A stretch of DNA of 64,000 nt from a virus. Both the position numbers and the translations under genes were made by a program. Location of the stretch: IMG/VR virus record IMGVR_UViG_3300020472_000018, positions 11,930-75,929 of that record, one strand, 5' to 3'. The notes below the pieces were generated by a model, which had not been told where the DNA came from, searched no databases, and saw only the letters and a list, made by a program, of their open reading frames with translations. Numbering within the stretch: position 1 is the first letter of the stretch; every line of letters starts with the position of its first letter. This document shows, in pieces, positions 1-64,000 of this stretch.

Positions 1-1
1 T

Positions 2-424
2 AGCCTTGTTGGAGAGGGAGAAGGTGGAAATGGTAAGTTGGGATTATTAGAGAATGGTAATTTTGATATTATGGTTGATCAAACTGTAAGAATCACTGGT
101 GCTGCTAATAATCAAAGACCTGATGGTGGATCTGGAGTTGAAATTGTTTCTAAGGAAGGTGGAATTGATATTAATTGCCAGAAAGGAACTCTTAAAATAA
201 ATGCAGAGAATATAGAAATTACTTCTGCTTCTAATATAACATTTAAAGCTTTAGGGCAAATTAAACTTGATGCAGATCATGTTCATTTTGTGGTTAGGGA
301 TTTAGATATAGATCCAGGTCAAAAATTTCAAGGAAATTATAAAAAAGGTGATATTGTTGTTAGGGAAGCTGGTTATTTGTTTAAAGCATATACTGGAACC
401 GAAGTAGGAGAGTGGGGAACTTAG
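2..424 (+). CDS. Baseplate hub/spike (gp5 C-terminal-like) protein, 5' partial
   Basis: Frame is open from the window edge; short beta-strand repeats (IEITSASNITFKALGQIKLDA); upstream of fibre genes. Confidence 0.45.
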   Translation, partial: SLVGEGEGGNGKLGLLENGNFDIMVDQTVRITGAANNQRPDGGSGVEIVSKEGGIDINCQKGTLKINAENIEITSASNITFKALGQIKLDADHVHFVVRDLDIDPGQKFQGNYKKGDIVVREAGYLFKAYTGTEVGEWGT

Positions 425-3400
425 ATGACACAGGACACCAATTTTACAGGAATAAATGAAGGTGGGAATCATCAGGTAAGTAATGTTGCCGAATTTTATA
501 ATGACGTTCATGTTTATGGAAAATTATATGCTGATTTAGTTGGTGGATTATCTGGTGATGGTGATACATTAATAGTAACTAATTTAGAAGTTACTAAAAA
601 TGCTTTTTTTGGTGGTGATGTAACCATAGAAGGTCTTCTTGATACAGATTATCTTACAGTTTATCAAAGGTTAGATGTTGGTGCTGGTGGAACAGTTTTT
701 ACTGCTATTTCTACAACTAACGGTAGAGATGGATATGGACAAACTGGAGGTCGGGTTGGTATAGGTAGTACCCAACCAGATGCTTTGTTCCAAGTGGGTG
801 CAGGTGATACTTCTTTTGTTGTTACTGATTGGGGTAATGTTGGAGTGGGAACTACCATTCCTGGTGGAAAATTCCAGGTTGGATTGGAATGTTTAACAGT
901 TACTACTGATCCTTGTAGTGTTGGTATTGCAACTACACAACCACAGGATAAATTCCAAGTTAGTAGTGGAACACAAGGTGCTGTTATAAGTGATGCTGGA
1001 CAAGTTGGTGTAAGAACCTCTATGTTCGAGGGGACAGAAGTCTTTAAAGTAAATTCAACAGATAATTCGTTTGTTATTACTGATACAGGTAATGTTGGTA
1101 TAGGAAGTTTAGATCCTACTGCTATTCCTGGTTATGATGCAGCTACAGAAGGTATAATAAAATTAAATGTAGAAGGAACAGTTAAGATTGATAGAAATCT
1201 AATTGATTCTGCTGATTCTCCAGGTGCAAATGGATATTATTTGGCAAGAGATGGGAATGGTATAAGATGGCAACAAGCATCTCCCGTTTCTTTGGATGGA
1301 ATGTATGTTCAGGATGAAGGTGCTAATTTACCTACAAATGGAACTGCACAGTTATTCCAGTATTTAAATTTTGTAGAAATAGAGAGTCAAGGTCTTGGAG
1401 TAGATACATTACTTCCAATACCAGATCCAGTAAACCCAACTGCAGTTGCAAAGATTCAAACACAGGCTTTATGGGGTCATACTAATTCTACCAATACTTC
1501 TCCAATCTATAGGATGACTAAGGTTGGTATTCTTAATAATAATCCTCAAGTAGAATTAGATGTAAGTGGAGAACTTCATGTTACTCAGGCAGTTGATTTT
1601 GATGATACCTTAAATGTTGATGGTGATGTTACTCTTAATGCTAAAGTAGATGTAGATGGATTAGCAACATTTAATGATACTACTGATGCAAGTAGTACTA
1701 CAAGTGCATCTGTTCAATTAGATGGTGGACTTGGTGTTCAGAAGAAAGTATATATTGGTGGATCAACAAGGATTCAGGATACTACTGATTCTTCATCATG
1801 TAATACTGGTGCTTTAGTTGTATCTGGTGGTGTTGGCATAGGTAAAAATCTTCATGTTTGTGGTGAAGCTGATTTTGATAAGAGTGTTGTAATAGATGAT
1901 ACAACACAATCTGTAAACTGTACTACTGGTGCTTTAATAGTTAAGGGTGGTGTTGGTATTTCTAAGAATTTGAATGTTTGTGGTGATGCGGATATTTACA
2001 GTACAACACAGTCAACAGATAAGAATAGTGGTGCATTAGTTGTTGAAGGTGGTGTAGGAATTGAGAAGAATTTAAATGTAGGTCAGAATACAAAACTTAC
2101 TGGAACATTAGAATTAGAAAATCAAATAATTGATAAGTTTGATAGTAATGGTGTTGGTATATGTAAAACTGATTATAGGTTATCTACTTTTAGTACTGGT
2201 GTTGGTGTTGGGGTATCTTGGAGACCTTCTGGAGTTCAAACTAAGAGAACTATTTGGGTTACAAAGAATGGATGTGATAGTAATAGTGGATTATTAGAAG
2301 GTGATGCAAAAGCAACAATTGCTTCTGCAGCAGCAGTAGCACAGATGGGTGATACTATTAAAGTTCGTTCTGGTGTTTATTTTGAAGATAATCCAATTGG
2401 ATTAAATTATGATGTTGCCATTTCTGGTGAGGATTTAAGATTAGTTACTGTTGTTCCAAATAATACTGATAAAGATATATTCCATGTTAGAAATGGATGT
2501 TTAGTAGAAAATATGAGTTTTAAAGGATCTGATGGTGTGTTGACAACTCATCATGGTTTGGCAGCAGTAGCATTCCCACCAACAGATAATGCTAAAAAGG
2601 CAATTAATGGTTTTATTCAATTAGGTCCATCCAATGAAGGACCTAGTGGTAGATATAAGAGTCCATATGTTAGAAACTGTACTAACTTTATGACTGGTAG
2701 TATTGGTATGAAGATTGATGGTGATCATGTTAATGCTGCATATACTGGAACTAATAACTTAGGTCAGGATATTAAGAGTATGGTTTGTGATTCCTTTACT
2801 CAATATAATGAAGCAGGTATTGGTGTTTCAATTACTAATAAAGGATATGCTCAGTTAGTTTCTATCTTTACTATTGGATGTGAGAAAGCAATTTATGCTG
2901 ATAGTGGTGGACAATGTGATTTGACAAACTCTAACTCATCTTTTGGTACTTATGGATTAGTTTCTGATGGTACGAGTGGTGTAGAATTTGATGGAACTTT
3001 AAGTACCAAGATGGAAGCGGAAGCTGATAAGATAGTTGTTACCAACTGCCAAGATCAAAGTAATAATAATAGGACTCCTTTTGATGGGCAGGGTGCATAC
3101 TTCCATTTAGATATGAATGATTATCCAGATACCATTTCAACTGCATCAATAACTTCACCAATGCAGATTATTAGATCTATTAATGTTGTTAATGGTGGTA
3201 ATCCTGGTGATTATGCTGCATCTGCACCACCTCTTATTACTGCTACTCTTCCAGATGGTCCAGAATCAATTATTGCAGAATTTTCTCCCAATGTAAGTGC
3301 TGCTGGAACAATTACATCTGTGGATGTTATTTCTAGTGGTAGAAATTTCTTACCCACACAAAGTATTGTTATAAGTATATCTGGGTCTGGTGCTGCACAA

Positions 3401-3817
3401 TTAACTGCAGATATGGACCCCATTTTATATACTGTTGATGAAGCAACAGAAGTTACTTCTAGTGGTGGAACAACAGTAACCTTTAATGAATTTATTCCTT
3501 ATGAAATAAAATCTACTGCAAAGGTTGAATTTGTAAGATTAAGTAGGATTATAACCAGTTCACATTCATTTGAATATGTGGGTGCTGGTGTAGACCTAAA
3601 TACAGCTAACCCATTCCAAGCTGGAAAACCAGTGCCAGAAAATGAAGTTATTGCCATTAATGGTGGTCAAGTTCCTTTCACAAGTACGGATCAAAAAGGT
3701 AACTTTAGAATTGGTGATGGTTTGACTATTGATCAGACAACGTCTACAATACGTGGTAGAGATTTCAATAGAGCAATACAAGCACAATTAACACCACTGA
3801 TATTAGCACTTAGATAA
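425..3817 (+). CDS. Tail fibre / virion structural protein
   Basis: VGIGST..P fibre repeats, GALVVxGGVGIxKNL repeats, C-terminal GQVPFTSTDQKGNFRIG domain typical of cyanomyovirus fibres. Confidence 0.8.
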   Translation: MTQDTNFTGINEGGNHQVSNVAEFYNDVHVYGKLYADLVGGLSGDGDTLIVTNLEVTKNAFFGGDVTIEGLLDTDYLTVYQRLDVGAGGTVFTAISTTNGRDGYGQTGGRVGIGSTQPDALFQVGAGDTSFVVTDWGNVGVGTTIPGGKFQVGLECLTVTTDPCSVGIATTQPQDKFQVSSGTQGAVISDAGQVGVRTSMFEGTEVFKVNSTDNSFVITDTGNVGIGSLDPTAIPGYDAATEGIIKLNVEGTVKIDRNLIDSADSPGANGYYLARDGNGIRWQQASPVSLDGMYVQDEGANLPTNGTAQLFQYLNFVEIESQGLGVDTLLPIPDPVNPTAVAKIQTQALWGHTNSTNTSPIYRMTKVGILNNNPQVELDVSGELHVTQAVDFDDTLNVDGDVTLNAKVDVDGLATFNDTTDASSTTSASVQLDGGLGVQKKVYIGGSTRIQDTTDSSSCNTGALVVSGGVGIGKNLHVCGEADFDKSVVIDDTTQSVNCTTGALIVKGGVGISKNLNVCGDADIYSTTQSTDKNSGALVVEGGVGIEKNLNVGQNTKLTGTLELENQIIDKFDSNGVGICKTDYRLSTFSTGVGVGVSWRPSGVQTKRTIWVTKNGCDSNSGLLEGDAKATIASAAAVAQMGDTIKVRSGVYFEDNPIGLNYDVAISGEDLRLVTVVPNNTDKDIFHVRNGCLVENMSFKGSDGVLTTHHGLAAVAFPPTDNAKKAINGFIQLGPSNEGPSGRYKSPYVRNCTNFMTGSIGMKIDGDHVNAAYTGTNNLGQDIKSMVCDSFTQYNEAGIGVSITNKGYAQLVSIFTIGCEKAIYADSGGQCDLTNSNSSFGTYGLVSDGTSGVEFDGTLSTKMEAEADKIVVTNCQDQSNNNRTPFDGQGAYFHLDMNDYPDTISTASITSPMQIIRSINVVNGGNPGDYAASAPPLITATLPDGPESIIAEFSPNVSAAGTITSVDVISSGRNFLPTQSIVISISGSGAAQLTADMDPILYTVDEATEVTSSGGTTVTFNEFIPYEIKSTAKVEFVRLSRIITSSHSFEYVGAGVDLNTANPFQAGKPVPENEVIAINGGQVPFTSTDQKGNFRIGDGLTIDQTTSTIRGRDFNRAIQAQLTPLILALR

Positions 3818-3818
3818 T

Positions 3819-4811
3819 ATGGCAATTGCACCAGTAAATAAGTTTATTAATATTGCTGTTCCTGTTGCACCAGGAGTACAGAAACTTTATGAGGTTCCTA
3901 CAGGAACTTCTGCATTATTGTTATATGCACAAGTATCTAATGTTGCTGTTGGAACAACTTATCCTACAACTACATTTTGGCAGAGAAGAACGCAGAGAAG
4001 TACTGGTAGTACAAGAGATGTAAGAGTAATAAAATCAGCAGAAATACCACCACAGGATGCATTAATAATGGTGGATGGTAGAATTGTATTAGAAAAAACT
4101 CCTTTAGTAGTTGATAGTTTATTCATTAGAGGAACACAACAAGGAGTTGGTATTATTACTGATGTTCAATATGATGAACCATCAGGAATTGCTACAGTTC
4201 ATACTGAGATAAAGCATGGATTTAGTGCTGGTGATCAGATTAGTATGGGTGGTATGTATTTCACTTGTGCTTCTTATTCTGGTATAACAACTAATATTTT
4301 TCCAGATCCTCAGAGATCTTATACTATTGATCAGATTCAAGGTAATGTAGGAACATCAAAAACATTTTCAATTGATATTGGTGGTGCTGGTGGAAATGCT
4401 CATACCTATAATTCAGCAATACATAGATTTGTTAGAGCAGCTACTGAATGTGTAGAAGTTGTTTCCAGTTCAAACTATACTGCTGGTGATAAATTTAATG
4501 TAAGTAATGCAAGTTATGAAGGATCTACTGGAGAATTAGTTTTAACTTTAGGTGCAAATAATCTTCAAGCAAATGATACAATAAAAATTGCAGATAATTC
4601 TTTAGTATTTACTTGCACTATGGATAATAATTATAGTGAACATTCTTATCCAAGATCAACAGATCCAGCATTTAATACTCCATTAACACTTGCTATTGCT
4701 ATTGCAAATGAATCAATTAGGGTTCAAGTTGGTAAGTCAAGTGCTGGTGGATTTGTTGCTCCATTAGAAATGGAGTTAATCGCAAGTATTCTAGAGAATA
4801 GTAATGTCTAA
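3819..4811 (+). CDS. Virion structural protein (fibre-associated)
   Basis: 330 aa, two internal beta-rich repeats, tightly packed in the late block. Confidence 0.6.
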
Positions 4812-6621
4812 GCGATATTTGAGTGGTCGGGTTAAGAGAACCCCACAAGACCAATTAAAAGATGATAGGTATAAGTATCTCGGATTAGAACAGGCAGAAC
4901 CTAATCTTGCAGATCCTGGTACAACACCACCAGTTCCTTCTGGACAGCAATATCAGTTAGTTGCTATTCCTGCGTTTCCAGGTAAAAGATATTGGGTTCC
5001 TGTTGGTGGTGGATTAATTCCAGGTGCTATTAGTGTATATGATGAAGGTATTCTTGTTAGTGCTGCAAGTAGTATTACCCAACTTAATTTTGTTGGAGCA
5101 GCAGTAACTGCTGCAGCAGATCCTCAACATCCTTCAGGGCATCCAGGTATTGCTGCAACTGTAACTGTTATACCTGTTACTATTGGTTCTGATCCTCCAG
5201 TTAATCCAAATCATGGAGAGTTATGGTGGGAAGATGATATAGGTGATTTATGTATTTGGTATGATGATGGTGATAGTAGTCAGTGGGTTACTGTAGTTGC
5301 TAGTGGAAATGGAGGAGGTCCTACAGGTCCTGCAGGTCCTCCAGGTGGTCCAGGTGCTCCAGGTGGTGGCGGTCCTGCTGGTCCTCCAGGTCCTCCAGGT
5401 TCAGATGGTCCAGTAGGACCAGGTGGAACAGGACCTACTGGTCCTCCAGGTCCTCCAGGATCAAGTGGTCCTACAGGTCCAGCAGGTGGTCCTCCAGGTC
5501 CCGTAGGTCCTCCAGGTCCAACAGGTACTCCAGGATCTGATGGTGCTGATGGCGATACTGGTCCTCCAGGTCCTGCTGGTCCTCCAGGTCCCGATGGTCC
5601 TACAGGTGGATCAGGTCCTACAGGTGGTCCAGGTCCTACAGGTCCTCCAGGTCCAGATGGTCCTACTGGTCCTGCTGGTGGTCCTCCAGGTCCCGATGGT
5701 CCTCCAGGTCCTCCAGGAACAACAGGTGGATCAGGTCCTCCAGGTCCAGATGGTCCCGCAGGTCCTCCAGGTCCAGCAGGTGGTCCTCCAGGTCCTGATG
5801 GTCCAGATGGTCCCGCAGGTCCTCCAGGTCCCGATGGTCCTCCAGGTCCAGGTGGTCCTCCAGGTGCAGGTGGTGGTTCTGGTATTCCAACTGGTGCAAT
5901 TTTAATATGGTCTGGTGCTGCAAATGCTATTCCTTCTGGATGGGTATTATGTGATGGAAATAATAGTACTCCAAATTTAACAAATAGATTTGTTGTTGGT
6001 TCTGGTGCTAGTTACTCAGTTAATGATACTGGTGGTAGTGCTAATTCAGTAGTTGTATCACATAACCACGGTGCTAATGTTAATATTAGTGGTGGAGGTG
6101 CTCATACACACTCATTCTCAGATTCCTTTACTGCATCTGGATCTCACTCTCATAGTTTTTCAGATTCTTTCTCTGCATCTGGATCTCACTCTCATACTTT
6201 CTCTGGATCTAATTCACACAGCCACGGTTTAAATTTAAGCGATTCTGCTCACCAACATACTACTGCAATACCTTCTGGATCTCAGGGTATTGATACTGAT
6301 AGTCATGGTCATGATATGAGCATTTATTCAGGTGCTACCAATTCTTCATCTTGGGGTGCAACTGCTAATGTTAGTGGTACTGTTTCATCATCCTCAATTT
6401 CTGTTTCTGGAAATACAAGTAGTCAAAGTGTAAGTATTTCTGGATCTGTTTCTGGAAATACAAGTAATGAAAGTGTAAGTATTTCTGGATCTGTTTCTGG
6501 AACTACTGGTTCTGGTGGTAGTGGTGTAAGTGGATCAGCAACAATTGATTCTGAAGGTGTTACAGGAACGAATAAGAATCTTCCTCCATATTATGCACTA
6601 TGTTACATCATGAAAACTTAA
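4804..6621 (+). CDS. Collagen-like tail fibre with tail-collar-like domain and HxH-rich tip
   Basis: [13 protein letters not shown] module, long Gly-X-Y run, [22 protein letters not shown] collar motif, 7 HxH motifs, [13 protein letters not shown] end. Confidence 0.85.
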
Positions 6622-6622
6622 A

Positions 6623-6629
6623 ATAAATA
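6623..6629 (+). promoter_or_regulatory. T4-like late promoter
   Basis: ATAAATA about 20 nt before the 6650 start. Confidence 0.55.
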
Positions 6630-6649
6630 AAGAGGTATATTAATATTTA

Positions 6650-8275
6650 ATGTCAGGACATACTCCCAGAATTGATTTTCCAGCTAATCCCAATGTAGGA
6701 GAAGATTACTCCTATAATAACTCCATTTGGAGATGGGATGGATATGTGTGGAGAAGAATTCCTGATCCTGGTGCTCCAGGTCCAACAGGTCCTGCAGGTC
6801 CTCCTGGTTTTACTGGTCCCACAGGTCCCACAGGTCCCGATGGTCCTGTAGGACCTCCTGGTCCTGCTGGTGGTCCTCCAGGTCCTCCAGGTAATGATGG
6901 AACTCCTGGTCCTCCAGGTGGAGATGGTCCTCCAGGTATTGGTGGTCCTACTGGTCCTCCAGGTAATGATGGTCCTCCAGGTCCTCCAGGTCCTAATGGT
7001 GTTGGAACTCCTGGTCCTCCAGGTAATGATGGTCCCACAGGTCCTACTGGTCCCACAGGTCCTACTGGTCCTCCTGGTCAAAATCAAGGTCCAGCAGTTA
7101 CTGAAGTATTTGTAAAACAATATAAGCAAGATGGCGTAGAACGAAGTTGTGAAAGTCCTGTTTTTGTCACTGGTGGTGATACAATTGGGATTGGATCGAC
7201 AAGTAATGCTTACGGAAATAGATTTGCTCAAAATGATGATCCAACAACGGCTCCTGGTGGTAGTTGGAATGTTTGTGATGGAGATTTATGGTATGATTTA
7301 GATTCTGGTGCTGGTGGTGGTCCTGGTCCTGCTGGTCCTCCTGGACCTCCTGGTCCTCCTGGTGGTGGACCTCCTGGACCTCCTGGTCCTCCAGGAAATG
7401 ATGGTGGTGTTGGTGGAGATGGTCCTCCTGGACCTCCTGGTCCTCCTGGATCTGGTGGATCAGGTGGTGCTAATGTAACCACTGATGATAATCCACCTAG
7501 TAATCCTACTGATGGAGATCTTTGGTGGGATTCGGCTAATGGTCGATTAAATGTATATTATGATGATGTTGATAGTTCACAATGGGTTAGTGCTAGTGCT
7601 GCAGGAGTTGGACCTGATGGTCCTGCTGGTCCTCCAGGTAATGCTGGTCCCCCAGGTCCTCCAGGATCTGGTGGTGCAACTGATAAAATAGAAGAAGGTA
7701 ATACTTCTGTTGAAACTATTGATACTGGTACTAACGGTAAGATTATTTTTGAAACAGAAGGAAGTGATAGGTGGGAAATTAGTAGTGCTGGTCATCTTCT
7801 TCCAGTAGATCATGAAGATTATGATATAGGATCAGCATCTAGAAAGGTAAGACATTTATTCTTATCTGATAACAGTATAAAATTTGTTAAGAGTGATAAT
7901 ACAGTTAATTCATTAGGCATATACACAGGCACTGATGCATTAACTTGGACTGGATCATACGGTGCTATGAGACTAGGTGGACATATTATCCCTACATCAA
8001 ATGCAGTATATGATCTAGGTAATGCAGAATATAAGATTAGACATTTATTCTTATCAGATAATAGTTTAAAATTCGTAGGTGCTGATGATGTAGTACGTGC
8101 GGTTGGTATTACCAATGGCAATTTAACCTATATGGGTAATCAATTATTAACAGTTTCTCTTGATAGTCCTCAAGCTGGACATATTTTAGAGTATAATGGT
8201 ACAGTATGGGCGAATAAGGTTAATAGTGGTTCTGCAACATCTCCATTTGAAAGTAATTGGCATATGCCACTCTAA
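6650..8275 (+). CDS. Collagen-like fibre protein
   Basis: N-terminal DFP..WRWDG..W module, Gly-X-Y runs, GDLWWDS..SSQWV module, duplicated RHLFLSDNS repeat, C-terminal PFESNW peptide. Confidence 0.85.
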
Positions 8276-8299
8276 ATAGTAAACAGGAATTTAAAGATT
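8272..8299 (+). promoter_or_regulatory. Late promoter/RBS junction motif, copy 1
   Basis: CTAAATAGTAAACAGG..ATT-ATG. Confidence 0.6.
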
Positions 8300-8698
8300 A
8301 TGGCAGCAACAATCTATAACGGAGTAATGCAGGGTACGGGAGCAGATCATACACAAACTCTCTATACTAACAATACAGGTGGAAATGTTAGATTAATATT
8401 TAATTACTTTCAAACTGGTGCAGCAAGTCCTGGAATTTTTCGTATCTATATTGGAACAACAAGTGCTCCTACCCATCCTAGTGGTGGTGATCTTGATACA
8501 ATGGAGCTTAATCCACCTAGTAATACTATATACGGAAAAAATATGATCAATAATCCTATAAATGAAGCAGGTAATGCTTGGCCTACTGAATTAATGTTAG
8601 CTAATAATAATTCCATTTGGGTAAGAATGCCTACACAGATTCATAATTATAATACGGCAATAATTTATAATTTTACGGTAGTACCAGAGACTAACTGA
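8300..8698 (+). CDS. Small variable fibre-associated protein (paralog 1)
   Basis: MAAT..NG..YTNNTGGNVR..NY start and YNFTVVPE end shared with 9193 and 12779. Confidence 0.7.
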   Translation: MAATIYNGVMQGTGADHTQTLYTNNTGGNVRLIFNYFQTGAASPGIFRIYIGTTSAPTHPSGGDLDTMELNPPSNTIYGKNMINNPINEAGNAWPTELMLANNNSIWVRMPTQIHNYNTAIIYNFTVVPETN

Positions 8699-9168
8699 TG
8701 GCAGTAAATTTTCCAAATAGTCCTTCAACTAACGACACCCACACCGAGAATAGTTTAACTTGGAAGTGGGATGGGACTACCTGGATTATTCAATCTGTTG
8801 CACCTCCTGGTCCTGCTGGTCCTCCAGGTCCTCCTGGTAACGATGGTAATGATGGTAATGATGGTACTCCAGGATCTGATGGTAACGATGGTACTCCAGG
8901 TGGTGCAGGACCTCCTGGTCCTCCTGGTTCTCCAGGACCTCCTGGATCTGGGGGTGGTGCTAGTGTAACTACTGATGATACTCCTCCAACTTCACCTAAT
9001 GATGGTGATCTTTGGTGGGATTCTGAAGAAGGAGTTTTAAATGTGTATTATGAGGATGCTAATAGTTCTCAATGGGTTAATGCTTCTGGTAGGGGTAATA
9101 TAGATCTATCATCTATTAAATCTCCAAATCTTTTATTCCAAAGTCAGAATTGGAATATACCTTTCTAA
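8698..9168 (+). CDS. Short collagen-like fibre/adaptor protein
   Basis: N-terminal NFP..WKWDG module, Gly-X-Y run, GDLWWDS module, C-terminal FQSQNW peptide. Confidence 0.8.
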
Positions 9169-9192
9169 ATATTAAACAGGGATTATAAAATT
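9165..9192 (+). promoter_or_regulatory. Late promoter/RBS junction motif, copy 2
   Basis: CTAAATATTAAACAGG..ATT-ATG. Confidence 0.6.
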
Positions 9193-9579
9193 ATGGCAGC
9201 AACAGTACATAACGGATCTATAACACCAGGTAGCACTTATACTTATGTTAATAATACTAATAAAAATGTAAGGATTGTTATTAATTATCTGTGGTTTGGA
9301 CAATCTGGTAGTAATCCTTGGCTGTATATTGGAACGGGACAAGGTCAAAATGGTGATGCTACAACAATAGCTATTGAATTACTTGCTGGACAGGCATATG
9401 GAAAACAACTTGGTTTTATTAGAGGTGATGATCATACAGCAATTCAAGCACAAGGTCCACAAGGTTTTCATTGTCCTCTAGAGTTTTTTCTAGCTGAAGG
9501 AATGCATTTTATTATAGAGATATTAGGTAATCATAATAAAAATACAATGTTTAATTTTGTAGCAATAACTGAAGATTAA
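9193..9579 (+). CDS. Small variable fibre-associated protein (paralog 2)
   Basis: YVNNTNKNVRIVINY and FNFVAITE motifs. Confidence 0.7.
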   Translation: MAATVHNGSITPGSTYTYVNNTNKNVRIVINYLWFGQSGSNPWLYIGTGQGQNGDATTIAIELLAGQAYGKQLGFIRGDDHTAIQAQGPQGFHCPLEFFLAEGMHFIIEILGNHNKNTMFNFVAITED

Positions 9580-9581
9580 TA

Positions 9582-10526
9582 ATGGCAATAGATTTTCCTG
9601 CGAGTCCTAGTACCAATGATACCCATACTCATAATGGGTTGACTTGGACTTTTGATGGGACAACGTGGAAAATAAACACAACAGTTCAGAGTGGTTCAAC
9701 TACATTTACAGGTTTAACAGATACACCTTCAAGTTATACTAGTCACGGTAGTAAATTTGTTAAGGTTAATAGTGCTACTAATGCATTAGAATTTGATTCT
9801 GCTGGTGGTGGAGTAACAGATGGTGATAAAGGAGATATTACAGTATCAAACTCTGGTGCAACTTGGAATATTGATGCTAGTACTATTGGTACTACTGAAT
9901 TATCTGCAACAGGAACAAAAGATGCTACAACATATTTGAGAGGAGATAATACTTGGCAAACTATAAGTAGTGGTGCTAGTGTAACTACATCTGATACACC
10001 ACCTTCTAGTCCTAGTGATGGTGATCTTTGGTGGGATTCACAAAATGGTAGATTACTTGTATATTATGAGGACGCTAATAGTTCTCAGTGGGTTGATGCT
10101 TCAGGTAGAGGTGTAAATAATTCTGTTTCACAGGAGACTGGAACATTCAGTTTAACATTAAGTCCTAATTGTCAAAATGCTGCAGTTAGTACTGGTAATT
10201 ATGTAAAGACTGGTAATATGGTTACTGTTGATTTTAATGTATATCATAATGGTGGAACTGCTGGAGATACCAATTTACGATGGGGTGGACAGAATCAATA
10301 TTTTACAATAAATGATACTTCATTACGTCCTGTGGCTACAGCAGGACTTTTCTACAATAGAAGATATTTTGATTGCCCACCTGGCAATGTTACTGGTACA
10401 TTAGGGGTGTGGGTAGGTACTTGTGGTGTTACTCCTACTGGTGAAATATATACTTCTAGTTCAATGGCAGCAGGACCAGGACAATATGGAATATATTATT
10501 TTAGTGGTAGTTGGAGGGTAGCATAA
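9582..10526 (+). CDS. Fibre protein with globular C-terminal tip
   Basis: N-terminal DFP module, GLTDTP module, DGDKGDITVS, GDLWWDS module, YVKTGNMVTV tip domain. Confidence 0.75.
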   Translation: MAIDFPASPSTNDTHTHNGLTWTFDGTTWKINTTVQSGSTTFTGLTDTPSSYTSHGSKFVKVNSATNALEFDSAGGGVTDGDKGDITVSNSGATWNIDASTIGTTELSATGTKDATTYLRGDNTWQTISSGASVTTSDTPPSSPSDGDLWWDSQNGRLLVYYEDANSSQWVDASGRGVNNSVSQETGTFSLTLSPNCQNAAVSTGNYVKTGNMVTVDFNVYHNGGTAGDTNLRWGGQNQYFTINDTSLRPVATAGLFYNRRYFDCPPGNVTGTLGVWVGTCGVTPTGEIYTSSSMAAGPGQYGIYYFSGSWRVA

Positions 10527-11989
10527 TGGCAATAGATTTTCCTACAAGTCCTAGTCTTAATGCCACTCATAGTCATAATGGTTTAATTTGGAAGTGGGAT
10601 GGTACATCTTGGATTTTACAAACAACTATACAATCTGGTGTAACTCAAATACCACCTATGGTTAATGTTGCAGACTATGGAGCACTTCCAAGTGCTAGTG
10701 GTGCAGCAAATAGAACTGGTATTGAAAATGCTATTAACTCATTAGCATCTACGGGAGGAATGGTTTATATTCCTACAGGAACTTATGATATAACAGGTAC
10801 TATATTATTAGATAGTGGAACTTTGGGTGATGGTGGTGGTATAAGTATTATTGGTGCAACTGAGAATTATAGAATTAGTGCTGCTGATGCTGAAGGCACT
10901 TTGCTAAGATCTACTGATGCTGGTAGTGATATAATCAAAGTAAATAACGTAAGAAATGTAACTTTTGCCAACTTAGCATTTGATCATAAAGACGGCACAC
11001 CTAGAAATGGTGGAAATGCTATTCATTGTTATTCTAATGTAAATACTCAACAAATTAGAATGGATAGGATTTATATCCGAAATCAATTTGGTGGTATTAA
11101 AATGGATGGACATTCCATTTCAACATTCAGAGATATAGAGATTAGAGATATTGTAAATGAAGGTGGTTCTTTTGGAATGTTATTCAGTGCTTCTGCTGGT
11201 GGATCGGAAAGAGTTGATCAGATAAGATGTGAGAATGTTTTAATTGATGGTGTGATTAGTGGAAGTCCACATCCAACTGCAAATGGATTATGGGTTAAGG
11301 ATTTTGTAAATTCAATATGGTTCCTTAATTGTGTATCTAATCGTTGTAATAAAGGATTATTAATGGATGCAACTGTTCCTAGTGGAGATACAGGTAATCC
11401 TGGTTCATTCTTTAGAATAAATGATTGTGATTTTGATACTAATAATTCATATGGTATTGAGATTGCTGGTGGTAGTTTTATATGGATTAATAACCCATAT
11501 ATAAGTAGTAATCTTATTAATGGTTTGAGAACTAGTTCGACTTTTAGTGGTGTTTTAAGATTGAATGCTGCAGATTGTAGAGGTAATGGTCAGCACGGAA
11601 TTTATATTCGCTCTGATCAACATAAAAAAATTCATATAAGAGACTCTCAGTGTTCTTATAATTCTGCATCTAATACCAATGCTTATGATGGACTTCATAT
11701 ATACGATGATGGTGCTGCATCTGTAAATCAATCTGATATAATGATTGATGGTGGACAGTATGGTGGAGATATGATGGGAGGCATTAATGATGGTGGTGGT
11801 GGTCCTGGAACAACACAGAGGTATGGAATTAATTTTACTGCTAATATTAAATACAAAAGAATCATTATTAATAATGTAGATTGTTCTGCAAATTTAACAG
11901 GATCACATAGATTTACAGTTGGTAATGGAACTGATAATATGATTCATAATGTTATTCCATTCCACGGATCACACTCAGGTGCTCATTAA
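10526..11989 (+). CDS. Tailspike-like right-handed beta-helix (pectate-lyase-like) protein
   Basis: N-terminal DFP module followed by [23 protein letters not shown] and Asn-ladder repeats; ATG overlaps the upstream stop (TAATG). Confidence 0.8.
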
Positions 11990-12753
11990 TGGCTGTTAAA
12001 CTCAGAAAAGATGGCAGTTGGGTAACTATAGTAGGTAATGGACCTCCAGGTCCTGCAGGACCTCCAGGTCCTGATGGTCCCGATGGTCCTGCAGGTCCTC
12101 CAGGAAATGATGGTGCTGATGGTACTCCTGGTCCCGCAGGTCCTCCTGGTCCTATAGGTCCTCCTGGTCCTCCAGGTCAAGATGGTAATGATGGTGGTAC
12201 AGGTCCATCAGGACCTCCAGGTCCAACAGGTCCCGATGGTCCAGTAGGTCCTACTGGTCCTTCAGGTGGTCCTCCAGGTCCCGATGGTCCTCCAGGTCCT
12301 CCAGGAAATGATGGTGCTGATGGTCCTGGTGGTCCGCCAGGTCCTCCTGGTCCTGCTGGTGGTCCTCCAGGTCCCGCAGGTACTCCAGGTCCTGCTGGTC
12401 CTCCAGGTGTTGCTGGATTAACTATTGCAGAAATTCCACCAACTACTCCTACTCCATCTCATGGTGATATGTGGTGGGAAAGTGATACAGGACATCTATA
12501 TGTTTATTATGATGATGGTGATAGTAGTCAATGGGTAGCAACATCTCAAGGTCCTGCTGGATCTCCAGGTGCTCCTGGTGGTCCTCCAGGTCCTGATGGT
12601 CCCGCAGGTCCTCCAGGTCCCGATGGTCCTCCAGGTCCTGGTGGTGGTGGACCTCCAGGTCCTCCAGGTTCTCCAGGTCCTCCAGGTTCATCTGGTACTG
12701 CTGGAACATATCCATTTGAGACTGGTAATTGGCTTCTTGGAATAGGTCACTAA
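11989..12753 (+). CDS. Collagen-like fibre/adaptor protein
   Basis: Mostly Gly-X-Y; [13 protein letters not shown] module; C-terminal PFETGNW peptide. Confidence 0.85.
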
Positions 12754-12778
12754 ATATTAAACAGGAGATTTAAACATT
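12750..12778 (+). promoter_or_regulatory. Late promoter/RBS junction motif, copy 3
   Basis: CTAAATATTAAACAGG..ATT-ATG. Confidence 0.6.
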
Positions 12779-13180
12779 ATGGCAGCTGAAGTATTTACAG
12801 GACAATTAGCAGCAAATAATACGTTTACCTATACTAATAGTACAGGTGGTAATGTTCGTGTTGTTATTAATTACATTTACACTCAAACTAGTAGTACTCC
12901 AACTATTGAATTTGGAGATGCATCAGCAACTGGACAGAATGCATATTGGACTACTAGAACATTCTTTAACTTGACTCAAAATACAACTTTTGGAAAGTCT
13001 GTAGGTTGGTCTTCTCCTACAAAAACTACTGGTCAAGCTGCAGTATCTTCTGGTGGTAATGACACTGGTGGTCCTACTGAAGTGTATTTGAAGAATACTG
13101 AGACTTTTAAAATTACTGCAAGTTCTGGATCAAGTTATGCTTGGGGTTGTAGATATCAAATTGTAGTAATACCAGAATAA
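12779..13180 (+). CDS. Small variable fibre-associated protein (paralog 3)
   Basis: [15 protein letters not shown] and YQIVVIPE motifs. Confidence 0.7.
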
Positions 13181-13181
13181 T

Positions 13182-15794
13182 ATGGCAGCATTCGATTTTC
13201 CAAATAGTCCGTCCCTTAACGATACCCATACAGAAAATGGGGTAATTTGGAAGTGGAATGGATATGCTTGGGATCGAGTTCCAAGTAGTGGTCCGCAAGG
13301 TGCTCCTGGTCCAACTGGACCAACTGGACCAAATGGTCCTTCAGGTCCATCAGGTCCTCCAGGTACTCCAGGTTCAGGTGGTGATGATGGTCCTCCAGGT
13401 CCAGATGGTCCTCCAGGTGCAGATGGTCCTCCAGGTCCTCCAGGAACTGGTGGTACTGTTGGTCCTCCAGGTCCAGATGGTCCTGCAGGTCCTCCAGGTG
13501 CTGGTGGTCCTCCAGGTCCTCCAGGTGTTGCTGGATTAGATATTGGAGTTGATCCTCCAACTGGTCCTTCTACCCACGGAGATATGTGGTGGGAAAGTGA
13601 TACTGGAGATTTACATGTTTATTATAATGATGGTAATAGTTCTCAATGGGTAGCAGTATCTCAAGGACCTGCTGGACCTGAAGGACCTCCAGGACCTCCT
13701 GGAACTGGTTCTGGTCCTCCAGGACCTCCTGGTTCTTCTACCTTTATAGGTTTAACAGATACCCCGAATAGTTTTACTGCTGATAAATGGTTAAAGGTTA
13801 ATAGTGGTGGAACTGCTTTAGAATGGACTCCTGCTGGTTCTGGTACTCCTGGTCCTCCAGGTCCTCCTGGTAATGATGGTAATGATGGGCAAGATGGTAA
13901 TGATGGTCCTCCAGGTCCTCCAGGATCAGGCGGTGCAACTTATGACTTTATTACAGTTGATCATGGTTCATCTACTGGATCTGGAACTGGTAATGATGTA
14001 GTTTTACGTCATAGTGATGGTACAACACATAATGATGTAAGACTTGTTGCTGGAAGTAATGTAACTTTCCAACATAGCTCAGCTAATAATTTCTTTACTA
14101 TATCATCATCAGGTAGTGGTTCTACTACTTTAGATAAGATAATAGAGGGTGATACAAAAGCAGAAGTAGTTGATAGTGGTACAGATGGATATTTTACTGT
14201 TGAAACAAACGGTACAGAAAGAATACGTATAACTGATGGTGAATTAAGACTTAAGAGAACTGATACTACTTTAGAGGGTGGGCAAATATGCTTTGATAAT
14301 ATTGATGGTGATCGAGCATATGCAATTGATGCTTATGGAAATAATGCTGCTAATACTATCCTTAGAATTATTGATGAACAAACAATAACTGGAGGTGTAG
14401 GTACTCAAAGGTTTGCTATTGATAGAGGTGGTGCTCTTGGGTTAGGTAATGTAGGAGCTGAAGATTGGGGATCTTCAGGTGATGTATTAACAAGTCAAGG
14501 TGCTAATGCATTACCTATATGGGGTCCTGCTGGTTCTGGTAGTCCTGGTCCTCCTGGACCTCCAGGTTCTGGTAGTGCTGCTGGAAATAATACTGAATTC
14601 CAATATAATAACAATGGATCATTTGCTGGTAATGAGCTTTTATTAGCAACCAATGACACATCATTTACTGGTAGTGGTGCAAGTATAACTCTTAATGGAG
14701 CTACACGTTGGGGTTTTGGTAATATTACTTGGGAACCTGATGTTGGTTGTTTAGCTCTCACGAGAGATTCATTCTTAATTTTTGGATCACCTGATAATGC
14801 TGTTTATCAGATGAAAGCTAGCATAGGTTGGGCTAGCTCTGTTAATAGATGGATTATGAATAATCCCACTGATGGAATGCCTTGGCATTTTGAAACCAGA
14901 GGTGAGATGGTATTCAAAAAGCAGAATAGTCCTGAAACTATTCATATGACTATTGATCCTACTAGTGGTGTTAGTATTAAGAATCAGTTAGATTTAGCAA
15001 CTGCTACTATTCTTGATAAGGATGGACAAGCAGGAAGTAGTGGTCAAGTATTAAGTTCAACTGGAACTGGACTTGATTGGGTTAGTGTTTCTAGTGGATC
15101 TCCTGGACCTCCTGGACCTCCTGGACCTCCAGGTGATGATGGTGAAAATGGTACTCCAGGTATTCCAGGACCTCCTGGGGAATCAACGACTACTGATCAA
15201 GGATTTAATATGGTACAATGGACTAGTACTACTAATGCAACTTATGTGTACTATACTCCTGATACAACTAAGTATAATAGGTGGGTTGTAATTGTCACTG
15301 GCGGTGGCGGTGGCGGTGGGGGAGGTTCTGCTGCTAACGCTGGAGGTGGTGGCGGTGGTGCTGGTACTGGAATAAGAGAATTTACCAAAGCAGAAATGGA
15401 TGATAATAGCTATTACAGTGGACAATGTCGTATTTTTGTAGGACAACCTGGATCTGGTGGAACAGGTGGTGGTAATGGTGGTAATGGAAATTATTCTGAA
15501 TTTGTAGTACCTACTGGAACTGCAACCTTTGGTCATAGTGGTTATGGTGGTGCTGGTGGTAACAGTGGAGCCATAGCTGCTGGTGGTAATGGTAGGTTTG
15601 GTGTTGGTGATATTGAATGTGGTGGTGATGAAGGTCATCCTGGAGATAATGGAATCACAGGACATGGCGGTGGTACTTTCTGGGGTGGTGCAGCCTATGA
15701 CTCAGCTGGTAGAGGTGGTAGAGGTGGTCAAACTGGTAGTAATAATGGTGGTGACGGTGGTCACGGACAAATAGTTCTGTTGGAGTTTGCTTAA
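13182..15794 (+). CDS. Collagen-like tail fibre with glycine-rich C-terminal domain
   Basis: DFP and GDMWWES modules, interspersed Gly-Pro-Pro hinges, VTGGGGGGG...[13 protein letters not shown] Gly-rich end. Confidence 0.85.
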
Positions 15795-15800
15795 TCAATT

Positions 15801-16343
15801 ATGTCTTCTTTTAGTAGTAAATCTTTAGTTGAAATATTGGCACTTACTCGGTCTCAAGTCATAGCATCTAAAAATACTGATTTTAGTTCTTTTAGAACTG
15901 GTATTGGAACTGATAGATTAGATTTTGCTGTAGTTAAAGATGGAACTAATATAGTGAATCACATTTATGTTGGATATGCAGATACTTCTAAAAATCCAAC
16001 TAATTCGGAAATAGGATTTGCTGGACATTATACTGTTGGTATTGGTAGTACATATAGAGGAACTTTTAATGATATAGATAATCAATGCCTTGTAAGACTT
16101 GGTTGGAAATATACTCAATCATCTGGATTTTATGATGCTCATGATTATACAGAAGAATGGACTGCAGGTTTAAGGCAAACTAGAGATAAATTTTTACTTG
16201 AATCTGATTGGTCTCAAGGTGCTGATTCTCCATTAAGTTCTAGTAAAAAAACTGAGTGGGCTACATATAGGCAAGCATTAAGAGATTTACCTGCAAATAC
16301 TTCAGATCTTGCAAATCCACCTTGGCCAACAAAACCATCATAG
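15801..16343 (+). CDS. Tail fibre assembly chaperone-like protein
   Basis: LRQTRDKFLLESDW..D.P..W..YRQALRDLP..WPTKP motif. Confidence 0.8.
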   Translation: MSSFSSKSLVEILALTRSQVIASKNTDFSSFRTGIGTDRLDFAVVKDGTNIVNHIYVGYADTSKNPTNSEIGFAGHYTVGIGSTYRGTFNDIDNQCLVRLGWKYTQSSGFYDAHDYTEEWTAGLRQTRDKFLLESDWSQGADSPLSSSKKTEWATYRQALRDLPANTSDLANPPWPTKPS

Positions 16344-16352
16344 AGTAAGAAT

Positions 16353-17501
16353 ATGGCAGCGTTTGATTTTCCAAATAGTCCTAGTACAAATGATACCCAT
16401 ACAGAAAATGGTGTTACTTGGAAGTGGGATGGATATGCTTGGAAAAGAGTTGAATCAGTAGGACCTTCAGGACCTCCTGGACCTCCAGGTAATGATTCAA
16501 CAGTTCCAGGTCCTCCTGGTTCAACAGGTCCCACAGGTCCTACAGGTCCCACAGGTTCAACTGGTAATACTGGAACTCCAGGATCTGATGGTAATGATGG
16601 TACTCCAGGTTCTGATGGTTCTGATGGTAATGATGGTCCTCCAGGTCCAGATGGTCCTGCAGGTCCTCCAGGTTCTGGTGGTTCTGCAGGTCCTCCAGGT
16701 CCAGATGGTCCCGATGGTCCAACAGGATCTCCAGGTGCTGATTCGACTGTTCCTGGTCCGACTGGTCCTCCTGGTTCAACAGGTGGTGATGGTCCTCCAG
16801 GTCCCGATGGTCCTCCAGGTCCCGATGGTCCTCCTGGTTCAACAGGTCCAACAGGTCCTGATGGTCCAACTGGTCCAACTGGTAGTGCAGCTAATCCATC
16901 TGTTCCTTCAGGAGCTGTTATGTTGTTTTATAGTTCATCTGCTCCTACTGGATGGACAAAACAAACATCACATAACAATAAAGCACTCAGAGTTGTGAGT
17001 GGTTCTGGTGGTGGTTCTGGTGGTAGTAATGCATTTACCAGTAATTTTGCTAGTAGATCTTTAAGTACTAGTGGATCTGGAAGTATTAGTGGATCTACAA
17101 GTAGTGATAATTCTGGATCTGTAAGTATTAGTGGTAATTGTGGTGGATCACAGATAGTGTATGTTACTACCACTCAAAATTGGTTATCGATAGATCAGAT
17201 GCCATCTCACCAACATCAATTCCCTAGTAAAGTTGGAACTTCTGGTGGCAACTATGGTTTTCTAGATACTTTAAATGCTGGTTCTTCAGGAACTCCTAGT
17301 GTTAATGCTACTGGTGGCAGTAACTACCACACACATGCTGTAATAATGTATACTATAAGTGGTTCTAACTTCACTTTTAGTGGATCTGGTTCTCCTAGTG
17401 ATCACAATCATACTGTCAGTGGATCTGCAAGTGTTAGTAGTTCAGGTTCTTTGGACTTGGCAGTTCAGTATGTTGATGTTATAATATGTACAAAGAACTA
17501 A
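16353..17501 (+). CDS. Collagen-like tail fibre with collar-like/HxH tip
   Basis: DFP module, Gly-X-Y run, VPSGAVMLF..APTGWTK..NNKALRVVSG, LAVQYVDVIICTK end. Confidence 0.85.
   Translation: MAAFDFPNSPSTNDTHTENGVTWKWDGYAWKRVESVGPSGPPGPPGNDSTVPGPPGSTGPTGPTGPTGSTGNTGTPGSDGNDGTPGSDGSDGNDGPPGPDGPAGPPGSGGSAGPPGPDGPDGPTGSPGADSTVPGPTGPPGSTGGDGPPGPDGPPGPDGPPGSTGPTGPDGPTGPTGSAANPSVPSGAVMLFYSSSAPTGWTKQTSHNNKALRVVSGSGGGSGGSNAFTSNFASRSLSTSGSGSISGSTSSDNSGSVSISGNCGGSQIVYVTTTQNWLSIDQMPSHQHQFPSKVGTSGGNYGFLDTLNAGSSGTPSVNATGGSNYHTHAVIMYTISGSNFTFSGSGSPSDHNHTVSGSASVSSSGSLDLAVQYVDVIICTKN
17457..17485 (+). promoter_or_regulatory. Sigma70-like promoter inside a fibre gene end
   Basis: TTGGCA-N17-TATAAT with TG extension. 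Confidence 0.5.
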
Positions 17502-17505
17502 TATA

Positions 17506-17841
17506 ATGAAGATTGAAGCAGGTAAATTCTGCCCTTTAATTGGTAAGGATTGTATACAATTACAATGTTCTTGGTTTACTCAGGTTCGTGGAATCAATCC
17601 TAATACTGGAGAAGAAATTGATGATTGGGGTTGTGCAGTTACTTGGTTGCCAACTTTAATGATTGAAAATTCACAGCAACAAAGAGCAACTGGTGCTGCT
17701 ATTGAATCTTTTAGAAATGAAACTGTGAAATCAACTATGAAAGCACAAGAAATATATCAAAGAGAATTAGAATTAAAAGCTCAAGAAAGATTAATGAAAT
17801 CTAGACAGACAATACATAACGTAACGGACATAGAAGAATGA
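17506..17841 (+). CDS. Conserved Cys-rich phage tail-region protein
   Basis: CPL..C...CSWF..G.NP.TGE..D.WGCA..ESFRNE motif. Confidence 0.65.
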   Translation: MKIEAGKFCPLIGKDCIQLQCSWFTQVRGINPNTGEEIDDWGCAVTWLPTLMIENSQQQRATGAAIESFRNETVKSTMKAQEIYQRELELKAQERLMKSRQTIHNVTDIEE

Positions 17842-18347
17842 AATTAACAGTTGTTCCACCAGATAAAACCATAGTTATTGACAATGTTTCAGTACATCCT
17901 TGTACTCATGTCGATCTTTCTTGGATTCCATCAGATGTTCATGGAATGTGTTTTGATACTACTACAGGAAAAGGTTTTATTGAATATAATGAAGATGCTG
18001 TAGATGCAAATGGAGATAAAAAATGGGGTGAGGATATTACTGAAATTGGTATCTGGCAACAAGCAGTAACAGATCATGCGAATGAACAAACCCTTGCAAC
18101 TGCTGCATATGAAGCAGCAAGAAATCATTTAACTGAGGTAAAGGATCATAGAAATTGGTTGCTTGCTGTTAGTGATTGGACTCGTTTGGATGATGTTACA
18201 CTTGCAGCAGATAAAAAAACTGAGTGGCAAACATATAGACAAGCATTAAGAGATCTTCCAGCAACCATATCAGCAGATGATAATTTAACTGCTAAATTAT
18301 TAGCAGATAATCACTCACATTCTGGTTGGCCGACAAAACCTTCATAA
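17838..18347 (+). CDS. Tail fibre assembly chaperone-like protein
   Basis: RNWLLAVSDW..W..YRQALRDLP..WPTKPS; paralog of 15801. Confidence 0.8.
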   Translation: MKLTVVPPDKTIVIDNVSVHPCTHVDLSWIPSDVHGMCFDTTTGKGFIEYNEDAVDANGDKKWGEDITEIGIWQQAVTDHANEQTLATAAYEAARNHLTEVKDHRNWLLAVSDWTRLDDVTLAADKKTEWQTYRQALRDLPATISADDNLTAKLLADNHSHSGWPTKPS

Positions 18348-18381
18348 ATGTGGTATACTATTCAAATACTGGTAAAAAATA

Positions 18382-18975
18382 ATGAATGATTTGATTCAAG
18401 CAATTAAAATTCTTAGTGTAAATGATCTTAAAAAGATTAATAAGTACATAGATACTCTTGATTTTCAAGATAATACTGTTTTTGGTAAACCAGGTCAAAA
18501 ATCAAAAACTAATACTAGTATTAGATCCAGCACAGGAACAACTTTAAAAGAAGATAATGAAATAACTGAAATTGTTCATAATGCTATGAATAAAGGGTTG
18601 GATGAATATAAGAGAAGAGTACAAAAGGTTCATACCAATTTTAGTTATTATCCTGTTCCTGGTGGATCTGGAACTAAATCTTGGAGAGAGGGAATACAGG
18701 TATTAGATTATAAAAAAGGGCAAGAATATAAATTTCATCATGATGCTGCAACAGATCCTAGATTGAAAGAATATCATAGAAAGATATCTATTATTTTATA
18801 TCTGGAAGAAGCGACTAAAGGTGGAGGAACTTCATTTCCACATTTGGGAATAAAACCAAAACCAGGTTATGCTTTAATATTTCCATCTAATTGGTGTTAT
18901 CCTCATGCAGGTGAACCAGTTTATGCTGGAAAAAAGAGAGTTGCTGTTACTTGGTATTATGTTGAAAACGCTTAA
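18382..18975 (+). CDS. 2OG-Fe(II) oxygenase, prolyl 4-hydroxylase-like
   Basis: HxD (FHHD), RKISIILYL, GGGTSF, distal His (YPHAGEPV), Lys in GKKR. Confidence 0.85.
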   Translation: MNDLIQAIKILSVNDLKKINKYIDTLDFQDNTVFGKPGQKSKTNTSIRSSTGTTLKEDNEITEIVHNAMNKGLDEYKRRVQKVHTNFSYYPVPGGSGTKSWREGIQVLDYKKGQEYKFHHDAATDPRLKEYHRKISIILYLEEATKGGGTSFPHLGIKPKPGYALIFPSNWCYPHAGEPVYAGKKRVAVTWYYVENA

Positions 18976-18984
18976 GGAGTAATT

Positions 18985-19191
18985 ATGGAAACTGATGAAT
19001 GTGTACAAGACATCATAATTGATGTATGTAAAAAAAGAATTACTTTAATTAGTAATGAAGGTGAAACTAGAATTGTTGCTTGTGAAAGTACAGAACAATT
19101 TATGTCTGTAATGGAAGTTATAAGAGATCAAGCTGATCCTGAAATTATTACTTATGTTGATCCAGCGACTAAAGGTAATCAGGTAAGCTAA
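18985..19191 (+). CDS. Hypothetical protein
   Basis: AAGGAG Shine-Dalgarno; 68 aa. Confidence 0.65.
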   Translation: METDECVQDIIIDVCKKRITLISNEGETRIVACESTEQFMSVMEVIRDQADPEIITYVDPATKGNQVS

Positions 19192-19194
19192 ATA
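19188..19194 (+). promoter_or_regulatory. T4-like late promoter
   Basis: CTAAATA upstream of 19228. Confidence 0.55.
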
Positions 19195-19227
19195 GAAACA
19201 TAGAAATATTTTGGCCAATATTCTCCG

Positions 19228-22200
19228 ATGCCTCTTAATAAATTAGAAAATTTTATAAAGAATAGTGAAGGACGCATTCTTTATGTAAACCCAAATGACC
19301 TTGATGCTACTGATGGTATTGAGAATCAGGGAAATTCCCTAACAAAACCTTTCAAAACGATTCAAAGAGCACTCATTGAATCTGCTAGATTTTCTTATCT
19401 GAAAGGTAATGATAATGATATAGTAGAGAAAACAACTATATTATTATTTCCAGGTGAGCACCTTATAGACAATAGACCAGGATTTGGTATAAAGGATGTA
19501 AATGGAACTGCTACAGCAATTAGTCCTAGTAGTTCAGAATCTGGAGCACAGAATACTCTTACATTAACTCTTAATTCTAATTTTGATTTAACGCAAGAGA
19601 ATAATATACTCTATAAGTATAATAGTACAGAAGGTGGTGTTATAGTTCCAAGAGGAACATCAATTGTTGGACTAGATTTAAGAAAGACTAAGATAAGACC
19701 TAAGTATGTTCCAAACCCAACAGATGATAATGTAAAACCTACTGCTATTTTTAGGGTTACAGGTGCTTGTTATTTCTGGCAATTCTCTATATTTGATGGG
19801 GATGATTCTACTTTAGTATATACAGATCCTACTAATTTCTCAACTAGCAATCAATCTAAACCAATATTCTCTCACCACAAATTAACTTGTTTTGAGTATG
19901 CTGATGGTATTAATAAGTTAGATAATTTTGGTGGATTAACTGATTTAGATGTTTACTATAGTAAATTATCTAATGCTTACAATAGAGCATCTATTAGAGA
20001 TATTGATGAGAAGTTTCCAGTTGCTTCACAGGGATTTGCAAAATCAAGACCTGAGTATGAAATAGTTGGTGCTTTTTCTTCAGATCGTATTCAGATACAG
20101 AATATTATTTCTGGTGATGGTAATACTGCTGGTCAGGTAGTTACAGTAACTACTGCAGTTCCACACCAATTAAGTGGTGATACTCCAATTAAAATTGAGG
20201 GTGTAAATGAATTAGCATATAATATTTCAACTAAAGTTCAAAATGTTTTAAATGAAACTCAATTTACATATTTACTTCCATATGTTCCACCTAACCTGAA
20301 AGCAGGTCCTTCTGGTGGATTAAGTGCTGGTAGTGCTGAAGTTAGTGTAGAAGTTGATACTGTTACTGGTGCATCACCTTATATCTTTAACTGTTCACTA
20401 AGATCAGTTCTTGGTATGTGTGGTATGAAGGCTGATGGTGCAAAAGCAACTGGATTTAGATCTATGGTTGTAGCACAGTTTACTGGTGTTTCGCTACAAA
20501 AGGATGATCGTGCGTTTGTAAAATATAATCCTAATAGTAGATCATATGATGGTATTACATATCAGAGACAAACTGGTGAGTTATTATCATCTGAAGCATC
20601 TTCTTTAAATCAAGCAACTGTTTATCATTTAGATAAGGATGCTGTTTATAGAGATGGTTGGAAGACGGCACATATTACACTAGAAAATGATGCTGTATTG
20701 CAGATCGTTTCTGTGTTTGCTATTGGTTATCATATTCACTTCTTAATGAAGTCGGGTGGTGACGCATCAATTACAAACTCTAACTCTAACTTCGGTCAGT
20801 TTGCTCTTGCTGCTAGTGGATTTAAGAAAGAATCATTTGCAAAGGATAATAAAGGTTATATTACATCTATTATTACACCAAAAGCAGTTGTTAGTCCAGA
20901 ATCTGTAATTGATTTAACTCAACTTGATACTTCTGTAAACCAAGATTATAAAGCTGCTGATAGTTCACCTTGGACTGATAGTAAGTCTAAACTATTCATG
21001 TTGGGGCAAACTAATGGAAATCTTAAACCAACTGATATTGCACAAGGATTTAGAATAGGTGCGAGATTTAATGAAAAGATTTATGTAGATTTAGCAAATG
21101 GTACTAAAACTGAAGCTACCATTTCTATGTCTAAGAAGACGGGTACTACCACAGTTAATGGTGTAGAGTATGATATAACTGCAACAGTAGATATTACTTC
21201 TGAAAAGTCATATGAGGGTGTTCATAATGATACCACTCAAGGAAGTGCATCTTTAGTTCATAAATTAACATTATCACAACCAAATGGTAATCCACATGAT
21301 TTAAACAATGGTGAGTCTATAAGGATTATTGCTGAAAGTGGTGATCTTCCAGAAGGAATAGATCCTCATAGAAAGTATTATGCAATTACTTCTGAAAAGA
21401 ATGGATCTAGACAGGATAGTATTCAGTTAAGTCAGTGGGAAATTCAGATTGCTTCATCTAAAACAAATGCTGAAAGGACAACTCCTGCATATATTAAATC
21501 TGTTTCAAATCCTGCTGCTGGTAAATTAAAAGTTATTAGTAGAGTTTCTGATAAGAAACCAGGTGAATTAGGACATCCAATGCAATTTGATGGTGTAAAA
21601 CAAAATTGGTTTACACACGTTAGTGTTAATAATAATACTATATGGGATAATTTTGCAGATTTAGATGCTAATGATGAGGATATTCCATACATTTTAAGGA
21701 GAACTGATGATAGGAGTTTAGATGATAAACTCTATAAGATCAGATATGTCATTCCAAAGGAATTAGAAAATGCTAGAAACCCTAATGATAGTTTTGTAAT
21801 TCAAGATTCTAGTTCTACTAATGTAAGATTTGATGCTGACTTTACTAGGACTTCAATTGGATCAACTGATTATGATTATCATAGGAATTTAAGATTCGTT
21901 TCTCATCTTGATTATAATAGTACCACTAAGATTGTTACTATTAGATCTGATAAATCTCATAATTTAAATGCAGGTGAGCAAATTATTCTTAAGAACATAA
22001 CTGATACCATTAATACAAATGGTGCAGCAGATAAGGGATATAATGGAACATTCCTTGTTAATAGTATTATTAATGATAAAACATTTACTTATAAAACAAC
22101 TGATGTTTTAGGTAATGTTCGTAATGTAGGAACTTATAATAATGATACTAATATTAGGAATACTGGATTACCTAGATTTGAAAGAAATGATAACAAAGAG

Positions 22201-24915
22201 AATCTATTTGTTTATAGAACAGAAACAATTCTACCATATGTTGAAGGATCACAAGATGGTGTTTTCCACTTGTATGTTCTGAATAGTAATAATGCTATAG
22301 AAGAAGAATTTACAACTGCAAAATACAATCAGAATGTTGTTAACCTTTATCCTCAATTAGATCGAGATAATGTAAATGACAATCCAGAGGAAGCAACTAG
22401 TTATGCTAAGAGAAATCCAATTGGTGATGTAGTTACTAATGATCTTAAAAAGAGTATTACTAGAGAAACAACTAATAAGTTATTGAATACCTTTGGAATT
22501 TCAAATACTATTAGTGATGTATCTGATAATACTACAACTGCTGTTCTAACATTTACAAAAGAACATGATTTAAATGGTTTAAAATATGGTGGAACTTTAC
22601 AAGGTGGATCTGGACATACTGATGGTACATATTATAATGTAAAATTATTTGATGATGCATCTGCACCATCTTCTGCTGTTTGGAAAGGTGCTACTGCTAA
22701 AGTTGTTGTTAGTGGTGGATCAGTTACTGAATATGATATAACAGAATCGGGATCTGGATATAAGAGTTCACTATCTCCATTATATTTTGATTCATCACTT
22801 ACAGATCAAGGTGGTATTGGTGGTGCTCCCCAATCAAACATTGCTATTGCTGATGTAAACATTAGTTTAGCAACTAATAGTTATGTTCAGGTAACTGGTA
22901 TTAGTACAGGAACTGATAATTATTTCAGAATTAATGATGTTACTGATATTAATAAGATTAATATTAATAAAACTGCAAGTGAGGTTATTCTTGAAGGGCA
23001 GAGTGTTGTTAGTTTAGGTGAGGTAATTGAAATAACTGGAACTCCTACTCATGTAGGATCTACAAAAGTTACTACATTTAGTACTACAAAGGCACATGGA
23101 TTATCTGAAGGAAATGCTATTAGAATTTTAAATGCTTCTGATTCTAATCTTGGAGACTTTATTGTAGAATCTGTTATTGATGTAGATACATTTACCGCAG
23201 TTACTAGTACTATAGGAATAACATCTCCAAAATATATTCTTAAGCATGGATTATCTGCTAATAATTCACAATCTGGAAAGGATGGAGAGAGATTAGGAAC
23301 AAGAGGATTATCATTCTTTGATAATGAATCTTTAATCTTAAATCAATCAATTACTACTCAAGATGAATTTAAGGTTACTTTATCCGATGGAACTACAACT
23401 GCTGCATCTATTCAAGCAAGATTCCCATTAGGATCATTTATTCAAATTGATAGTGAGATAATGAGAATTATCGATGAAACTATCGGTAATCAAACTACAA
23501 TTAAGGTTATTCGTGGTGCATTAGGTACTATTGTTGATAATCACGTTATTAATTCTCAGATTAAGAAGATTAAACCACTTCCTGTTGAATTAAGAAGACC
23601 TTCTATACTTCGTGCATCTGGTCATACCTTTGAATATCTTGGTTATGGTCCAGGTAACTACTCAACTGGTTTACCTCAAGTTCAACTTAAGACTCTAACT
23701 GAAAGAGAAGAATTCTTATCACAATCACAAGAAATGTCTTGTGGTACTGTTGTTTACACAGGTATGAATGATAAGGGTGATTTCTATATTGGAAACACTA
23801 AGATTTCATCTGACTCTGGTGAGCAGATAACATTTGATATTCCAGTTCCAACTGTAACAGGTGAAGATCCAAGTACACTTAGTGTTGTATTTGATGAAGT
23901 AATCATTAAAGATAGACTACTTGTTGAAGGTGGTGCATCTAAACAAATACTATCTCAGTTTAATGGTCCAGTTACATTCAATGGAAATGTAAGATTCAAT
24001 AAGGATCTTAGAATTACTAAGAAATTAATTGTTGATGGTGAAAGTAGATTTACTAATGGAACAGAAGCTACATCTGCATGTGGTGGAGTACCATCTGGTG
24101 GTGTAATTATTGAAGGTGGTATTTCTATAGGTAATAAGTTATCTACCTCACAAAGAGCAATAAGTGTTCTTGAGGGTAATGTTAGTTTATGTAATACTAC
24201 TGACAGTACAAGTGTTGATTCAGGATCTTTCATTACAGATGGTGGAGCTGGATTTGCTAAAAATGTACATATTGGTGGTATTCTAGATGTTAGTGCTAAT
24301 ATTAATGCTGATGGTGGTTTACATTTACCCGATAATGATGTTTTAACTGCTGGTGCAACTGCTTCCAATTCTCACTTTGCTATCTGGCACAATGTTAGTG
24401 GTTCAGGTACTCGTACCAATATTATCAGAGATAATACTGCTGCAAACATATACATTCAGAGTGATGCTAATGTTGAGATAACCAACAAAAATAATACTGA
24501 GCAAGGTTTAATTTATACTGCTGGAGCAGGTATTCAATTACGACATCAAGGTCAACTAAGACTTGAAACTAATTCTAGTGGAATTAAAGTACATGATGAT
24601 ATAGAAGCTATAGGTGATATTACTGCATTCTTAGCTTCTGATAGAAGATTAAAGGATAATATAACACCTATTCCTAATGCTCTTAAAAAGGTTCTTTCAA
24701 TTAGTGGTAATACATTTGATTGGAATGAAGCATCTAAGAATGAAGGTAAAGGAGATACTGGTGTAATTGCTCAAGAGATTGAAGCATTAGATTTACCTGG
24801 TGTAACTACTATTAGAGATGATGGTACACACGCTGTTGCTTATGAAAAACTTGTTCCTCTCCTAATAGAAGCAATTAAGGAATTGAATTCTAAAGTTGAT
24901 GCTTTTCATTCATAA
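19228..24915 (+). CDS. Large tail fibre with C-terminal peptidase S74-like intramolecular chaperone
   Basis: MPLNKLENF..ILYVNP N-terminus typical of cyanomyovirus fibres; SDRRLKDNI..FDW..GVIAQEI..YEKLVPLLIEAIKEL end. Confidence 0.85.
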   Translation: MPLNKLENFIKNSEGRILYVNPNDLDATDGIENQGNSLTKPFKTIQRALIESARFSYLKGNDNDIVEKTTILLFPGEHLIDNRPGFGIKDVNGTATAISPSSSESGAQNTLTLTLNSNFDLTQENNILYKYNSTEGGVIVPRGTSIVGLDLRKTKIRPKYVPNPTDDNVKPTAIFRVTGACYFWQFSIFDGDDSTLVYTDPTNFSTSNQSKPIFSHHKLTCFEYADGINKLDNFGGLTDLDVYYSKLSNAYNRASIRDIDEKFPVASQGFAKSRPEYEIVGAFSSDRIQIQNIISGDGNTAGQVVTVTTAVPHQLSGDTPIKIEGVNELAYNISTKVQNVLNETQFTYLLPYVPPNLKAGPSGGLSAGSAEVSVEVDTVTGASPYIFNCSLRSVLGMCGMKADGAKATGFRSMVVAQFTGVSLQKDDRAFVKYNPNSRSYDGITYQRQTGELLSSEASSLNQATVYHLDKDAVYRDGWKTAHITLENDAVLQIVSVFAIGYHIHFLMKSGGDASITNSNSNFGQFALAASGFKKESFAKDNKGYITSIITPKAVVSPESVIDLTQLDTSVNQDYKAADSSPWTDSKSKLFMLGQTNGNLKPTDIAQGFRIGARFNEKIYVDLANGTKTEATISMSKKTGTTTVNGVEYDITATVDITSEKSYEGVHNDTTQGSASLVHKLTLSQPNGNPHDLNNGESIRIIAESGDLPEGIDPHRKYYAITSEKNGSRQDSIQLSQWEIQIASSKTNAERTTPAYIKSVSNPAAGKLKVISRVSDKKPGELGHPMQFDGVKQNWFTHVSVNNNTIWDNFADLDANDEDIPYILRRTDDRSLDDKLYKIRYVIPKELENARNPNDSFVIQDSSSTNVRFDADFTRTSIGSTDYDYHRNLRFVSHLDYNSTTKIVTIRSDKSHNLNAGEQIILKNITDTINTNGAADKGYNGTFLVNSIINDKTFTYKTTDVLGNVRNVGTYNNDTNIRNTGLPRFERNDNKENLFVYRTETILPYVEGSQDGVFHLYVLNSNNAIEEEFTTAKYNQNVVNLYPQLDRDNVNDNPEEATSYAKRNPIGDVVTNDLKKSITRETTNKLLNTFGISNTISDVSDNTTTAVLTFTKEHDLNGLKYGGTLQGGSGHTDGTYYNVKLFDDASAPSSAVWKGATAKVVVSGGSVTEYDITESGSGYKSSLSPLYFDSSLTDQGGIGGAPQSNIAIADVNISLATNSYVQVTGISTGTDNYFRINDVTDINKININKTASEVILEGQSVVSLGEVIEITGTPTHVGSTKVTTFSTTKAHGLSEGNAIRILNASDSNLGDFIVESVIDVDTFTAVTSTIGITSPKYILKHGLSANNSQSGKDGERLGTRGLSFFDNESLILNQSITTQDEFKVTLSDGTTTAASIQARFPLGSFIQIDSEIMRIIDETIGNQTTIKVIRGALGTIVDNHVINSQIKKIKPLPVELRRPSILRASGHTFEYLGYGPGNYSTGLPQVQLKTLTEREEFLSQSQEMSCGTVVYTGMNDKGDFYIGNTKISSDSGEQITFDIPVPTVTGEDPSTLSVVFDEVIIKDRLLVEGGASKQILSQFNGPVTFNGNVRFNKDLRITKKLIVDGESRFTNGTEATSACGGVPSGGVIIEGGISIGNKLSTSQRAISVLEGNVSLCNTTDSTSVDSGSFITDGGAGFAKNVHIGGILDVSANINADGGLHLPDNDVLTAGATASNSHFAIWHNVSGSGTRTNIIRDNTAANIYIQSDANVEITNKNNTEQGLIYTAGAGIQLRHQGQLRLETNSSGIKVHDDIEAIGDITAFLASDRRLKDNITPIPNALKKVLSISGNTFDWNEASKNEGKGDTGVIAQEIEALDLPGVTTIRDDGTHAVAYEKLVPLLIEAIKELNSKVDAFHS

Positions 24916-24921
24916 TAAATA
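24915..24921 (+). promoter_or_regulatory. T4-like late promoter
   Basis: ATAAATA upstream of 24942. Confidence 0.55.
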
Positions 24922-24941
24922 ACTAAAAAATTAGTATATAA

Positions 24942-26972
24942 ATGGCTAATATCAAGAAGGCATTCAATTTCAGAAATGGTGTCCAGGTTGATGATGACAA
25001 TCTGATCGTAAATGCAAATGGCTTGGTTGGAGTGGGAACTACCGTTCCGACTGAGGCTTTGGATGTCCGAGGTAAAGTCAAAGTAATTCAAGATCCAAAT
25101 GTTGTTGGATCTGGTTTGATAAACGCTACATCTGGTATAATTACATCTCTTACTGTAACAGATACTTTAATTGTAAATTCAAGTAATATAAGTTCTGGAC
25201 AAGTTGGTGAAGGTGTTGCTGTAGGATCTCCTGCTGGAATTGTAACTGCTACTTCTTCTGGTATTGTTACTTATTATGGAGATGGTTCTAGTTTAGATGG
25301 TTTACCAACATCTCAATGGGATAATGTTGATGTTGGGTTAGGATATACAAGCATATATGCGAGGGGTAACGTAGGTGTGGGGACTGTAGATCCTCGATTT
25401 ACCCTCCAAGTTGGTGGAAATAATGGTTTAACTCTTGTTGATGGTGTAGGAATTAATTCTACAGGTGGTATATTAGCAACTGGTGTTGTTACTGCTACTA
25501 CTTTCAAAGGAAATGTTAGTGGAGATATATCTAGTGGTTTATCTACTATTACTCAACTAGAAAATACAAATACGAATACTGTAGGTGTTGTAACTGCTGG
25601 ATCTGGATTTGTTGGTGATTTAACAGGTAATGTTACTTCTGGTAATAGTGCTCTTGGTATTGCAACTGCATCTAGCCTTGATGTTAGTGGTAGTGTAACT
25701 GGTATTGCATTTACTGGTCCTTTATCTGGTAATGTTACTGGTAATGTTACTGGAGATCTTACAGGTGATGTTACTAGTGGTTTATCATCTATTACTAGAA
25801 TAGAAACTACTTATATTAATTCTTCAACAACAACTGGTGTTGTTACAACAGGAAGAGTTATTGCTACAAGTGCTAACTTAGGAATTTCAACTGCTTCTAC
25901 TTTTAATGTATCTGGTAAGTTGGGTGTAGGTATTAATGCACCTGAACATAATGTAGAAGTTTATAGTGCAGGTATATCTTCTGTAACTGTTATTGGACAA
26001 AGAAATTCAGTATTATCTCTCTGCCAAAGAATTCCACCTACTACTGGTGTAGGTGATAGTATGGGTGGTATTAGATTTGGTAATGAAGCTAAATCTTTTG
26101 ATATATTTAATGGTGATACTGGTAATATTAATCAGTATTTGCATCTAGGTGCTTTTGTTGGTGTTAATACTGGAAATTATAACTGGTATCATAGATCAAC
26201 TACCAACTTGATGACTCTTACTTATGATGGTAAATTAGGTATAGGTAAGTCTCAACCAGATTCAAAACTGGACGTAGTTGGTGTATCATCCTTTACAGGA
26301 AATGTTTCTGTAATTGGAGATTTAGAGGTTACTGGTGCTTTTACTGGAACTGCTTCTATTCCTGATATTATAAATGGATCTAATATTAATTCAATATCTG
26401 GTATTTCAACATTTAATAAGTTAAATGTTGCAGGTAGTGTTGGTTTATCTACTTTAGCAATAGGTGTTGCTATTGAAGATACTAAAGCAAATATTGATGC
26501 AAGAGGAAGTACTGCATTAATTAGTAGAGTTGCTATTGGAGCTTCAATAGAAAATATTGGTGATAGTAATGTATTGGTAGGTGGTCCTGCAAACTTTGCT
26601 TCTGGTATAGGTATTAACACATCTCTTACTGGAATAACATCTATACGTGTTGCTGATACTCCGATTGATATTGGAGCATCAAATATTACTCTTGATCGTT
26701 CAAACCTTATCTTAGAGAATACTTCTGGAATTGTAGTAAAAGGTGAAGGTAATGTTGGTTCTGGTGTAGCACAACCTAGAGCAGCAGTTGACTTTGGTGA
26801 TGCTGGAAATATTTTAGGTAGGTATGTAATTTTACCAAGAGTAACTACTACTGAGAGGGGTAATCTTACCAATATAACTAGTACTGGAGTTGAAGCTGGA
26901 GCATTGATTTTCAATACTTCAACTAATAAGTTCCAAGGTTATACTGGAAGTACTTGGGTTGATCTACACTAA
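24942..26972 (+). CDS. Tail fibre protein
   Basis: FNFRNGVQVD start, VGVGT..P and G.VTG repeats, LPRVTTTER..GALIFN..FQGY end. Confidence 0.8.
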   Translation: MANIKKAFNFRNGVQVDDDNLIVNANGLVGVGTTVPTEALDVRGKVKVIQDPNVVGSGLINATSGIITSLTVTDTLIVNSSNISSGQVGEGVAVGSPAGIVTATSSGIVTYYGDGSSLDGLPTSQWDNVDVGLGYTSIYARGNVGVGTVDPRFTLQVGGNNGLTLVDGVGINSTGGILATGVVTATTFKGNVSGDISSGLSTITQLENTNTNTVGVVTAGSGFVGDLTGNVTSGNSALGIATASSLDVSGSVTGIAFTGPLSGNVTGNVTGDLTGDVTSGLSSITRIETTYINSSTTTGVVTTGRVIATSANLGISTASTFNVSGKLGVGINAPEHNVEVYSAGISSVTVIGQRNSVLSLCQRIPPTTGVGDSMGGIRFGNEAKSFDIFNGDTGNINQYLHLGAFVGVNTGNYNWYHRSTTNLMTLTYDGKLGIGKSQPDSKLDVVGVSSFTGNVSVIGDLEVTGAFTGTASIPDIINGSNINSISGISTFNKLNVAGSVGLSTLAIGVAIEDTKANIDARGSTALISRVAIGASIENIGDSNVLVGGPANFASGIGINTSLTGITSIRVADTPIDIGASNITLDRSNLILENTSGIVVKGEGNVGSGVAQPRAAVDFGDAGNILGRYVILPRVTTTERGNLTNITSTGVEAGALIFNTSTNKFQGYTGSTWVDLH

Positions 26973-26984
26973 AGGGAATCATTA

Positions 26985-29900
26985 ATGGCAAGAAAGAATT
27001 ATCAGGTCAAGGCTAAAGATGGTACTTGTTGGCAAAAGATACATCATTTTCTATGTTGTACAACTTATAATGAATTAAATATTCCAGATCGTGAGTGTCT
27101 TTGTAAAGATGATGCTAAGTATGATGAAACTATTGGTACATATCAATTATCTCTTGCAGAAGCAGAAGAATTAAGAAAACACCCAGACATTCAATATGTT
27201 GAATTAGATTCCACATTCCATGCACATGAAATGGGATCTAAAGGTGGTCATATGAATGAAGATATAGAATGGCATTCTAATAGGTTTGGTAAGAATGTAA
27301 AAAATTATAGAGATTTGCATTACGTTCCTGATACTCCACAGTTAGTTCAGAGTTCATTGATGACTATTACTGGTCAGTCGGGTCAAGGAACTACTAATTG
27401 GATTAAAGTTAAAGATGTGCATCCTAATACTGATGCACTGAATTATTGGCAGTTGGTGGGATTTCCTTTGATATATGATTATGCTGTATATCCAAGTGCC
27501 CCTACAAATGCTAATGATCCTGATCCTTTAAGAAATTCAACTCAGACTGGAAGTAATCTTATTACCATCTCATCTACAGGACCTTATCAACTTTTTGTAG
27601 CAGCAGATGGTGAGTATGCTTCTATAGAGTGGATTAGAGATGATGGATATAAAATTTTCCCAGATTTAACTTCTGGTCGAAGACAGTATCCTGCTAATAC
27701 TATGGATCTAATACCAAACATACCTGCAGGAATGGAGAATTTTTATAGTGGTTGGAATGGTAGAACTGATGGAAAAACAGGTACAACTAAAGAAATTATA
27801 GATTCTTCTCTTTATTGGGGAATAAAATATCAAATCATTAATTTAGGTATTTTAAAAGCAGGAACCCATACAATTACTTATCAAATAAGAAATGGTAGTC
27901 ATGGTGATCCTAATAAAGAAGATTGGAATAATAACCCTGGTGGAATTGCTTGGCAGATTTATAGTATGGGTGGATACACTGCGGATTATTATACTCAGCA
28001 AGGTATTTCGGGAGATTATAAGAGTTATGTATCAGATGTAAATTATATAATTGGTACTTCAACTTGGGATTCTGCAGAATGGAATAGAACTGGTTATCAA
28101 TTATTGAGATGTCAAGAAAGTTCGACTACTAATCCTTGGGCAAGTAGTACTCGTACAGTTAAAAATCAAGATATTCAATATACAAATGATGGTTTAGATG
28201 TTGATGTAGTAGTAACAGATAATGGACATTGGTTTGCACATCCAGAATTTTGTACTGGTGAGAATGATCCACCAAACTATATTTCAGGTAATGTATTAAA
28301 TCGTTCAGGTAAATGTGGTGTCTTGGATATGATTTTAGACGCACCATATTATCTTGATCCTGAATGGTTTGATTCAGATCCTTCTAATAGATTAACTACT
28401 CGTTGGGATGGTACAAGAGTTCCTGTAGAAAGTGTGGCAAGAGCTTGGTGGTATAGTGCATCACTTAGATCACGGATATCAACAGGACAATCATACGATT
28501 TTCCTGATTTTGGTGGTTTTGCTATCTCTGCTACTTATACTAGAGCATATTGTAATGGTACTAAAACAAATGTTCCATCAATTTTTTCTCGTGGTGATCA
28601 TGGAACTCCTTGTGCTTCCCAAGCTTATGGTAAGAATTATGGGTGGGCTTTTAATGCTAATAAGTGGTCTATTACTTTGTGGGCCGTAACTAGTACAGTT
28701 ACTTATAGAGTAACTCAAATATTTCATAAGCATAAACCAAATAATCCTAAGTTTAATACAAAAAATCCAACAATTTCATCTAATAGTTGGGGGAAAACGA
28801 GTAGAAATCTTTTGGATAATGATGATGTCTATACTTATGAATATAGGGGAACTGCGTATGGTCAAACTGATCAGAATATAAAGGATGGGGTTTCTATACC
28901 TGGTGGAGTTTCTAAGATTCTAGATATCCCACACTTTATAAAGCAAGGTGGTGGACGTGAAAGTATATCTTATCTAAACACTTTTACTCCAACCCCAGAT
29001 CAAACCTTTATTAAACTTCCTTACTCTAGAGGACAGTCTTTGGAAGCAGGAGAGGAGAATGCTTTAAAAGCTGCTATTACTGAGGGAGTTATCTTTTCTT
29101 TTTCTTCTGGTAATCAGGCATTTTATCTTACACAAGAAGGTGATGTGGATCATAATAATAAAGTGATTAAAGAAAATGGGACAGAATGGTACATTCATAG
29201 AGCTCCTTATCCAATGGGAGTAAAGGATGATTCTGGTTATGATTTATTTTCTATTGGTGCTATTGATAATGAATTAAAAAGTAGATGGTCATTAACATCT
29301 GACACGATTTTTAAGGATAAAGGAACTGGTACAACAAGTAAATATCAAAACGATAATATTGAGACTTTAGCTAGAGGCAGTGCTGGAAAAAAAGTTCTTA
29401 GTGCTGCTGGAAATAATGATTTAAAATTTGCAGAATGTGGGATGGCTAATATTGAATCGATGGTGGACAGTGAGGATTATAGTAATAGAGGAAATCATAT
29501 AGATTTTTATGCTCCTGCTGATGGTACACTAGCTGCAGATATTGCAATTAATTATGCTACTGATACACAAAACCCCTCTACTGGAGGTGATGGACCACAC
29601 CGTATGGAGATAGTTAGAGGTGAAATAGTCACAGGCAATAATCGTTTTTGTGACACTCAATTTAGTGGAACTTCCTCTGCTTGTCCTGTAACTGTTGGAT
29701 TACTGGCTTGTGCTATGCAGCAGAATAGAGGTTGGTCTTGTACTCAATTAAAAACATATTTAAAACAACAAATTTCTCCAGAAACTAGTAGTACTTTTTA
29801 TCTAGGATATGAACCTGGATCAAATCCAGACTCTTTGAAATGGGCAGCTGATTTTACTACAAATGAAACTGATGTTAGAATAATTAGAGAGATTTCTGGT

Positions 29901-32900
29901 TCAAAAACAACACCTAATCCAGTTTATGAAGCAACTAGTGGATTAGCTCCATCTAGACCAAATTTAAATGAAAGGTTTAGTGTTACTTCTGGTTCTGCTA
30001 AAGTTAAGATTATTGGAATTAGAGAATTTACAGGTTCTGACGCTGGAAATCCTGTTGAATTAAGAATTGGTAATGGGTATTATTTGATGCAAATTACAAC
30101 AGATACAGCATATTCGTATGGTAGTTTTGCTAATACAACAATAGCAGGTTATAAATTTAAAATTAAAGAAGGTAGTAATGATCAAGTTATTCAAGTAAGC
30201 GATAATAATGGATCATCTTGGACTGCTCTTGAAATAAGTACTGTAAATGGTAATTTTGTAATCGGATCTCAAGGTGAAGTATATTACTACTTAAATGTTG
30301 ATGATAGTGTAGGATTACCTGAACAACCCTCTAATCCAACTTATGTTATAAATCTTTCTCCTAGTACTAGTGTTAATGAAGGTAGTACGCTTGTTACTAC
30401 TATTACTACTACAGACGTTGATAGTTTTACTCCTTTATATTGGAGATTAGATGGAGCAGGAATTAATAGTTCTGATTTCTCTTCAGGATCATTAACTGGA
30501 TTTGGAATTGTTAATAGTCAAGGATCATTCCAGTTTAGTCATACTCTTGCTAACGATTTAACTACCGAAGGAACACAAACTCTTAATGTAAAATTATTTA
30601 CTGATAGTTCAAGGCAAATACAGGTTGCTACTACTTCTATTCAAATTATTGATACATCTATTTCTTCATCATATGCAATATCTCCTACAAAAACTACTCC
30701 AAATGAAGGGGAAACTTTTTCATATGGTATTGGAACATCAGGTGTTGCTAATGGTACTACTTTATATTGGGAAATAACTGGAAGTGTTATGTCCTCTACC
30801 GATTTTACTCCTTCTTCTTTAACTGGTAGTGTAACAATTAATAATAATGGTGCTGCTGTTACTAAAACTATTAGAGAAGATTTAGTCACAGAAGGTAATG
30901 AGAGAATAATTTTTAAAGTATATACTGATGCTGGTAGAACAAACGAGGTTGCTAGTAATAATTCTGTAGTTATTCAAGATACATCAACAGCTCCTACTAC
31001 ACCTACCTATACTATTACTCCTTCAAATACTACTCTGAATGAAGGAGATACTCTTACAACAAGTGTAACAACGCAAAATGTTTCTAATGGAACTACTCTT
31101 TATTGGTTAATAGATCAACATACTGGAGCAATAAACACATCTGATTTTTCTAACGGAATGAGTGGATCTGTATCAATTAATAATGGTTCAGCTAGCTTTA
31201 CTAACACCATTGTTGCTGATAATTTAACTGAGGGTGAAGAAAAATTTGCAATTAAATTATATACTGATTCTGGTCATACTAATAATGTAGCAAATACATC
31301 TACAATCACAATTACTGATACTTCTCAATCTAAAACTTATAGTCTTTCTGCAAGTAGTACAACTCTAAATGAAGGTTCTACTGTTACTACAACAGTAACA
31401 ACTACTAATGTTTCTAATGGAACAGTTTTATATTGGGAACTATCAGGAACTGGTATAACATCTTCCGATTTCTCGTCAGGATCATTAACTGGATCTGGAA
31501 CTATTAATGCACAAGGAACTTTTAATTTTAGTCATACTCTTGATAATGATGTAACACTTGAAGGAAGTGAAACTATTGCTGTTAGATTATATACCGATTC
31601 TGGAAGAACAACTCAGGTTGGTAATACACTTAGTATTATTGTTAATGATACTTCTATACCTCAAGCAACATATAGTATAAGTCCTAATCCAACATCTGTA
31701 AATGAAGGTTCTTCATTCACAACAACAGTAACAACAACTAATGTATCTAATGGAACTACTTTATATTGGAGATTAGAAGGTACTAATATTGATGGTAATG
31801 ATTTTTCTACAGGAGCATTAACTGGATCTGGATCTATATCTAATAATACATTTAACTTTACTCATACTCTTGCTAGTGATGCAACAACTGAAGGAAGTGA
31901 AACCATTGCAGTTAAATTATATGTAGATTCTGCAAGAACAGTTAAGGTTGCTGAGGCTAGTGTTACTATTAATGATACATCTCAAACTCCTTCAACACCT
32001 ACTTATGTTATATCTCCATCCAAAACTTCAATAAATGAAGGAGAAACTCTTACAACTACAGTTACTACAAGTAATGTTGCTGATGGAACTACTTTATATT
32101 GGCAATTAGATCAGCATACTGGATCTGTAAGTGCTGCTGATTTTTCTTCAGGTGCTTGGAATGGTGCTGGTACGACATCAAGTAGTCAATTTACTTTCCA
32201 ACATACTGTTGCTGCTGATACAACAACAGAAGGAGAAGAAAAGTTTGCGATTGTATTAGCTACTGATGCTGGTTTTAGTAATATTGTAGCAACTTCAACA
32301 GTAATTACAATTAATGATACTTCAACTGATTCTGCTACTCCTACATATTCACTTTCTTCAAATTTAGATCCAGTTAATGAAGGACAATTCCTTTCTATTA
32401 CAGTAACAACTACTAATGTTGCATCAAATACAACTTTATATTGGCAATTTAGTGGTACAAATATAACTGCATCTGATTTTAATGAAGGAATTTTAGAAAG
32501 TAATATCGTTACTGATGCTACTGGTTCTAAGGCATTTGGTACTACTCTTAGAAATGATATTCTAACAGAAGGATCAGAAACTATGATGGTTAAGTTATTT
32601 ACTGATTCTGCAAGAACAACTCAGGTTGGTAATACACTCAGTATTACTATTAATGATACATCAACATCTCAAGCACCAACCTATAGTATATCTCCAAGTG
32701 TAACTCAGTTGAATGAGGGGCAATCATTTACAACAACAGTAACAACAACTAATGTTAATGATGGAGTTACTTTATATTGGATAATAGATGAGCATACTGG
32801 AACTATAAATGCTGGTGATTTTTCTTCAGGTGCATTAAGTGGATCTGGAAATATTTCTAGTGGTGGTTTTGCTTTCTCTCATACTGTTGCGGAGGATGCT

Positions 32901-33413
32901 ACAACAGAAGGAACAGAGAAAATTGCAATTAAATTATATACAGATTCTGGTTATACTAATAATGTAGCAAATACATCAATAATTACAATATTTGATACAT
33001 CAACAACTTCTAATCCAGTTTATGTTTTATCAACACCAGAATCTATTATTAGGGAAGGTGATACATTTACAACAACAGTAACAACAACTAATGTTGTAGA
33101 TTCTACTGATCTTTGGTGGAAATTAGAAGGTATTAATTCAAGTGATTTAACAACTGGATCTATTGAAGGACAAGGTACTGTTATTTCTAATACGTTTAGT
33201 TTCTCTCATGCTCTTGCAAAAGATATGGCTGAAGAGGGTACAGAAATTATTCAGATAAAATTATTCAGTGATTCTGCTAGAAATAATCAAGTTGGTAATA
33301 CTCTTGGAGTTACTGTTAAGGATACATCTCAACCAGGATTTAATGTTGACGTAACAGCACCTAACAATAATGAATATATATTAATAGGAAATGATACAGA
33401 CGGAACTATCTAG
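26985..33413 (+). CDS. Giant virion protein: subtilisin-like (S8) protease plus 9 Calx-beta/Ig-like repeats
   Basis: Triad motifs DVVVTDNG, DHGTPCAS, FSGTSSACP; oxyanion SSGN; nine ~110-aa NEG..LYW..DF..TEG.E..LYTDS repeats. Confidence 0.8.
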   Translation: MARKNYQVKAKDGTCWQKIHHFLCCTTYNELNIPDRECLCKDDAKYDETIGTYQLSLAEAEELRKHPDIQYVELDSTFHAHEMGSKGGHMNEDIEWHSNRFGKNVKNYRDLHYVPDTPQLVQSSLMTITGQSGQGTTNWIKVKDVHPNTDALNYWQLVGFPLIYDYAVYPSAPTNANDPDPLRNSTQTGSNLITISSTGPYQLFVAADGEYASIEWIRDDGYKIFPDLTSGRRQYPANTMDLIPNIPAGMENFYSGWNGRTDGKTGTTKEIIDSSLYWGIKYQIINLGILKAGTHTITYQIRNGSHGDPNKEDWNNNPGGIAWQIYSMGGYTADYYTQQGISGDYKSYVSDVNYIIGTSTWDSAEWNRTGYQLLRCQESSTTNPWASSTRTVKNQDIQYTNDGLDVDVVVTDNGHWFAHPEFCTGENDPPNYISGNVLNRSGKCGVLDMILDAPYYLDPEWFDSDPSNRLTTRWDGTRVPVESVARAWWYSASLRSRISTGQSYDFPDFGGFAISATYTRAYCNGTKTNVPSIFSRGDHGTPCASQAYGKNYGWAFNANKWSITLWAVTSTVTYRVTQIFHKHKPNNPKFNTKNPTISSNSWGKTSRNLLDNDDVYTYEYRGTAYGQTDQNIKDGVSIPGGVSKILDIPHFIKQGGGRESISYLNTFTPTPDQTFIKLPYSRGQSLEAGEENALKAAITEGVIFSFSSGNQAFYLTQEGDVDHNNKVIKENGTEWYIHRAPYPMGVKDDSGYDLFSIGAIDNELKSRWSLTSDTIFKDKGTGTTSKYQNDNIETLARGSAGKKVLSAAGNNDLKFAECGMANIESMVDSEDYSNRGNHIDFYAPADGTLAADIAINYATDTQNPSTGGDGPHRMEIVRGEIVTGNNRFCDTQFSGTSSACPVTVGLLACAMQQNRGWSCTQLKTYLKQQISPETSSTFYLGYEPGSNPDSLKWAADFTTNETDVRIIREISGSKTTPNPVYEATSGLAPSRPNLNERFSVTSGSAKVKIIGIREFTGSDAGNPVELRIGNGYYLMQITTDTAYSYGSFANTTIAGYKFKIKEGSNDQVIQVSDNNGSSWTALEISTVNGNFVIGSQGEVYYYLNVDDSVGLPEQPSNPTYVINLSPSTSVNEGSTLVTTITTTDVDSFTPLYWRLDGAGINSSDFSSGSLTGFGIVNSQGSFQFSHTLANDLTTEGTQTLNVKLFTDSSRQIQVATTSIQIIDTSISSSYAISPTKTTPNEGETFSYGIGTSGVANGTTLYWEITGSVMSSTDFTPSSLTGSVTINNNGAAVTKTIREDLVTEGNERIIFKVYTDAGRTNEVASNNSVVIQDTSTAPTTPTYTITPSNTTLNEGDTLTTSVTTQNVSNGTTLYWLIDQHTGAINTSDFSNGMSGSVSINNGSASFTNTIVADNLTEGEEKFAIKLYTDSGHTNNVANTSTITITDTSQSKTYSLSASSTTLNEGSTVTTTVTTTNVSNGTVLYWELSGTGITSSDFSSGSLTGSGTINAQGTFNFSHTLDNDVTLEGSETIAVRLYTDSGRTTQVGNTLSIIVNDTSIPQATYSISPNPTSVNEGSSFTTTVTTTNVSNGTTLYWRLEGTNIDGNDFSTGALTGSGSISNNTFNFTHTLASDATTEGSETIAVKLYVDSARTVKVAEASVTINDTSQTPSTPTYVISPSKTSINEGETLTTTVTTSNVADGTTLYWQLDQHTGSVSAADFSSGAWNGAGTTSSSQFTFQHTVAADTTTEGEEKFAIVLATDAGFSNIVATSTVITINDTSTDSATPTYSLSSNLDPVNEGQFLSITVTTTNVASNTTLYWQFSGTNITASDFNEGILESNIVTDATGSKAFGTTLRNDILTEGSETMMVKLFTDSARTTQVGNTLSITINDTSTSQAPTYSISPSVTQLNEGQSFTTTVTTTNVNDGVTLYWIIDEHTGTINAGDFSSGALSGSGNISSGGFAFSHTVAEDATTEGTEKIAIKLYTDSGYTNNVANTSIITIFDTSTTSNPVYVLSTPESIIREGDTFTTTVTTTNVVDSTDLWWKLEGINSSDLTTGSIEGQGTVISNTFSFSHALAKDMAEEGTEIIQIKLFSDSARNNQVGNTLGVTVKDTSQPGFNVDVTAPNNNEYILIGNDTDGTI
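30340..33330 (+). repeat. Nine tandem ~330-bp coding repeats
   Basis: Units start at SVNEG, TPNEG, TLNEG, TLNEG, SVNEG, SINEG, PVNEG, QLNEG and IIREG; boundaries approximate. Confidence 0.8.
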
Positions 33414-33418
33414 GAATA

Positions 33419-36400
33419 ATGCCAAGTAATCCAGAAGTAAGAATTAAAGAAGGTGAGAGAATTAATTTTCATGTAGATGCAACGGGTCATCCGTTCTACA
33501 TTAAAACAACAGATACAACAGGAAGTGGAGATTTAGTTAATGGTGTAATTAATAATGGAGCAACTGATGGTACGGTTAACTGGACACCATCACTTGGAGC
33601 TGCAGGAACTTATTATTATAAGTGTGGTAATCATGCTGCAATGGGTGGAACCATTACAGTATTAAGTGTTGCACCATTACCAGGATATAATATTGATGTA
33701 ATAGCACCAAGTAATACTGGGTATAATCTTTCAGGAACAGATAGAAATGGTTCAGTAAATGGTAATGATGTAGATGTAACTATTAGGGAAGGAGATAGAG
33801 TTAATTTTTTAGTAAATGCTTCAGGGCATCCATTTTATATTAAAAGTGATCCTGTTACTGGAACTGCTAATCAAATAGCAGGTGTTAGCGGTCAAGGATC
33901 TGAAACACAAACAGTTACTTGGATTGCTCCAGCAGGATCAACAGGAACTTATTATTATCAGTGTGGTAATCATGCTGCAATGGGTGGAAAACTTATAGTA
34001 CAATCATCAACTGGTAGTACTAATCCTGGTAATAGTAATAAAGTATCTAATGGTGGTCCTCTTACACAACATCAGAGTGGACCATATTTTGATGTTGAGA
34101 AAGCAGGTCCTTATTTTACAGGTAGTGTTCCTATTAAATGGAGCAAGATGAGACAATATTTTAAAGAAATATATCCTGTTAATAATGCAGTTCCTGTTTC
34201 TGCATCAGAGATGAAAAGGAATACTAATGTTGATGAATTAGATCCTATTGTTCCAAATTCTACTGAGAATGAACAGATAGCAGCTACTACTGAATTTAAT
34301 TGGAAAGCATCTCAAATGAGAGGTTCAATTAAGAGATATTATGCAGATCAAAGATCTAATGCCACAGAATTGAGTATGGCTAGATTTACTGGTGGTAATG
34401 GTATTGATTGGTCAAATGGTGGAACAAGTGGAGTAGATAGTACTAATAATTCATATGGAAATATAACAAGAAATGTTCAGAAAATTACATTTCTGGATAT
34501 GATAAGTGGAAGTGGTGATACTGGTAATAATGGTACAGTAGGTGGTGGGGGAGTAGGTAATGATAAAGTCCCTGCTGCTAGATTAACGCCAAGTAATCCT
34601 ATACCTGCAAATAATTTTAGGATTCAAGTTGATGGTGCGATTTATGGATCTGCTGGTAGAGAAGCATTATTTAATTATGCTACTCAAACAGATAAAACTA
34701 AGAGTGATCCAGGTAAAGATGGTGGTACTGCGTTAAAGATAGTTCATACAGGAAATACTACTCAAGTATATGTTGGTAATAATGCCAAGATTTATGGTGG
34801 TGGAGGTGGTGGAGAACAGGGTGCAATGGGATATATCCATCCTGATGGATTGGATGCGATGAAAGGTATATGTGATAAAGAATATGCTGCTAATGCAGCT
34901 TGTGGTGCAACTCCAGGTTGTGATGGTGGAGATACTTTAATAGCACAGGCAAGTGGTGGATGTTGTAGATATGGTCCTGATTGTATTGATAGTTGGTTTG
35001 GAACTTGGTGTACTACTGTTTGTAAGGCAAATTGGCAAACTGGAACTTGTTTAAATTCAGTTCCTTCTGAGAATCCAATCCAAGGTAAAGGTGGAATGGG
35101 CGGCTGGGGTGCTGGATATGGATATACACAATGGGTTGGTGGTGGACCTCAAAATGCAAAAGCTGGAGAAGATGGTACTGAAGGTGGTTGTCCAACTTGT
35201 TTATCTGGTGCTGAACTTAGAGTAGATACTGGACTTTGTTCTACTGATGGTGGTAAAGGTGGAGATGGTGGTGATTATGGTCAACCAGGACAATCAACTA
35301 CTGGTATAGATGGTGATGGTGGTAAAGCTGGTGCAGCTATTTGCGGATCTCCATTTGTACTTGGTGGTAATATTAGTAATAGTTCAATAAAAGGAAGATA
35401 TGATGGACCTTGTGAAGGTGCAGGTTCACAACCAGCACCAAATCCTGATGCTCCTACAGTAACAATCGGGGCTCCTTACTATGTAAGATTTAAGGAAAAT
35501 CCTGTTAGTCATTTAATGGTTAGTGGTCCAGGTACTTGCGACTTCAGGATGAAACATAGTTGGACTGATAAAGCTGATAAAGGATATGCGTTGGATAGTA
35601 TGTCATTTGGTGGATTTGCTCAAACTTTTGCTGCTGGTAGAGCATACTGGGGTAGATCTTATGACAATCCAATATCATATGCTATGGATGTTGCTTGGTC
35701 TCCGTTTATGAGAGAATATGCAGTATTCCCTGCATCTTCAAATGGAGGAACTCCAACTGATTGCTTACCAGATCAAGCTCAAACCGCAGTTTATAGATTT
35801 AATGTTACTGGTGGTGCTAATGCTTATACATTTAAAGCACAGGCAGATAATAATGCAAAATTCTCTATAAAAGGACCTACTTTCCCTGGAGGATTTCCTT
35901 TAGGTGAAGTAGAAACATTTAGTAATCCTACTTCTGATTTTATAAGAGTACCAAACTTTACGTTGGCTGCAGGACAATATGATTTAACTGTAACAATAAC
36001 AAACTCTTCCTTCCCTCCAGGACAAGAACCAGCACCAGGTGCTAATAATAATTGGTATTATAATCCAGGTGGTGTTGCTTTCTGGTTACAAGGTCCTGGT
36101 GATACTGATGAATCAGATGAACTTTCCGAAAGAGATTGGACTTGTTGTTCATTAGATTTCACTAAAATACAAGAAGATGGTGTGTTTATGAGTGATGTTA
36201 TCTCTTTACCTGAAGGGGAATATCCTATTACATGGACTGGTTTAAATGCTACTAATGGCACTACTTATCCAAATCCAAATCAACTATCAAATAATACTAA
36301 AAAGATTATATTATTTGATAGTCATGGTACTGATGCTAACCAGACTTTTGAGTTATGGCATCCAACTTTAGATGTACCTTATACAGCTGCTGCTATGACT

Positions 36401-36580
36401 TGGAATGTTAGTGGACAGGTTACTAGAATATTTGGATCATCTAATCCTAACGATCCAACATTCTCTTTACCTGCTAGTTCTTCTGGTACTACTACAATGA
36501 GTCCAGAGAGAACAACAACTTATACTGTAAATGCAACTGGTCCTGGTGGTACAAATAGTAAAAACTGTACGATTAAGTAA
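33419..36580 (+). CDS. Virion protein with two cupredoxin-like domains, a Gly-rich adhesin-like region and a PA14-like domain; probable frameshifted continuation of 26985
   Basis: Two copies of GHPFYIK...YYYxCGNHAAMGG; [16 protein letters not shown]; the first repeat begins in the upstream ORF. Confidence 0.7.
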   Translation: MPSNPEVRIKEGERINFHVDATGHPFYIKTTDTTGSGDLVNGVINNGATDGTVNWTPSLGAAGTYYYKCGNHAAMGGTITVLSVAPLPGYNIDVIAPSNTGYNLSGTDRNGSVNGNDVDVTIREGDRVNFLVNASGHPFYIKSDPVTGTANQIAGVSGQGSETQTVTWIAPAGSTGTYYYQCGNHAAMGGKLIVQSSTGSTNPGNSNKVSNGGPLTQHQSGPYFDVEKAGPYFTGSVPIKWSKMRQYFKEIYPVNNAVPVSASEMKRNTNVDELDPIVPNSTENEQIAATTEFNWKASQMRGSIKRYYADQRSNATELSMARFTGGNGIDWSNGGTSGVDSTNNSYGNITRNVQKITFLDMISGSGDTGNNGTVGGGGVGNDKVPAARLTPSNPIPANNFRIQVDGAIYGSAGREALFNYATQTDKTKSDPGKDGGTALKIVHTGNTTQVYVGNNAKIYGGGGGGEQGAMGYIHPDGLDAMKGICDKEYAANAACGATPGCDGGDTLIAQASGGCCRYGPDCIDSWFGTWCTTVCKANWQTGTCLNSVPSENPIQGKGGMGGWGAGYGYTQWVGGGPQNAKAGEDGTEGGCPTCLSGAELRVDTGLCSTDGGKGGDGGDYGQPGQSTTGIDGDGGKAGAAICGSPFVLGGNISNSSIKGRYDGPCEGAGSQPAPNPDAPTVTIGAPYYVRFKENPVSHLMVSGPGTCDFRMKHSWTDKADKGYALDSMSFGGFAQTFAAGRAYWGRSYDNPISYAMDVAWSPFMREYAVFPASSNGGTPTDCLPDQAQTAVYRFNVTGGANAYTFKAQADNNAKFSIKGPTFPGGFPLGEVETFSNPTSDFIRVPNFTLAAGQYDLTVTITNSSFPPGQEPAPGANNNWYYNPGGVAFWLQGPGDTDESDELSERDWTCCSLDFTKIQEDGVFMSDVISLPEGEYPITWTGLNATNGTTYPNPNQLSNNTKKIILFDSHGTDANQTFELWHPTLDVPYTAAAMTWNVSGQVTRIFGSSNPNDPTFSLPASSSGTTTMSPERTTTYTVNATGPGGTNSKNCTIK

Positions 36581-36977
36581 AGAATAATTCAACTCCAATA
36601 GGTTCACCAAAACTATAATCATATTCTAAAGCATCTGCACAAACATAATGTGGGTGATCTATTGATACGTCTAGACGTTCACATATTTCTTTATGATTAT
36701 CTTCCATTAATTCTATGCAATAAAGCATATTATCTAGTACGTGATCGAGATTATGATACTTAACTAATTCATCTCTTAACTCAACTAGAAAGTTACCAGA
36801 ACCTGCAGAGTTATCTAAAAACTTTGACTTTGGGTTCTTTCTAGTTTCTAATGGTATTCTTTCTATCATTTCTCTACAGATCTCAGGAGGTGTAAAGACT
36901 TCTTGAGTTTCTGCTATTCTTTCATCAGATCTTTCTATACTAGATCCTGTTTCTTGATTGTGTTTATTCTTTGCCAT
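36573..36977 (-). CDS. Amino-DNA methyltransferase, SAM-binding half only
   Basis: EVFTP (motif X), FLDNSAGSGNF (motif I), LYCIEL (II), ADAL (III); no NPPY. Confidence 0.8.
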   Translation of the reverse strand: MAKNKHNQETGSSIERSDERIAETQEVFTPPEICREMIERIPLETRKNPKSKFLDNSAGSGNFLVELRDELVKYHNLDHVLDNMLYCIELMEDNHKEICERLDVSIDHPHYVCADALEYDYSFGEPIGVELFFT

Positions 36978-37570
36978 TAGTGTATGTAAGTAGAGATAAT
37001 ATATTTTTTAGATTTGAGGGGTGGGCATCCACGATGTATGAAATTCCATACGGCAGGAAACATAACTAGCTTTCCCACAGTTGGAGTAACTAATGTTCCA
37101 TCTGCAAATTCTGTATGACCACCACCATCATTTGTTAAATCATTTAGATAGTATAGCATAGCAAACATTCTAGGATGATCTTCTTGGGTATTATCATTAT
37201 GCCAATTAAAATATCCACCTGGTTCGTAACTTTTTACATTATAACCTGCATCTTCAAACTTACAACTTCCAAATGGAGTTGGTACTGGATCTAGTTGATT
37301 AAAACCTTCATAACAATGATCGAGATAGTTTTGTATATTTTCTGAAACATTTTTTGAAAGTATATTATCAATGTCTTTCCATTCTTTAAAGGGACTAATA
37401 AAAAGATCTTCAGAATCTTTTAGAGTTTTATCAACAACTAATTGACCTCTTCTTAGTATATGACCTGCTTGTTTTCTATCATCATTTTCAAATCTATCAA
37501 TAATTTCTTTACACAGATCTTCTGGTAAAGCATTATTGTTAGTATAGATGTAATCTTCAAACTTTATCAT
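36977..37570 (-). CDS. 2OG-Fe(II) oxygenase
   Basis: WHND, RMFAMLYYLND, GGHTEF, FIHRG, KKY. Confidence 0.85.
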   Translation of the reverse strand: MIKFEDYIYTNNNALPEDLCKEIIDRFENDDRKQAGHILRRGQLVVDKTLKDSEDLFISPFKEWKDIDNILSKNVSENIQNYLDHCYEGFNQLDPVPTPFGSCKFEDAGYNVKSYEPGGYFNWHNDNTQEDHPRMFAMLYYLNDLTNDGGGHTEFADGTLVTPTVGKLVMFPAVWNFIHRGCPPLKSKKYIISTYIH

Positions 37571-38894
37571 ATGCCTCCATATATGCTTTGATTATTTTAT
37601 TCTTGCCACAGTGACCTCTACCATTAGTATCTGCTTTAGCAACTTTCCGTAAAGTTGGTTCGAGATTTACCAATCTCTCTACAATCTCTGGTTTTGCTTT
37701 AATAAAATTATGTCCTTTTGCATAATGAGTAAAATCTTTAGTTAAAACTTTACCAGATGGGCCATCACCAAATTCTCCAATAAAAACATCTGCGTCAAAT
37801 CTGTCTTCATATTTTAAGAATTGGAAATCTAAATGTGTTCTATATACTGGAATTAATTTTCTATTACAATTTCTTACTTCCCACTCTTGAATACACGCAT
37901 CAATTCCAGTAGGAAAACATTTAGGATCAACATCTTCACTAGATTTGCAATGTAGATCGAGATTTACCAAATTCATATTGGAATCACCTTTAAGTGATCT
38001 TGGTAAAACTAAGAGGATCTGTCCATTTTCACCTACTTTCTCTCCTGATTTATTCAAGAAACTAACTGCTAGTTTACCACCTGTACCATAAGGAGGATTA
38101 CCAATGATTGCATCAAATTTCATGTGTTTTCCTTTGAATTGATTTTGGGTGATACGAGTTATATATTCTGGATTATCAATAAACTCATCTTTAGCAAAAT
38201 ATTTGTATGCTTGATCTGTAAAGAGATTGGTGAATCCCATTTTTGTTATCAAATAATTGCAAAAGTGTCCATGAGCATCTTGTGGAATGTATATTCTAGC
38301 ATCTTTTGGTAAATCTTTCAACCTTTCACATAGATCAAATATTACTTGACGATCAGGGATTCTGTGCATATCATCTTTTCTTTTCTTTGAGTTCTTCTTA
38401 GTAACTAATGGAGAGAATCCTGTATCTTTTTGATAGGTTCTATAATAATTATCCATTCTCTTTACCAGTTCACCAATATTATGAACTGCTTGAGACCAAT
38501 TAGTCTCTAAAGGATTTACTCTTAGTTCTGGTGAACCACCAAAAGGATTTGTTTTACTCCATCCAATCTTTCTCATTTCTTCCCGAACATCATAATCACT
38601 AAGATCAGGATGTACTTCCCATTTAGCAAGTAGATTAACAGCTTCTGGACATTTGGAATAATCTCCATCAGTGAATCGAATTAAATTATTTCCTATCGTT
38701 CTTTCGGTTAAGGTTTCACCAACATACAAAGGTAAACCAAATTTAGTATAATCTGGGTCACCAAGATCATACAATCTCACTATTGATGGAAATTGATGAA
38801 CGTAAATTGTATTTGTTTTTTTGGGAACTTCTTCTTGCTCTTTAAAGAATGGATCAACCTGTTCTTGTATAGCAGCGACTAGTCCATTAGTCAT
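37557..38894 (-). CDS. GIY-YIG-like domain fused to DNA methyltransferase catalytic (NPPY) half
   Basis: N-terminal IYV..YVGET..R..S.CPE..D..V; degenerate motif I (YIPQDAHGHF); KFDAIIGNPPY. Confidence 0.65.
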   Translation of the reverse strand: MTNGLVAAIQEQVDPFFKEQEEVPKKTNTIYVHQFPSIVRLYDLGDPDYTKFGLPLYVGETLTERTIGNNLIRFTDGDYSKCPEAVNLLAKWEVHPDLSDYDVREEMRKIGWSKTNPFGGSPELRVNPLETNWSQAVHNIGELVKRMDNYYRTYQKDTGFSPLVTKKNSKKRKDDMHRIPDRQVIFDLCERLKDLPKDARIYIPQDAHGHFCNYLITKMGFTNLFTDQAYKYFAKDEFIDNPEYITRITQNQFKGKHMKFDAIIGNPPYGTGGKLAVSFLNKSGEKVGENGQILLVLPRSLKGDSNMNLVNLDLHCKSSEDVDPKCFPTGIDACIQEWEVRNCNRKLIPVYRTHLDFQFLKYEDRFDADVFIGEFGDGPSGKVLTKDFTHYAKGHNFIKAKPEIVERLVNLEPTLRKVAKADTNGRGHCGKNKIIKAYMEAYDKV

Positions 38895-38916
38895 TGGATT
38901 AATTAATTATGAGACT

Positions 38917-38972
38917 ACTATAATGGATTTGATAGGAAGTGTGACCGTACCTAGTCCACTTTGTAAACTGGG
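38917..38972 (-). promoter_or_regulatory. 56-bp palindrome/-10 early-type promoter element
   Basis: CCCAGTT-N4-AAGTGGACT-N30-TATAGT on the minus strand, upstream of 38894. Confidence 0.6.
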
Positions 38973-39052
38973 TTAACATTCTGGAATTTATACATACCTT
39001 TGGTATGGTTGTACGGGAAGCTTTATAATTCTTTAAGAACCAATGGGGGGGA

Positions 39053-39080
39053 TTGACATCCTCTTTTTTTATGGTATAGT
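39053..39080 (+). promoter_or_regulatory. Sigma70-like promoter
   Basis: TTGACA-N16-TATAGT with TG extension. Confidence 0.65.
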
Positions 39081-39106
39081 AGGATTGTCGTTACATATAC
39101 AAACAC

Positions 39107-39298
39107 ATGACACAACAAATGAATCCTCTCTGTGAGGCAGAGTTTATTACAGACCTATACTTACATCACGCAGTTCAAAGTGTTGATGCTAGACTTGGTG
39201 AGGGTTATGCAAAAAAGAATCCTCAATTAGTATCTACTATGGTTTCTCTTACTGCAACAGAACACCAAAATGCTATTGATAGAAATTTGAGGGACTGA
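39107..39298 (+). CDS. Hypothetical protein
   Basis: 63 aa between a promoter and a terminator. Confidence 0.65.
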   Translation: MTQQMNPLCEAEFITDLYLHHAVQSVDARLGEGYAKKNPQLVSTMVSLTATEHQNAIDRNLRD

Positions 39299-39347
39299 TC
39301 TCTAACTGTCACAAGACCCCTTCGGGGGTCTTTTTTTATGCTATAAT
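39293..39347 (+). promoter_or_regulatory. Palindrome/-10 early-type promoter element
   Basis: GACTGAT-N4-AACTGTCAC-N29-TATAAT. Confidence 0.7.
39313..39337 (+). terminator. Intrinsic terminator (UUCG loop) nested in the promoter element
   Basis: AAGACCCC-TTCG-GGGGTC-TTTTTTT. Confidence 0.85.
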
Positions 39348-39366
39348 ATATCCATATTAAAGTTTA

Positions 39367-40521
39367 GTGATGCCATTACGTCCACACCAAATTGATGCTC
39401 TGGATGCTATGGCAAACCATTCTAAGGGGCAAATCATTGTTCCTACAGGTGGTGGTAAAACCATGTGTATGATAGAAGATGCTAAGAAAGGGGGTACTAT
39501 TGTTGTAGTTGCTCCTCGTATCTTATTGGCAGAGCAATTATCTTCTGAGTTTTTGGAACAGATTGATGATGTATCTGTGATGCACGTCCATAGTGGGGAA
39601 ACATCCCACTATTCTTCAACAAATGTTTGGGATATTTATTGGTGGTATAGAAGAACAAAAGGAAATAAGATTATATTTACTACCTATCATTCACTTGATA
39701 AGGTTAAAAGGTCTACAGTTGATGTAGATACCATTTACTTTGATGAGGCACATAACAGTGTTAATAGAAACTTTTTCCCTGCTGTGGAACATTTTGCAAC
39801 TGTGGGTGCTAACAGGTGCTATTTCTTTACTGCTACTCCTAAGCATAGTTCTGCTGTTAAGAAAGTTGGAATGAATTATAAGGAAGTATATGGTGATGTA
39901 ATTATGAATGTACCAGCACCTAAGTTGGTTAATGAAGGTTATATCCTTCCACCTAAAGTTGAGGTATATAAAACCAGATTGCTTCAAAAAGATGAGATAT
40001 ATGCTGAAACTGAATCAGAGAATATTCTCAGTGCTATTGATAACTTGAGTGTGGATAAGGTTCTTATATGTGCCAAATCTACTAAGCAGATTATTAGTTT
40101 AGTATCTCAAACTGATTTTTGCTATAAGTTAAAGGAGAATGGATATAATTGGATGTATATCACTGCTAAAACAGGTGCTATAATCAATGGTAAAAAGGTG
40201 GGTAGAGAGGAGTTTTTTAATACATTGAATGGATGGGGTAGAGATGATACAAGGTTTATTGTACTCCATCACAGCATCCTTTCAGAAGGTATTAATGTTG
40301 CAGGTCTTGAGGCAGCATTGTTTATGAGGAATATGGATTATATTAGCATCAGTCAAACGATTGGTAGAGTGATCCGATTAGGAAAGTGTCATAAGACTCA
40401 CGGAAAGGTATGTATTCCTGTGTATAATAATGTTGGGATTAGCACCGCAAGAAAGGTTGAGGCAGTAGTTGATACTGTGTTCAATAAGGGTGAACCTGCA
40501 ATTTCTGTTATTAAAAGATGA
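39367..40521 (+). CDS. SF2 DEAH helicase (ResIII-like)
   Basis: LRPHQ, PTGGGKT, FDEAH, TATP, LSEGINV, QTIGRVIR. Confidence 0.9.
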   Translation: MMPLRPHQIDALDAMANHSKGQIIVPTGGGKTMCMIEDAKKGGTIVVVAPRILLAEQLSSEFLEQIDDVSVMHVHSGETSHYSSTNVWDIYWWYRRTKGNKIIFTTYHSLDKVKRSTVDVDTIYFDEAHNSVNRNFFPAVEHFATVGANRCYFFTATPKHSSAVKKVGMNYKEVYGDVIMNVPAPKLVNEGYILPPKVEVYKTRLLQKDEIYAETESENILSAIDNLSVDKVLICAKSTKQIISLVSQTDFCYKLKENGYNWMYITAKTGAIINGKKVGREEFFNTLNGWGRDDTRFIVLHHSILSEGINVAGLEAALFMRNMDYISISQTIGRVIRLGKCHKTHGKVCIPVYNNVGISTARKVEAVVDTVFNKGEPAISVIKR

Positions 40522-41033
40522 TTGATTTCAAAACCTTTCAGTTGGATAGATTATCCAAACTTCTATATGCAATTAGAGGTTATACTGATAACAATTTAAG
40601 ATTTCCAAAAGCAGGTGAAATGGTTGAGAAAGCACTTGCTGAATATAGTAATGGTTTACTTGAAAGGGTAAATCTACCTGGTATTGATTTACTTACTAAA
40701 GATAAAGTATCTTATGAATCAAAGGTAACACAGTTTAAGAACAAATCAGGTACAGCGATTAGAGGTTTAATAATTAAAAATAGGAGAGCAGCAAAAGAAT
40801 ATGAGGATAAACTTGCTGATTACTTTATAGTTTCTGATGTAAAGAGTGGTAAGGCATGTTGCATATCCTCAGATAAATTATATAATTTTAAAGATACTGG
40901 AGCAGTATATACAGCATCAGCTGATCCTGAACCAGAAGATTTCTTTTTAATTGGTTATAATCAACTCAATGAATCAAGAGATTACTTTGAGGAATCTGAA
41001 GATTATGATCTACAATTCATTAGATCAATATGA
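40518..41033 (+). CDS. Putative PD-(D/E)xK nuclease
   Basis: GEMVEKAL..PGIDLL..YESK spacing; ATGA-coupled to the helicase. Confidence 0.5.
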   Translation: MIDFKTFQLDRLSKLLYAIRGYTDNNLRFPKAGEMVEKALAEYSNGLLERVNLPGIDLLTKDKVSYESKVTQFKNKSGTAIRGLIIKNRRAAKEYEDKLADYFIVSDVKSGKACCISSDKLYNFKDTGAVYTASADPEPEDFFLIGYNQLNESRDYFEESEDYDLQFIRSI

Positions 41034-41461
41034 ATAAAGTTGTATTAGTTACTGGTGGATTTGATCCATTACATAGTGGACATATTGCTTACTTCAAGGC
41101 GGCAAAGGAATTTGGTGATACATTATGTGTTGCTGTAAATTCTGATGATTGGTTAAGAAGAAAAAAGGGAAAACCTTTTATGAATATAGATGAGAGAATG
41201 TCAGTTCTTAAAGAGTTAAAGACTCCTGATGTTGTTATTGAATTTAGAGATAAAGATGATACTGCTAATGATGCGATTTATATGGCATTGCAGGTATATG
41301 ATGAAGTGGTCTTTGCAAATGGAGGAGATCGTGGTAGAATGAATACTCCAGAATATATTAAATATAAAGATGATCCTAGAGTTATATTTGAATTTGGTGT
41401 TGGTGGTGATAATAAGATGAATAGTAGTTCAAAACTTTTGGAGGAGTGGAATACTAAATGA
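41030..41461 (+). CDS. Cytidylyltransferase-family nucleotidyltransferase
   Basis: TGGFDPLHSGH (HxGH), NSDDWL.RKKG, FANGGDR, NSSS. Confidence 0.85.
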   Translation: MNKVVLVTGGFDPLHSGHIAYFKAAKEFGDTLCVAVNSDDWLRRKKGKPFMNIDERMSVLKELKTPDVVIEFRDKDDTANDAIYMALQVYDEVVFANGGDRGRMNTPEYIKYKDDPRVIFEFGVGGDNKMNSSSKLLEEWNTK

Positions 41462-42645
41462 AGATAGCAATTCTTGGTGCTGGTAATGCAGGGTGTATAT
41501 CTGCATTACATTTTCAACATTATGGTAGATCTCATGGAATTGAGATAGACATATATCATAGTCCTGTTGAGCATCCAATGGAAAAAGTTGGACAAGGTAC
41601 AACATTAGCACCCTTATTGTATTTTGAGTCAATTCTAGGGACTAATTGGTACAATAATAATATTGGTGCAACATTCAAAAGTGGTATATTATATGAAGGG
41701 TGGGGTAAAAAGAATGATGAGATATTTCATCCATTTACTAAAGATGCAATGTCTATGCACTATGTTCCAAGTTTATTATCTAAGGCAGTATTAGAATCAG
41801 GTGTTTTTAATGTTACTGAGAAAACTATTAATGATCCTGAAAGTGAAGTAGATGCTGATTGGATTATTGATTGTAGGGGTAAAGATAAGAGTGGTGAAAC
41901 TGAATATCTACCATTAAAGAATCCTTTAAACTCTGCACTTCTTTATAGAAAGGAAGGTAGAGATCCTGATTTACATTATACAAGAACTGTTGCTACTCCT
42001 AATGGATGGGCATTTGTTATTCCTAATCTGGATAGTGTATCCTATGGTTATTTGTATAATGATACAATAACATCAACACAGGTAGCAAGAGAAGATTTTT
42101 TAGAAAGATTTGATCTTCCTGAAACTGATGGTTCTAATTTAACATTTGGTAATTACATTGCAAAAGATGTTTGTGTTGGTGATAGAACTATTCTTAATGG
42201 TAATAGATGTGCATTTTTAGAACCATTAGAAGCTACATCTACTGCATTTTATCAGAAAGTATGCCAAGTTGCTTGGGATTATATTAATCAAATGGATAGT
42301 ATTGATGGAAATAGTATCTATGGGCATAAACATAAACCTTTGTTACCTACAAGAGCAGATAAAGAATATATGAATGACCATATTCATGGTGCAATGCAAC
42401 AGATTGAAACATTTGTACTATGGCATTATCAGCATGGTTCTAAGTTTGATACTCCTTTCTGGGAATATGCAAAGTCTATTCCATTTACAATGGATAGATA
42501 CTTTGAGAATGTATATAAGGCAGCAAAGAAATATGATTGGCATGATGGATGTTTAATTACTAATGCTGGTGAAGAGGCGAAATATTACTTTTATTCACAA
42601 TGGCATCTAAATTCTTTTAAATGTTGGGTTGATGGGGTAGAATAA
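41458..42645 (+). CDS. Flavin-dependent tryptophan halogenase-like protein
   Basis: GAGNAG Rossmann motif, GWAFVIP, FLEPLEATS. Confidence 0.8.
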   Translation: MKIAILGAGNAGCISALHFQHYGRSHGIEIDIYHSPVEHPMEKVGQGTTLAPLLYFESILGTNWYNNNIGATFKSGILYEGWGKKNDEIFHPFTKDAMSMHYVPSLLSKAVLESGVFNVTEKTINDPESEVDADWIIDCRGKDKSGETEYLPLKNPLNSALLYRKEGRDPDLHYTRTVATPNGWAFVIPNLDSVSYGYLYNDTITSTQVAREDFLERFDLPETDGSNLTFGNYIAKDVCVGDRTILNGNRCAFLEPLEATSTAFYQKVCQVAWDYINQMDSIDGNSIYGHKHKPLLPTRADKEYMNDHIHGAMQQIETFVLWHYQHGSKFDTPFWEYAKSIPFTMDRYFENVYKAAKKYDWHDGCLITNAGEEAKYYFYSQWHLNSFKCWVDGVE

Positions 42646-42649
42646 TATT

Positions 42650-43615
42650 ATGAGAGATACTATTTTATTTGGCGATTGTCGTGAAACTCTTAAGGAGTTT
42701 GATGAGAAGGCAAGGATGTGTGTTACATCTCCACCTTACTATGGTCTAAGAGATTATGGTGGTGAAGATTCACAAATAGGTCTGGAGCAAACTCCAGAAG
42801 AATTTATTGATGAGCTAGTTAAAGTATTCAAGGAGGTAAAAAATGTGCTCACAGATGATGGAACTTGTTGGGTTAATCTTGGCGATAGTTACTATAATTA
42901 CCGACCTGGAAGGGGACAAGGATTGGCAAAACAAACAGTCTCGCATACTAAACAAGACCTACCAGATGTGTGTCCTCGTAGAGCGAATAGAATCGGAGGA
43001 CTCAAAGAAAAAGACCTCATTGGAATCCCTTGGATGTTCGCCTTCGCAATGCGAGCAGATGGATGGCATTTGAGACAGGATATTATATGGCATAAACCTA
43101 ATCCAATGCCTGAGAGTGTAAAGGATAGGTGTACTAAAGCACATGAATATATCTTTTTGTTTAGTAAGAATAAGAAGTATTTTTATGATAATGAAGCAAT
43201 AAAGGAACCAGCAAAAGATTGGGGAACCAGAGATAGAAGTAAAGGTAAGTACACAAGTACAAATGAGTATGGACAAACTCCACACTCAGGATTAACTAAG
43301 AGTTATGAGAAGAAGAATAAGAGATCAGTATGGACTGTAACTAAGAAACCATACAAGGGGGCACATTTTGCTACTTATCCACCCGATCTAATTGAACCCT
43401 GTATCAAGGCAGGGAGCGAGAAAGGAGACATTGTATTAGATCCATTCATGGGATCAGGAACTACTGCTGCTGTGGCAAAATCGTTAGGTAGAGATTACAT
43501 TGGATGTGAACTACACGAAGATTATGGTAACTTGATTCAGAAGAGAGTTGCAGAATATCATCCAGTTGAAGAAGTGTCACAAGAACCTAGCATAAACATA
43601 TTAGATCTTGTATAA
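42650..43615 (+). CDS. Beta-class N4-C/N6-A DNA methyltransferase
   Basis: TSPPY precedes DPFMGSGTT; IIWHKPNPMPES; HFATYP. Confidence 0.9.
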   Translation: MRDTILFGDCRETLKEFDEKARMCVTSPPYYGLRDYGGEDSQIGLEQTPEEFIDELVKVFKEVKNVLTDDGTCWVNLGDSYYNYRPGRGQGLAKQTVSHTKQDLPDVCPRRANRIGGLKEKDLIGIPWMFAFAMRADGWHLRQDIIWHKPNPMPESVKDRCTKAHEYIFLFSKNKKYFYDNEAIKEPAKDWGTRDRSKGKYTSTNEYGQTPHSGLTKSYEKKNKRSVWTVTKKPYKGAHFATYPPDLIEPCIKAGSEKGDIVLDPFMGSGTTAAVAKSLGRDYIGCELHEDYGNLIQKRVAEYHPVEEVSQEPSINILDLV

Positions 43616-43616
43616 T
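43561..43616 (+). promoter_or_regulatory. Palindrome/-10 early-type promoter element
   Basis: TCCAGTT-N4-AAGTGTCAC-N30-TATAAT; the TAA is the methyltransferase stop. Confidence 0.7.
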
Positions 43617-43640
43617 TAGTACAACTAAAGGAAAACTTCT

Positions 43641-43805
43641 ATGTTTGGATTATTCAGTTCTGGCCCTCGTGTCGAAGTTAAACTCATTTTAAATGGAAGG
43701 CAATTTGTTGAAACAGTTTTTACTGATGATGTATTTCAAGCAGAGGATATTGCTATTGCAAGAAATCCTGGTGCTGAAGTTATTTTTGCTAATATAGTAA
43801 TATAG
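43641..43805 (+). CDS. Small hypothetical protein (54 aa, not in ORF track)
   Basis: AAAGGA SD; MFGLFSSGPRVEVKL..IARNPGAEV. Confidence 0.65.
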   Translation: MFGLFSSGPRVEVKLILNGRQFVETVFTDDVFQAEDIAIARNPGAEVIFANIVI

Positions 43806-43809
43806 TAAA

Positions 43810-44445
43810 ATGGTATTAGAATATCTTGTAGACACTTGGGATTATAGGTCTGAGGTACTACATCTTTTAAAGGATAGATGTTATAAGAAGGGTGATTTTA
43901 CTCTTTCTTCTGGTAGAAAAACTCAACACTATGTTAATTGTAAGTCGATTACTTTAAATGGTGAATCTTTATGTAAAATATGTCCAATGATATTGGAACA
44001 TATTGAATCTAATGTTAAGGCAGTAGGTGGTCTGACTTTAGGTGCTGATCCATTGGTTACTGGTGTTGCTATGATGGGATATGCTCTAGGTAATAATAAG
44101 ATTAAACTTGCATCTTTAATTGTTCGTAAACAAGCAAAGGGGTATGGAACTAATGCTTACATAGAGGGGCCAAAATTACCTGAAGGATCTGAAGTCACAG
44201 TTCTTGAGGATGTAATTACTACAGGTGGATCTTCTATTGTAGCAGTAGAAAGATTGCGTGATGCTGGTTATGTAGTTAATCGTGTTATTTCTATTGTTGA
44301 TAGGCAAGAAGATGGTGAGGCAGATGATAACATGAAAGAAGCAAATTTAGAACTTATAAGTTTGTTTACATTACAGGATTTAATTGAAGATAAGTCTCCT
44401 GTTCGTACTTTAAAAAGTCCAAAAATGATGGTGGATTATGAGTAG
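43810..44445 (+). CDS. pyrE: Orotate phosphoribosyltransferase
   Basis: GDFTLSSGRK..Y, GGLTLGADP, VRK.AKGYG, VLEDVITTGGS PRPP loop. Confidence 0.92.
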   Translation: MVLEYLVDTWDYRSEVLHLLKDRCYKKGDFTLSSGRKTQHYVNCKSITLNGESLCKICPMILEHIESNVKAVGGLTLGADPLVTGVAMMGYALGNNKIKLASLIVRKQAKGYGTNAYIEGPKLPEGSEVTVLEDVITTGGSSIVAVERLRDAGYVVNRVISIVDRQEDGEADDNMKEANLELISLFTLQDLIEDKSPVRTLKSPKMMVDYE

Positions 44446-44683
44446 AAAAATACATCCTAGTGAATACTTTTCTAATGATTATTGGAAGTATAATTTAGAT
44501 CCACCAGAATATAAAAGGGGAAGTAGGCACAATAAAATAGGAATGTGGATTATGTACATTTTCTATGGTATTGTTCTTGTACAATTATTACACGCATTTA
44601 CTGTAATACCATTTTTCCCTATTACCTTTTCTATACTATTAGGTTTAGGATTTATTTGCTATGTTGCTTGGAGGGCAAGTTGA
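44438..44683 (+). CDS. Hypothetical membrane protein
   Basis: Two hydrophobic segments. Confidence 0.6.
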   Translation: MSRKIHPSEYFSNDYWKYNLDPPEYKRGSRHNKIGMWIMYIFYGIVLVQLLHAFTVIPFFPITFSILLGLGFICYVAWRAS

Positions 44684-44859
44684 GATTAACTGAAGATGTA
44701 ATTAACAAGATTGCAGTATTAATGCAACATACCAAAATGAATGGTGAAACCAACTGGAAAGATGGTGATGAGATTGATGTGTGTCTTGGAGGCACATTTG
44801 CTGGAGATAAGTTTATCTCTATTATAAACAGAACACGAAGTAACACAACTAAGAAATGA
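44680..44859 (+). CDS. Hypothetical protein
   Basis: Likely TTG start overlapping the upstream stop; part of the 44545 ORF. Confidence 0.5.
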   Translation: MRLTEDVINKIAVLMQHTKMNGETNWKDGDEIDVCLGGTFAGDKFISIINRTRSNTTKK

Positions 44860-45422
44860 AGAAACTATTAACAGCATTAGTAGCAGCATCAATGCTGTTA
44901 CCAACTGCAACACTAGCATCTAGTATAAGACCAGGTGCTAGGGTTACACATAAGACACTACAACAAGGTGCAAAAGATCCACTATGTCTTGTTGGTCAGG
45001 AAGAAGAGAAGGAATTGTGGGAAGAATGTAAGGTTACAATAGATGAGACAGGGGTAACACATCCAATAGGTAAGGTTGCTACTGTAGTTCAATGGGAAAC
45101 AGAAGAGAAACCATTTAATACAGCAGGTGCTATCATAGGTGGTGCTGCTGGTGCTGGTGTAGGTTTTGCTGCTGGACTAGGTACTTGTATGTTTCTTGGC
45201 CCATTTTGTTTGATTACCGCACCAGCAGTAATGCAGAGTGGTATGATGGTAGGTGGTGCTGCTGGCGGTAAAGGTTTAGGAAGATACTTTACTGTTGTTG
45301 GTGATGATGAACAAGGCGAAAGATTAATTCAAGAGTGGTATGAGAAGTCAGGTAAAGCAGCAGCTAAAACATCTAAAGACCTACTCAAGGCAAGCAAACT
45401 TGCAGAAGGAGAAATTAGGTAG
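44856..45422 (+). CDS. Exported/membrane protein with glycine zipper
   Basis: Signal peptide MKKLLTALVAASMLL; GAIIGGAAGAGVGFAAG. Confidence 0.65.
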   Translation: MKKLLTALVAASMLLPTATLASSIRPGARVTHKTLQQGAKDPLCLVGQEEEKELWEECKVTIDETGVTHPIGKVATVVQWETEEKPFNTAGAIIGGAAGAGVGFAAGLGTCMFLGPFCLITAPAVMQSGMMVGGAAGGKGLGRYFTVVGDDEQGERLIQEWYEKSGKAAAKTSKDLLKASKLAEGEIR

Positions 45423-45701
45423 ATGGGTAGTAGAGTAAGTGCTGACTATCGTAAGTTTTATACTTGCCCTAATAGAGACATTCTTGATCCTGATGGTGGA
45501 CAACCTGAAGGATGGGTGAATAAGGATGGATCATGGGCAGCAATTCCTCTTATGGGAAGTAAAAAGAAGTTGGGTATTATTCACAATGGTGAGTATATGC
45601 ACACTGCCAAAAACTATAATGATGCAGTAACATACATAAAGAAACAAATTTCTATTGAAAACAAACTTAAGAAGAAAGGGTCATTGGAGAAGTTTTTATG
45701 A
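45423..45701 (+). CDS. Hypothetical protein
   Basis: Tightly packed ORF. Confidence 0.6.
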   Translation: MGSRVSADYRKFYTCPNRDILDPDGGQPEGWVNKDGSWAAIPLMGSKKKLGIIHNGEYMHTAKNYNDAVTYIKKQISIENKLKKKGSLEKFL

Positions 45702-46006
45702 GTGAGACTAAACAAGAAAAATGGGATCGTGGTAAGACTCTTATGTTGGAGTCTTTACATAAACCTGATGATAGATTGAGAGGATGTTCTCATAATCAAC
45801 AATGTTATCACGAATTAATGGAGATAAGGGATCAGGTGATTGAGATGGTTCAAGCAATGCCTAATCCTTATACAGAACCATTGCCATTTGGTAAGAAAAA
45901 TAATCATATAGAACCAACAATTAGTACACCTAATGGTGAAATTAGTGAAACTTTAATGAGTGGAACATTGCGTGAACATTATATGTCAGATCATAGGGAG
46001 TATTAA
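45698..46006 (+). CDS. Hypothetical protein
   Basis: ATGA coupling. Confidence 0.6.
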   Translation: MSETKQEKWDRGKTLMLESLHKPDDRLRGCSHNQQCYHELMEIRDQVIEMVQAMPNPYTEPLPFGKKNNHIEPTISTPNGEISETLMSGTLREHYMSDHREY

Positions 46007-46008
46007 TT

Positions 46009-46266
46009 ATGAGTAAGATTGATACACAGGGGATGAGTGGCCCTACTGATCCTAATTATAAACCAACTGGTAAAGCACAACCACATAAACCTATGATGAT
46101 ATATCCTCGTAGGTTACATACTCCTGAAATGGTTAGAGAGATGAAGATACTTATCAATGAAGTATTAGATGAGAGAGATGGTAAGAGAGGTAGATCATAT
46201 TTTGATAGTGAGAAGTTTGCTCACCGCATTAATGAACCTGAACCACCTTATGAAAAATGGGAATGA
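46009..46266 (+). CDS. Hypothetical protein
   Basis: GGGAG SD. Confidence 0.6.
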   Translation: MSKIDTQGMSGPTDPNYKPTGKAQPHKPMMIYPRRLHTPEMVREMKILINEVLDERDGKRGRSYFDSEKFAHRINEPEPPYEKWE

Positions 46267-46400
46267 TTAGAAATTGGATAAAAGAGATCATTAAAGAAGC
46301 ACTTGTTGAGTGGGAGACGGAAGTTTCCTATCTTGGAAGACCAGGATATGAGTGGAACGGTGAGAACTGGGTTCCAAGAGATGAAGATGGAAAAGCATAA
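46263..46400 (+). CDS. Small hypothetical protein (45 aa)
   Basis: ATGA coupling; MIRNWIKEIIKEALVEWE. Confidence 0.5.
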   Translation: MIRNWIKEIIKEALVEWETEVSYLGRPGYEWNGENWVPRDEDGKA

Positions 46401-46650
46401 TTATAAGAACCCTTCTAAGGCACAAGATCTTTCGCACTTAGAGGCACAAGTTACTGAGGGTAAGAAGTATTATGATGAGCAAGGGTGGGAGATCTCTCCA
46501 CCCATAAGTGATAGAGAATGTATCTACCGTTGCTTAGAGAACTGTGAGCAACTTGCTGGACTTGATAAGAAACAAGTGCAGAGATTGATGGAAGACTTTA
46601 AGACCAAGAAAACAGAGTTTGTACGCAACGAGGAGTATCCAGCACTATGA
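46387..46650 (+). CDS. Hypothetical protein
   Basis: Probable start MEKHNYK within the 46303 ORF. Confidence 0.55.
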   Translation: MEKHNYKNPSKAQDLSHLEAQVTEGKKYYDEQGWEISPPISDRECIYRCLENCEQLAGLDKKQVQRLMEDFKTKKTEFVRNEEYPAL

Positions 46651-46820
46651 GAACACAAAATAAAGAAAATTATTATTATTTCTTTTGGGTTATAGCAATG
46701 GTTGCTTTTATAGCACCTCAAGTAATGACTGCTTTTGCTTATCACAGACTTGCTGAGATTCTTAGTAAACCTGTTCAAGTTGAAGTAATTAATCCTATGA
46801 AAATTAAAATGAGTTTATGA
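46647..46820 (+). CDS. Small membrane protein (57 aa)
   Basis: GAGGAG SD; ATGA coupling at both ends; one TM segment. Confidence 0.6.
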   Translation: MRTQNKENYYYFFWVIAMVAFIAPQVMTAFAYHRLAEILSKPVQVEVINPMKIKMSL

Positions 46821-47080
46821 AAAACTGGTTTAACTTAAATGTAAATACACCTTGGGTAAAGGGGTATGAGGATAAGAACTCACATCCTGTGTATAAACAC
46901 GCTAATAGTCCATCAAAATGGGATATAAAATGTAGTAGATTAATTATGTCATGTTATGGAGAAGGTGCTGCAATAGATATTAGACTTATGGATACTGATA
47001 ATGATCTACAGCATCAAATAAACATTACTGTTGATAAGGATGGTAAGTTACAGGCAATAGTTTCGGAGCAAACCAAATGA
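46817..47080 (+). CDS. Hypothetical protein
   Basis: ATGA coupling. Confidence 0.6.
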   Translation: MKNWFNLNVNTPWVKGYEDKNSHPVYKHANSPSKWDIKCSRLIMSCYGEGAAIDIRLMDTDNDLQHQINITVDKDGKLQAIVSEQTK

Positions 47081-47601
47081 GATTAGGAATTATGTGTTCT
47101 GGCAACGGAACCAACTTCGAGAACATAATTACAAATCCTAACTGCAATAAACATGAAGTAGTATTGATGATACACAATACAAAGAAGTGTGGTGCTATTG
47201 CAAGAGCAGCAAAATGGGGAATACCTCACTGTAGGGTTGCTCATAAAGATGAAGATCAAATGATAAAACTTTTTGAGGCATATCGTGTAGATCTTATCAT
47301 ACTAGCAGGTTATATGCGAGTATTAAAGAATCCATCTGCATTTCATTGTCCTATCATTAACGTGCATCCATCATTACTACCAAAGTATAAAGGATTACAT
47401 GCTGTTGAGCAAGCAATGGAGTCAGGTGATACTATTACTGGATGTACTGTTCACTATGTGAATGAAGAGTTAGATGGTGGAGAGATTATAATGCAAGGTG
47501 AGGTTCCTATATTACTTGATGATGATGTAGATTCATTAACTAAAGCTATACAACGTAAGGAGTATGCTATACTACCAGTAGCGATTGATTCATTAGGATA
47601 A
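47077..47601 (+). CDS. purN: Phosphoribosylglycinamide formyltransferase
   Basis: SGNGTNFE, LAGYMRVL, INVHPSLLPKYKG, GCTVHYV.EELDGG. Confidence 0.93.
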   Translation: MRLGIMCSGNGTNFENIITNPNCNKHEVVLMIHNTKKCGAIARAAKWGIPHCRVAHKDEDQMIKLFEAYRVDLIILAGYMRVLKNPSAFHCPIINVHPSLLPKYKGLHAVEQAMESGDTITGCTVHYVNEELDGGEIIMQGEVPILLDDDVDSLTKAIQRKEYAILPVAIDSLG

Positions 47602-47626
47602 ATAATTTGACCTATTAGGTTATTTT

Positions 47627-47926
47627 ATGCTATCTACGCAATACCGTTTGAGACTAGCATCTATATGTAAAGATATAGGTGCTGGAGTTGAAGTAAGTTT
47701 AGACGATATGATCTGGGCAGAAAAATTAGCAAAGGCAAATACCGCAGCAAGAGGCATGTTACAGACTGCAAGAAGAATCAGTACAGACCCTACCGATTCT
47801 TTTCTGAATAGTTTGAATTTAGGAGACCCCGATTCAAACAATCACCGTAGGGGTTTTGGAGATCCACAAGATGTTGTGGATTGGTTTCATCAAGAAAGAT
47901 CAGACGATTGGAGGCAACGTGACTAA
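47627..47926 (+). CDS. Conserved cyanobacterial/cyanophage hypothetical protein
   Basis: MLSTQYRLRL..IC..DMIWAEKLAKAN. Confidence 0.65.
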   Translation: MLSTQYRLRLASICKDIGAGVEVSLDDMIWAEKLAKANTAARGMLQTARRISTDPTDSFLNSLNLGDPDSNNHRRGFGDPQDVVDWFHQERSDDWRQRD

Positions 47927-47927
47927 G

Positions 47928-48122
47928 ATGGCAAGAGGAGAAAAATTGAGATTAACAGATATTATCTGTAGAATCATAACAACTGATGGAACAGTTGATC
48001 TTAATGAGAGAATATGGATGAACAAACTATGTGAGCGTAATGATGAGGCAAAGGAACTAGCAGGTGCTATGCTTTGTCCTGATTTTTATGATCCTGATGG
48101 GATAGATCCTGCCTTCTACTAG
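47928..48122 (+). CDS. Hypothetical protein, partly similar to 47627
   Basis: LRLTDIICRI..V.LNERIWM.KL. Confidence 0.55.
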   Translation: MARGEKLRLTDIICRIITTDGTVDLNERIWMNKLCERNDEAKELAGAMLCPDFYDPDGIDPAFY

Positions 48123-48141
48123 GCATAAATTTTTGTTAAGT

Positions 48142-48155
48142 GTAGTTGATGATAC
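48142..48155 (+). promoter_or_regulatory. Putative NtcA-type box
   Basis: GTA-GTTGATGA-TAC (GTA-N8-TAC); TAGAAT 24 nt downstream. Confidence 0.4.
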
Positions 48156-48252
48156 GAACACATTTACCATAAATAATGATAGAATCGAGGAGAACAAGAT
48201 GATTCAAACTCCTTTGTTATGGGTCTACTAATTGTTGTTTACGGAGTTTTTT

Positions 48253-48405
48253 ATGCACAACTTAATACCGCACAATCAGTTATCGGGATCAGAAGATATA
48301 GTTGATCCGCATAGCGATTTACTAGCAGAATACTATGAGTGCTTAATTGACTGCGAAGACACTGCTTCAAGTTGTAAACGAATATGTAAGGAGGTTTTAG
48401 TTTAA
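48253..48405 (+). CDS. Small Cys-rich protein (50 aa, not in ORF track)
   Basis: GGAG SD; MHNLIPHNQL..YYECLIDCEDTASSCKRICKEVL. Confidence 0.75.
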   Translation: MHNLIPHNQLSGSEDIVDPHSDLLAEYYECLIDCEDTASSCKRICKEVLV

Positions 48406-48496
48406 GTCAAACTGCAAACTCTATTCAAGGATAACATGTTAATTCATTCACATCCACCTTAAGTAAACCTATTTAAATCGAATATTAAGAAAACCC

Positions 48497-48525
48497 TTGA
48501 CTTATTCAGTTAGGGGTTTTATAAT
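48497..48525 (+). promoter_or_regulatory. Sigma70-like promoter overlapping a terminator hairpin
   Basis: TTGACT-N17-TATAAT within AAAACCCTTGAC..GTTAGGGGTTTT. Confidence 0.75.
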
Positions 48526-48531
48526 GTAAAT

Positions 48532-49062
48532 ATGGAAATAGAAGTATTTGATAATTATCTACCAGATCGAGAGTATTCTATTATTCACGATTGTATGTTA
48601 GGATATAATGATGGTGGAGATATTCATCATTCCTTTACTTGGAATTTTGTAGATCATATTGCATCATCACCTTGTCCAGATAAGTATTTTCAATTTATTC
48701 ATATACTTTTTATGGATCATACCATATTAAGTCCATATTTTGATATAGTAAAACCTATTATTAAAAAGGAATCTATGGTTGCACTTAATAGAATTAAATG
48801 TAATATGATTATTGGATCTGAAGAATTAAAAATCTTTAAGAACTCTTTTCATTGTGATGTTGCACCTAAAACTGCTGAGAAGATAACAACTGCAATATAC
48901 TATGTAAATAGTAATAATGGTTTTACATTATTTGAGGATGGTACTAAGGTGGAGAGTATTGGTAATCGTTTAGTTAAATTTACTGGTTATCTAAAGCATA
49001 CTGGAACAACTTGTACTGATGCAAATCGTAGAGTATTAATTAACTTTAATTATTATACATAA
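48532..49062 (+). CDS. 2OG-Fe(II) oxygenase-like protein
   Basis: RIKCN, FHCD, TAIYYVN.NNG.T.F, KHTG, RVLINFNY. Confidence 0.75.
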   Translation: MEIEVFDNYLPDREYSIIHDCMLGYNDGGDIHHSFTWNFVDHIASSPCPDKYFQFIHILFMDHTILSPYFDIVKPIIKKESMVALNRIKCNMIIGSEELKIFKNSFHCDVAPKTAEKITTAIYYVNSNNGFTLFEDGTKVESIGNRLVKFTGYLKHTGTTCTDANRRVLINFNYYT

Positions 49063-49601
49063 TGTCTGATATTAAAATATATAATGATTTTTTGAGTGAT
49101 GAAGAGTATTCGCCAATATATCAATACTTTCTTGATAATGAAAGAGGATTGAATGGTGATAGTGTCCCTTGGTATTGGGTAAATGGTGTTACTACAATGG
49201 GTGATGGTAACATACAGTTTATTAGTTTAGGATATGGAAATTATCAGATAACTAATATGACTATGTTTAGTGTTTTATCACCTATTATACATAAAATTAA
49301 ACCAATAGCATTACATAGAGTTAAAGCTAATTTAACTTTAAGTAAACAACTACAACCCATTGATGAGGAAAAGATTTATCATGTGGATAATGATTTTTGT
49401 ATTGAGAATAAAGGTGTAATGACTACAGGCATTTATTATGTTAATACAAATGATGGTTATACATTATTTGAGGATGGTACTAAAGTTGAAAGTGTTGCTA
49501 ACAGATTTGTTACTTTTCCCTGCCATATTAAACATGGCGGTATGCCGTACAATAATGATAAGTTTGGGAGAAGAATTGTAGTAAACTTTAATTGGATATA
49601 G
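49062..49601 (+). CDS. 2OG-Fe(II) oxygenase-like protein (tandem paralog)
   Basis: RVKANL, YHVD, GIYYVNTNDGYTLFEDGTKVES, KHGG, RIVVNFNW. Confidence 0.75.
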   Translation: MSDIKIYNDFLSDEEYSPIYQYFLDNERGLNGDSVPWYWVNGVTTMGDGNIQFISLGYGNYQITNMTMFSVLSPIIHKIKPIALHRVKANLTLSKQLQPIDEEKIYHVDNDFCIENKGVMTTGIYYVNTNDGYTLFEDGTKVESVANRFVTFPCHIKHGGMPYNNDKFGRRIVVNFNWI

Positions 49602-49652
49602 TTGTTTTTTATGATGTTTTATAGTAAAATGGAAACTAATGCGTTACTTGAT

Positions 49653-49806
49653 ATGAATAACCCTTTAAGTCCAGTTAAGATGGTAAGAGAGTCTTATTCT
49701 AGGTACTTACAAAAGAACTTTACTGAGGTTCAAGTGCAGTTTGATGAAGAAGAACCTGCATGGATACCTTACGATACTTTATTAGCAATGATGAGGAGAG
49801 TTGAAA

Positions 49807-49817
<11 letters not shown>
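49653..49817 (+). CDS. Small hypothetical protein (start uncertain)
   Basis: EVQVQF.EEEPAWIPYDTL. Confidence 0.55.
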
Positions 49818-51684
<1,867 letters not shown>

Positions 51685-51688
<4 letters not shown>

Positions 51689-52014
51689 AAAAAATATTAT
51701 TTAATATTCATGAAGCAGTTTGGTGGGTAGTTGCTGAACTTGAAGATTGGTTATATCCATATAGAGATAGGGAAGTAACTCAACCTTTATGGGCAGAGAA
51801 TTATGATGCTGATGTTAATGAATTAACATACCTTAAATCACAAATGGAATCTGCTAACCAGAGAATTGAGAGATTACAGAGTGAGATGATTTATGTTACG
51901 TCTGAAATACACAGTATAAATACTGGATTAAAAGAAAATCGAAATCCAAATCAATCCAATGAAGGACAAGAAGGCAGCGAAGCTATTGTTAAAGAGAGCA
52001 AAGAAACACCCTGA
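51685..52014 (+). CDS. Hypothetical coiled-coil protein
   Basis: ATGA coupling; heptad-like segment. Confidence 0.55.
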
Positions 52015-52105
52015 ATGGTATTCTAAGAAAGAGATTAAGTATGCTAAGATGGTAAAGAAAAGAATTAAAATGGAAGAGAAAAATGCAGGACAGTCTGAAG
52101 ATTAA
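51959..52105 (+). CDS. Small basic protein (48 aa)
   Basis: MKDKKAAKLLLKRAKKHPEWYS; fills the gap between neighbours. Confidence 0.55.
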   Translation: MKDKKAAKLLLKRAKKHPEWYSKKEIKYAKMVKKRIKMEEKNAGQSED

Positions 52106-52268
52106 TAAACAGGATGATGGTTCATTTCAAGTTGAGTGGGATAGAAATGATCCTAACTGGAAGTTTATGAATGACTTGACAACAGAGGAGATAGAGAGTA
52201 TAGTGCAAGAAGCAATTAAGCACGATCAGAATGAGCGACAGGGACAACCGCAGTTATTCGTTGACTAA
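52083..52268 (+). CDS. Hypothetical protein
   Basis: DGSFQVEWD.NDP.W. Confidence 0.6.
   Translation: MQDSLKINKQDDGSFQVEWDRNDPNWKFMNDLTTEEIESIVQEAIKHDQNERQGQPQLFVD
52176..52204 (+). promoter_or_regulatory. Sigma70-like promoter (intragenic)
   Basis: TTGACA-N17-TATAGT. Confidence 0.65.
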
Positions 52269-52752
52269 TCTGGAGGATGCAGTAGAAGATGCTATAACAT
52301 CTGACTGTACCCCAGAAGAGATCTATGATACCATAAGAACTACTCTTAGGAGGAATCTAACATATCATAGAGTATGCGTAAGAACTGCTAATGAAGTGTT
52401 GCGTCTTGTTCATGGAACTGAGCATAAGGATAAGGTTATTAATCTCCACGAAAGAGATTTGGATGAAACTTTAACTGATTCTCAATGGCCAGATTATACT
52501 GAATTACCTGATGATAAGGAAATATCCTATGAAGAGTGGAGAAGGATTGAAGATCCTAACTACACTATTCCTAGATCTAATACCTATCGTGAAGGAAAGG
52601 AAATGACCTATCAAGAAATGATTGATGCTGGTTATGAAATGACAGGTGAAGGTATCTGGTGGCCAAAGGATAAAGAGGAGGAGACACCCGACTACAATAA
52701 TCCTTATGTTTGTGCTAAAATAGATGAACTCGCTGGAGACAACAGAAACTAA
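52231..52752 (+). CDS. Hypothetical protein
   Basis: Acidic; YQEMIDAGYEMTGEGIWW motif. Confidence 0.6.
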   Translation: MSDRDNRSYSLTNLEDAVEDAITSDCTPEEIYDTIRTTLRRNLTYHRVCVRTANEVLRLVHGTEHKDKVINLHERDLDETLTDSQWPDYTELPDDKEISYEEWRRIEDPNYTIPRSNTYREGKEMTYQEMIDAGYEMTGEGIWWPKDKEEETPDYNNPYVCAKIDELAGDNRN

Positions 52753-52940
52753 TGCTTGAAATTAACACTACCAAGAATAAAGATCTTGGATTATGGGACA
52801 TAACTGCTACCCTAACACTTCCACCTATTACAGTTACTAGGTTAAAGAAAGATAAGAGTGATATTGAATATGAATTGCGTGATGCTTTTAGTGATGTAAT
52901 TAGAGAGATTATTGAAAAGCATTGTGAGGATGAAGTATAA
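52752..52940 (+). CDS. Hypothetical protein
   Basis: TAATG coupling. Confidence 0.6.
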   Translation: MLEINTTKNKDLGLWDITATLTLPPITVTRLKKDKSDIEYELRDAFSDVIREIIEKHCEDEV

Positions 52941-53140
52941 TGGCATTATCACAACAAGTTGAATACTCTCTAAGAGAATCACAAGAGTCATTAAGAAATG
53001 CTTTATCGTTTGCTGCAAGAAGTGAAAAACCTTATGTATCAAAACACATAGCAGATATGCTTGCTAATATAGATAATCTTATTGATGCTACAGAATTGAT
53101 AGAGCATCTTAGAGGAATTGAAACTCAACCAGAAGATTAA
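52940..53140 (+). CDS. Hypothetical protein
   Basis: LRNALSFAARSEKPYV. Confidence 0.6.
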   Translation: MALSQQVEYSLRESQESLRNALSFAARSEKPYVSKHIADMLANIDNLIDATELIEHLRGIETQPED

Positions 53141-53233
53141 CTATTGTTGAGCAAATCTAAAAAGACTCTTAAGCAGTCAATGATCTTATAATTACTTATG
53201 TTATAATATCCACACATACTACTTTAGAGTCCA

Positions 53234-53440
53234 ATGATTAACTTAGATGAGCGATACCTTAGCTATCTTAATACTAATAAAGAATTTAGGATAGATGGAG
53301 AAGGAGAGAAAGTACAAGCATACGGATGGCATTGTGATGGTAATGACATAATGGGTCATTACGTTACCACAGAATCATATAAATTGTATTATAATATGGA
53401 AGGAAATTTCGTTAGAAAAGAGCAACTGCAAGTTGCTTAA
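53234..53440 (+). CDS. Hypothetical protein
   Basis: Follows a TGTTATAAT extended -10. Confidence 0.65.
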   Translation: MINLDERYLSYLNTNKEFRIDGEGEKVQAYGWHCDGNDIMGHYVTTESYKLYYNMEGNFVRKEQLQVA

Positions 53441-53472
53441 TGAGATTACTTAACTCTAAAGTAGGATGGATT

Positions 53473-53739
53473 ATGGCACAACCAAAGCACGACTTAGATC
53501 ACGAAGTTTATCTTGATCCTAAAGATGGCAAAGAGCATATCAATCATGGTATGCTAGAGTATTCTAAAGAGGATTTAGAAAACGTACACGCACAATATGA
53601 TGAGTATCATAAGGATGAGATAGTTGATCCTAATGATGCTAAGATCAATGACTATCATACAAGGCACGAGGATAAGCACCTTGAGGTCTATTGTGATAAT
53701 CACCCTGATTCTATGGAATGTAGAGTCTATGATGACTAA
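53473..53739 (+). CDS. cp12: CP12-domain protein (Calvin cycle inhibitor)
   Basis: C-terminal LEVYCDNHPDSMECRVYDD; His/Asp-rich N-terminus lacks the N-terminal Cys pair. Confidence 0.85.
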   Translation: MAQPKHDLDHEVYLDPKDGKEHINHGMLEYSKEDLENVHAQYDEYHKDEIVDPNDAKINDYHTRHEDKHLEVYCDNHPDSMECRVYDD

Positions 53740-53745
53740 TTGTAT

Positions 53746-53801
53746 GACAGATCAATAAGTGGCACACACCCCCTATACAGGGGGTTTTTTAATGCTATTA
53801 T
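53746..53801 (+). promoter_or_regulatory. Palindrome/-10 early-type promoter element with nested terminator
   Basis: GACAGAT-N4-AAGTGGCAC-N30-TATTAT; the spacer holds ACCCCCT..AGGGGGTTTTTT. Confidence 0.7.
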
Positions 53802-53807
53802 ATAAAT

Positions 53808-53964
53808 GTGGAAAACAAACGAGGTTCTTAACTACTCTGACAAATGCAAGGATCTATGGTTGTCTCTGTTCAGCAGAGAAATTACGTCCTGTAAGTCTAA
53901 TAGAAGCAGAGACATCACGTTAAGGTAAAATACAAAAACAGTCCTCCGTTTTGTTTTCCTTCAC
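53808..53964 (+). ncRNA. Putative structured RNA (about 157 nt)
   Basis: Nested stems GGAAAACAAA/TTTGTTTTCC, CTTAAC/GTTAAG and TGTCTCTGTT/AGCAGAGACA; begins at the predicted TSS. Confidence 0.6.
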
Positions 53965-53981
53965 CTATATTTTTATTACAA

Positions 53982-54404
53982 ATGGGAACTCGCTCACGCA
54001 TAGGACTACAACTTGAGGGACAGATCATTTCAGTATATCATCACTGGGATGGTTATCCACAGTGGTTAGGTGTTACACTTGAAAAGAAGTTTAACACTAG
54101 AGAGTCAGTTGAAGAACTAATTGACGGTGGAGATATGTCTTCTTGCGATTCTGATACTGATTGGGATCTTAAAGAATGTGAACCACATGCTCAATACTAT
54201 AGTTTAAGAGGTGAGGACTGCCCACCAAAGATCTCTGAGTCAATTACAGAGTATCTTGACCAAACAGAGAATACAGATGGTGAGTATGCTTACCTATTTG
54301 ATAATGGTTCTTGGACTTGTTATGAGATAGGGCAGTATGGTGATGGAGTAAAAGGCAGAATACTTGATATTCCTGCCGATTACCCAGTTAGAGAGACAGT
54401 TTAA
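53982..54404 (+). CDS. Conserved early phage protein (HWDGYP motif)
   Basis: MGTRSRIG..SVYHHWDGYP..G..L; EYAYLF. Confidence 0.7.
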   Translation: MGTRSRIGLQLEGQIISVYHHWDGYPQWLGVTLEKKFNTRESVEELIDGGDMSSCDSDTDWDLKECEPHAQYYSLRGEDCPPKISESITEYLDQTENTDGEYAYLFDNGSWTCYEIGQYGDGVKGRILDIPADYPVRETV

Positions 54405-54450
54405 GAACTGTAACAAGGGTGGTTGATCTTCCACCCAAATCAATTATAAT
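54395..54450 (+). promoter_or_regulatory. Palindrome/-10 early-type promoter element
   Basis: GACAGTT-N4-AACTGTAAC-N30-TATAAT; spacer hairpin GGGTGG/CCACCC. Confidence 0.75.
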
Positions 54451-54469
54451 AAGATCATCAACACAATCA

Positions 54470-54722
54470 CTTGGCATCCATACATCCATTTTTGGTTAGG
54501 AGGTGTAAGTCCAATCCACATGAGAGATATGTGGTTCCTATGCCCCGATTAAGTTTGGGGGTTCAGGTGTAAGCGATTCCCATAGGGTAAATTTGGGCAG
54601 CATGGGTGAAACCCAGATCATTGCCCCACTCTCTCATTTTTTATTGTGGTATGACTTAGTACCTGTAATTAGACTCAGTAAATGGGTTAGGATCAGGTGA
54701 AGCACCTCTTGAGCATACCACA
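54470..54722 (+). ncRNA. Putative array of three structured RNA domains
   Basis: Closing stems TTGG/CCAA, TGAGAG/CTCTCA and TGTGGTATG/CATACCACA; each domain contains AGGTG(T)AAG; locally GC-rich; no ORF in the track. Confidence 0.55.
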
Positions 54723-54753
54723 CCCCTTTGTAAACCGACACTATTTTTTTAAA

Positions 54754-54867
54754 ATGTCACCTAATTTCGCAGAATTCCTTTTGGACACTACCAACAATGG
54801 AAATGAGATCCTAGCGGTTCTTGAGGATATTGTAGAGGTAGTAGAGACAGGAGGAACCGATCTATAA
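54754..54867 (+). CDS. Small acidic protein (37 aa)
   Basis: MSPNFAEFLLDTTNNGNEILAVLEDIVEVVETGGTDL. Confidence 0.55.
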   Translation: MSPNFAEFLLDTTNNGNEILAVLEDIVEVVETGGTDL

Positions 54868-54911
54868 ACTGGCACAAATATGCCCCTATCTAACGGTAGG
54901 GGCATTATAAT
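54856..54911 (+). promoter_or_regulatory. Palindrome/-10 early-type promoter element
   Basis: AACTGGCAC-N30-TATAAT; spacer hairpin ATGCCCCTA/TAGGGGCAT. Confidence 0.75.
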
Positions 54912-54938
54912 ATATTCATACACCCAAAGGAGATTCAA

Positions 54939-55427
54939 ATGCCTACAGTTTTAACAAAACAAGAGAGAGATAGGGTAATTGGTAGTCTTCAAGAGAATGT
55001 CCTTCACTGGACACAGCAACTATGTGATTCACTTGGTGAAAACTACAAGCGTTATCACAGAAGAATGATTGAATCAAATGCTGCAAGATTCAATGGTGAT
55101 GGTCAGAGACAAGATCTATCACGCTACGCACAAGAGCAATTAGATGCCTTGAATGATGGTACTTTCAAGGGTATGAAGTTTAGTATTACAACTGGTAAGA
55201 AGTACCATAAGATCATTTCAAATGACTGGGATGATCGTAGAAATGAGTGGAATAGTGGTGGAGTCCATGCATTTGTAAACAAGCATACAGGTGAAGTTTA
55301 CAAACCTGCAAGTTGGAAGTCTCCAGCAAAGCACGTTAGATATGATCTAAGAGTTATTAGAGATCGTGAGTATGTACTTGATCCTGATAACTGTGGATGG
55401 TCGGGTGGTTATCTTTATATGAGATAA
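54939..55427 (+). CDS. Conserved early phage protein
   Basis: AAGGAG SD; KKYHKI..VHAFV..TGEVYKPASWKSPAKHVRYDL. Confidence 0.7.
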   Translation: MPTVLTKQERDRVIGSLQENVLHWTQQLCDSLGENYKRYHRRMIESNAARFNGDGQRQDLSRYAQEQLDALNDGTFKGMKFSITTGKKYHKIISNDWDDRRNEWNSGGVHAFVNKHTGEVYKPASWKSPAKHVRYDLRVIRDREYVLDPDNCGWSGGYLYMR

Positions 55428-55432
55428 TCACA

Positions 55433-55588
55433 ATGCTTGTAGATCTATCCAAAAAAGAACTTGACCTTCTTGGCATTGCCCTTGCTGAATACCAATTCGA
55501 TAAAGAGAATTGGTATCTTCAAGAGGTCAAAGAACTCAACATTAAGTTGATGAACATTAGAAACGCTTGTACCTGTAAGGAGGATTAA
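55433..55588 (+). CDS. Small hypothetical protein
   Basis: MLVDLSKKELDLL. Confidence 0.5.
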   Translation: MLVDLSKKELDLLGIALAEYQFDKENWYLQEVKELNIKLMNIRNACTCKED

Positions 55589-55675
55589 ATGCTACATCTT
55601 ATCGCATTAGCACTAATATGTGCTATAATATCATCAATGATTGTGATTTACGTTTACAATCCACATCATCATTAA
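55589..55675 (+). CDS. 28-aa single-TM peptide
   Basis: AGGAGG SD; MLHLIALALICAIISSMIVIYVYNPHHH. Confidence 0.55.
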   Translation: MLHLIALALICAIISSMIVIYVYNPHHH

Positions 55676-55676
55676 A

Positions 55677-55865
55677 ATGATTTCAACCACAATTTCCTTT
55701 AAACCAATTACTCCAAGAGTTAGAGCAGGGAAACGTGGTAAGCATATCATGTGTCCCTGTTGCCAAACAATTCGTAAAGTTTATCACTTTAATTGGTCAG
55801 GACTAACTTGTCCACACTGTAAAGAATCAATCGACAAATCATTATGGAGTGTAGAACAAAAATGA
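55677..55865 (+). CDS. Zn-ribbon protein
   Basis: CPCC..CPHC. Confidence 0.65.
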   Translation: MISTTISFKPITPRVRAGKRGKHIMCPCCQTIRKVYHFNWSGLTCPHCKESIDKSLWSVEQK

Positions 55866-56038
55866 ATTACAAATGGGCAGCAACTCACACCTTTACCTTT
55901 AAAGAGTGGAAAGCAAAGAAGTTTGTTGAGTATCAGGATGCTTTAGATTATGCTAATGAAAAGTATCCTTATGAAAATCACACTTACATTTGGAAACTAA
56001 CTGAGGGTAAACCACTCAAATGGGTAGAGATAGCATAA
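55862..56038 (+). CDS. Small hypothetical protein
   Basis: ATGA coupling. Confidence 0.55.
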   Translation: MNYKWAATHTFTFKEWKAKKFVEYQDALDYANEKYPYENHTYIWKLTEGKPLKWVEIA

Positions 56039-56184
56039 TGGCAAAAGATATGACTTCCTTAGAAAAACTTCTCTTTATTTCTTCTTTCTTATGGACATTG
56101 CACTGGGGCACAAGAGTCGTATTTCTTATTCTGGATACGGTTTTAGTAAGAAACGCTGTCAAACTGTTGCCGATTGGTTTTTAA
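56038..56184 (+). CDS. Small hydrophobic protein overlapping the peptidase gene
   Basis: TAATG coupling to the upstream gene; 48 aa. Confidence 0.4.
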   Translation: MAKDMTSLEKLLFISSFLWTLHWGTRVVFLILDTVLVRNAVKLLPIGF

Positions 56185-56588
56185 ATACATTCTTACCTAA
56201 TCATCATATTGATGTGCATATACATCATAGAGGGATGATTAGAGAAGATGCTTTAGGATATTGTGATTGGATAGGTACGTCACATAACCCTAGAGATTTT
56301 GATATTGAAATGCAATGTAAGATGGATCACAGGATGTATTGTGAGACTTTATTGCATGAGTTTATCCATTTAAGGCAATGGGTACAGGGTACGCTTAAGA
56401 TGAAAAGTGGTAAGTTTCACTGGCAAGGTGAGAACATACACCATATTGATTATATGAAGCAACCACATGAGATAGAGGCATTTGCACAAGAAGGTATTCT
56501 ATATCGTAGATTTATGAAAGAGGTATGTGATGTGACAATTCCTGAACCTATACACTACTTCCCCAATAGACTAACTCAACCCTTATAA
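56091..56588 (+). CDS. HExxH zinc metallopeptidase-like protein
   Basis: TLLHEFIHLRQ..Y..QPHEIEA. Confidence 0.75.
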   Translation: MDIALGHKSRISYSGYGFSKKRCQTVADWFLNTFLPNHHIDVHIHHRGMIREDALGYCDWIGTSHNPRDFDIEMQCKMDHRMYCETLLHEFIHLRQWVQGTLKMKSGKFHWQGENIHHIDYMKQPHEIEAFAQEGILYRRFMKEVCDVTIPEPIHYFPNRLTQPL

Positions 56589-56589
56589 T
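56534..56589 (+). promoter_or_regulatory. Degenerate palindrome/-10 element
   Basis: GACAATT-N4-AACCTATAC-N30-TATAAT; the TAA is the CDS stop. Confidence 0.5.
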
Positions 56590-56595
56590 AGAGTT

Positions 56596-57477
56596 ATGAA
56601 AAACACTCACATTGAACATCCTGAAGATACTATTCTTACAGGAGATCTTTCTGTCTTAGACGCATTTGTAACAAAGAGTAAATTGAGTGTTAAAATTGAT
56701 GGAGCTCCTGCTATAGTCTGGGGTACTGATCCATCTAATAATCAATTTTTCGTAGGAACAAAAAGTGTCTTCAACAAATTCAAAATCAAAATCAACCATA
56801 ACCATACCGATATTGATCGAAACCATCAAGGAGAAGTGGCAGATATTCTGCATCGCTGTCTTGATTATCTTCCTTTTACAACTTCTATCTACCAAGGTGA
56901 TTTCATCGGTTTTGGTGGCACTGATAGTTTCAATCCTAATACCATCAGATACAGTTTCCCAACTGAAATTTCCGAAGAAATAATCATAGCACCTCATACG
57001 GTTTATGATACTCCTAGAGGAACACTTAAGGATGCTGTAGCTAGTTCATTAGATGATGAGTTAGAGAGTGTGGAGGGTGAAGTATTATTTGTTAAACCTA
57101 AAGCACAGTATGATATTACAGATAGAATTAAAGAGAATTGTGCGTTTGCTAAACAAATGGCACAGTTGGTTGAGTTTGTAGATGATAAAACTGCTAAGGA
57201 ACTTAAAAAGGCATTGAATCAGTGCATTAGAGAAGGTGTTGAGATAGATCTATTTGAGAACTCTAACCTTTTGAGTTTATGGAAGTTAGTTAGATCTATT
57301 AAAAATGATCTACTTGCAGAGTGTTATAGTGATGCTCAGTATGAATGTTATATCAATGATGAGATAGTTCCTGATGAAGGTTATGTAATGTGGAGCGATA
57401 TTGGAACTTATAAATTAGTTGATAGAGACCAGTTCAGTCGTGCCAACTTCAATTTAAGTAAATTCGCTAGAGGATAA
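56596..57477 (+). CDS. Conserved phage protein with ligase-like KxDG motif
   Basis: NTHIEHPED, SVKIDGAPAIVWG, YQGDF, EGYV, KLVDR..FS.ANF. Confidence 0.65.
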   Translation: MKNTHIEHPEDTILTGDLSVLDAFVTKSKLSVKIDGAPAIVWGTDPSNNQFFVGTKSVFNKFKIKINHNHTDIDRNHQGEVADILHRCLDYLPFTTSIYQGDFIGFGGTDSFNPNTIRYSFPTEISEEIIIAPHTVYDTPRGTLKDAVASSLDDELESVEGEVLFVKPKAQYDITDRIKENCAFAKQMAQLVEFVDDKTAKELKKALNQCIREGVEIDLFENSNLLSLWKLVRSIKNDLLAECYSDAQYECYINDEIVPDEGYVMWSDIGTYKLVDRDQFSRANFNLSKFARG

Positions 57478-57669
57478 ATGAAATCAGTAGAACTTACAAT
57501 CAACCTTACTGAAGCAGTAGAGGATCTACAACTTGGTTTAACTAAAGAACAAGTTGAATACATTGCTAACGATATTAAACGTGGATGGGACTTCAGTCAC
57601 ATCTATGAAGAAATAGAAACAAAGGTAGAGGAATCTGCCCGATATGCTAACATTACACTATCAACCTGA
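57478..57669 (+). CDS. Hypothetical protein
   Basis: GAGGA SD. Confidence 0.6.
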   Translation: MKSVELTINLTEAVEDLQLGLTKEQVEYIANDIKRGWDFSHIYEEIETKVEESARYANITLST

Positions 57670-57674
57670 TTATT

Positions 57675-57962
57675 ATGTCTCAACTCTCTGAAGAAACACT
57701 CCAAAAACTTGCTGATACTTTAGTTGATGATGTCATTGATTATATTAATGATGATGATCGACTTAAAGATTTCTATCTTGAACTGATAGGTGATGCAGTT
57801 TGTGAAAAACTAGGTAACAAGAACTCTGATGGTACTTGTACTTTTGATGGAAGTATATCTGCGGATCTAATCATAGCAATAGCAGAGAGAATAAAGATAA
57901 GCAAAATTGATGATACTGAGGCAAGGGATATATTATCCTACTTCAAGAATAAAAAATATTAG
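57675..57962 (+). CDS. Hypothetical acidic protein
   Basis: Packed ORF. Confidence 0.6.
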   Translation: MSQLSEETLQKLADTLVDDVIDYINDDDRLKDFYLELIGDAVCEKLGNKNSDGTCTFDGSISADLIIAIAERIKISKIDDTEARDILSYFKNKKY

Positions 57963-57967
57963 ACTAT

Positions 57968-58023
57968 ACCAGTTGGAATAGTGGCACAGTAACCCTTCAG
58001 AAGCGATTCTGAGGGGTTATAAT
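57968..58023 (+). promoter_or_regulatory. Palindrome/-10 early-type promoter element
   Basis: ACCAGTT-N4-TAGTGGCAC-N30-TATAAT; spacer hairpin TAACCCTTCAGAA/TTCTGAGGGGTTA. Confidence 0.75.
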
Positions 58024-58044
58024 GGTTATAACAACAAAGGTACT

Positions 58045-58542
58045 ATGACCCCTGAAGAGAAGTATCAAGCATTGTATGAGCAACTCTATTCTCTATGTGA
58101 GGTTGAGGGATGGGGTGATCCATTCTCTTATGCAAGGTCAAGAGAGATTCACATGGCAGGGATCTTAGGACACAAGATTGCTGATGATTATTCAGGTGCG
58201 GACGCATTTGATGATGATGGAGGGTGTGAGTATAAATCTACTATTGCAAATTCAATCAATGCAACGTATAATGGTATCAGTGTTCAGGATACTTGGGATG
58301 AGCAAGAGAGATATATTATTGAGGATAAGATAGGTAAGTATAAGAACCATTACTATGCACGTTATGAAGGGGGAAAGATCGCTGAAGTATGGAAGTTAGA
58401 TTGCCAAGATGTTCTATCAATCGTACTACCTAAAGCAAAGAAACAATACCCTAAGAAAAGGGCAGGTAACGCTAAAGATCCCAGAATAGGGGTTACAATC
58501 TCTAAAAAAGAAATTACTCAATATGGCACAAGAATTAGATAG
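58045..58542 (+). CDS. PvuII-like Type II restriction endonuclease
   Basis: [15 protein letters not shown] (PD-ExK); size and N- and C-terminal motifs are collinear with R.PvuII as recalled. Confidence 0.65.
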   Translation: [165 protein letters not shown]

Positions 58543-59098
58543 TGGTAAACTGATGTACTCAGGAGGTAACAATGATGAATGTTACACTCCTGATTATGGT
58601 GTTAAACCTATTCTCAAATATATTCCAAAGGATGCTACTGTATGGTGTCCCTTTGATACTCCACAGAGTGAGTTTGTAAAGCAGATAGAGCAACAGAATG
58701 AGGTAACATACTCTCATATTAATACTGGTAGGAACTTCTTTGAGTATGAACCGTATGAGTGGGATGTAATAGTATCAAATCCACCATTTACTGATAAGCG
58801 TAAATTCTTTGAACGTGCATTATCATTTAATAAACCTTTTGCATTGATAATGACTAACACTTGGTTAAATGACTCAGCACCTATGAGATTGTTTAAGGAT
58901 AAGGATCTACAGTTATTGATGTTTGATAAGCGTATGAAGTTTCTAAGTCCTGATGGTAGAGATAATAATAAGATCACATTTAGCAGTAGTTACTATTGCT
59001 ATAAGATGCTACCAAAACAAATCATAATGGAAACTCTTGATGTGCCAGCTCGCAAAGTGACCCCAAAGACTACCAGTGAGGCACGTTTGCCATTATAA
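58523..59098 (+). CDS. Compact amino-DNA methyltransferase
   Basis: DECYTP, VWCPFD, NFF, DVIVSNPPF. Confidence 0.8.
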   Translation: MAQELDSGKLMYSGGNNDECYTPDYGVKPILKYIPKDATVWCPFDTPQSEFVKQIEQQNEVTYSHINTGRNFFEYEPYEWDVIVSNPPFTDKRKFFERALSFNKPFALIMTNTWLNDSAPMRLFKDKDLQLLMFDKRMKFLSPDGRDNNKITFSSSYYCYKMLPKQIIMETLDVPARKVTPKTTSEARLPL

Positions 59099-59099
59099 T
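59044..59099 (+). promoter_or_regulatory. Palindrome/-10 element
   Basis: GCCAGCT-N4-AAGTGACCC-N30-TATAAT; the TAA is the methyltransferase stop. Confidence 0.6.
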
Positions 59100-59124
59100 A
59101 TAAGAGTAAACAAAGGAGGACACT

Positions 59125-59292
59125 ATGCAAGTATTTGATTCAATAGACCTCTTAACTGAGGTTTACGAACAGTATTGCACCAAACACGGACTACCCTATG
59201 TTTCTGCTGATGAGCAGGACAAATCCGAACTTACCACCGATCAGGTAAGATGGATTGAATCATTTGAACAACTATGGGATCTTGCATCATGA
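59125..59292 (+). CDS. Small hypothetical protein (55 aa, not in ORF track)
   Basis: AAGGAGG SD; MQVFDSIDLL..SADEQ..FEQLWD. Confidence 0.7.
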   Translation: MQVFDSIDLLTEVYEQYCTKHGLPYVSADEQDKSELTTDQVRWIESFEQLWDLAS

Positions 59293-59513
59293 GAACACCT
59301 ACAAACCAAATCTTTTCAGACATTGACTTCTTAGTTGATGAACTTGGTATGAACGCTGATGAGTGTGATGACATTCTCAGAGCTTGTGATGAACTTGGTG
59401 GTATTAGTGCAGAGTATTTTTGTGAAGAGTTTATATTTGAAACTGGTGATCCTGATGATATTCCCAGACTACACAATGATGACTATCTCAAAATCGATTG
59501 GAGGTTAAATTGA
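59289..59513 (+). CDS. Acidic hypothetical protein
   Basis: ATGA coupling; ISAEYFCEEF. Confidence 0.6.
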   Translation: MRTPTNQIFSDIDFLVDELGMNADECDDILRACDELGGISAEYFCEEFIFETGDPDDIPRLHNDDYLKIDWRLN

Positions 59514-59752
59514 TGAAAGAAACAATGTACTTGGTTACTGACATTGATTTTGATGTAACTCATGGTGGTGAAGCATTTGATGATCTATGGACTGATGATG
59601 AGTATCAGAACCTTAAAACTGATGCTATTGGTTTATGGTATGCTAGAGATCTTAACCACCTATACGATAAGATTGCTGAAAAGTTTGGATATTTGGTAAT
59701 TGATATAAATGCTACTACTAACACTTTACATCCACTTACTTCCTATCTGTGA
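59513..59752 (+). CDS. Hypothetical protein
   Basis: GGAGG SD; VTDIDFD. Confidence 0.6.
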   Translation: MKETMYLVTDIDFDVTHGGEAFDDLWTDDEYQNLKTDAIGLWYARDLNHLYDKIAEKFGYLVIDINATTNTLHPLTSYL

Positions 59753-60072
59753 TGATCTATTCTCAAAAAGCAAACCCTAACGCAACCAATTCTGAAATGG
59801 ACTCAAAACAAATCATTAAGCATCCAAAACTTACTTCAATTCAATATAACGAAATCTCTGAAAGATTTGCTGAATTGGTAGTTGATGGAATGGATATGAA
59901 GTCACTTGTTTCTTATGTTATTGATGATCTCACAGAATATTATGAGAAGTGCGATCAAGAAGAATTGAGAGAACTGGTTGATGAGTATGATGAGGAATTG
60001 TGGGATGAAATGGTTGATGATGTAACCAATGAAACTGTCCTTGATACTAACAATACTGGAGGTAAATACTAA
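59749..60072 (+). CDS. Acidic hypothetical protein
   Basis: VVDGMDMKSL. Confidence 0.6.
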   Translation: MMIYSQKANPNATNSEMDSKQIIKHPKLTSIQYNEISERFAELVVDGMDMKSLVSYVIDDLTEYYEKCDQEELRELVDEYDEELWDEMVDDVTNETVLDTNNTGGKY

Positions 60073-60329
60073 TGGCAAGGATGCTACGATTAACCAATGA
60101 TGAGTTGTATGAGCTTGTCAAATTGTATGACATACTCAGAGATATGGATTTTGAACTAACACCTAAACAAGTTGATGTGCTTGATAGGTTACAAGAAATG
60201 GAATCTGGGTATGATGCAGAAGATGTAGAGAAATGTATCATAGAAACTGATGGTGATTATTCAGAGTGTGTTGATCGTATGGTAGAGACAATGGCAGAAT
60301 ATGATAAGTGGGGGAATATAAAAAGATGA
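60072..60329 (+). CDS. Hypothetical protein
   Basis: GGAGG SD. Confidence 0.6.
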   Translation: MARMLRLTNDELYELVKLYDILRDMDFELTPKQVDVLDRLQEMESGYDAEDVEKCIIETDGDYSECVDRMVETMAEYDKWGNIKR

Positions 60330-60511
60330 AACTAACTCAAGATGAATATGAACTGGTAGTATGGTCATTAGAACAAATGTGGTTAGATTTTTCCCCACAA
60401 TCTGAAAATGATGCTGCTAGTGTAATTGAAAAGTTGAAGGAAGTAACAGAGTTTGTACCAGTTGAGGAACTGCCACACAAACACTACCGTAAGGATATGG
60501 ACTTGCTATAA
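60326..60511 (+). CDS. Hypothetical protein
   Basis: ATGA coupling; ends in the promoter element. Confidence 0.55.
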   Translation: MKLTQDEYELVVWSLEQMWLDFSPQSENDAASVIEKLKEVTEFVPVEELPHKHYRKDMDLL

Positions 60512-60512
60512 T
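60457..60512 (+). promoter_or_regulatory. Palindrome/-10 early-type promoter element
   Basis: ACCAGTT-N4-AACTGCCAC-N30-TATAAT; the TAA is the CDS stop. Confidence 0.7.
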
Positions 60513-60541
60513 AGAAGAGTAAACAACCAAAGGAGATCATT

Positions 60542-60778
60542 ATGTTCAACACTATGGATGATTTTATTGATTATGTTTACTCTTTCTACAATACGAAAGA
60601 TGGCATTTATCCAATGAAGGGCATCACTAAGAGAAAGATTGCTGAAGCATCATGGTTATACCTTCAAATGTGTTCTTATCCTTCATTCCCACATATGAAC
60701 TGGGGTGATGGTGATTCACTTGATAGAGAGCATGTAAGAGATATTCTTATTGATAAGTTCAATCTCACTATTTCTTAA
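60542..60778 (+). CDS. Conserved early phage protein
   Basis: AAGGAG SD; FIDYVYSFY..GIYP..GDSLDREHVRD. Confidence 0.7.
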   Translation: MFNTMDDFIDYVYSFYNTKDGIYPMKGITKRKIAEASWLYLQMCSYPSFPHMNWGDGDSLDREHVRDILIDKFNLTIS

Positions 60779-60779
60779 A

Positions 60780-60971
60780 ATGTCACAAGAAACAAAACTA
60801 ATCTGTGCCCTTACTGAGGGTGAAATCAGTACAATTCTCCATCACTTACAAGTTGCTGCTCATAGATATGGATCAACTTGTGAGATAGAGAGAATCTTTG
60901 AAGAATTAGAAGGTGCTGTTGATGCACACTACGAAACCCTAGAAACCTTTATTCCCACTTTCCACGATTAA
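60780..60971 (+). CDS. Hypothetical protein
   Basis: Packed ORF. Confidence 0.55.
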   Translation: MSQETKLICALTEGEISTILHHLQVAAHRYGSTCEIERIFEELEGAVDAHYETLETFIPTFHD

Positions 60972-60975
60972 TCCA

Positions 60976-61185
60976 ATGACCGAACTATTAAACAGTTACA
61001 CATTTGAAGCAAAGAAAATTGTTTACTATTCAGTAACAGTTGGTGCAGATAATAAAACTGAAGCAAAAAGAATTGCATCTGATTTTGAACATTGCAAACA
61101 TTATGAAGAGGTTGAGTATTGTGAAGGATATGAATATAAGGTAGGTAAACTATTAGAAACAACTGATGAAAAGTGGTTAACATGA
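60976..61185 (+). CDS. Hypothetical protein
   Basis: Packed ORF. Confidence 0.55.
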   Translation: MTELLNSYTFEAKKIVYYSVTVGADNKTEAKRIASDFEHCKHYEEVEYCEGYEYKVGKLLETTDEKWLT

Positions 61186-61193
61186 TACAAGCG

Positions 61194-61222
61194 TTTACAT
61201 AATATAAGAAAAGTGTTATAAT
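61194..61222 (+). promoter_or_regulatory. Sigma70-like promoter
   Basis: TTTACA-N17-TATAAT with TG extension. Confidence 0.65.
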
Positions 61223-61247
61223 TAGTGGTAGCATCCCACCTACCACT

Positions 61248-61478
61248 ATGGAAAAGTCAGTTCTATTAACGGAACCTGAGTATGATCTAATCTTTAATCT
61301 ACTACAGGATCACTTAGAGGATATAATGCAAGATGAATTCTTTCACATTCATAACCACGATGAATCAGAAAAGGCAACTCAACTCACACTTGATGCTTTA
61401 AGATCAATGAAGAATTATAATAATGATTTAACTGCTGATGAGGCATTTTCTGATGGTAGTATTGGATTGACAGCATGA
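61248..61478 (+). CDS. Hypothetical protein
   Basis: Downstream of a promoter. Confidence 0.55.
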   Translation: MEKSVLLTEPEYDLIFNLLQDHLEDIMQDEFFHIHNHDESEKATQLTLDALRSMKNYNNDLTADEAFSDGSIGLTA

Positions 61479-61660
61479 TGGATGATGAGATATTAGAATT
61501 TACTGAAATGTTGAAGGTATTCGCTGAACGTGCCTCAGTTGAAGAATTGAATTATATTAGGAGAGAATCCACTCGTCAATATAATAAATCCTATGCTGCC
61601 TATAAAGCAAAAGAGTTAGGAGTTGATCTTGATTATTATATGAGTGAATTTCAGATATGA
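61475..61660 (+). CDS. Hypothetical protein
   Basis: AKELGVDLDYYMSEF. Confidence 0.6.
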   Translation: MMDDEILEFTEMLKVFAERASVEELNYIRRESTRQYNKSYAAYKAKELGVDLDYYMSEFQI

Positions 61661-62238
61661 GTTTGATAACCAAATTAAGAAACCAAAGAACAGAGACTTA
61701 TCAAGAGTTTAAACAAATGATAAGGACTCCTATGTTTGTATGGGGGCATGAGGGACTAAGCACTCAGGGTAAGAATCCCGCATATTTTTCACATCCATTT
61801 ATCATACGCCCTGATGGTGTAGGATATTCACGTCCAGTGTGTACTCATACTGATTTGGCAACTCAAGTTGTTTTTGAAGTCTTAGGTATGAACGGTTATG
61901 AATTAAATACTATCCATAGGATGAATTTAAATATGACCTATGCTCAAGATGGTAATCAACAAACACCGATACACGTTGATCATGAGTTTCCACATCAAAA
62001 CCTATTGATTTATTTTGATAGTCATAATGAGGGTGAGGGAGGACAAGTGATAGTAGAAGATGAGGAATATTATCCTCAAGAGGATGATGCCATTGTATTT
62101 GGTGGATTACCTCATAGTGTTATTCTACCACATAAAGGATTCAGGACGGCATTAGTAACAACATTCACTGCTGGTTATTCAAGAGACGATGCTGCTAATA
62201 TACCTACCACTATAATGGATGAGAGTATTAAGGTATGA
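61657..62238 (+). CDS. 2OG-Fe(II) oxygenase-like protein
   Basis: RMNLN, PIHVDH.FPH.NLLIY, LPHS, R..LVTT. Confidence 0.7.
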   Translation: MSLITKLRNQRTETYQEFKQMIRTPMFVWGHEGLSTQGKNPAYFSHPFIIRPDGVGYSRPVCTHTDLATQVVFEVLGMNGYELNTIHRMNLNMTYAQDGNQQTPIHVDHEFPHQNLLIYFDSHNEGEGGQVIVEDEEYYPQEDDAIVFGGLPHSVILPHKGFRTALVTTFTAGYSRDDAANIPTTIMDESIKV

Positions 62239-62420
62239 GAATGAATCGTCAAACTGAGTTAAACTTTGCATTAGAGCATATTGCCCATTTAGAGGATTTG
62301 TTTGAGAATAATGCTGATGGGGCATTGTTAGGTGCATCACTCAGGGATATAAAGATAATACTTGAACGACAACAGAAAGCATTGTCAGAAAGAAGAAATC
62401 GTGGTATTATAGATAAATGA
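62235..62420 (+). CDS. Hypothetical protein
   Basis: ATGA coupling. Confidence 0.55.
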   Translation: MRMNRQTELNFALEHIAHLEDLFENNADGALLGASLRDIKIILERQQKALSERRNRGIIDK

Positions 62421-62647
62421 AATACCTTTATATTATTGACTATTGGATTCCATTTCCTCAATCTGAATATGGTGGAGTAGTTAATCTAATTGCCGAGGAT
62501 GATTCTGAAGCATTTGAACTACTAGCAAATGAAGATGGATTTTATGATGGATATACTGATAGGATTATGCCTAATGTTATGAAGGCACAAAAACTCAAAC
62601 TAGCAGATGATTATGAGTCTGCAATCATAGACGCATTTACAACTTAG
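62417..62647 (+). CDS. Conserved cyanophage hypothetical protein
   Basis: YLYIIDYWIPFPQSEYGG. Confidence 0.65.
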   Translation: MKYLYIIDYWIPFPQSEYGGVVNLIAEDDSEAFELLANEDGFYDGYTDRIMPNVMKAQKLKLADDYESAIIDAFTT

Positions 62648-62651
62648 AACT

Positions 62652-62837
62652 ATGGCACGAAAGAAGAAAGAGCAACTTTATCAAGTTGAGAAACGATTAA
62701 AAGATACTGATGACTCAAGTTGGGGTCGTCAAAAAGGTAGACTTACTCAAGAGCAAGCAGAAGCGTTTATTGCTGAAAAATGTGCAATGAGTAATATTTC
62801 TGAAACTACATTTAGAATAGTGAAGGATAATGGATAA
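62652..62837 (+). CDS. Hypothetical protein
   Basis: LYQVE..W..LTQEQA; similar to the next ORF. Confidence 0.55.
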   Translation: MARKKKEQLYQVEKRLKDTDDSSWGRQKGRLTQEQAEAFIAEKCAMSNISETTFRIVKDNG

Positions 62838-62997
62838 ACTCTATAGGATTGAAGAACTTGGAACAGTAGGTTGGACACTCTTAGATGAGAAAGCAATTAA
62901 ACTTACAAAGGATCAAGCAAAGGCACGTCTGGAATCAGCATTGGCAGAAGGGTTAAACCCAAACCGACTAAGAGCGATTCCAGAGAGAAATGTATGA
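62830..62997 (+). CDS. Small hypothetical protein (55 aa, not in ORF track)
   Basis: AAGGA SD; LYRIEE..GW..LTKDQAK..GLNPNRLR. Confidence 0.65.
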   Translation: MDKLYRIEELGTVGWTLLDEKAIKLTKDQAKARLESALAEGLNPNRLRAIPERNV

Positions 62998-63337
62998 ACC
63001 TCAAGTTGATGATTATGTTATTTGGCATAGACCAAATGGTGATGTAGAAGAAGGGTGGGTTTACTTTAAGGGTGACCCACCTGTTCATAAGCAGGGATGG
63101 AATGAGTGCCCTCAGTATATTACCATAGAGTTAGGAACAAAACCAAAGCCCCATTGTGTCTATTCATCTGGCAAACCTATGAGGCATAAAAATATTCATA
63201 TATTATTACTATGTTATAAACAGTGTTGGGGAGAATTAGAATATATCAGAAATAGGAGAGACGAGCTAACGAGTGACAGACCGCCCGTAAGCACTGACAC
63301 CTATAAATCACAAGAATACCGATATAGTGACCCATAA
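62990..63337 (+). CDS. Conserved cyanophage hypothetical protein
   Basis: YEPQVDDYVIW..EGWVYF..YITIE. Confidence 0.65.
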   Translation: MYEPQVDDYVIWHRPNGDVEEGWVYFKGDPPVHKQGWNECPQYITIELGTKPKPHCVYSSGKPMRHKNIHILLLCYKQCWGELEYIRNRRDELTSDRPPVSTDTYKSQEYRYSDP

Positions 63338-63539
63338 TAAGATGAGAGAATTTCTGAGAGTATGGAAGTATGCACTTGGGAGTTTTAATGATGATACTAC
63401 ACACAAATACGATAATGCTATTTGTATTATAAGGACGATTGTAATGCTACAGTTAGTAGTGACCAATTGTTTTATAATAAGTGGAGTAATACGCCATTGG
63501 GACAAGTCTCCAAGTGTAAATATAAGTAATCAAGTTTAA
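63327..63539 (+). CDS. Small membrane protein
   Basis: WKYALGSF.D..T..YDN..TNCFIISGVIRHW. Confidence 0.6.
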   Translation: MTHNKMREFLRVWKYALGSFNDDTTHKYDNAICIIRTIVMLQLVVTNCFIISGVIRHWDKSPSVNISNQV

Positions 63540-63548
63540 CTGAGAGTA

Positions 63549-63995
63549 ATGGCACAGCAAACATTTGACCAGCATATTAGTCAGGCAGGTATATTAACGA
63601 CTGGCAGTGCTACAACACCTTTATCTTTTAGTGATGCTACAAGTACAAGTGCAGGTATTAGTACGACTTGGAGTGTGAGTGGCATAAGAAGTTTAAAGAG
63701 TAATGGGTTGGTAGATAGTGTATCATACAGCGTAGTATGTACTGCTCAGGTAGGCATAGGATCTAATAAAACTTTGAATAGAAAATCATACAGTCACTCT
63801 ATGGAATTGGAAGGGAGTTCACCTACAATAGCACTCGCAGATTTAACTGAGAATGATGTACTGGGATGGGTAAGAACAGGGTTAGGAAGTACAGAGATAC
63901 AGAGGATTGAGGAGAGTATTTTACCACCAAAAACACAGTATGATTATGATGGTAATAGAGAGATAAGAGTAGGTGCAAGTCTTCCTTGGTCTTAG
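63549..63995 (+). CDS. Hypothetical protein (tail-associated-like)
   Basis: LTENDVLGWV..LG..LPW end. Confidence 0.55.
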   Translation: MAQQTFDQHISQAGILTTGSATTPLSFSDATSTSAGISTTWSVSGIRSLKSNGLVDSVSYSVVCTAQVGIGSNKTLNRKSYSHSMELEGSSPTIALADLTENDVLGWVRTGLGSTEIQRIEESILPPKTQYDYDGNREIRVGASLPWS

Positions 63996-64000
63996 AGGGG

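Follow-up and report, generated by a model that had tools for sequence, protein, structure and literature searches.

Paired small modules in the collagen-like fibre genes of a P-SSM2-like cyanophage: a candidate plug-and-socket docking system

Cyanomyoviruses carry no recognisable T4 long-fibre genes, and the question of how the products of their numerous fibre-like genes are put together for host recognition dates from the P-SSM2 genome paper (PMC1079782). The 64,000-nucleotide window analysed here is part of the genome of an uncultured, P-SSM2-like myovirus of Prochlorococcus, a relative of P-SSM2, which is an ocean virus. The fibre cluster has five genes in P-SSM2 and has grown to eight here. 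According to a preliminary description of the window, eight fibre genes share six copies of a short N-terminal module, A, and six of an internal module, B. All eight open reading frames are present, and both numbers were borne out by profile searches. Exactly these six copies of A (E 3e-21 to 3e-26) and six of B (E 5e-30 to 9e-29), with none further, were found in the whole 75.9-kb contig, and the matches are far beyond chance. The contig represents ~30% of a genome, so the 6/6 tally is valid for this contig only. The module positions also agree with a division into two genes with B only (o4804 and o11989), two with A only (o10526 and o16353) and four with both. This arrangement raises the question of whether A and B hold the different fibre proteins together.

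Table 1. Features of the fibre gene cluster, in order (positions in the window; module classes are sequence subtypes).
Feature	Position	Strand	Organisation	Parts and class
Conserved gene pair upstream (1130 and 330 aa)	425..4811	+	orthologues of PSSM2_021 and PSSM2_022
Root fibre o4804	4804..6621	+	N-terminal domain, B, collagen rod, collar/HxH tip; without A	N-terminal domain 4804-5130; B 5164-5313 (b2)
Connector o6650	6650..8275	+	A, collagen, half-B, more collagen, B, F..NW tail at end	A 6650-6769 (a3); half-B 7244-7333; B 7463-7615 (b14)
Small paralogue 1 of 3, 132 aa, after o6650	8300..8698	+	ORF and BLAST marker
Minimal connector o8698, 156 aa	8698..9168	+	A, collagen, B, short F..NW tail	A 8698-8808 (a9); B 8953-9102 (b14)
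Small paralogue 2 of 3, 128 aa	9193..9579	+	ORF and BLAST marker
Connector o9582	9582..10526	+	A, non-collagen linker, B, globular C-terminus	A 9582-9692 (a9); B 9969-10121 (b14)
Leaf o10526	10526..11989	+	A, then pectate-lyase-like beta-helix	A 10526-10636 (a9)
o11989	11989..12753	+	hairpin-like N-terminus, collagen, B, collagen, F..NW tail	B 12406-12561 (b12)
Small paralogue 3 of 3, 133 aa	12779..13180	+	ORF and BLAST marker
Connector o13182, 870 aa	13182..15794	+	A, collagen, B, more rods/knobs, Gly-rich C-terminus	A 13182-13295 (a16); B 13524-13679 (b12)
Tail-fibre assembly chaperone o15801	15801..16343	+	PF16778 Phage_tail_APC, E 5e-17
Leaf o16353	16353..17501	+	A, collagen, His-rich tip	A 16353-16466 (a16)
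Second Phage_tail_APC chaperone o17838	17838-18347	+	PF16778, E 4e-14
2OG-Fe(II) oxygenase	18382-18975	+	PF13640, E 1e-15

The root fibre gene is always preceded by the pair of 1130-aa and 330-aa genes (Table 1), which have no Pfam match and are syntenic with P-SSM2 and dozens of IMG/VR loci. At the other end, the second chaperone gene and the oxygenase gene close the cluster immediately upstream of the 1895-aa fibre gene o19228, and both adjoin the cluster in most related loci. The two chaperones score 61.9 bits (o15801) and 52.6 bits (o17838) with PF16778, for which the cut-off is 26.6. The N-terminal domain of o4804 is 42–100% identical across 38 non-redundant loci, and its tip is of the tail-collar/HxH type (phrog_1800). 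The truncated half-B of o6650, [10 protein letters not shown], passes straight into Gly-X-Y at residue 211. o11989 lacks both A and the N-terminal domain of the root; its hairpin-like N-terminal stretch is [15 protein letters not shown]. The beta-helix expected in o10526 was recovered as a pectate-lyase-like domain (PF12708, E 1e-11; phrog_3449, E 5e-254), and no Pfam match was obtained for the 132-aa small paralogue. Collagen repeats (PF01391) were detected in six of the eight fibre genes at 31–67 bits against a cut-off of 27.2; the claim that Gly-X-Y rods separate the modules holds for these six genes, but o9582 and o10526 have no such rod. Two extra modules are shared within the cluster, F.GLTDTP.S..KVNS..LE by o9582 and o13182 and DKI.EG.T..E..D.GT.G by o6650 and o13182.

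Module A occupies residues 1–37 in o6650, o8698, o9582, o10526, o13182 and o16353. It starts at residue 1 or 2 in all 111 metagenomic homologues, and a methionine lies within a few residues for 121 of the 128 A matches in related loci. The statement that A is always N-terminal is correct for this cyanophage type, whereas A-like units of other proteins, some of which are bacterial-type surface proteins, are internal and tandem and form nodes alternating with collagen. The A and B profiles both match the same tandem units in these collagen-node proteins. Downstream, A is joined to many different parts, among them collagen, Collar, pectate lyase, S74, C1q and Gly-rich ones, and this variety of distal domains fits an attachment adaptor. 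Module B lies further along the chain, with its GD(L/M)WW motif at residue 138 of o4804, 289 of o6650, 103 of o8698, 147 of o9582, 159 of o11989 and 133 of o13182. The B core GDLWWxSDxGxLxVYYxDGxSxQWV is nearly invariant, and class-specific residues are found mainly in its flanks; B also occurs in back-to-back tandem arrays, with up to five copies in one protein. In the AF2 model of o8698, A has three strands (pLDDT ~83) and B has four (pLDDT ~81), the single-chain model as a whole having a pTM of 0.33 and a disordered linker. The model of o4804 is confident for the B part only, and for the conserved N-terminal 110 aa of the root before B the pLDDT is ~50–65, with no recognised fold. About one-fifth of the A-only proteins and some B proteins have no collagen, so neither module is a mere device for collagen registration.

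Fold and sequence searches gave no significant match of the modules to a known docking or branching domain. For a T4gp10-like domain, B had no match in Pfam or PHROG and no significant one in the fold searches; with only ~48 residues, B is unlikely to be homologous to the T4gp10-like branching domain. The best VIA-align rows for B, all non-significant, were 3n3f (Z 3.8, rmsd 5.3 over 48 residues) and 9bnb (Z 3.5). The A and B of the window fall below every Pfam threshold, and PF10983 (DUF2793-like) has no match in the window proteins at E ≤ 0.1. A link of A and B to DUF2793 would be weak and transitive, passing through intermediate tandem-unit proteins that were reached with the A profile and score 25.9–44.7 bits with PF10983 against a cut-off of 27. 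Like the T4 fibritin foldon, the collagen XV/XVIII NC1 domains (3n3f/9bnb) and the DUF2793-like repeat, A and B are beta modules of 30–55 residues placed by Gly-X-Y, and have an extended Pro-rich lead-in (P..P..GD) followed by hairpins. The foldon, multiplexin and DUF2793-like domains differ from A and B as proposed here in that no pairing with a module on another protein is known for them.

The numbers of A and B go together in related viruses. Complete clusters, defined as running from the root gene through the orthologue of o19228, comprise 25 distinct architectures, and in 20 of them the A-headed genes are as numerous as the B modules (permutation p < 1e-5), or in 12 of 17 when the 0/0 cases are set aside (p ~6e-4), many of the compared loci being mutually related. 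Of 35 related viral contigs, 25 gave equal profile counts of A and B over the whole contig: six contigs at 1:1, seven at 2:2, seven at 3:3, two at 4:4, one at 5:5 and two at 6:6; in all ten unequal contigs B exceeds A, and several of these end at the contig edge. An excess of A over B was never seen in the P-SSM2-like and related marine cyanophage loci counted, and the case that the preliminary description had named as contradicting its proposal, many A without B, did not occur among them. The complete genome of P-SSM2 has four A and four B, the fourth pair being at a second locus, where PSSM2_295 (B) is directly followed by PSSM2_296 (A). A root with BBBB is accompanied by four A genes (L067), roots with BBB by three (L029 and L116) and, at many loci, roots with BB by two. 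Because these tandem-B roots go with an equal number of separate A genes, duplication of a B...A cassette is no explanation. At nine distinct loci with a B-less root protein there is no A gene.

Both modules are present in 19 of 26 complete genomes and neither in five; none has B alone, Syn5 has a weak A and no B, and P-SSP7 is ambiguous. Five genomes that appeared B-only by tblastn and one that appeared A-only all carry the partner module, nearly always near the partner gene. Four control cyanomyoviruses have neither A nor B. The expected co-variation of copy numbers was thus found in P-SSM2-like and related marine loci, but distant complete genomes are unequal, with A/B counts of 3/1 in S-CAM7, 4/2 in ACG-2014f, 2/1 in S-H9-1, 10/15 in MC09, 2/10 in S-B68, 3/8 in S-CREM2 and 6/10 in S-CRM01. 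A phylogenetically corrected sign test had just one or two well-supported independent pairs and is underpowered.

The subtype classes of the two modules are matched as well. Classes b1/b2 co-occur with a1–a4, b14 with a9/a10, b12/b11 with a16, b4 with a14, b9 with a11/a12/a16 and b8/b10 with a15. A b2b9 root is followed by a11 and a1, a b2b4 root by a14 and a1, and a b2b9b4 root by a11, a14 and a1. In the window, neighbouring B(i) and A(i+1) belong to one matching class. Judged from these classes, the sequence suggests that o4804 (b2) may receive o6650 (a3), that the b14 sockets of o6650, o8698 and o9582 may receive the a9 plugs of o8698, o9582 and o10526, and that the b12 sockets of o11989 and o13182 may receive the a16 plugs of o13182 and o16353.

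We propose, with a probability of roughly 0.6, that A and B are a docking pair through which fibres plug together into a branched multi-adhesin set. We infer a physical binding of A to B, with its stoichiometry and geometry, and an attachment to the baseplate. A would be the plug, ~35 residues, three-stranded and N-terminal, and B the socket, a four-stranded node of ~48 residues inside trimeric fibre shafts. The root (o4804 family), presumably fixed to the baseplate via its conserved N-terminal domain, would present one or more B nodes, and one A-headed fibre would be recruited per B. Fibres with both modules would lengthen the assembly, and A-only fibres would terminate it, in the window with the beta-helix spike of o10526 and the His-rich tip of o16353. 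Since the B-bearing protein runs on beyond B to its own tip, the product would be a branched set of different adhesins. Sideways docking of a three-fold fibre on a three-fold shaft is a symmetry problem, and is counted against docking.

In the podophages KP32, K11 and KP34 of Klebsiella, RBP1 combines an anchor with a T4gp10-like branching domain, RBP2 carries a conserved N-terminal docking peptide, and the RBP1–RBP2 interaction was shown experimentally (PMC6872550, PMC13352976). The cyanophage genes resemble the KP32 type in having a short conserved module strictly at the N-terminus of the secondary fibres, a candidate partner module just past the anchor or within the primary fibre, a secondary gene directly downstream and freely swapped distal domains. 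The T7-like cyanopodovirus S-TIP28 has the same layout gene for gene: its tail fibre has the PF03906 T7 anchor at 6–103, B at 129–173 and then a beta-helix, and the next gene encodes A (1–43) and a pectate lyase. Unlike the partner in the KP32 type, B is a 48-residue beta-meander and not T4gp10-like by the searches run; it is repeated, lies inside collagen-like rods and apparently falls into several matched classes, and A and B are shared by podoviruses and T4-like myoviruses. The T4 long tail fibre has joints in the order gp34-gp35-gp36-gp37. Podophage A1002 has chain-like fibres of two proteins (PMC13730344). The docking proposed here likewise would join separate trimeric fibre proteins by termini, but in contrast to these end-to-end joints B is usually mid-protein and its own distal part continues, so that a side branch is expected. 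Branching is known for TSP1–4 of the Ackermannviridae phage CBA120, a tailspike complex with the assembly domains TSP4-N and TSP2-N (PMC8825819, PMC11414711), and for the hyperbranched fibres of the Klebsiella jumbo phage phiKp24 (PMC9700779). As in these, several RBPs would be held on one baseplate-anchored protein via N-terminal assembly domains, and gene number would scale with branch number. These phages use larger XD/gp10-like domains, whereas those of the cyanophages are much smaller and are repeated along the rod; the sole similarity to CBA120-type systems is the top Foldseek match, TSP4-N, with a non-significant E of 0.6.

Three other explanations are less likely than docking. In the first, A and B are members of one repeat family but work independently, each as a knob for self-trimerisation or registration that closes or breaks up trimeric rods; the A-headed fibres would then be seated elsewhere (for instance on other proteins or the baseplate), and the shared ancestry of whole fibre loci would account for the count match. 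We consider this unlikely, although A-like units do alternate with collagen within single chains and both profiles match the same units, B forms tandem arrays, its best, non-significant fold matches are collagen XV/XVIII trimerisation domains (Z 3.8 and 3.5), the numbers of A and B are unequal in several complete genomes and the phylogenetically corrected test is underpowered. Knobs of this kind give no reason for n tandem root B to go with exactly n separate A-only genes (1–4; totals up to 6), and they leave unexplained the A-less loci of B-less roots, the fact that A never exceeds B and the matching subtype classes; A and B are, moreover, found without any collagen.

The T-even gp37/gp38 His boxes are the model for another explanation, which sees in A and B conserved boxes for recombination: they would bound exchangeable fibre cassettes and, as DNA, be acquired or lost as a pair, with no protein contact. 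The unit of B, F..NW tail, small ORF and A, which occurs three times in the window amid recombination-prone collagen repeats, would suit it, as would the growth of the cluster to eight genes, against five in P-SSM2, and the shared class of adjacent B(i)/A(i+1). It is nevertheless improbable, as tandem-B roots match separate A-only genes 1–8 kb away in number and class with no B...A cassette, protein conservation falls to ~35–40% identity, too low for homologous recombination, and A stands strictly at residue 1–2. It is also conceivable, if very improbable, that the surface on which A docks is not B but something varying along with it; the flanking shaft is one candidate, and a small adaptor protein like the ~130-aa paralogues another. 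The class-specific residues mostly flank an almost invariant B core, and small paralogues and Phage_tail_APC chaperones are interspersed among the fibre genes; but many count-matched loci have no small paralogue, and S-TIP28 consists of just anchor plus B and A plus lyase.

A fuller version of the A–B docking reading is possible and is offered tentatively as a whole. The ~35-aa N-terminal modules and ~48-aa shaft nodes, in their matched classes, may form orthogonal plug-and-socket pairs, a family of miniature connectors that dictates which fibre attaches where. Both modules would then descend from one ancient collagen-node repeat, one baseplate-anchored root would give rise to a defined tree with at least 4–6 different adhesins, and the same code would serve T4-like myoviruses and T7-like podoviruses as well as a freshwater actinophage.

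If docking of A on B is true, a simple rule would hold: each B node calls for one A-headed gene of the matching class, and metagenomic contigs of some of the most abundant ocean viruses would directly show how the fibres are built and how many adhesins they display. With its four pairs, and as a virus in culture, P-SSM2 makes the idea directly testable. The modules could also serve as docking tags of very small size, possibly orthogonal, when fibres are engineered in laboratory phage-host systems. For the viruses themselves, host range could expand by the joint gain of a socket and a plug-bearing gene.

The eight fibre genes of the window, named here by their start positions (o4804, o6650, o8698, o9582, o10526, o11989, o13182 and o16353), share two short modules: A, of ~35 residues at the N-terminus, and B, of ~48 residues in the interior. 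All ORFs and modules lie exactly where the preliminary description had put them, and six copies of each module are present; profiles built from these six copies and run over the whole contig matched those alone and nothing further, with E-values of 3e-21 to 3e-26 for A and 5e-30 to 9e-29 for B. PHROGs annotates all eight genes as tail-fibre proteins, and the proposed β-helix spike, o10526, contains a pectate-lyase-like β-helix according to Pfam. The Gly-X-Y rods thought to separate the modules are borne out for part of the set, with collagen repeats detected by Pfam in six genes of the cluster, but o9582 and o10526 are both devoid of such a rod. Similarly, the reading of the genes as mosaics of A and B is right but incomplete, as at least two additional short modules are common to several genes. 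Altogether, more than two types of module make up these mosaic genes.

Besides its intact B, o6650 carries an extra, truncated half-B, and the start of o11989 resembles both the absent second half of B and a foldon hairpin. These two features are found together in the window, in P-SSM2 and in three related loci (L003, L006 and L088), although all five belong to a single lineage. On these grounds, o11989 may be a branch instead of a root. Each of three ~130-aa paralogous genes comes after a fibre gene (o6650, o8698 or o11989) with a (P)F..NW motif in its last residues, and the same C-terminal tail is seen in metagenomic homologues (FQTKNWNIPF, KNWNMPL and YFSGSWRVA). The paralogues may serve as tip adhesins in their own right or as chaperones attached to the F..NW tail.

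Features of the window fibre locus and of two further loci
Feature	Position	Gene or residues	Remarks
Shared module F.GLTDTP.S(Y/F)...K..KVNS...LE(F/W)	window 9700-9800; 13740-13830	o9582 ~40-72; o13182 ~187-217	
Shared module DKI.EG.T..E..D.GT.G....ET.G..R	window 7700-7830; 14130-14250	o6650; o13182	
Half-B, extra and truncated	window 7244-7333	o6650 residues ~199-228	[10 protein letters not shown] directly into Gly-X-Y
N-terminus of o11989	window 11989-12040	o11989	[15 protein letters not shown]; gene without A
Three paralogous genes	window 8300-8698; 9193-9579; 12779-13180		~130 aa each
Counterparts of PSSM2_021 and PSSM2_022	before fibre cluster	o425 and o3819	
Genes closing the locus	3' of fibre cluster		two small genes, 2OG-Fe(II) oxygenase, then ~1900-aa fibre gene with terminal S74 chaperone domain
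2OG-Fe(II) oxygenase	window 18382-18975		PF13640, prolyl-4-hydroxylase-type family
PSSM2_295/296	L175:4086-8373 (record 217085-221372)		1170-aa fibre, then 254-aa A-headed protein
S-TIP28 tail fibre and following gene	L176:3289-7017	STIP28_49/50 locus	fibre with T7 N-terminal anchor PF03906 6-103, B 129-173, β-helix; then A-headed pectate lyase

The 75.9-kb IMG/VR contig from which the window is taken has a completeness of ~30% as estimated by CheckV. Its fibre region is 76-80% identical in nucleotides to the Prochlorococcus phages P-SSM2 and P-SSM5 over part of its length only. The gene order is identical in P-SSM2 and the window, with five fibre genes in the former and eight in the latter; the window adds o8698, o9582, o13182, two small paralogues and one chaperone. 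In the 2005 paper on P-SSM2, the fibre genes of its cluster were listed as collagen-like or fibre-like, and the shared modules are absent from its description (PMC1079782). The 2OG-Fe(II) oxygenase adjoins the collagen-like cluster in the window and in most related loci, sometimes as two copies. Annotated as piuC/ferrochelatase in P-SSM2, it is a candidate hydroxylase of phage collagen prolines.

It had been proposed that A is a plug docking on B as a socket, so that fibres with both modules connect a root to A-only leaves. All 111 metagenomic matches to A, in proteins of 210-669 aa, begin at residue 1-2 and are followed distally by collagen, Collar, pectate lyase, S74, C1q or Gly-rich regions. 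A single protein holds one to five copies of B, commonly in direct succession, and of the 117 proteins retrieved with B, 88 have no A. B therefore resembled a generic shaft repeat, and on the metagenomic distribution alone the plug-and-socket idea looked weak.

Co-variation of A and B copy numbers, suggested in the preliminary description as a check, was examined in 80 viral loci retrieved by the B profile and 80 by the N-terminal domain of the root, with all ORFs scanned for both modules. The synteny is conserved, in that an o425-like gene and an o3819-like gene precede the root, and A-headed genes come after it; the root has a conserved N-terminus and its first B near residue 121. A complete cluster was taken as running from the root to the orthologue of the large fibre gene o19228. 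Either o17506 or o18382 as end marker undercounted A, because the positions of these genes vary between loci, and both were replaced by the o19228 orthologue together with whole-contig counts. A equals B in 20 of 25 distinct architectures of complete clusters (permutation p <1e-5), or in 12 of 17 when 0/0 cases are excluded (p ~6e-4), and A never exceeds B in these clusters. With the broader profiles A3 and A4, the counts agree in 25 of 35 whole contigs (six at 1:1, seven each at 2:2 and 3:3, two each at 4:4 and 6:6, and one at 5:5); the unequal contigs without exception have more B than A, and in several of them a contig end truncates the locus.

The match holds even where the B copies lie in tandem within the root and the A modules head separate genes: four B face four A-only genes in locus L067, three face three in L029 and L116, and two face two in many other loci. 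Counting an adjacent BB pair as a single site gave a poorer fit than raw B counts (two sites against four A in L067). A root without B goes with zero A genes in nine distinct loci. The loci are related, the locus recombines, and a tree built from the 110-aa domain of the root has poor resolution. An independent-pairs test on this tree yielded 1-2 well-supported pairs, which is too few to reach significance; in no instance did A change in the opposite direction to B. What carries the case is the variety of architectures obeying the rule, not a corrected p-value.

Clustering of 80 A and 93 B instances into subtypes yielded classes with recurrent partners. The root-proximal b1/b2 goes with a1-a4, b14 with a9/a10, b12/b11 with a16, b4 with a14, b9 with a11/a12/a16, and b8/b10 with a15; as the mapping comes from the very data it describes, it is descriptive, not an independent test. 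A root with b2b9 is followed by the gene set a11+a1, b2b4 by a14+a1, b2b9b4 by a11+a14+a1, and b2b9b12 by a16+a12+a1. In the window, both modules fall into classes of 1, 3 and 2 members, and each B corresponds in class to the A that heads the fibre gene after it. In loci with a single surplus B (L008, L010, L100 and L101), the leftover socket is b2.

Among 26 complete phage genomes, both modules are found in 19, neither in five (S-CAM9, P-SSM4, S-PM2, Syn9 and P-HM1), and B alone in none. By tblastn, five genomes had seemed to have B only and one A only, but each of them also contains the missing module, in most cases in the gene alongside. In Syn5, a weak A stands without B. P-SSP7 has one ambiguous site matched by both profiles (NC_006882.2 34155-34280, in a 716-aa ORF; weak, at 15.9 and 18.1 bits), which could represent an A/B-like unit of intermediate type within a fibre-like podovirus protein. 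Four A and four B are present in the complete genome of P-SSM2, the fourth pair lying 200 kb off, where PSSM2_295 (B at 579-631), whose N-terminus was called gp10-like in 2005 (PMC1079782), is directly followed by PSSM2_296 (A at 1-35). Exact equality is also seen in ACG-2014e/i/j, S-CAM4, S-RSM4, S-WAM2 and S-CAM9. A exceeds B in S-CAM7 (3/1), ACG-2014f (4/2), S-H9-1 (2/1) and S-TIP28 (2/1), and B exceeds A in the MC09 group (10/15-16), S-B68 (2/10), S-CREM2 (3/8), S-CRM01 (6/10), Sf-CH1b (1/3) and DSL-LC01 (2/4). Given these unequal counts, the one-to-one rule belongs to the root locus of the P-SSM2-like phages and of related marine lineages, and is not universal at this sensitivity.

In Klebsiella phages, RBP1 has an anchor and a branching domain, RBP2 has a conserved N-terminal peptide, and branching domain and peptide interact, as experiments have demonstrated (PMC6872550; PMC13352976). 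The Synechococcus T7-like cyanopodovirus S-TIP28 has the same layout: its tail fibre bears B in the branching-domain position, and the next gene, A (1-43) plus pectate lyase, bears A in the docking-peptide position. An A-like module also starts STIP28_55 (8269-8616), a 115-aa 'structural protein' of this phage.

For AlphaFold2 modelling of o8698, the alignment was built from natural A...B proteins; a mixed-fragment alignment was dropped, as MAFFT laid A fragments onto B. A (residues 1-33) is predicted as three strands (pLDDT ~83) and B (residues 90-130) as four (pLDDT ~81), joined by a disordered collagen linker (pTM 0.33). In a model of root residues 1-175, B is the sole confident part. No Pfam family was found for A or B in the window proteins, and PDB sequence searches with narrow and broad profiles gave no significant match, the best rows being phiKZ gp184 (E 0.29), CBA120 TSP4 (E 1.3) and EccB3 (E 0.08). 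Fold searches of the models matched no solved structure (best Foldseek E 0.6; VIA-align Z<=3.8); the weak top rows, namely collagen XV/XVIII trimerisation domains, the CBA120 TSP4 N-terminus and a phiKZ gp184 fragment, are leads only. The non-significant match of A to this fragment (residues 69-102, PDB 8y6v chain I) was picked by both methods, as the best sequence match (E 0.29-1.5) and as the only fold row listed for A (Z 2.6, rmsd 1.5 over 33 residues). The fragment is a small β wedge inserted between gp86 and a capsomer, and is the sole ordered piece of the inner-capsid protein gp184. A resemblance of B to PF18050 (Cyclophil_like2) was judged a motif coincidence (GDxxYW...G.L.xFY), with no single stretch passing and the match limited to positions 45-84.

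Searching the full library with the A profile gave 27,105 matching proteins, most of which were rejected as A modules: they are partial W.WDG..W matches in multi-repeat proteins with 10-29 stretches each, probably propeller-type repeats. Near-full A-like units occur in 32 of the best 149 proteins, and ~20 of these 32 have them internally and in tandem. In five proteins (P0229, P0234, P0247, P0268 and P0264), the unit P..P..NQAYYN......YIW(D/N)G..W is repeated 4-10 times per chain. Some internal units alternate with collagen segments, and some of the proteins bear bacterial-type surface domains (Lcl_C, BspA-LRR/Listeria-Bacteroides repeat). Direct profile-profile comparison of A with B aligned 10 columns (P..P..GD) at a probability below 5%; homology is suggested only transitively, by tandem units in several library proteins that both profiles match, some of which weakly reach PF10983 (DUF2793). 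A and B therefore probably share descent from a single family of small nodes within trimeric, often collagen-like fibres.

This shared node family lowers confidence in B as a dedicated socket, and it fits a reading in which A and B are simply self-trimerising knobs. The node family alone leaves the matching of counts and classes unexplained, however, and we consider the knob reading unlikely. That the modules are recombination boxes appears highly doubtful, and that A docks on something other than B is improbable to a similar degree. We favour docking of A on B, at a probability of roughly 0.6, with binding, stoichiometry and branched geometry all inferred. The node family also hints at a mechanism, in which an A head may pack in trans against a B node, much as tandem units do in cis. 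The modular fibre set itself is real. As to the proposed branched tree, the copy-number comparison and the independent podovirus parallel speak for it, whereas one-to-one equality does not extend to all complete genomes.

The papers searched contain no mention of the A/B motif or of branched cyanophage fibres. Branched receptor-binding complexes are known already; those proposed here for marine cyanophages would differ in their far smaller modules, which can be repeated and seem to be matched by class.

Follow-up and report, generated by a model that had tools for sequence, protein, structure and literature searches.

Comparison with homologous loci shows that an intergenic array in a cyanophage genome is headed by an early-type promoter, is by implication co-transcribed with a small ORF, and consists of three autonomous predicted folds (domains A, B and C) that bear the marks of selection at the RNA level. 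Each of these modules emerges from the comparison as an RNA family of its own, so far uncatalogued, of T4-like cyanophages, with stems that covary and with loop or junction bases that are fixed. The initial annotation of this DNA had proposed different, independently folding and co-transcribed RNA domains under RNA-level selection, and the present analysis supports that proposal. It had also proposed that the domains present one and the same motif repeatedly; this part does not hold, since the identity between the domains is specific to the window and at chance level, and each domain has its own invariant surface.

T4-like cyanophages are among the most abundant viruses of the ocean and shape the populations of Prochlorococcus and Synechococcus. 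We describe here several RNA families that have no entry in the databases; their covariation is of textbook quality, their cores are invariant, and marine metagenomes contain hundreds of their copies. For structured RNAs they behave unusually: as a rule they are present once per genome, do not depend on neighboring genes, and are freely permuted and lodged in one another's loops. Knowing their partners and roles could reveal a new layer of phage take-over, be it RNA decoys, new ribozymes or leader devices, and would also give compact, portable RNA folds. Their function is directly testable, because the cultured phage P-SSM2 has the same A-B-C array, at 56.6-56.9 kb of AY939844.

The locus and its early promoter

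The window, i.e. the whole stretch of 64,000 nucleotides that was analysed (positions 11,930 to 75,929 of the record IMGVR_UViG_3300020472_000018), is part of a 75.9-kb IMG/VR viral contig that is ~30% complete. Sequence comparison identifies it as a fragment of a T4-like cyanomyovirus close to Prochlorococcus phage P-SSM2. The 1.3 kb round the array have ~76% identity to the Prochlorococcus phages P-SSM2 and P-SSM5 (Kyanoviridae, Salacisavirus) and also match several single-cell 'marine virus' records, and the neighboring genes are the usual early and accessory set of cyanophages (bilin reductase, CP12, DUF7717, DUF6267). The features discussed below are collected in Table 1.

Positions 54457-54753 are non-coding, with a stem-loop and a sigma-70-type promoter upstream and a 37-aa ORF downstream. 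The initial annotation had described about 300 nt free of ORFs, which is confirmed: there is no ATG ORF of at least 30 aa in 54405-54753, and the three short TTG/GTG frames in this interval can be ruled out as coding because the homologues show indels of 1, 2 and 4 nt together with paired substitutions.

The upstream element supports the earlier view that the array sits behind an early-type promoter. Its -35 box TTGATC (54423-28) lies inside the stem-loop, and the -10 box TATAAT (54445-50) follows 16 nt later. The promoter score of 10/12 is the highest in the region, the transcript is predicted to start at ~54457, and the element is kept in P-SSM2 and P-SSM5. Elsewhere, roughly every second copy of domain B has an element of this type directly before it. 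The interval between the array and the 37-aa ORF (54640-54753) contains no terminator-like site, which implies that the two are co-transcribed; members of this ORF family lie downstream of domain B or C in 32 loci.

With its stem-loop, early promoter and small early gene, the element at 54417-54450 is of the type of the PeSLs (promoter-early stem-loops), the mobile regulatory cassettes of T4-type phages (Arbiol et al. 2010, PMC2839356). The likeness, which includes the flanking of small early genes and the modular shuffling, applies to the upstream element only and not to the RNAs. PeSLs are DNA or promoter units, whereas the units shuffled here are folded RNAs downstream of the promoter.

Only two leaders within the window bear such folded RNAs. 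Another copy of the early element, at 54867-54938 (AACTGGCACA, with the stem-loop ATGCCCCTA...TAGGGGCAT and TATAAT), runs directly to a ribosome-binding site and the DUF7717 gene without a folded RNA, and folded leaders are thus optional in this genome.

The intergenic stretch as a whole is 84% identical to that of P-SSM2 and better kept than the flanking genes. Domains B and C reach 94.8% and 98.9% identity to P-SSM2, respectively, to be compared with the ~76% of the 1.3-kb region including flanking genes. The folding energy of the whole 356-nt region is weak on both strands (z = -1.2 and -0.5). The structural case relies therefore on the comparison of homologues, and thermodynamics alone would have missed the structure.

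Table 1. Positions of the features in the window.
Feature	Position	Strand	Description
53808 RNA	53808..53964	+	neighboring early RNA; scaffold CUCUG...AGAAGCAGAG, nested core 53848-53900 ending CCUGUAAGUC
140-aa ORF	53982-54404		upstream of the array; homologue of PSSM2_070, phrog_1987
PeSL-like early element	54417..54450	+	stem GGGTGG 54417-22 / CCACCC 54431-36, -35 TTGATC, -10 TATAAT
Domain A	54471..54514	+	clamp: UUGG 54471-74 / CCAA 54511-14, CA 54475-76, UGUAAGU 54504-10
Domain A payload	54477-54503	+	UCCAUACAUCCAUUUUUGGUUAGGAGG
Domain B	54520..54637	+	three-way junction; alignment and RNAalifold, pair counts with controls
B P1	54520-27 / 54630-37	+	closing helix
B P1b	54531-33 / 54627-29	+	GUG/CAC
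B P2	54537-42 / 54581-86	+	
B P2a hairpin	54543-60	+	
B invariant strand	54561-80	+	GUUCAGGUGUAAGCGAUUCC
B J2/3	54587-94	+	GUAAAUUU
B P3	54595-600 / 54621-26	+	
B P3b	54604-14	+	GGGU-GAA-ACCC
Domain C	54645..54722	+	hairpin; covariation in 26 distinct copies
C P1	54646-53 / 54714-21	+	
C bulged A	54654	+	
C single pair	C54655-G54713	+	covarying N-N' pair
C invariant internal loop	54656-61 opposite 54698-712	+	UUAGUA opposite UGAAGCACCUCUUGA
C distal stem	54662-65 / 54694-97	+	CCUG / CAGG
C exchangeable tip	54666-93	+	at least 6 kinds of tip
37-aa ORF	54754..54867	+	homologue of PSSM2_071; first coding sequence of the transcript

The three domains and the 53808 RNA

The strongest covariation counts were obtained with domain B. 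In a MAFFT alignment of 32 distinct short copies it has 35 pairs, 14 of which are changed on both sides, and 99% of the cells are paired. None of 500 shuffles reaches the real counts, and slid controls likewise stay far below them. All the stems that had been named for this domain, CCTATG/CATAGG, CCCC/GGGG, GGGCAG/TTGCCC and GGGT-GAA-ACCC, are real and covary; those that had been missed are the closing helix P1 and the GUG/CAC pairing P1b. P2 shows up to three pair types per position among the 32 copies, and its 3' strand exists in at least 13 versions when all copies are taken together. The stem CCUAUG/CAUAGG of the window reads CCAUAG/CUAUGG in P-SSM2.

The unpaired bases of B are fixed, namely GAUA, GU-N-Y-AGGUGYAAGCGAUUCC, UAAAUUUGG and GGUGAAACC, and some 60 columns of the alignment are invariant. 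The core AGGUGYAAGCGAUUCC is nearly invariant across the homologues, and the core sequences of the B and C modules include AGGUGUAAGCG and UGAAGCACC. Since G-U pairs are common, A-C pairs nearly absent, and the indels of 1, 2 or 4 nt not multiples of three, B is best read as a non-coding RNA of the + strand. The many G-U pairs had been taken at the outset as a sign of selection on RNA, which agrees with this asymmetry.

Domain B is widespread. Its 19-nt strand TTCAGGTGTAAGCGATTCC occurs in at least 120 IMG/VR contigs and at least 120 marine metagenome contigs, and at least 271 copies of the domain were collected from at least 238 distinct neighborhoods. The covariance model of B, called R1, finds the domain in the window with 138.8 bits (E = 1e-39). 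Exactly one copy is present in the window and in the whole record, and the same holds for the 252-kb genome of P-SSM2, for a genome of 202 kb with a completeness rating of 100%, and for each of three other large contigs. P-SSM2 and P-SSM5 are the only cultured phages with B, and at least two further, uncultured cyanomyovirus lineages carry it.

Domain C is a hairpin with an MFE z-score of -3.0. Among its 26 distinct copies, the 8-bp closing helix P1 has three or four pair types at several positions, and the single pair next to the bulged A is C-G in 14 copies, G-C in nine and U-G in two. The distal stem occurs as CCUG/CAGG, CCUU/AAGG, CUCA/UGAG and CCUA/UAGG. Both stems originally proposed for this domain, TGTGGTATG/CATACCACA and ACCTG/CAGGT, covary in these copies.

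The case of domain A is different in kind. The earlier proposal that it is a fold stands only in part: taken by itself, it folds no better than shuffles (z = -0.03), but it is one of a family of recurring clamps whose outer stem covaries. The clamp has the form NNGGCR-payload-YUGUAAGUCCN'N', and the outer dinucleotides occur in eight complementary combinations. At least 15 kinds of payload, about 20-130 nt long, are found in it elsewhere, including the core of the 53808 RNA, and one payload is seen with differing outer clamp pairs. In P-SSM2 the clamp is kept at the same place with a different payload. The payload core of domain A is also nested in domain B loops of other phages.

The 53808 RNA is the second folded RNA in this part of the window, with a terminator (53768-85) and a promoter (53774-801) upstream. 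Copies of its core are found in 25-50 loci, in many cases with GGCA...UGUAAGUCC as flanks, and in many other phages the core is the payload of the same clamp as that of domain A. This explains the shared string TGTAAGTC(C/T)AAT. TGTAAGTCTAAT and TGTAAGTCCAAT are the two copies of a repeat. A hairpin in its core covaries, UCUCUG-UUCAG-CAGAGA in some loci being UCUCAA-UUCAG-UUGAGA in others (e.g. L058, L095, L077), which supports the 53808 RNA as a real fold. A possible resemblance of its scaffold, UAGAAGCAG...CAUCA...UUAAGG, to the GTPase-centre loop of 23S rRNA was at chance level against E. coli rRNA.

It is important to specify what remains of the 9-10-nt motif that was thought to link the domains. 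The strings AGGTGTAAGT, AGGTGTAAGC, AGGTGAAGC and CTGTAAGT are all present, but at chance level in the window, and the homologues have kept UG(U)AAG alone. AGGUGYAAGCGAUUCC is invariant in the homologues of B. In C, the AGG is part of the stem rather than of a motif because the distal stem covaries (CAGG, AAGG, UGAG, UAGG), and in domain A it lies within the exchangeable payload. The conserved kernel common to all domains is thus UG(U)AAG only. The longer identities, AGGTGTAAG between A and B and GG(T/A)TCAGGTG between B and C, do exist, and equally long chance repeats occur within the same 1 kb. Neither GGTGTAAG nor CAGGTGWAAGC is enriched in the window. The pentamers UGUAA and UGAAA are, we presume, possibly T-loop-like.

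Exchange of modules and their genomic contexts

The modules are re-ordered between phages and lodged in each other's terminal loops. The aptamer-like core of B tolerates inserts of up to ~200 nt. Its P2a loop often contains long inserts that turn out to be further modules, among them C, the payload of A, the 53808 core and a 53808-type scaffold, joined as CCC-GAA...AGUA-GGG. We assume that these junctions possibly form a sarcin-ricin-type loop. Domain C, in turn, encloses the 53808 core in certain phages; elsewhere it is itself enclosed by B or by the scaffold. In complete genomes the modules are single-copy and within ~4 kb of each other, and they are grouped within a short part of the early region, a few kb long.

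The neighboring genes vary widely. The ORFs next to a set of 131 B copies fall into at least 41 clusters upstream and at least 32 downstream, the latter mostly small proteins. The commonest neighbor, the PSSM2_070 family (phrog_1987, no Pfam family), was considered as a partner protein and rejected, as no more than 31 of 99 B copies have it within 1.5 kb. Another module lies downstream of B in half of the distinct contexts (57/114), and in a few B contexts the next promoter element follows without an ORF. B copies that stand alone, the next promoter or terminator being reached without an intervening ORF, as in L056 and in L053/L098/L110, make up ~5% of the B contexts.

In a higher-GC cyanomyovirus (L057:4950-5130, IMGVR_UViG_3300006332_000075), the closing helix of B is wholly different, GAUCUGAA/UUCAGAUC. 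B is there the payload of a clamp, AUGGCA...UAUAAGUCCAU, with an 8-bp outer stem, a stop codon directly upstream and an intrinsic terminator downstream. Judged from its sequence, this layout is that of a stand-alone small RNA.

Several further elements were noted next to the modules. A ~130-nt module downstream of C (L003:2803-2932, MH319750; similar in L005, L111 and L048) has a tRNA-like look, with a 6-7-bp acceptor-like stem and an adjacent 5-bp arm with the 7-nt loop UUCAAUU, while a long inserted arm replaces the D and anticodon arms; it gave no ARAGORN call and no Rfam match. Recurrent modules that are likewise uncatalogued follow B in other phages (e.g. L014, L006, L063 and L024), namely CUGCUGCAACCCCCUUUGGUAGUUUCAGGGUUGGAGGCGAUAGGAAACUACC with covarying variants, GAGGAGAUGGAUGUGCCUCGUGGGUCGCC... 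and GGGCAAACGCAAGGCAGGGGUGAGCAAC..., none of which occurs in the window. In ~20 loci (e.g. L014, L090, L010), GGGGGGACGCAUAAAGUGUCC-UUAUAG stands directly before B in place of the sigma-70-type early element; it could be another type of promoter or another RNA module.

Known RNAs and possible functions

The expectation that no known Rfam family accounts for the array was borne out, even at E<=10. With Rfam 15, the whole window gave no match at the gathering score, and at E<=10 there were no relevant matches over 53700-55000 or over 54455-54760; 20 related loci (141 kb in total) gave none either. The test took in manA, wcaG, PhotoRC, the glutamine riboswitch, abiF, xrRNA and 5S rRNA. ARAGORN found no tRNA or tmRNA gene in the window and 21 related loci. 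In the full-text literature outside a catalogue of 10,006 candidate viral RNAs (PMC10690425), we found no description of the module cores or of such cyanophage RNAs.

The closest parallels by setting are manA (RF01745) and wcaG (RF01761), structured RNAs that are conserved and come almost exclusively from T4-like cyanophages and marine metagenomes (Weinberg et al. 2010, PMC2864571). They share with the modules the 5'-leader position and the absence of a proven function, but there is no sequence or structure match at E<=10. The two motifs, moreover, keep to certain classes of genes. The modules, by contrast, do not depend on a gene, can be nested and mostly occur once per genome. The T4 RNAs rnaC and rnaD (species 1 and 2) are small stable RNAs of 139 and 119 nt from a co-transcribed RNA cluster, and B is also 119 nt long; the 3' part of rnaC is tRNA-like, which B is not. 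Homology to them was rejected, as the best matches of R1 in the T4 region, with filters off, had ~11 bits and were located elsewhere.

Mimicry of host RNA was also considered. In place of host rRNA, that of E. coli was compared: the 53808 RNA and domains A, B and C matched its 16S, 23S and 5S rRNA no better than shuffles (z <= 2.9), and the specific idea of the 5S-sized domain B as a 5S rRNA mimic was likewise at chance level. A search of 185,579 prokaryote species genomes for the exact 19-nt core of B gave five matches; the taxa are all unrelated, and chance would give about as many. A host-RNA mimic is thus unlikely for B, since the exact core has no host counterpart beyond chance.

As to what the modules do, we lean towards autonomous early RNA products that would bind a protein, with a cis-acting leader nearly as likely. 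The specific account that we favor, tentatively and with somewhat less than even confidence, is that the modules are self-contained RNA cargo, the fixed loop bases of which would be the recognition surface for a conserved partner. The sigma-70-type early promoter would drive one transcript with the clamp of domain A, the junction B, the hairpin C and then the 37-aa ORF. A module would need only early transcription and folding and would not be a switch for a particular gene. Once folded, B would present AGGUGYAAGCGAUUCC together with UAAAUUUGG and GGUGAAACC, C would present UUAGUA/UGAAGCACCUCUUGA, and the clamp CR/UGUAAGU. A conserved factor of the host or the phage, probably a protein, would recognize such a surface, and the RNA would bind or titrate that factor, or be processed by it, during host take-over. 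Riding in a leader or in the loop of another module would then be a mere means of expression. We read the modules in this way because they are usually single-copy, indifferent to the neighboring gene, tolerant of position (array, loop, 3' of an ORF) and absent from most early cassettes.

Type III toxin-antitoxin decoys (pseudo-ToxI, abiF RF03085) offer a precedent, being folded phage RNAs that need only be expressed to neutralize a host protein, and such a role would suit gene-independent, early-expressed modules. The array differs from them in having no tandem 36-nt repeats, no abiF/ToxI match in Rfam, no host counterpart of the B core and no toxin gene nearby. Tandem direct repeats of the ToxI type are absent, as the three domains differ and share only chance-level repeats of 9-12 nt. 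The initial annotation had suggested a sponge or decoy, possibly for anti-defence; against a sponge for one ligand speaks that the motif which it would display is not conserved.

In the cis-acting alternative, which is possible if somewhat doubtful, the modules would act on the transcript that carries them or on RNA polymerase. Possible roles are a 5' shield against RNase E/RNase J, processing or punctuation, translation enhancement, or put-like antitermination. The geometry of the B copies argues for this. P1 starts 0-10 nt past the -10 box in ~43 of 87 distinct copies, so that the 5' end would be buried in a helix. The modules are always oriented as the downstream ORF, and a start codon follows B within 60 nt in 35 of 114 distinct contexts, with a spacer that is mostly 20-30 nt and AU-rich in the copies read through. 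Terminators after the array are rare, with none between array and ORF in the window, and most B copies resemble mRNA leaders. Different modules can also head one gene family in different phages, an example being the PSSM2_070 family, with B before it in L030 and L051 but the 53808 RNA in the present genome.

As for antitermination, the put RNAs of HK022 and the xrRNAs are self-contained folded elements that are active wherever they are placed, and put RNAs sit just after early promoters, which is also the position of the ~43 B copies above; xrRNAs occur in tandem non-identical copies. One copy per genome would suit a processive antiterminator that heads a long early unit. The likeness to the array is, however, in logic only: the put RNA is a two-hairpin fold, which B does not resemble, the folds of the modules differ from those of both systems, and there is no xrRNA match in Rfam. 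More generally, most early cassettes in the window have no folded leader, so that there is no general requirement for one. For a shield, a plain 5' hairpin would suffice, which leaves about 45 invariant bases unexplained. Stand-alone and 3'-located copies exist, and nested copies are distant from the 5' end.

Going beyond the cargo account, marine cyanomyoviruses, those like P-SSM2 and others, might have in their early regions a combinatorial set of at least a dozen autonomous RNA 'genes', with B, C and the clamp payloads among them, each of them a high-affinity ligand of a different host or phage protein, e.g. a nuclease, a toxin or an RNA-binding regulator, and might trade and nest the modules like accessory genes. 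We consider this unlikely in so strong a form. If true, it would amount to an RNA-based arsenal for take-over or anti-defence without a described counterpart.

Another option considered was that at least one module is a new class of self-cleaving ribozyme that cuts the early transcript. Small folds with a junction or internal loop, invariant unpaired bases and freely varying, extendable stems would fit, as would the phage-restricted, clustered occurrence in variable gene contexts. Small ribozymes were reportedly discovered in part through such clustering, with the same pattern, by Weinberg et al. in 2015. We also take GGUGCAAG to be reminiscent of the twister-sister loop. On the other hand, the models of hammerhead, twister, twister-sister, pistol, hatchet and HDV-like ribozymes gave no match at E<=10, and a copy right at the start of a transcript has little to cut, so that we regard a ribozyme as improbable.

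It is much the same, with still longer odds, for B, or B plus C, as a riboswitch aptamer that senses a metabolite on behalf of the downstream gene. B has the appearance of an aptamer, as a compact three-way junction in a 5' leader with covarying stems and fixed junction bases. However, the downstream ORFs fall into the at least 32 unrelated clusters mentioned above, with no common pathway, and there is no conserved expression platform: no terminator follows the array, and in the direct B-to-ORF contexts that were read the spacers are unstructured, with no sequestered RBS. With neither a common gene class nor an expression platform, the riboswitch is disfavored. In addition, P1 is long and stable (8 + 3 bp), and the core of B accepts its large inserts and occurs without an ORF.

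Finally, the conservation could in principle stem from a DNA-level element, such as a site at which mobile cassettes recombine or a DNA site bound by a protein, in line with the exchange of cassettes at fixed joints (the clamp flanks and the P2a loop), the breaking of assemblies at B and the PeSL-like stem-loop and promoter upstream (PMC2839356), but this is hardly credible because pairing is kept through compensatory changes with several pair types per position and through G-U pairs on one strand only, with A-C nearly absent, which is sensible for a + strand RNA only, and the clamp flanks are merely 6 and 9 nt. The breaks themselves are frequent: 50 of the 271 collected B copies (~18%) lie within 80 nt of a contig end, in the metagenome loci L186-L265. 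Assemblies apparently break at B because it is a conserved island whose flanks differ between co-occurring phage strains.
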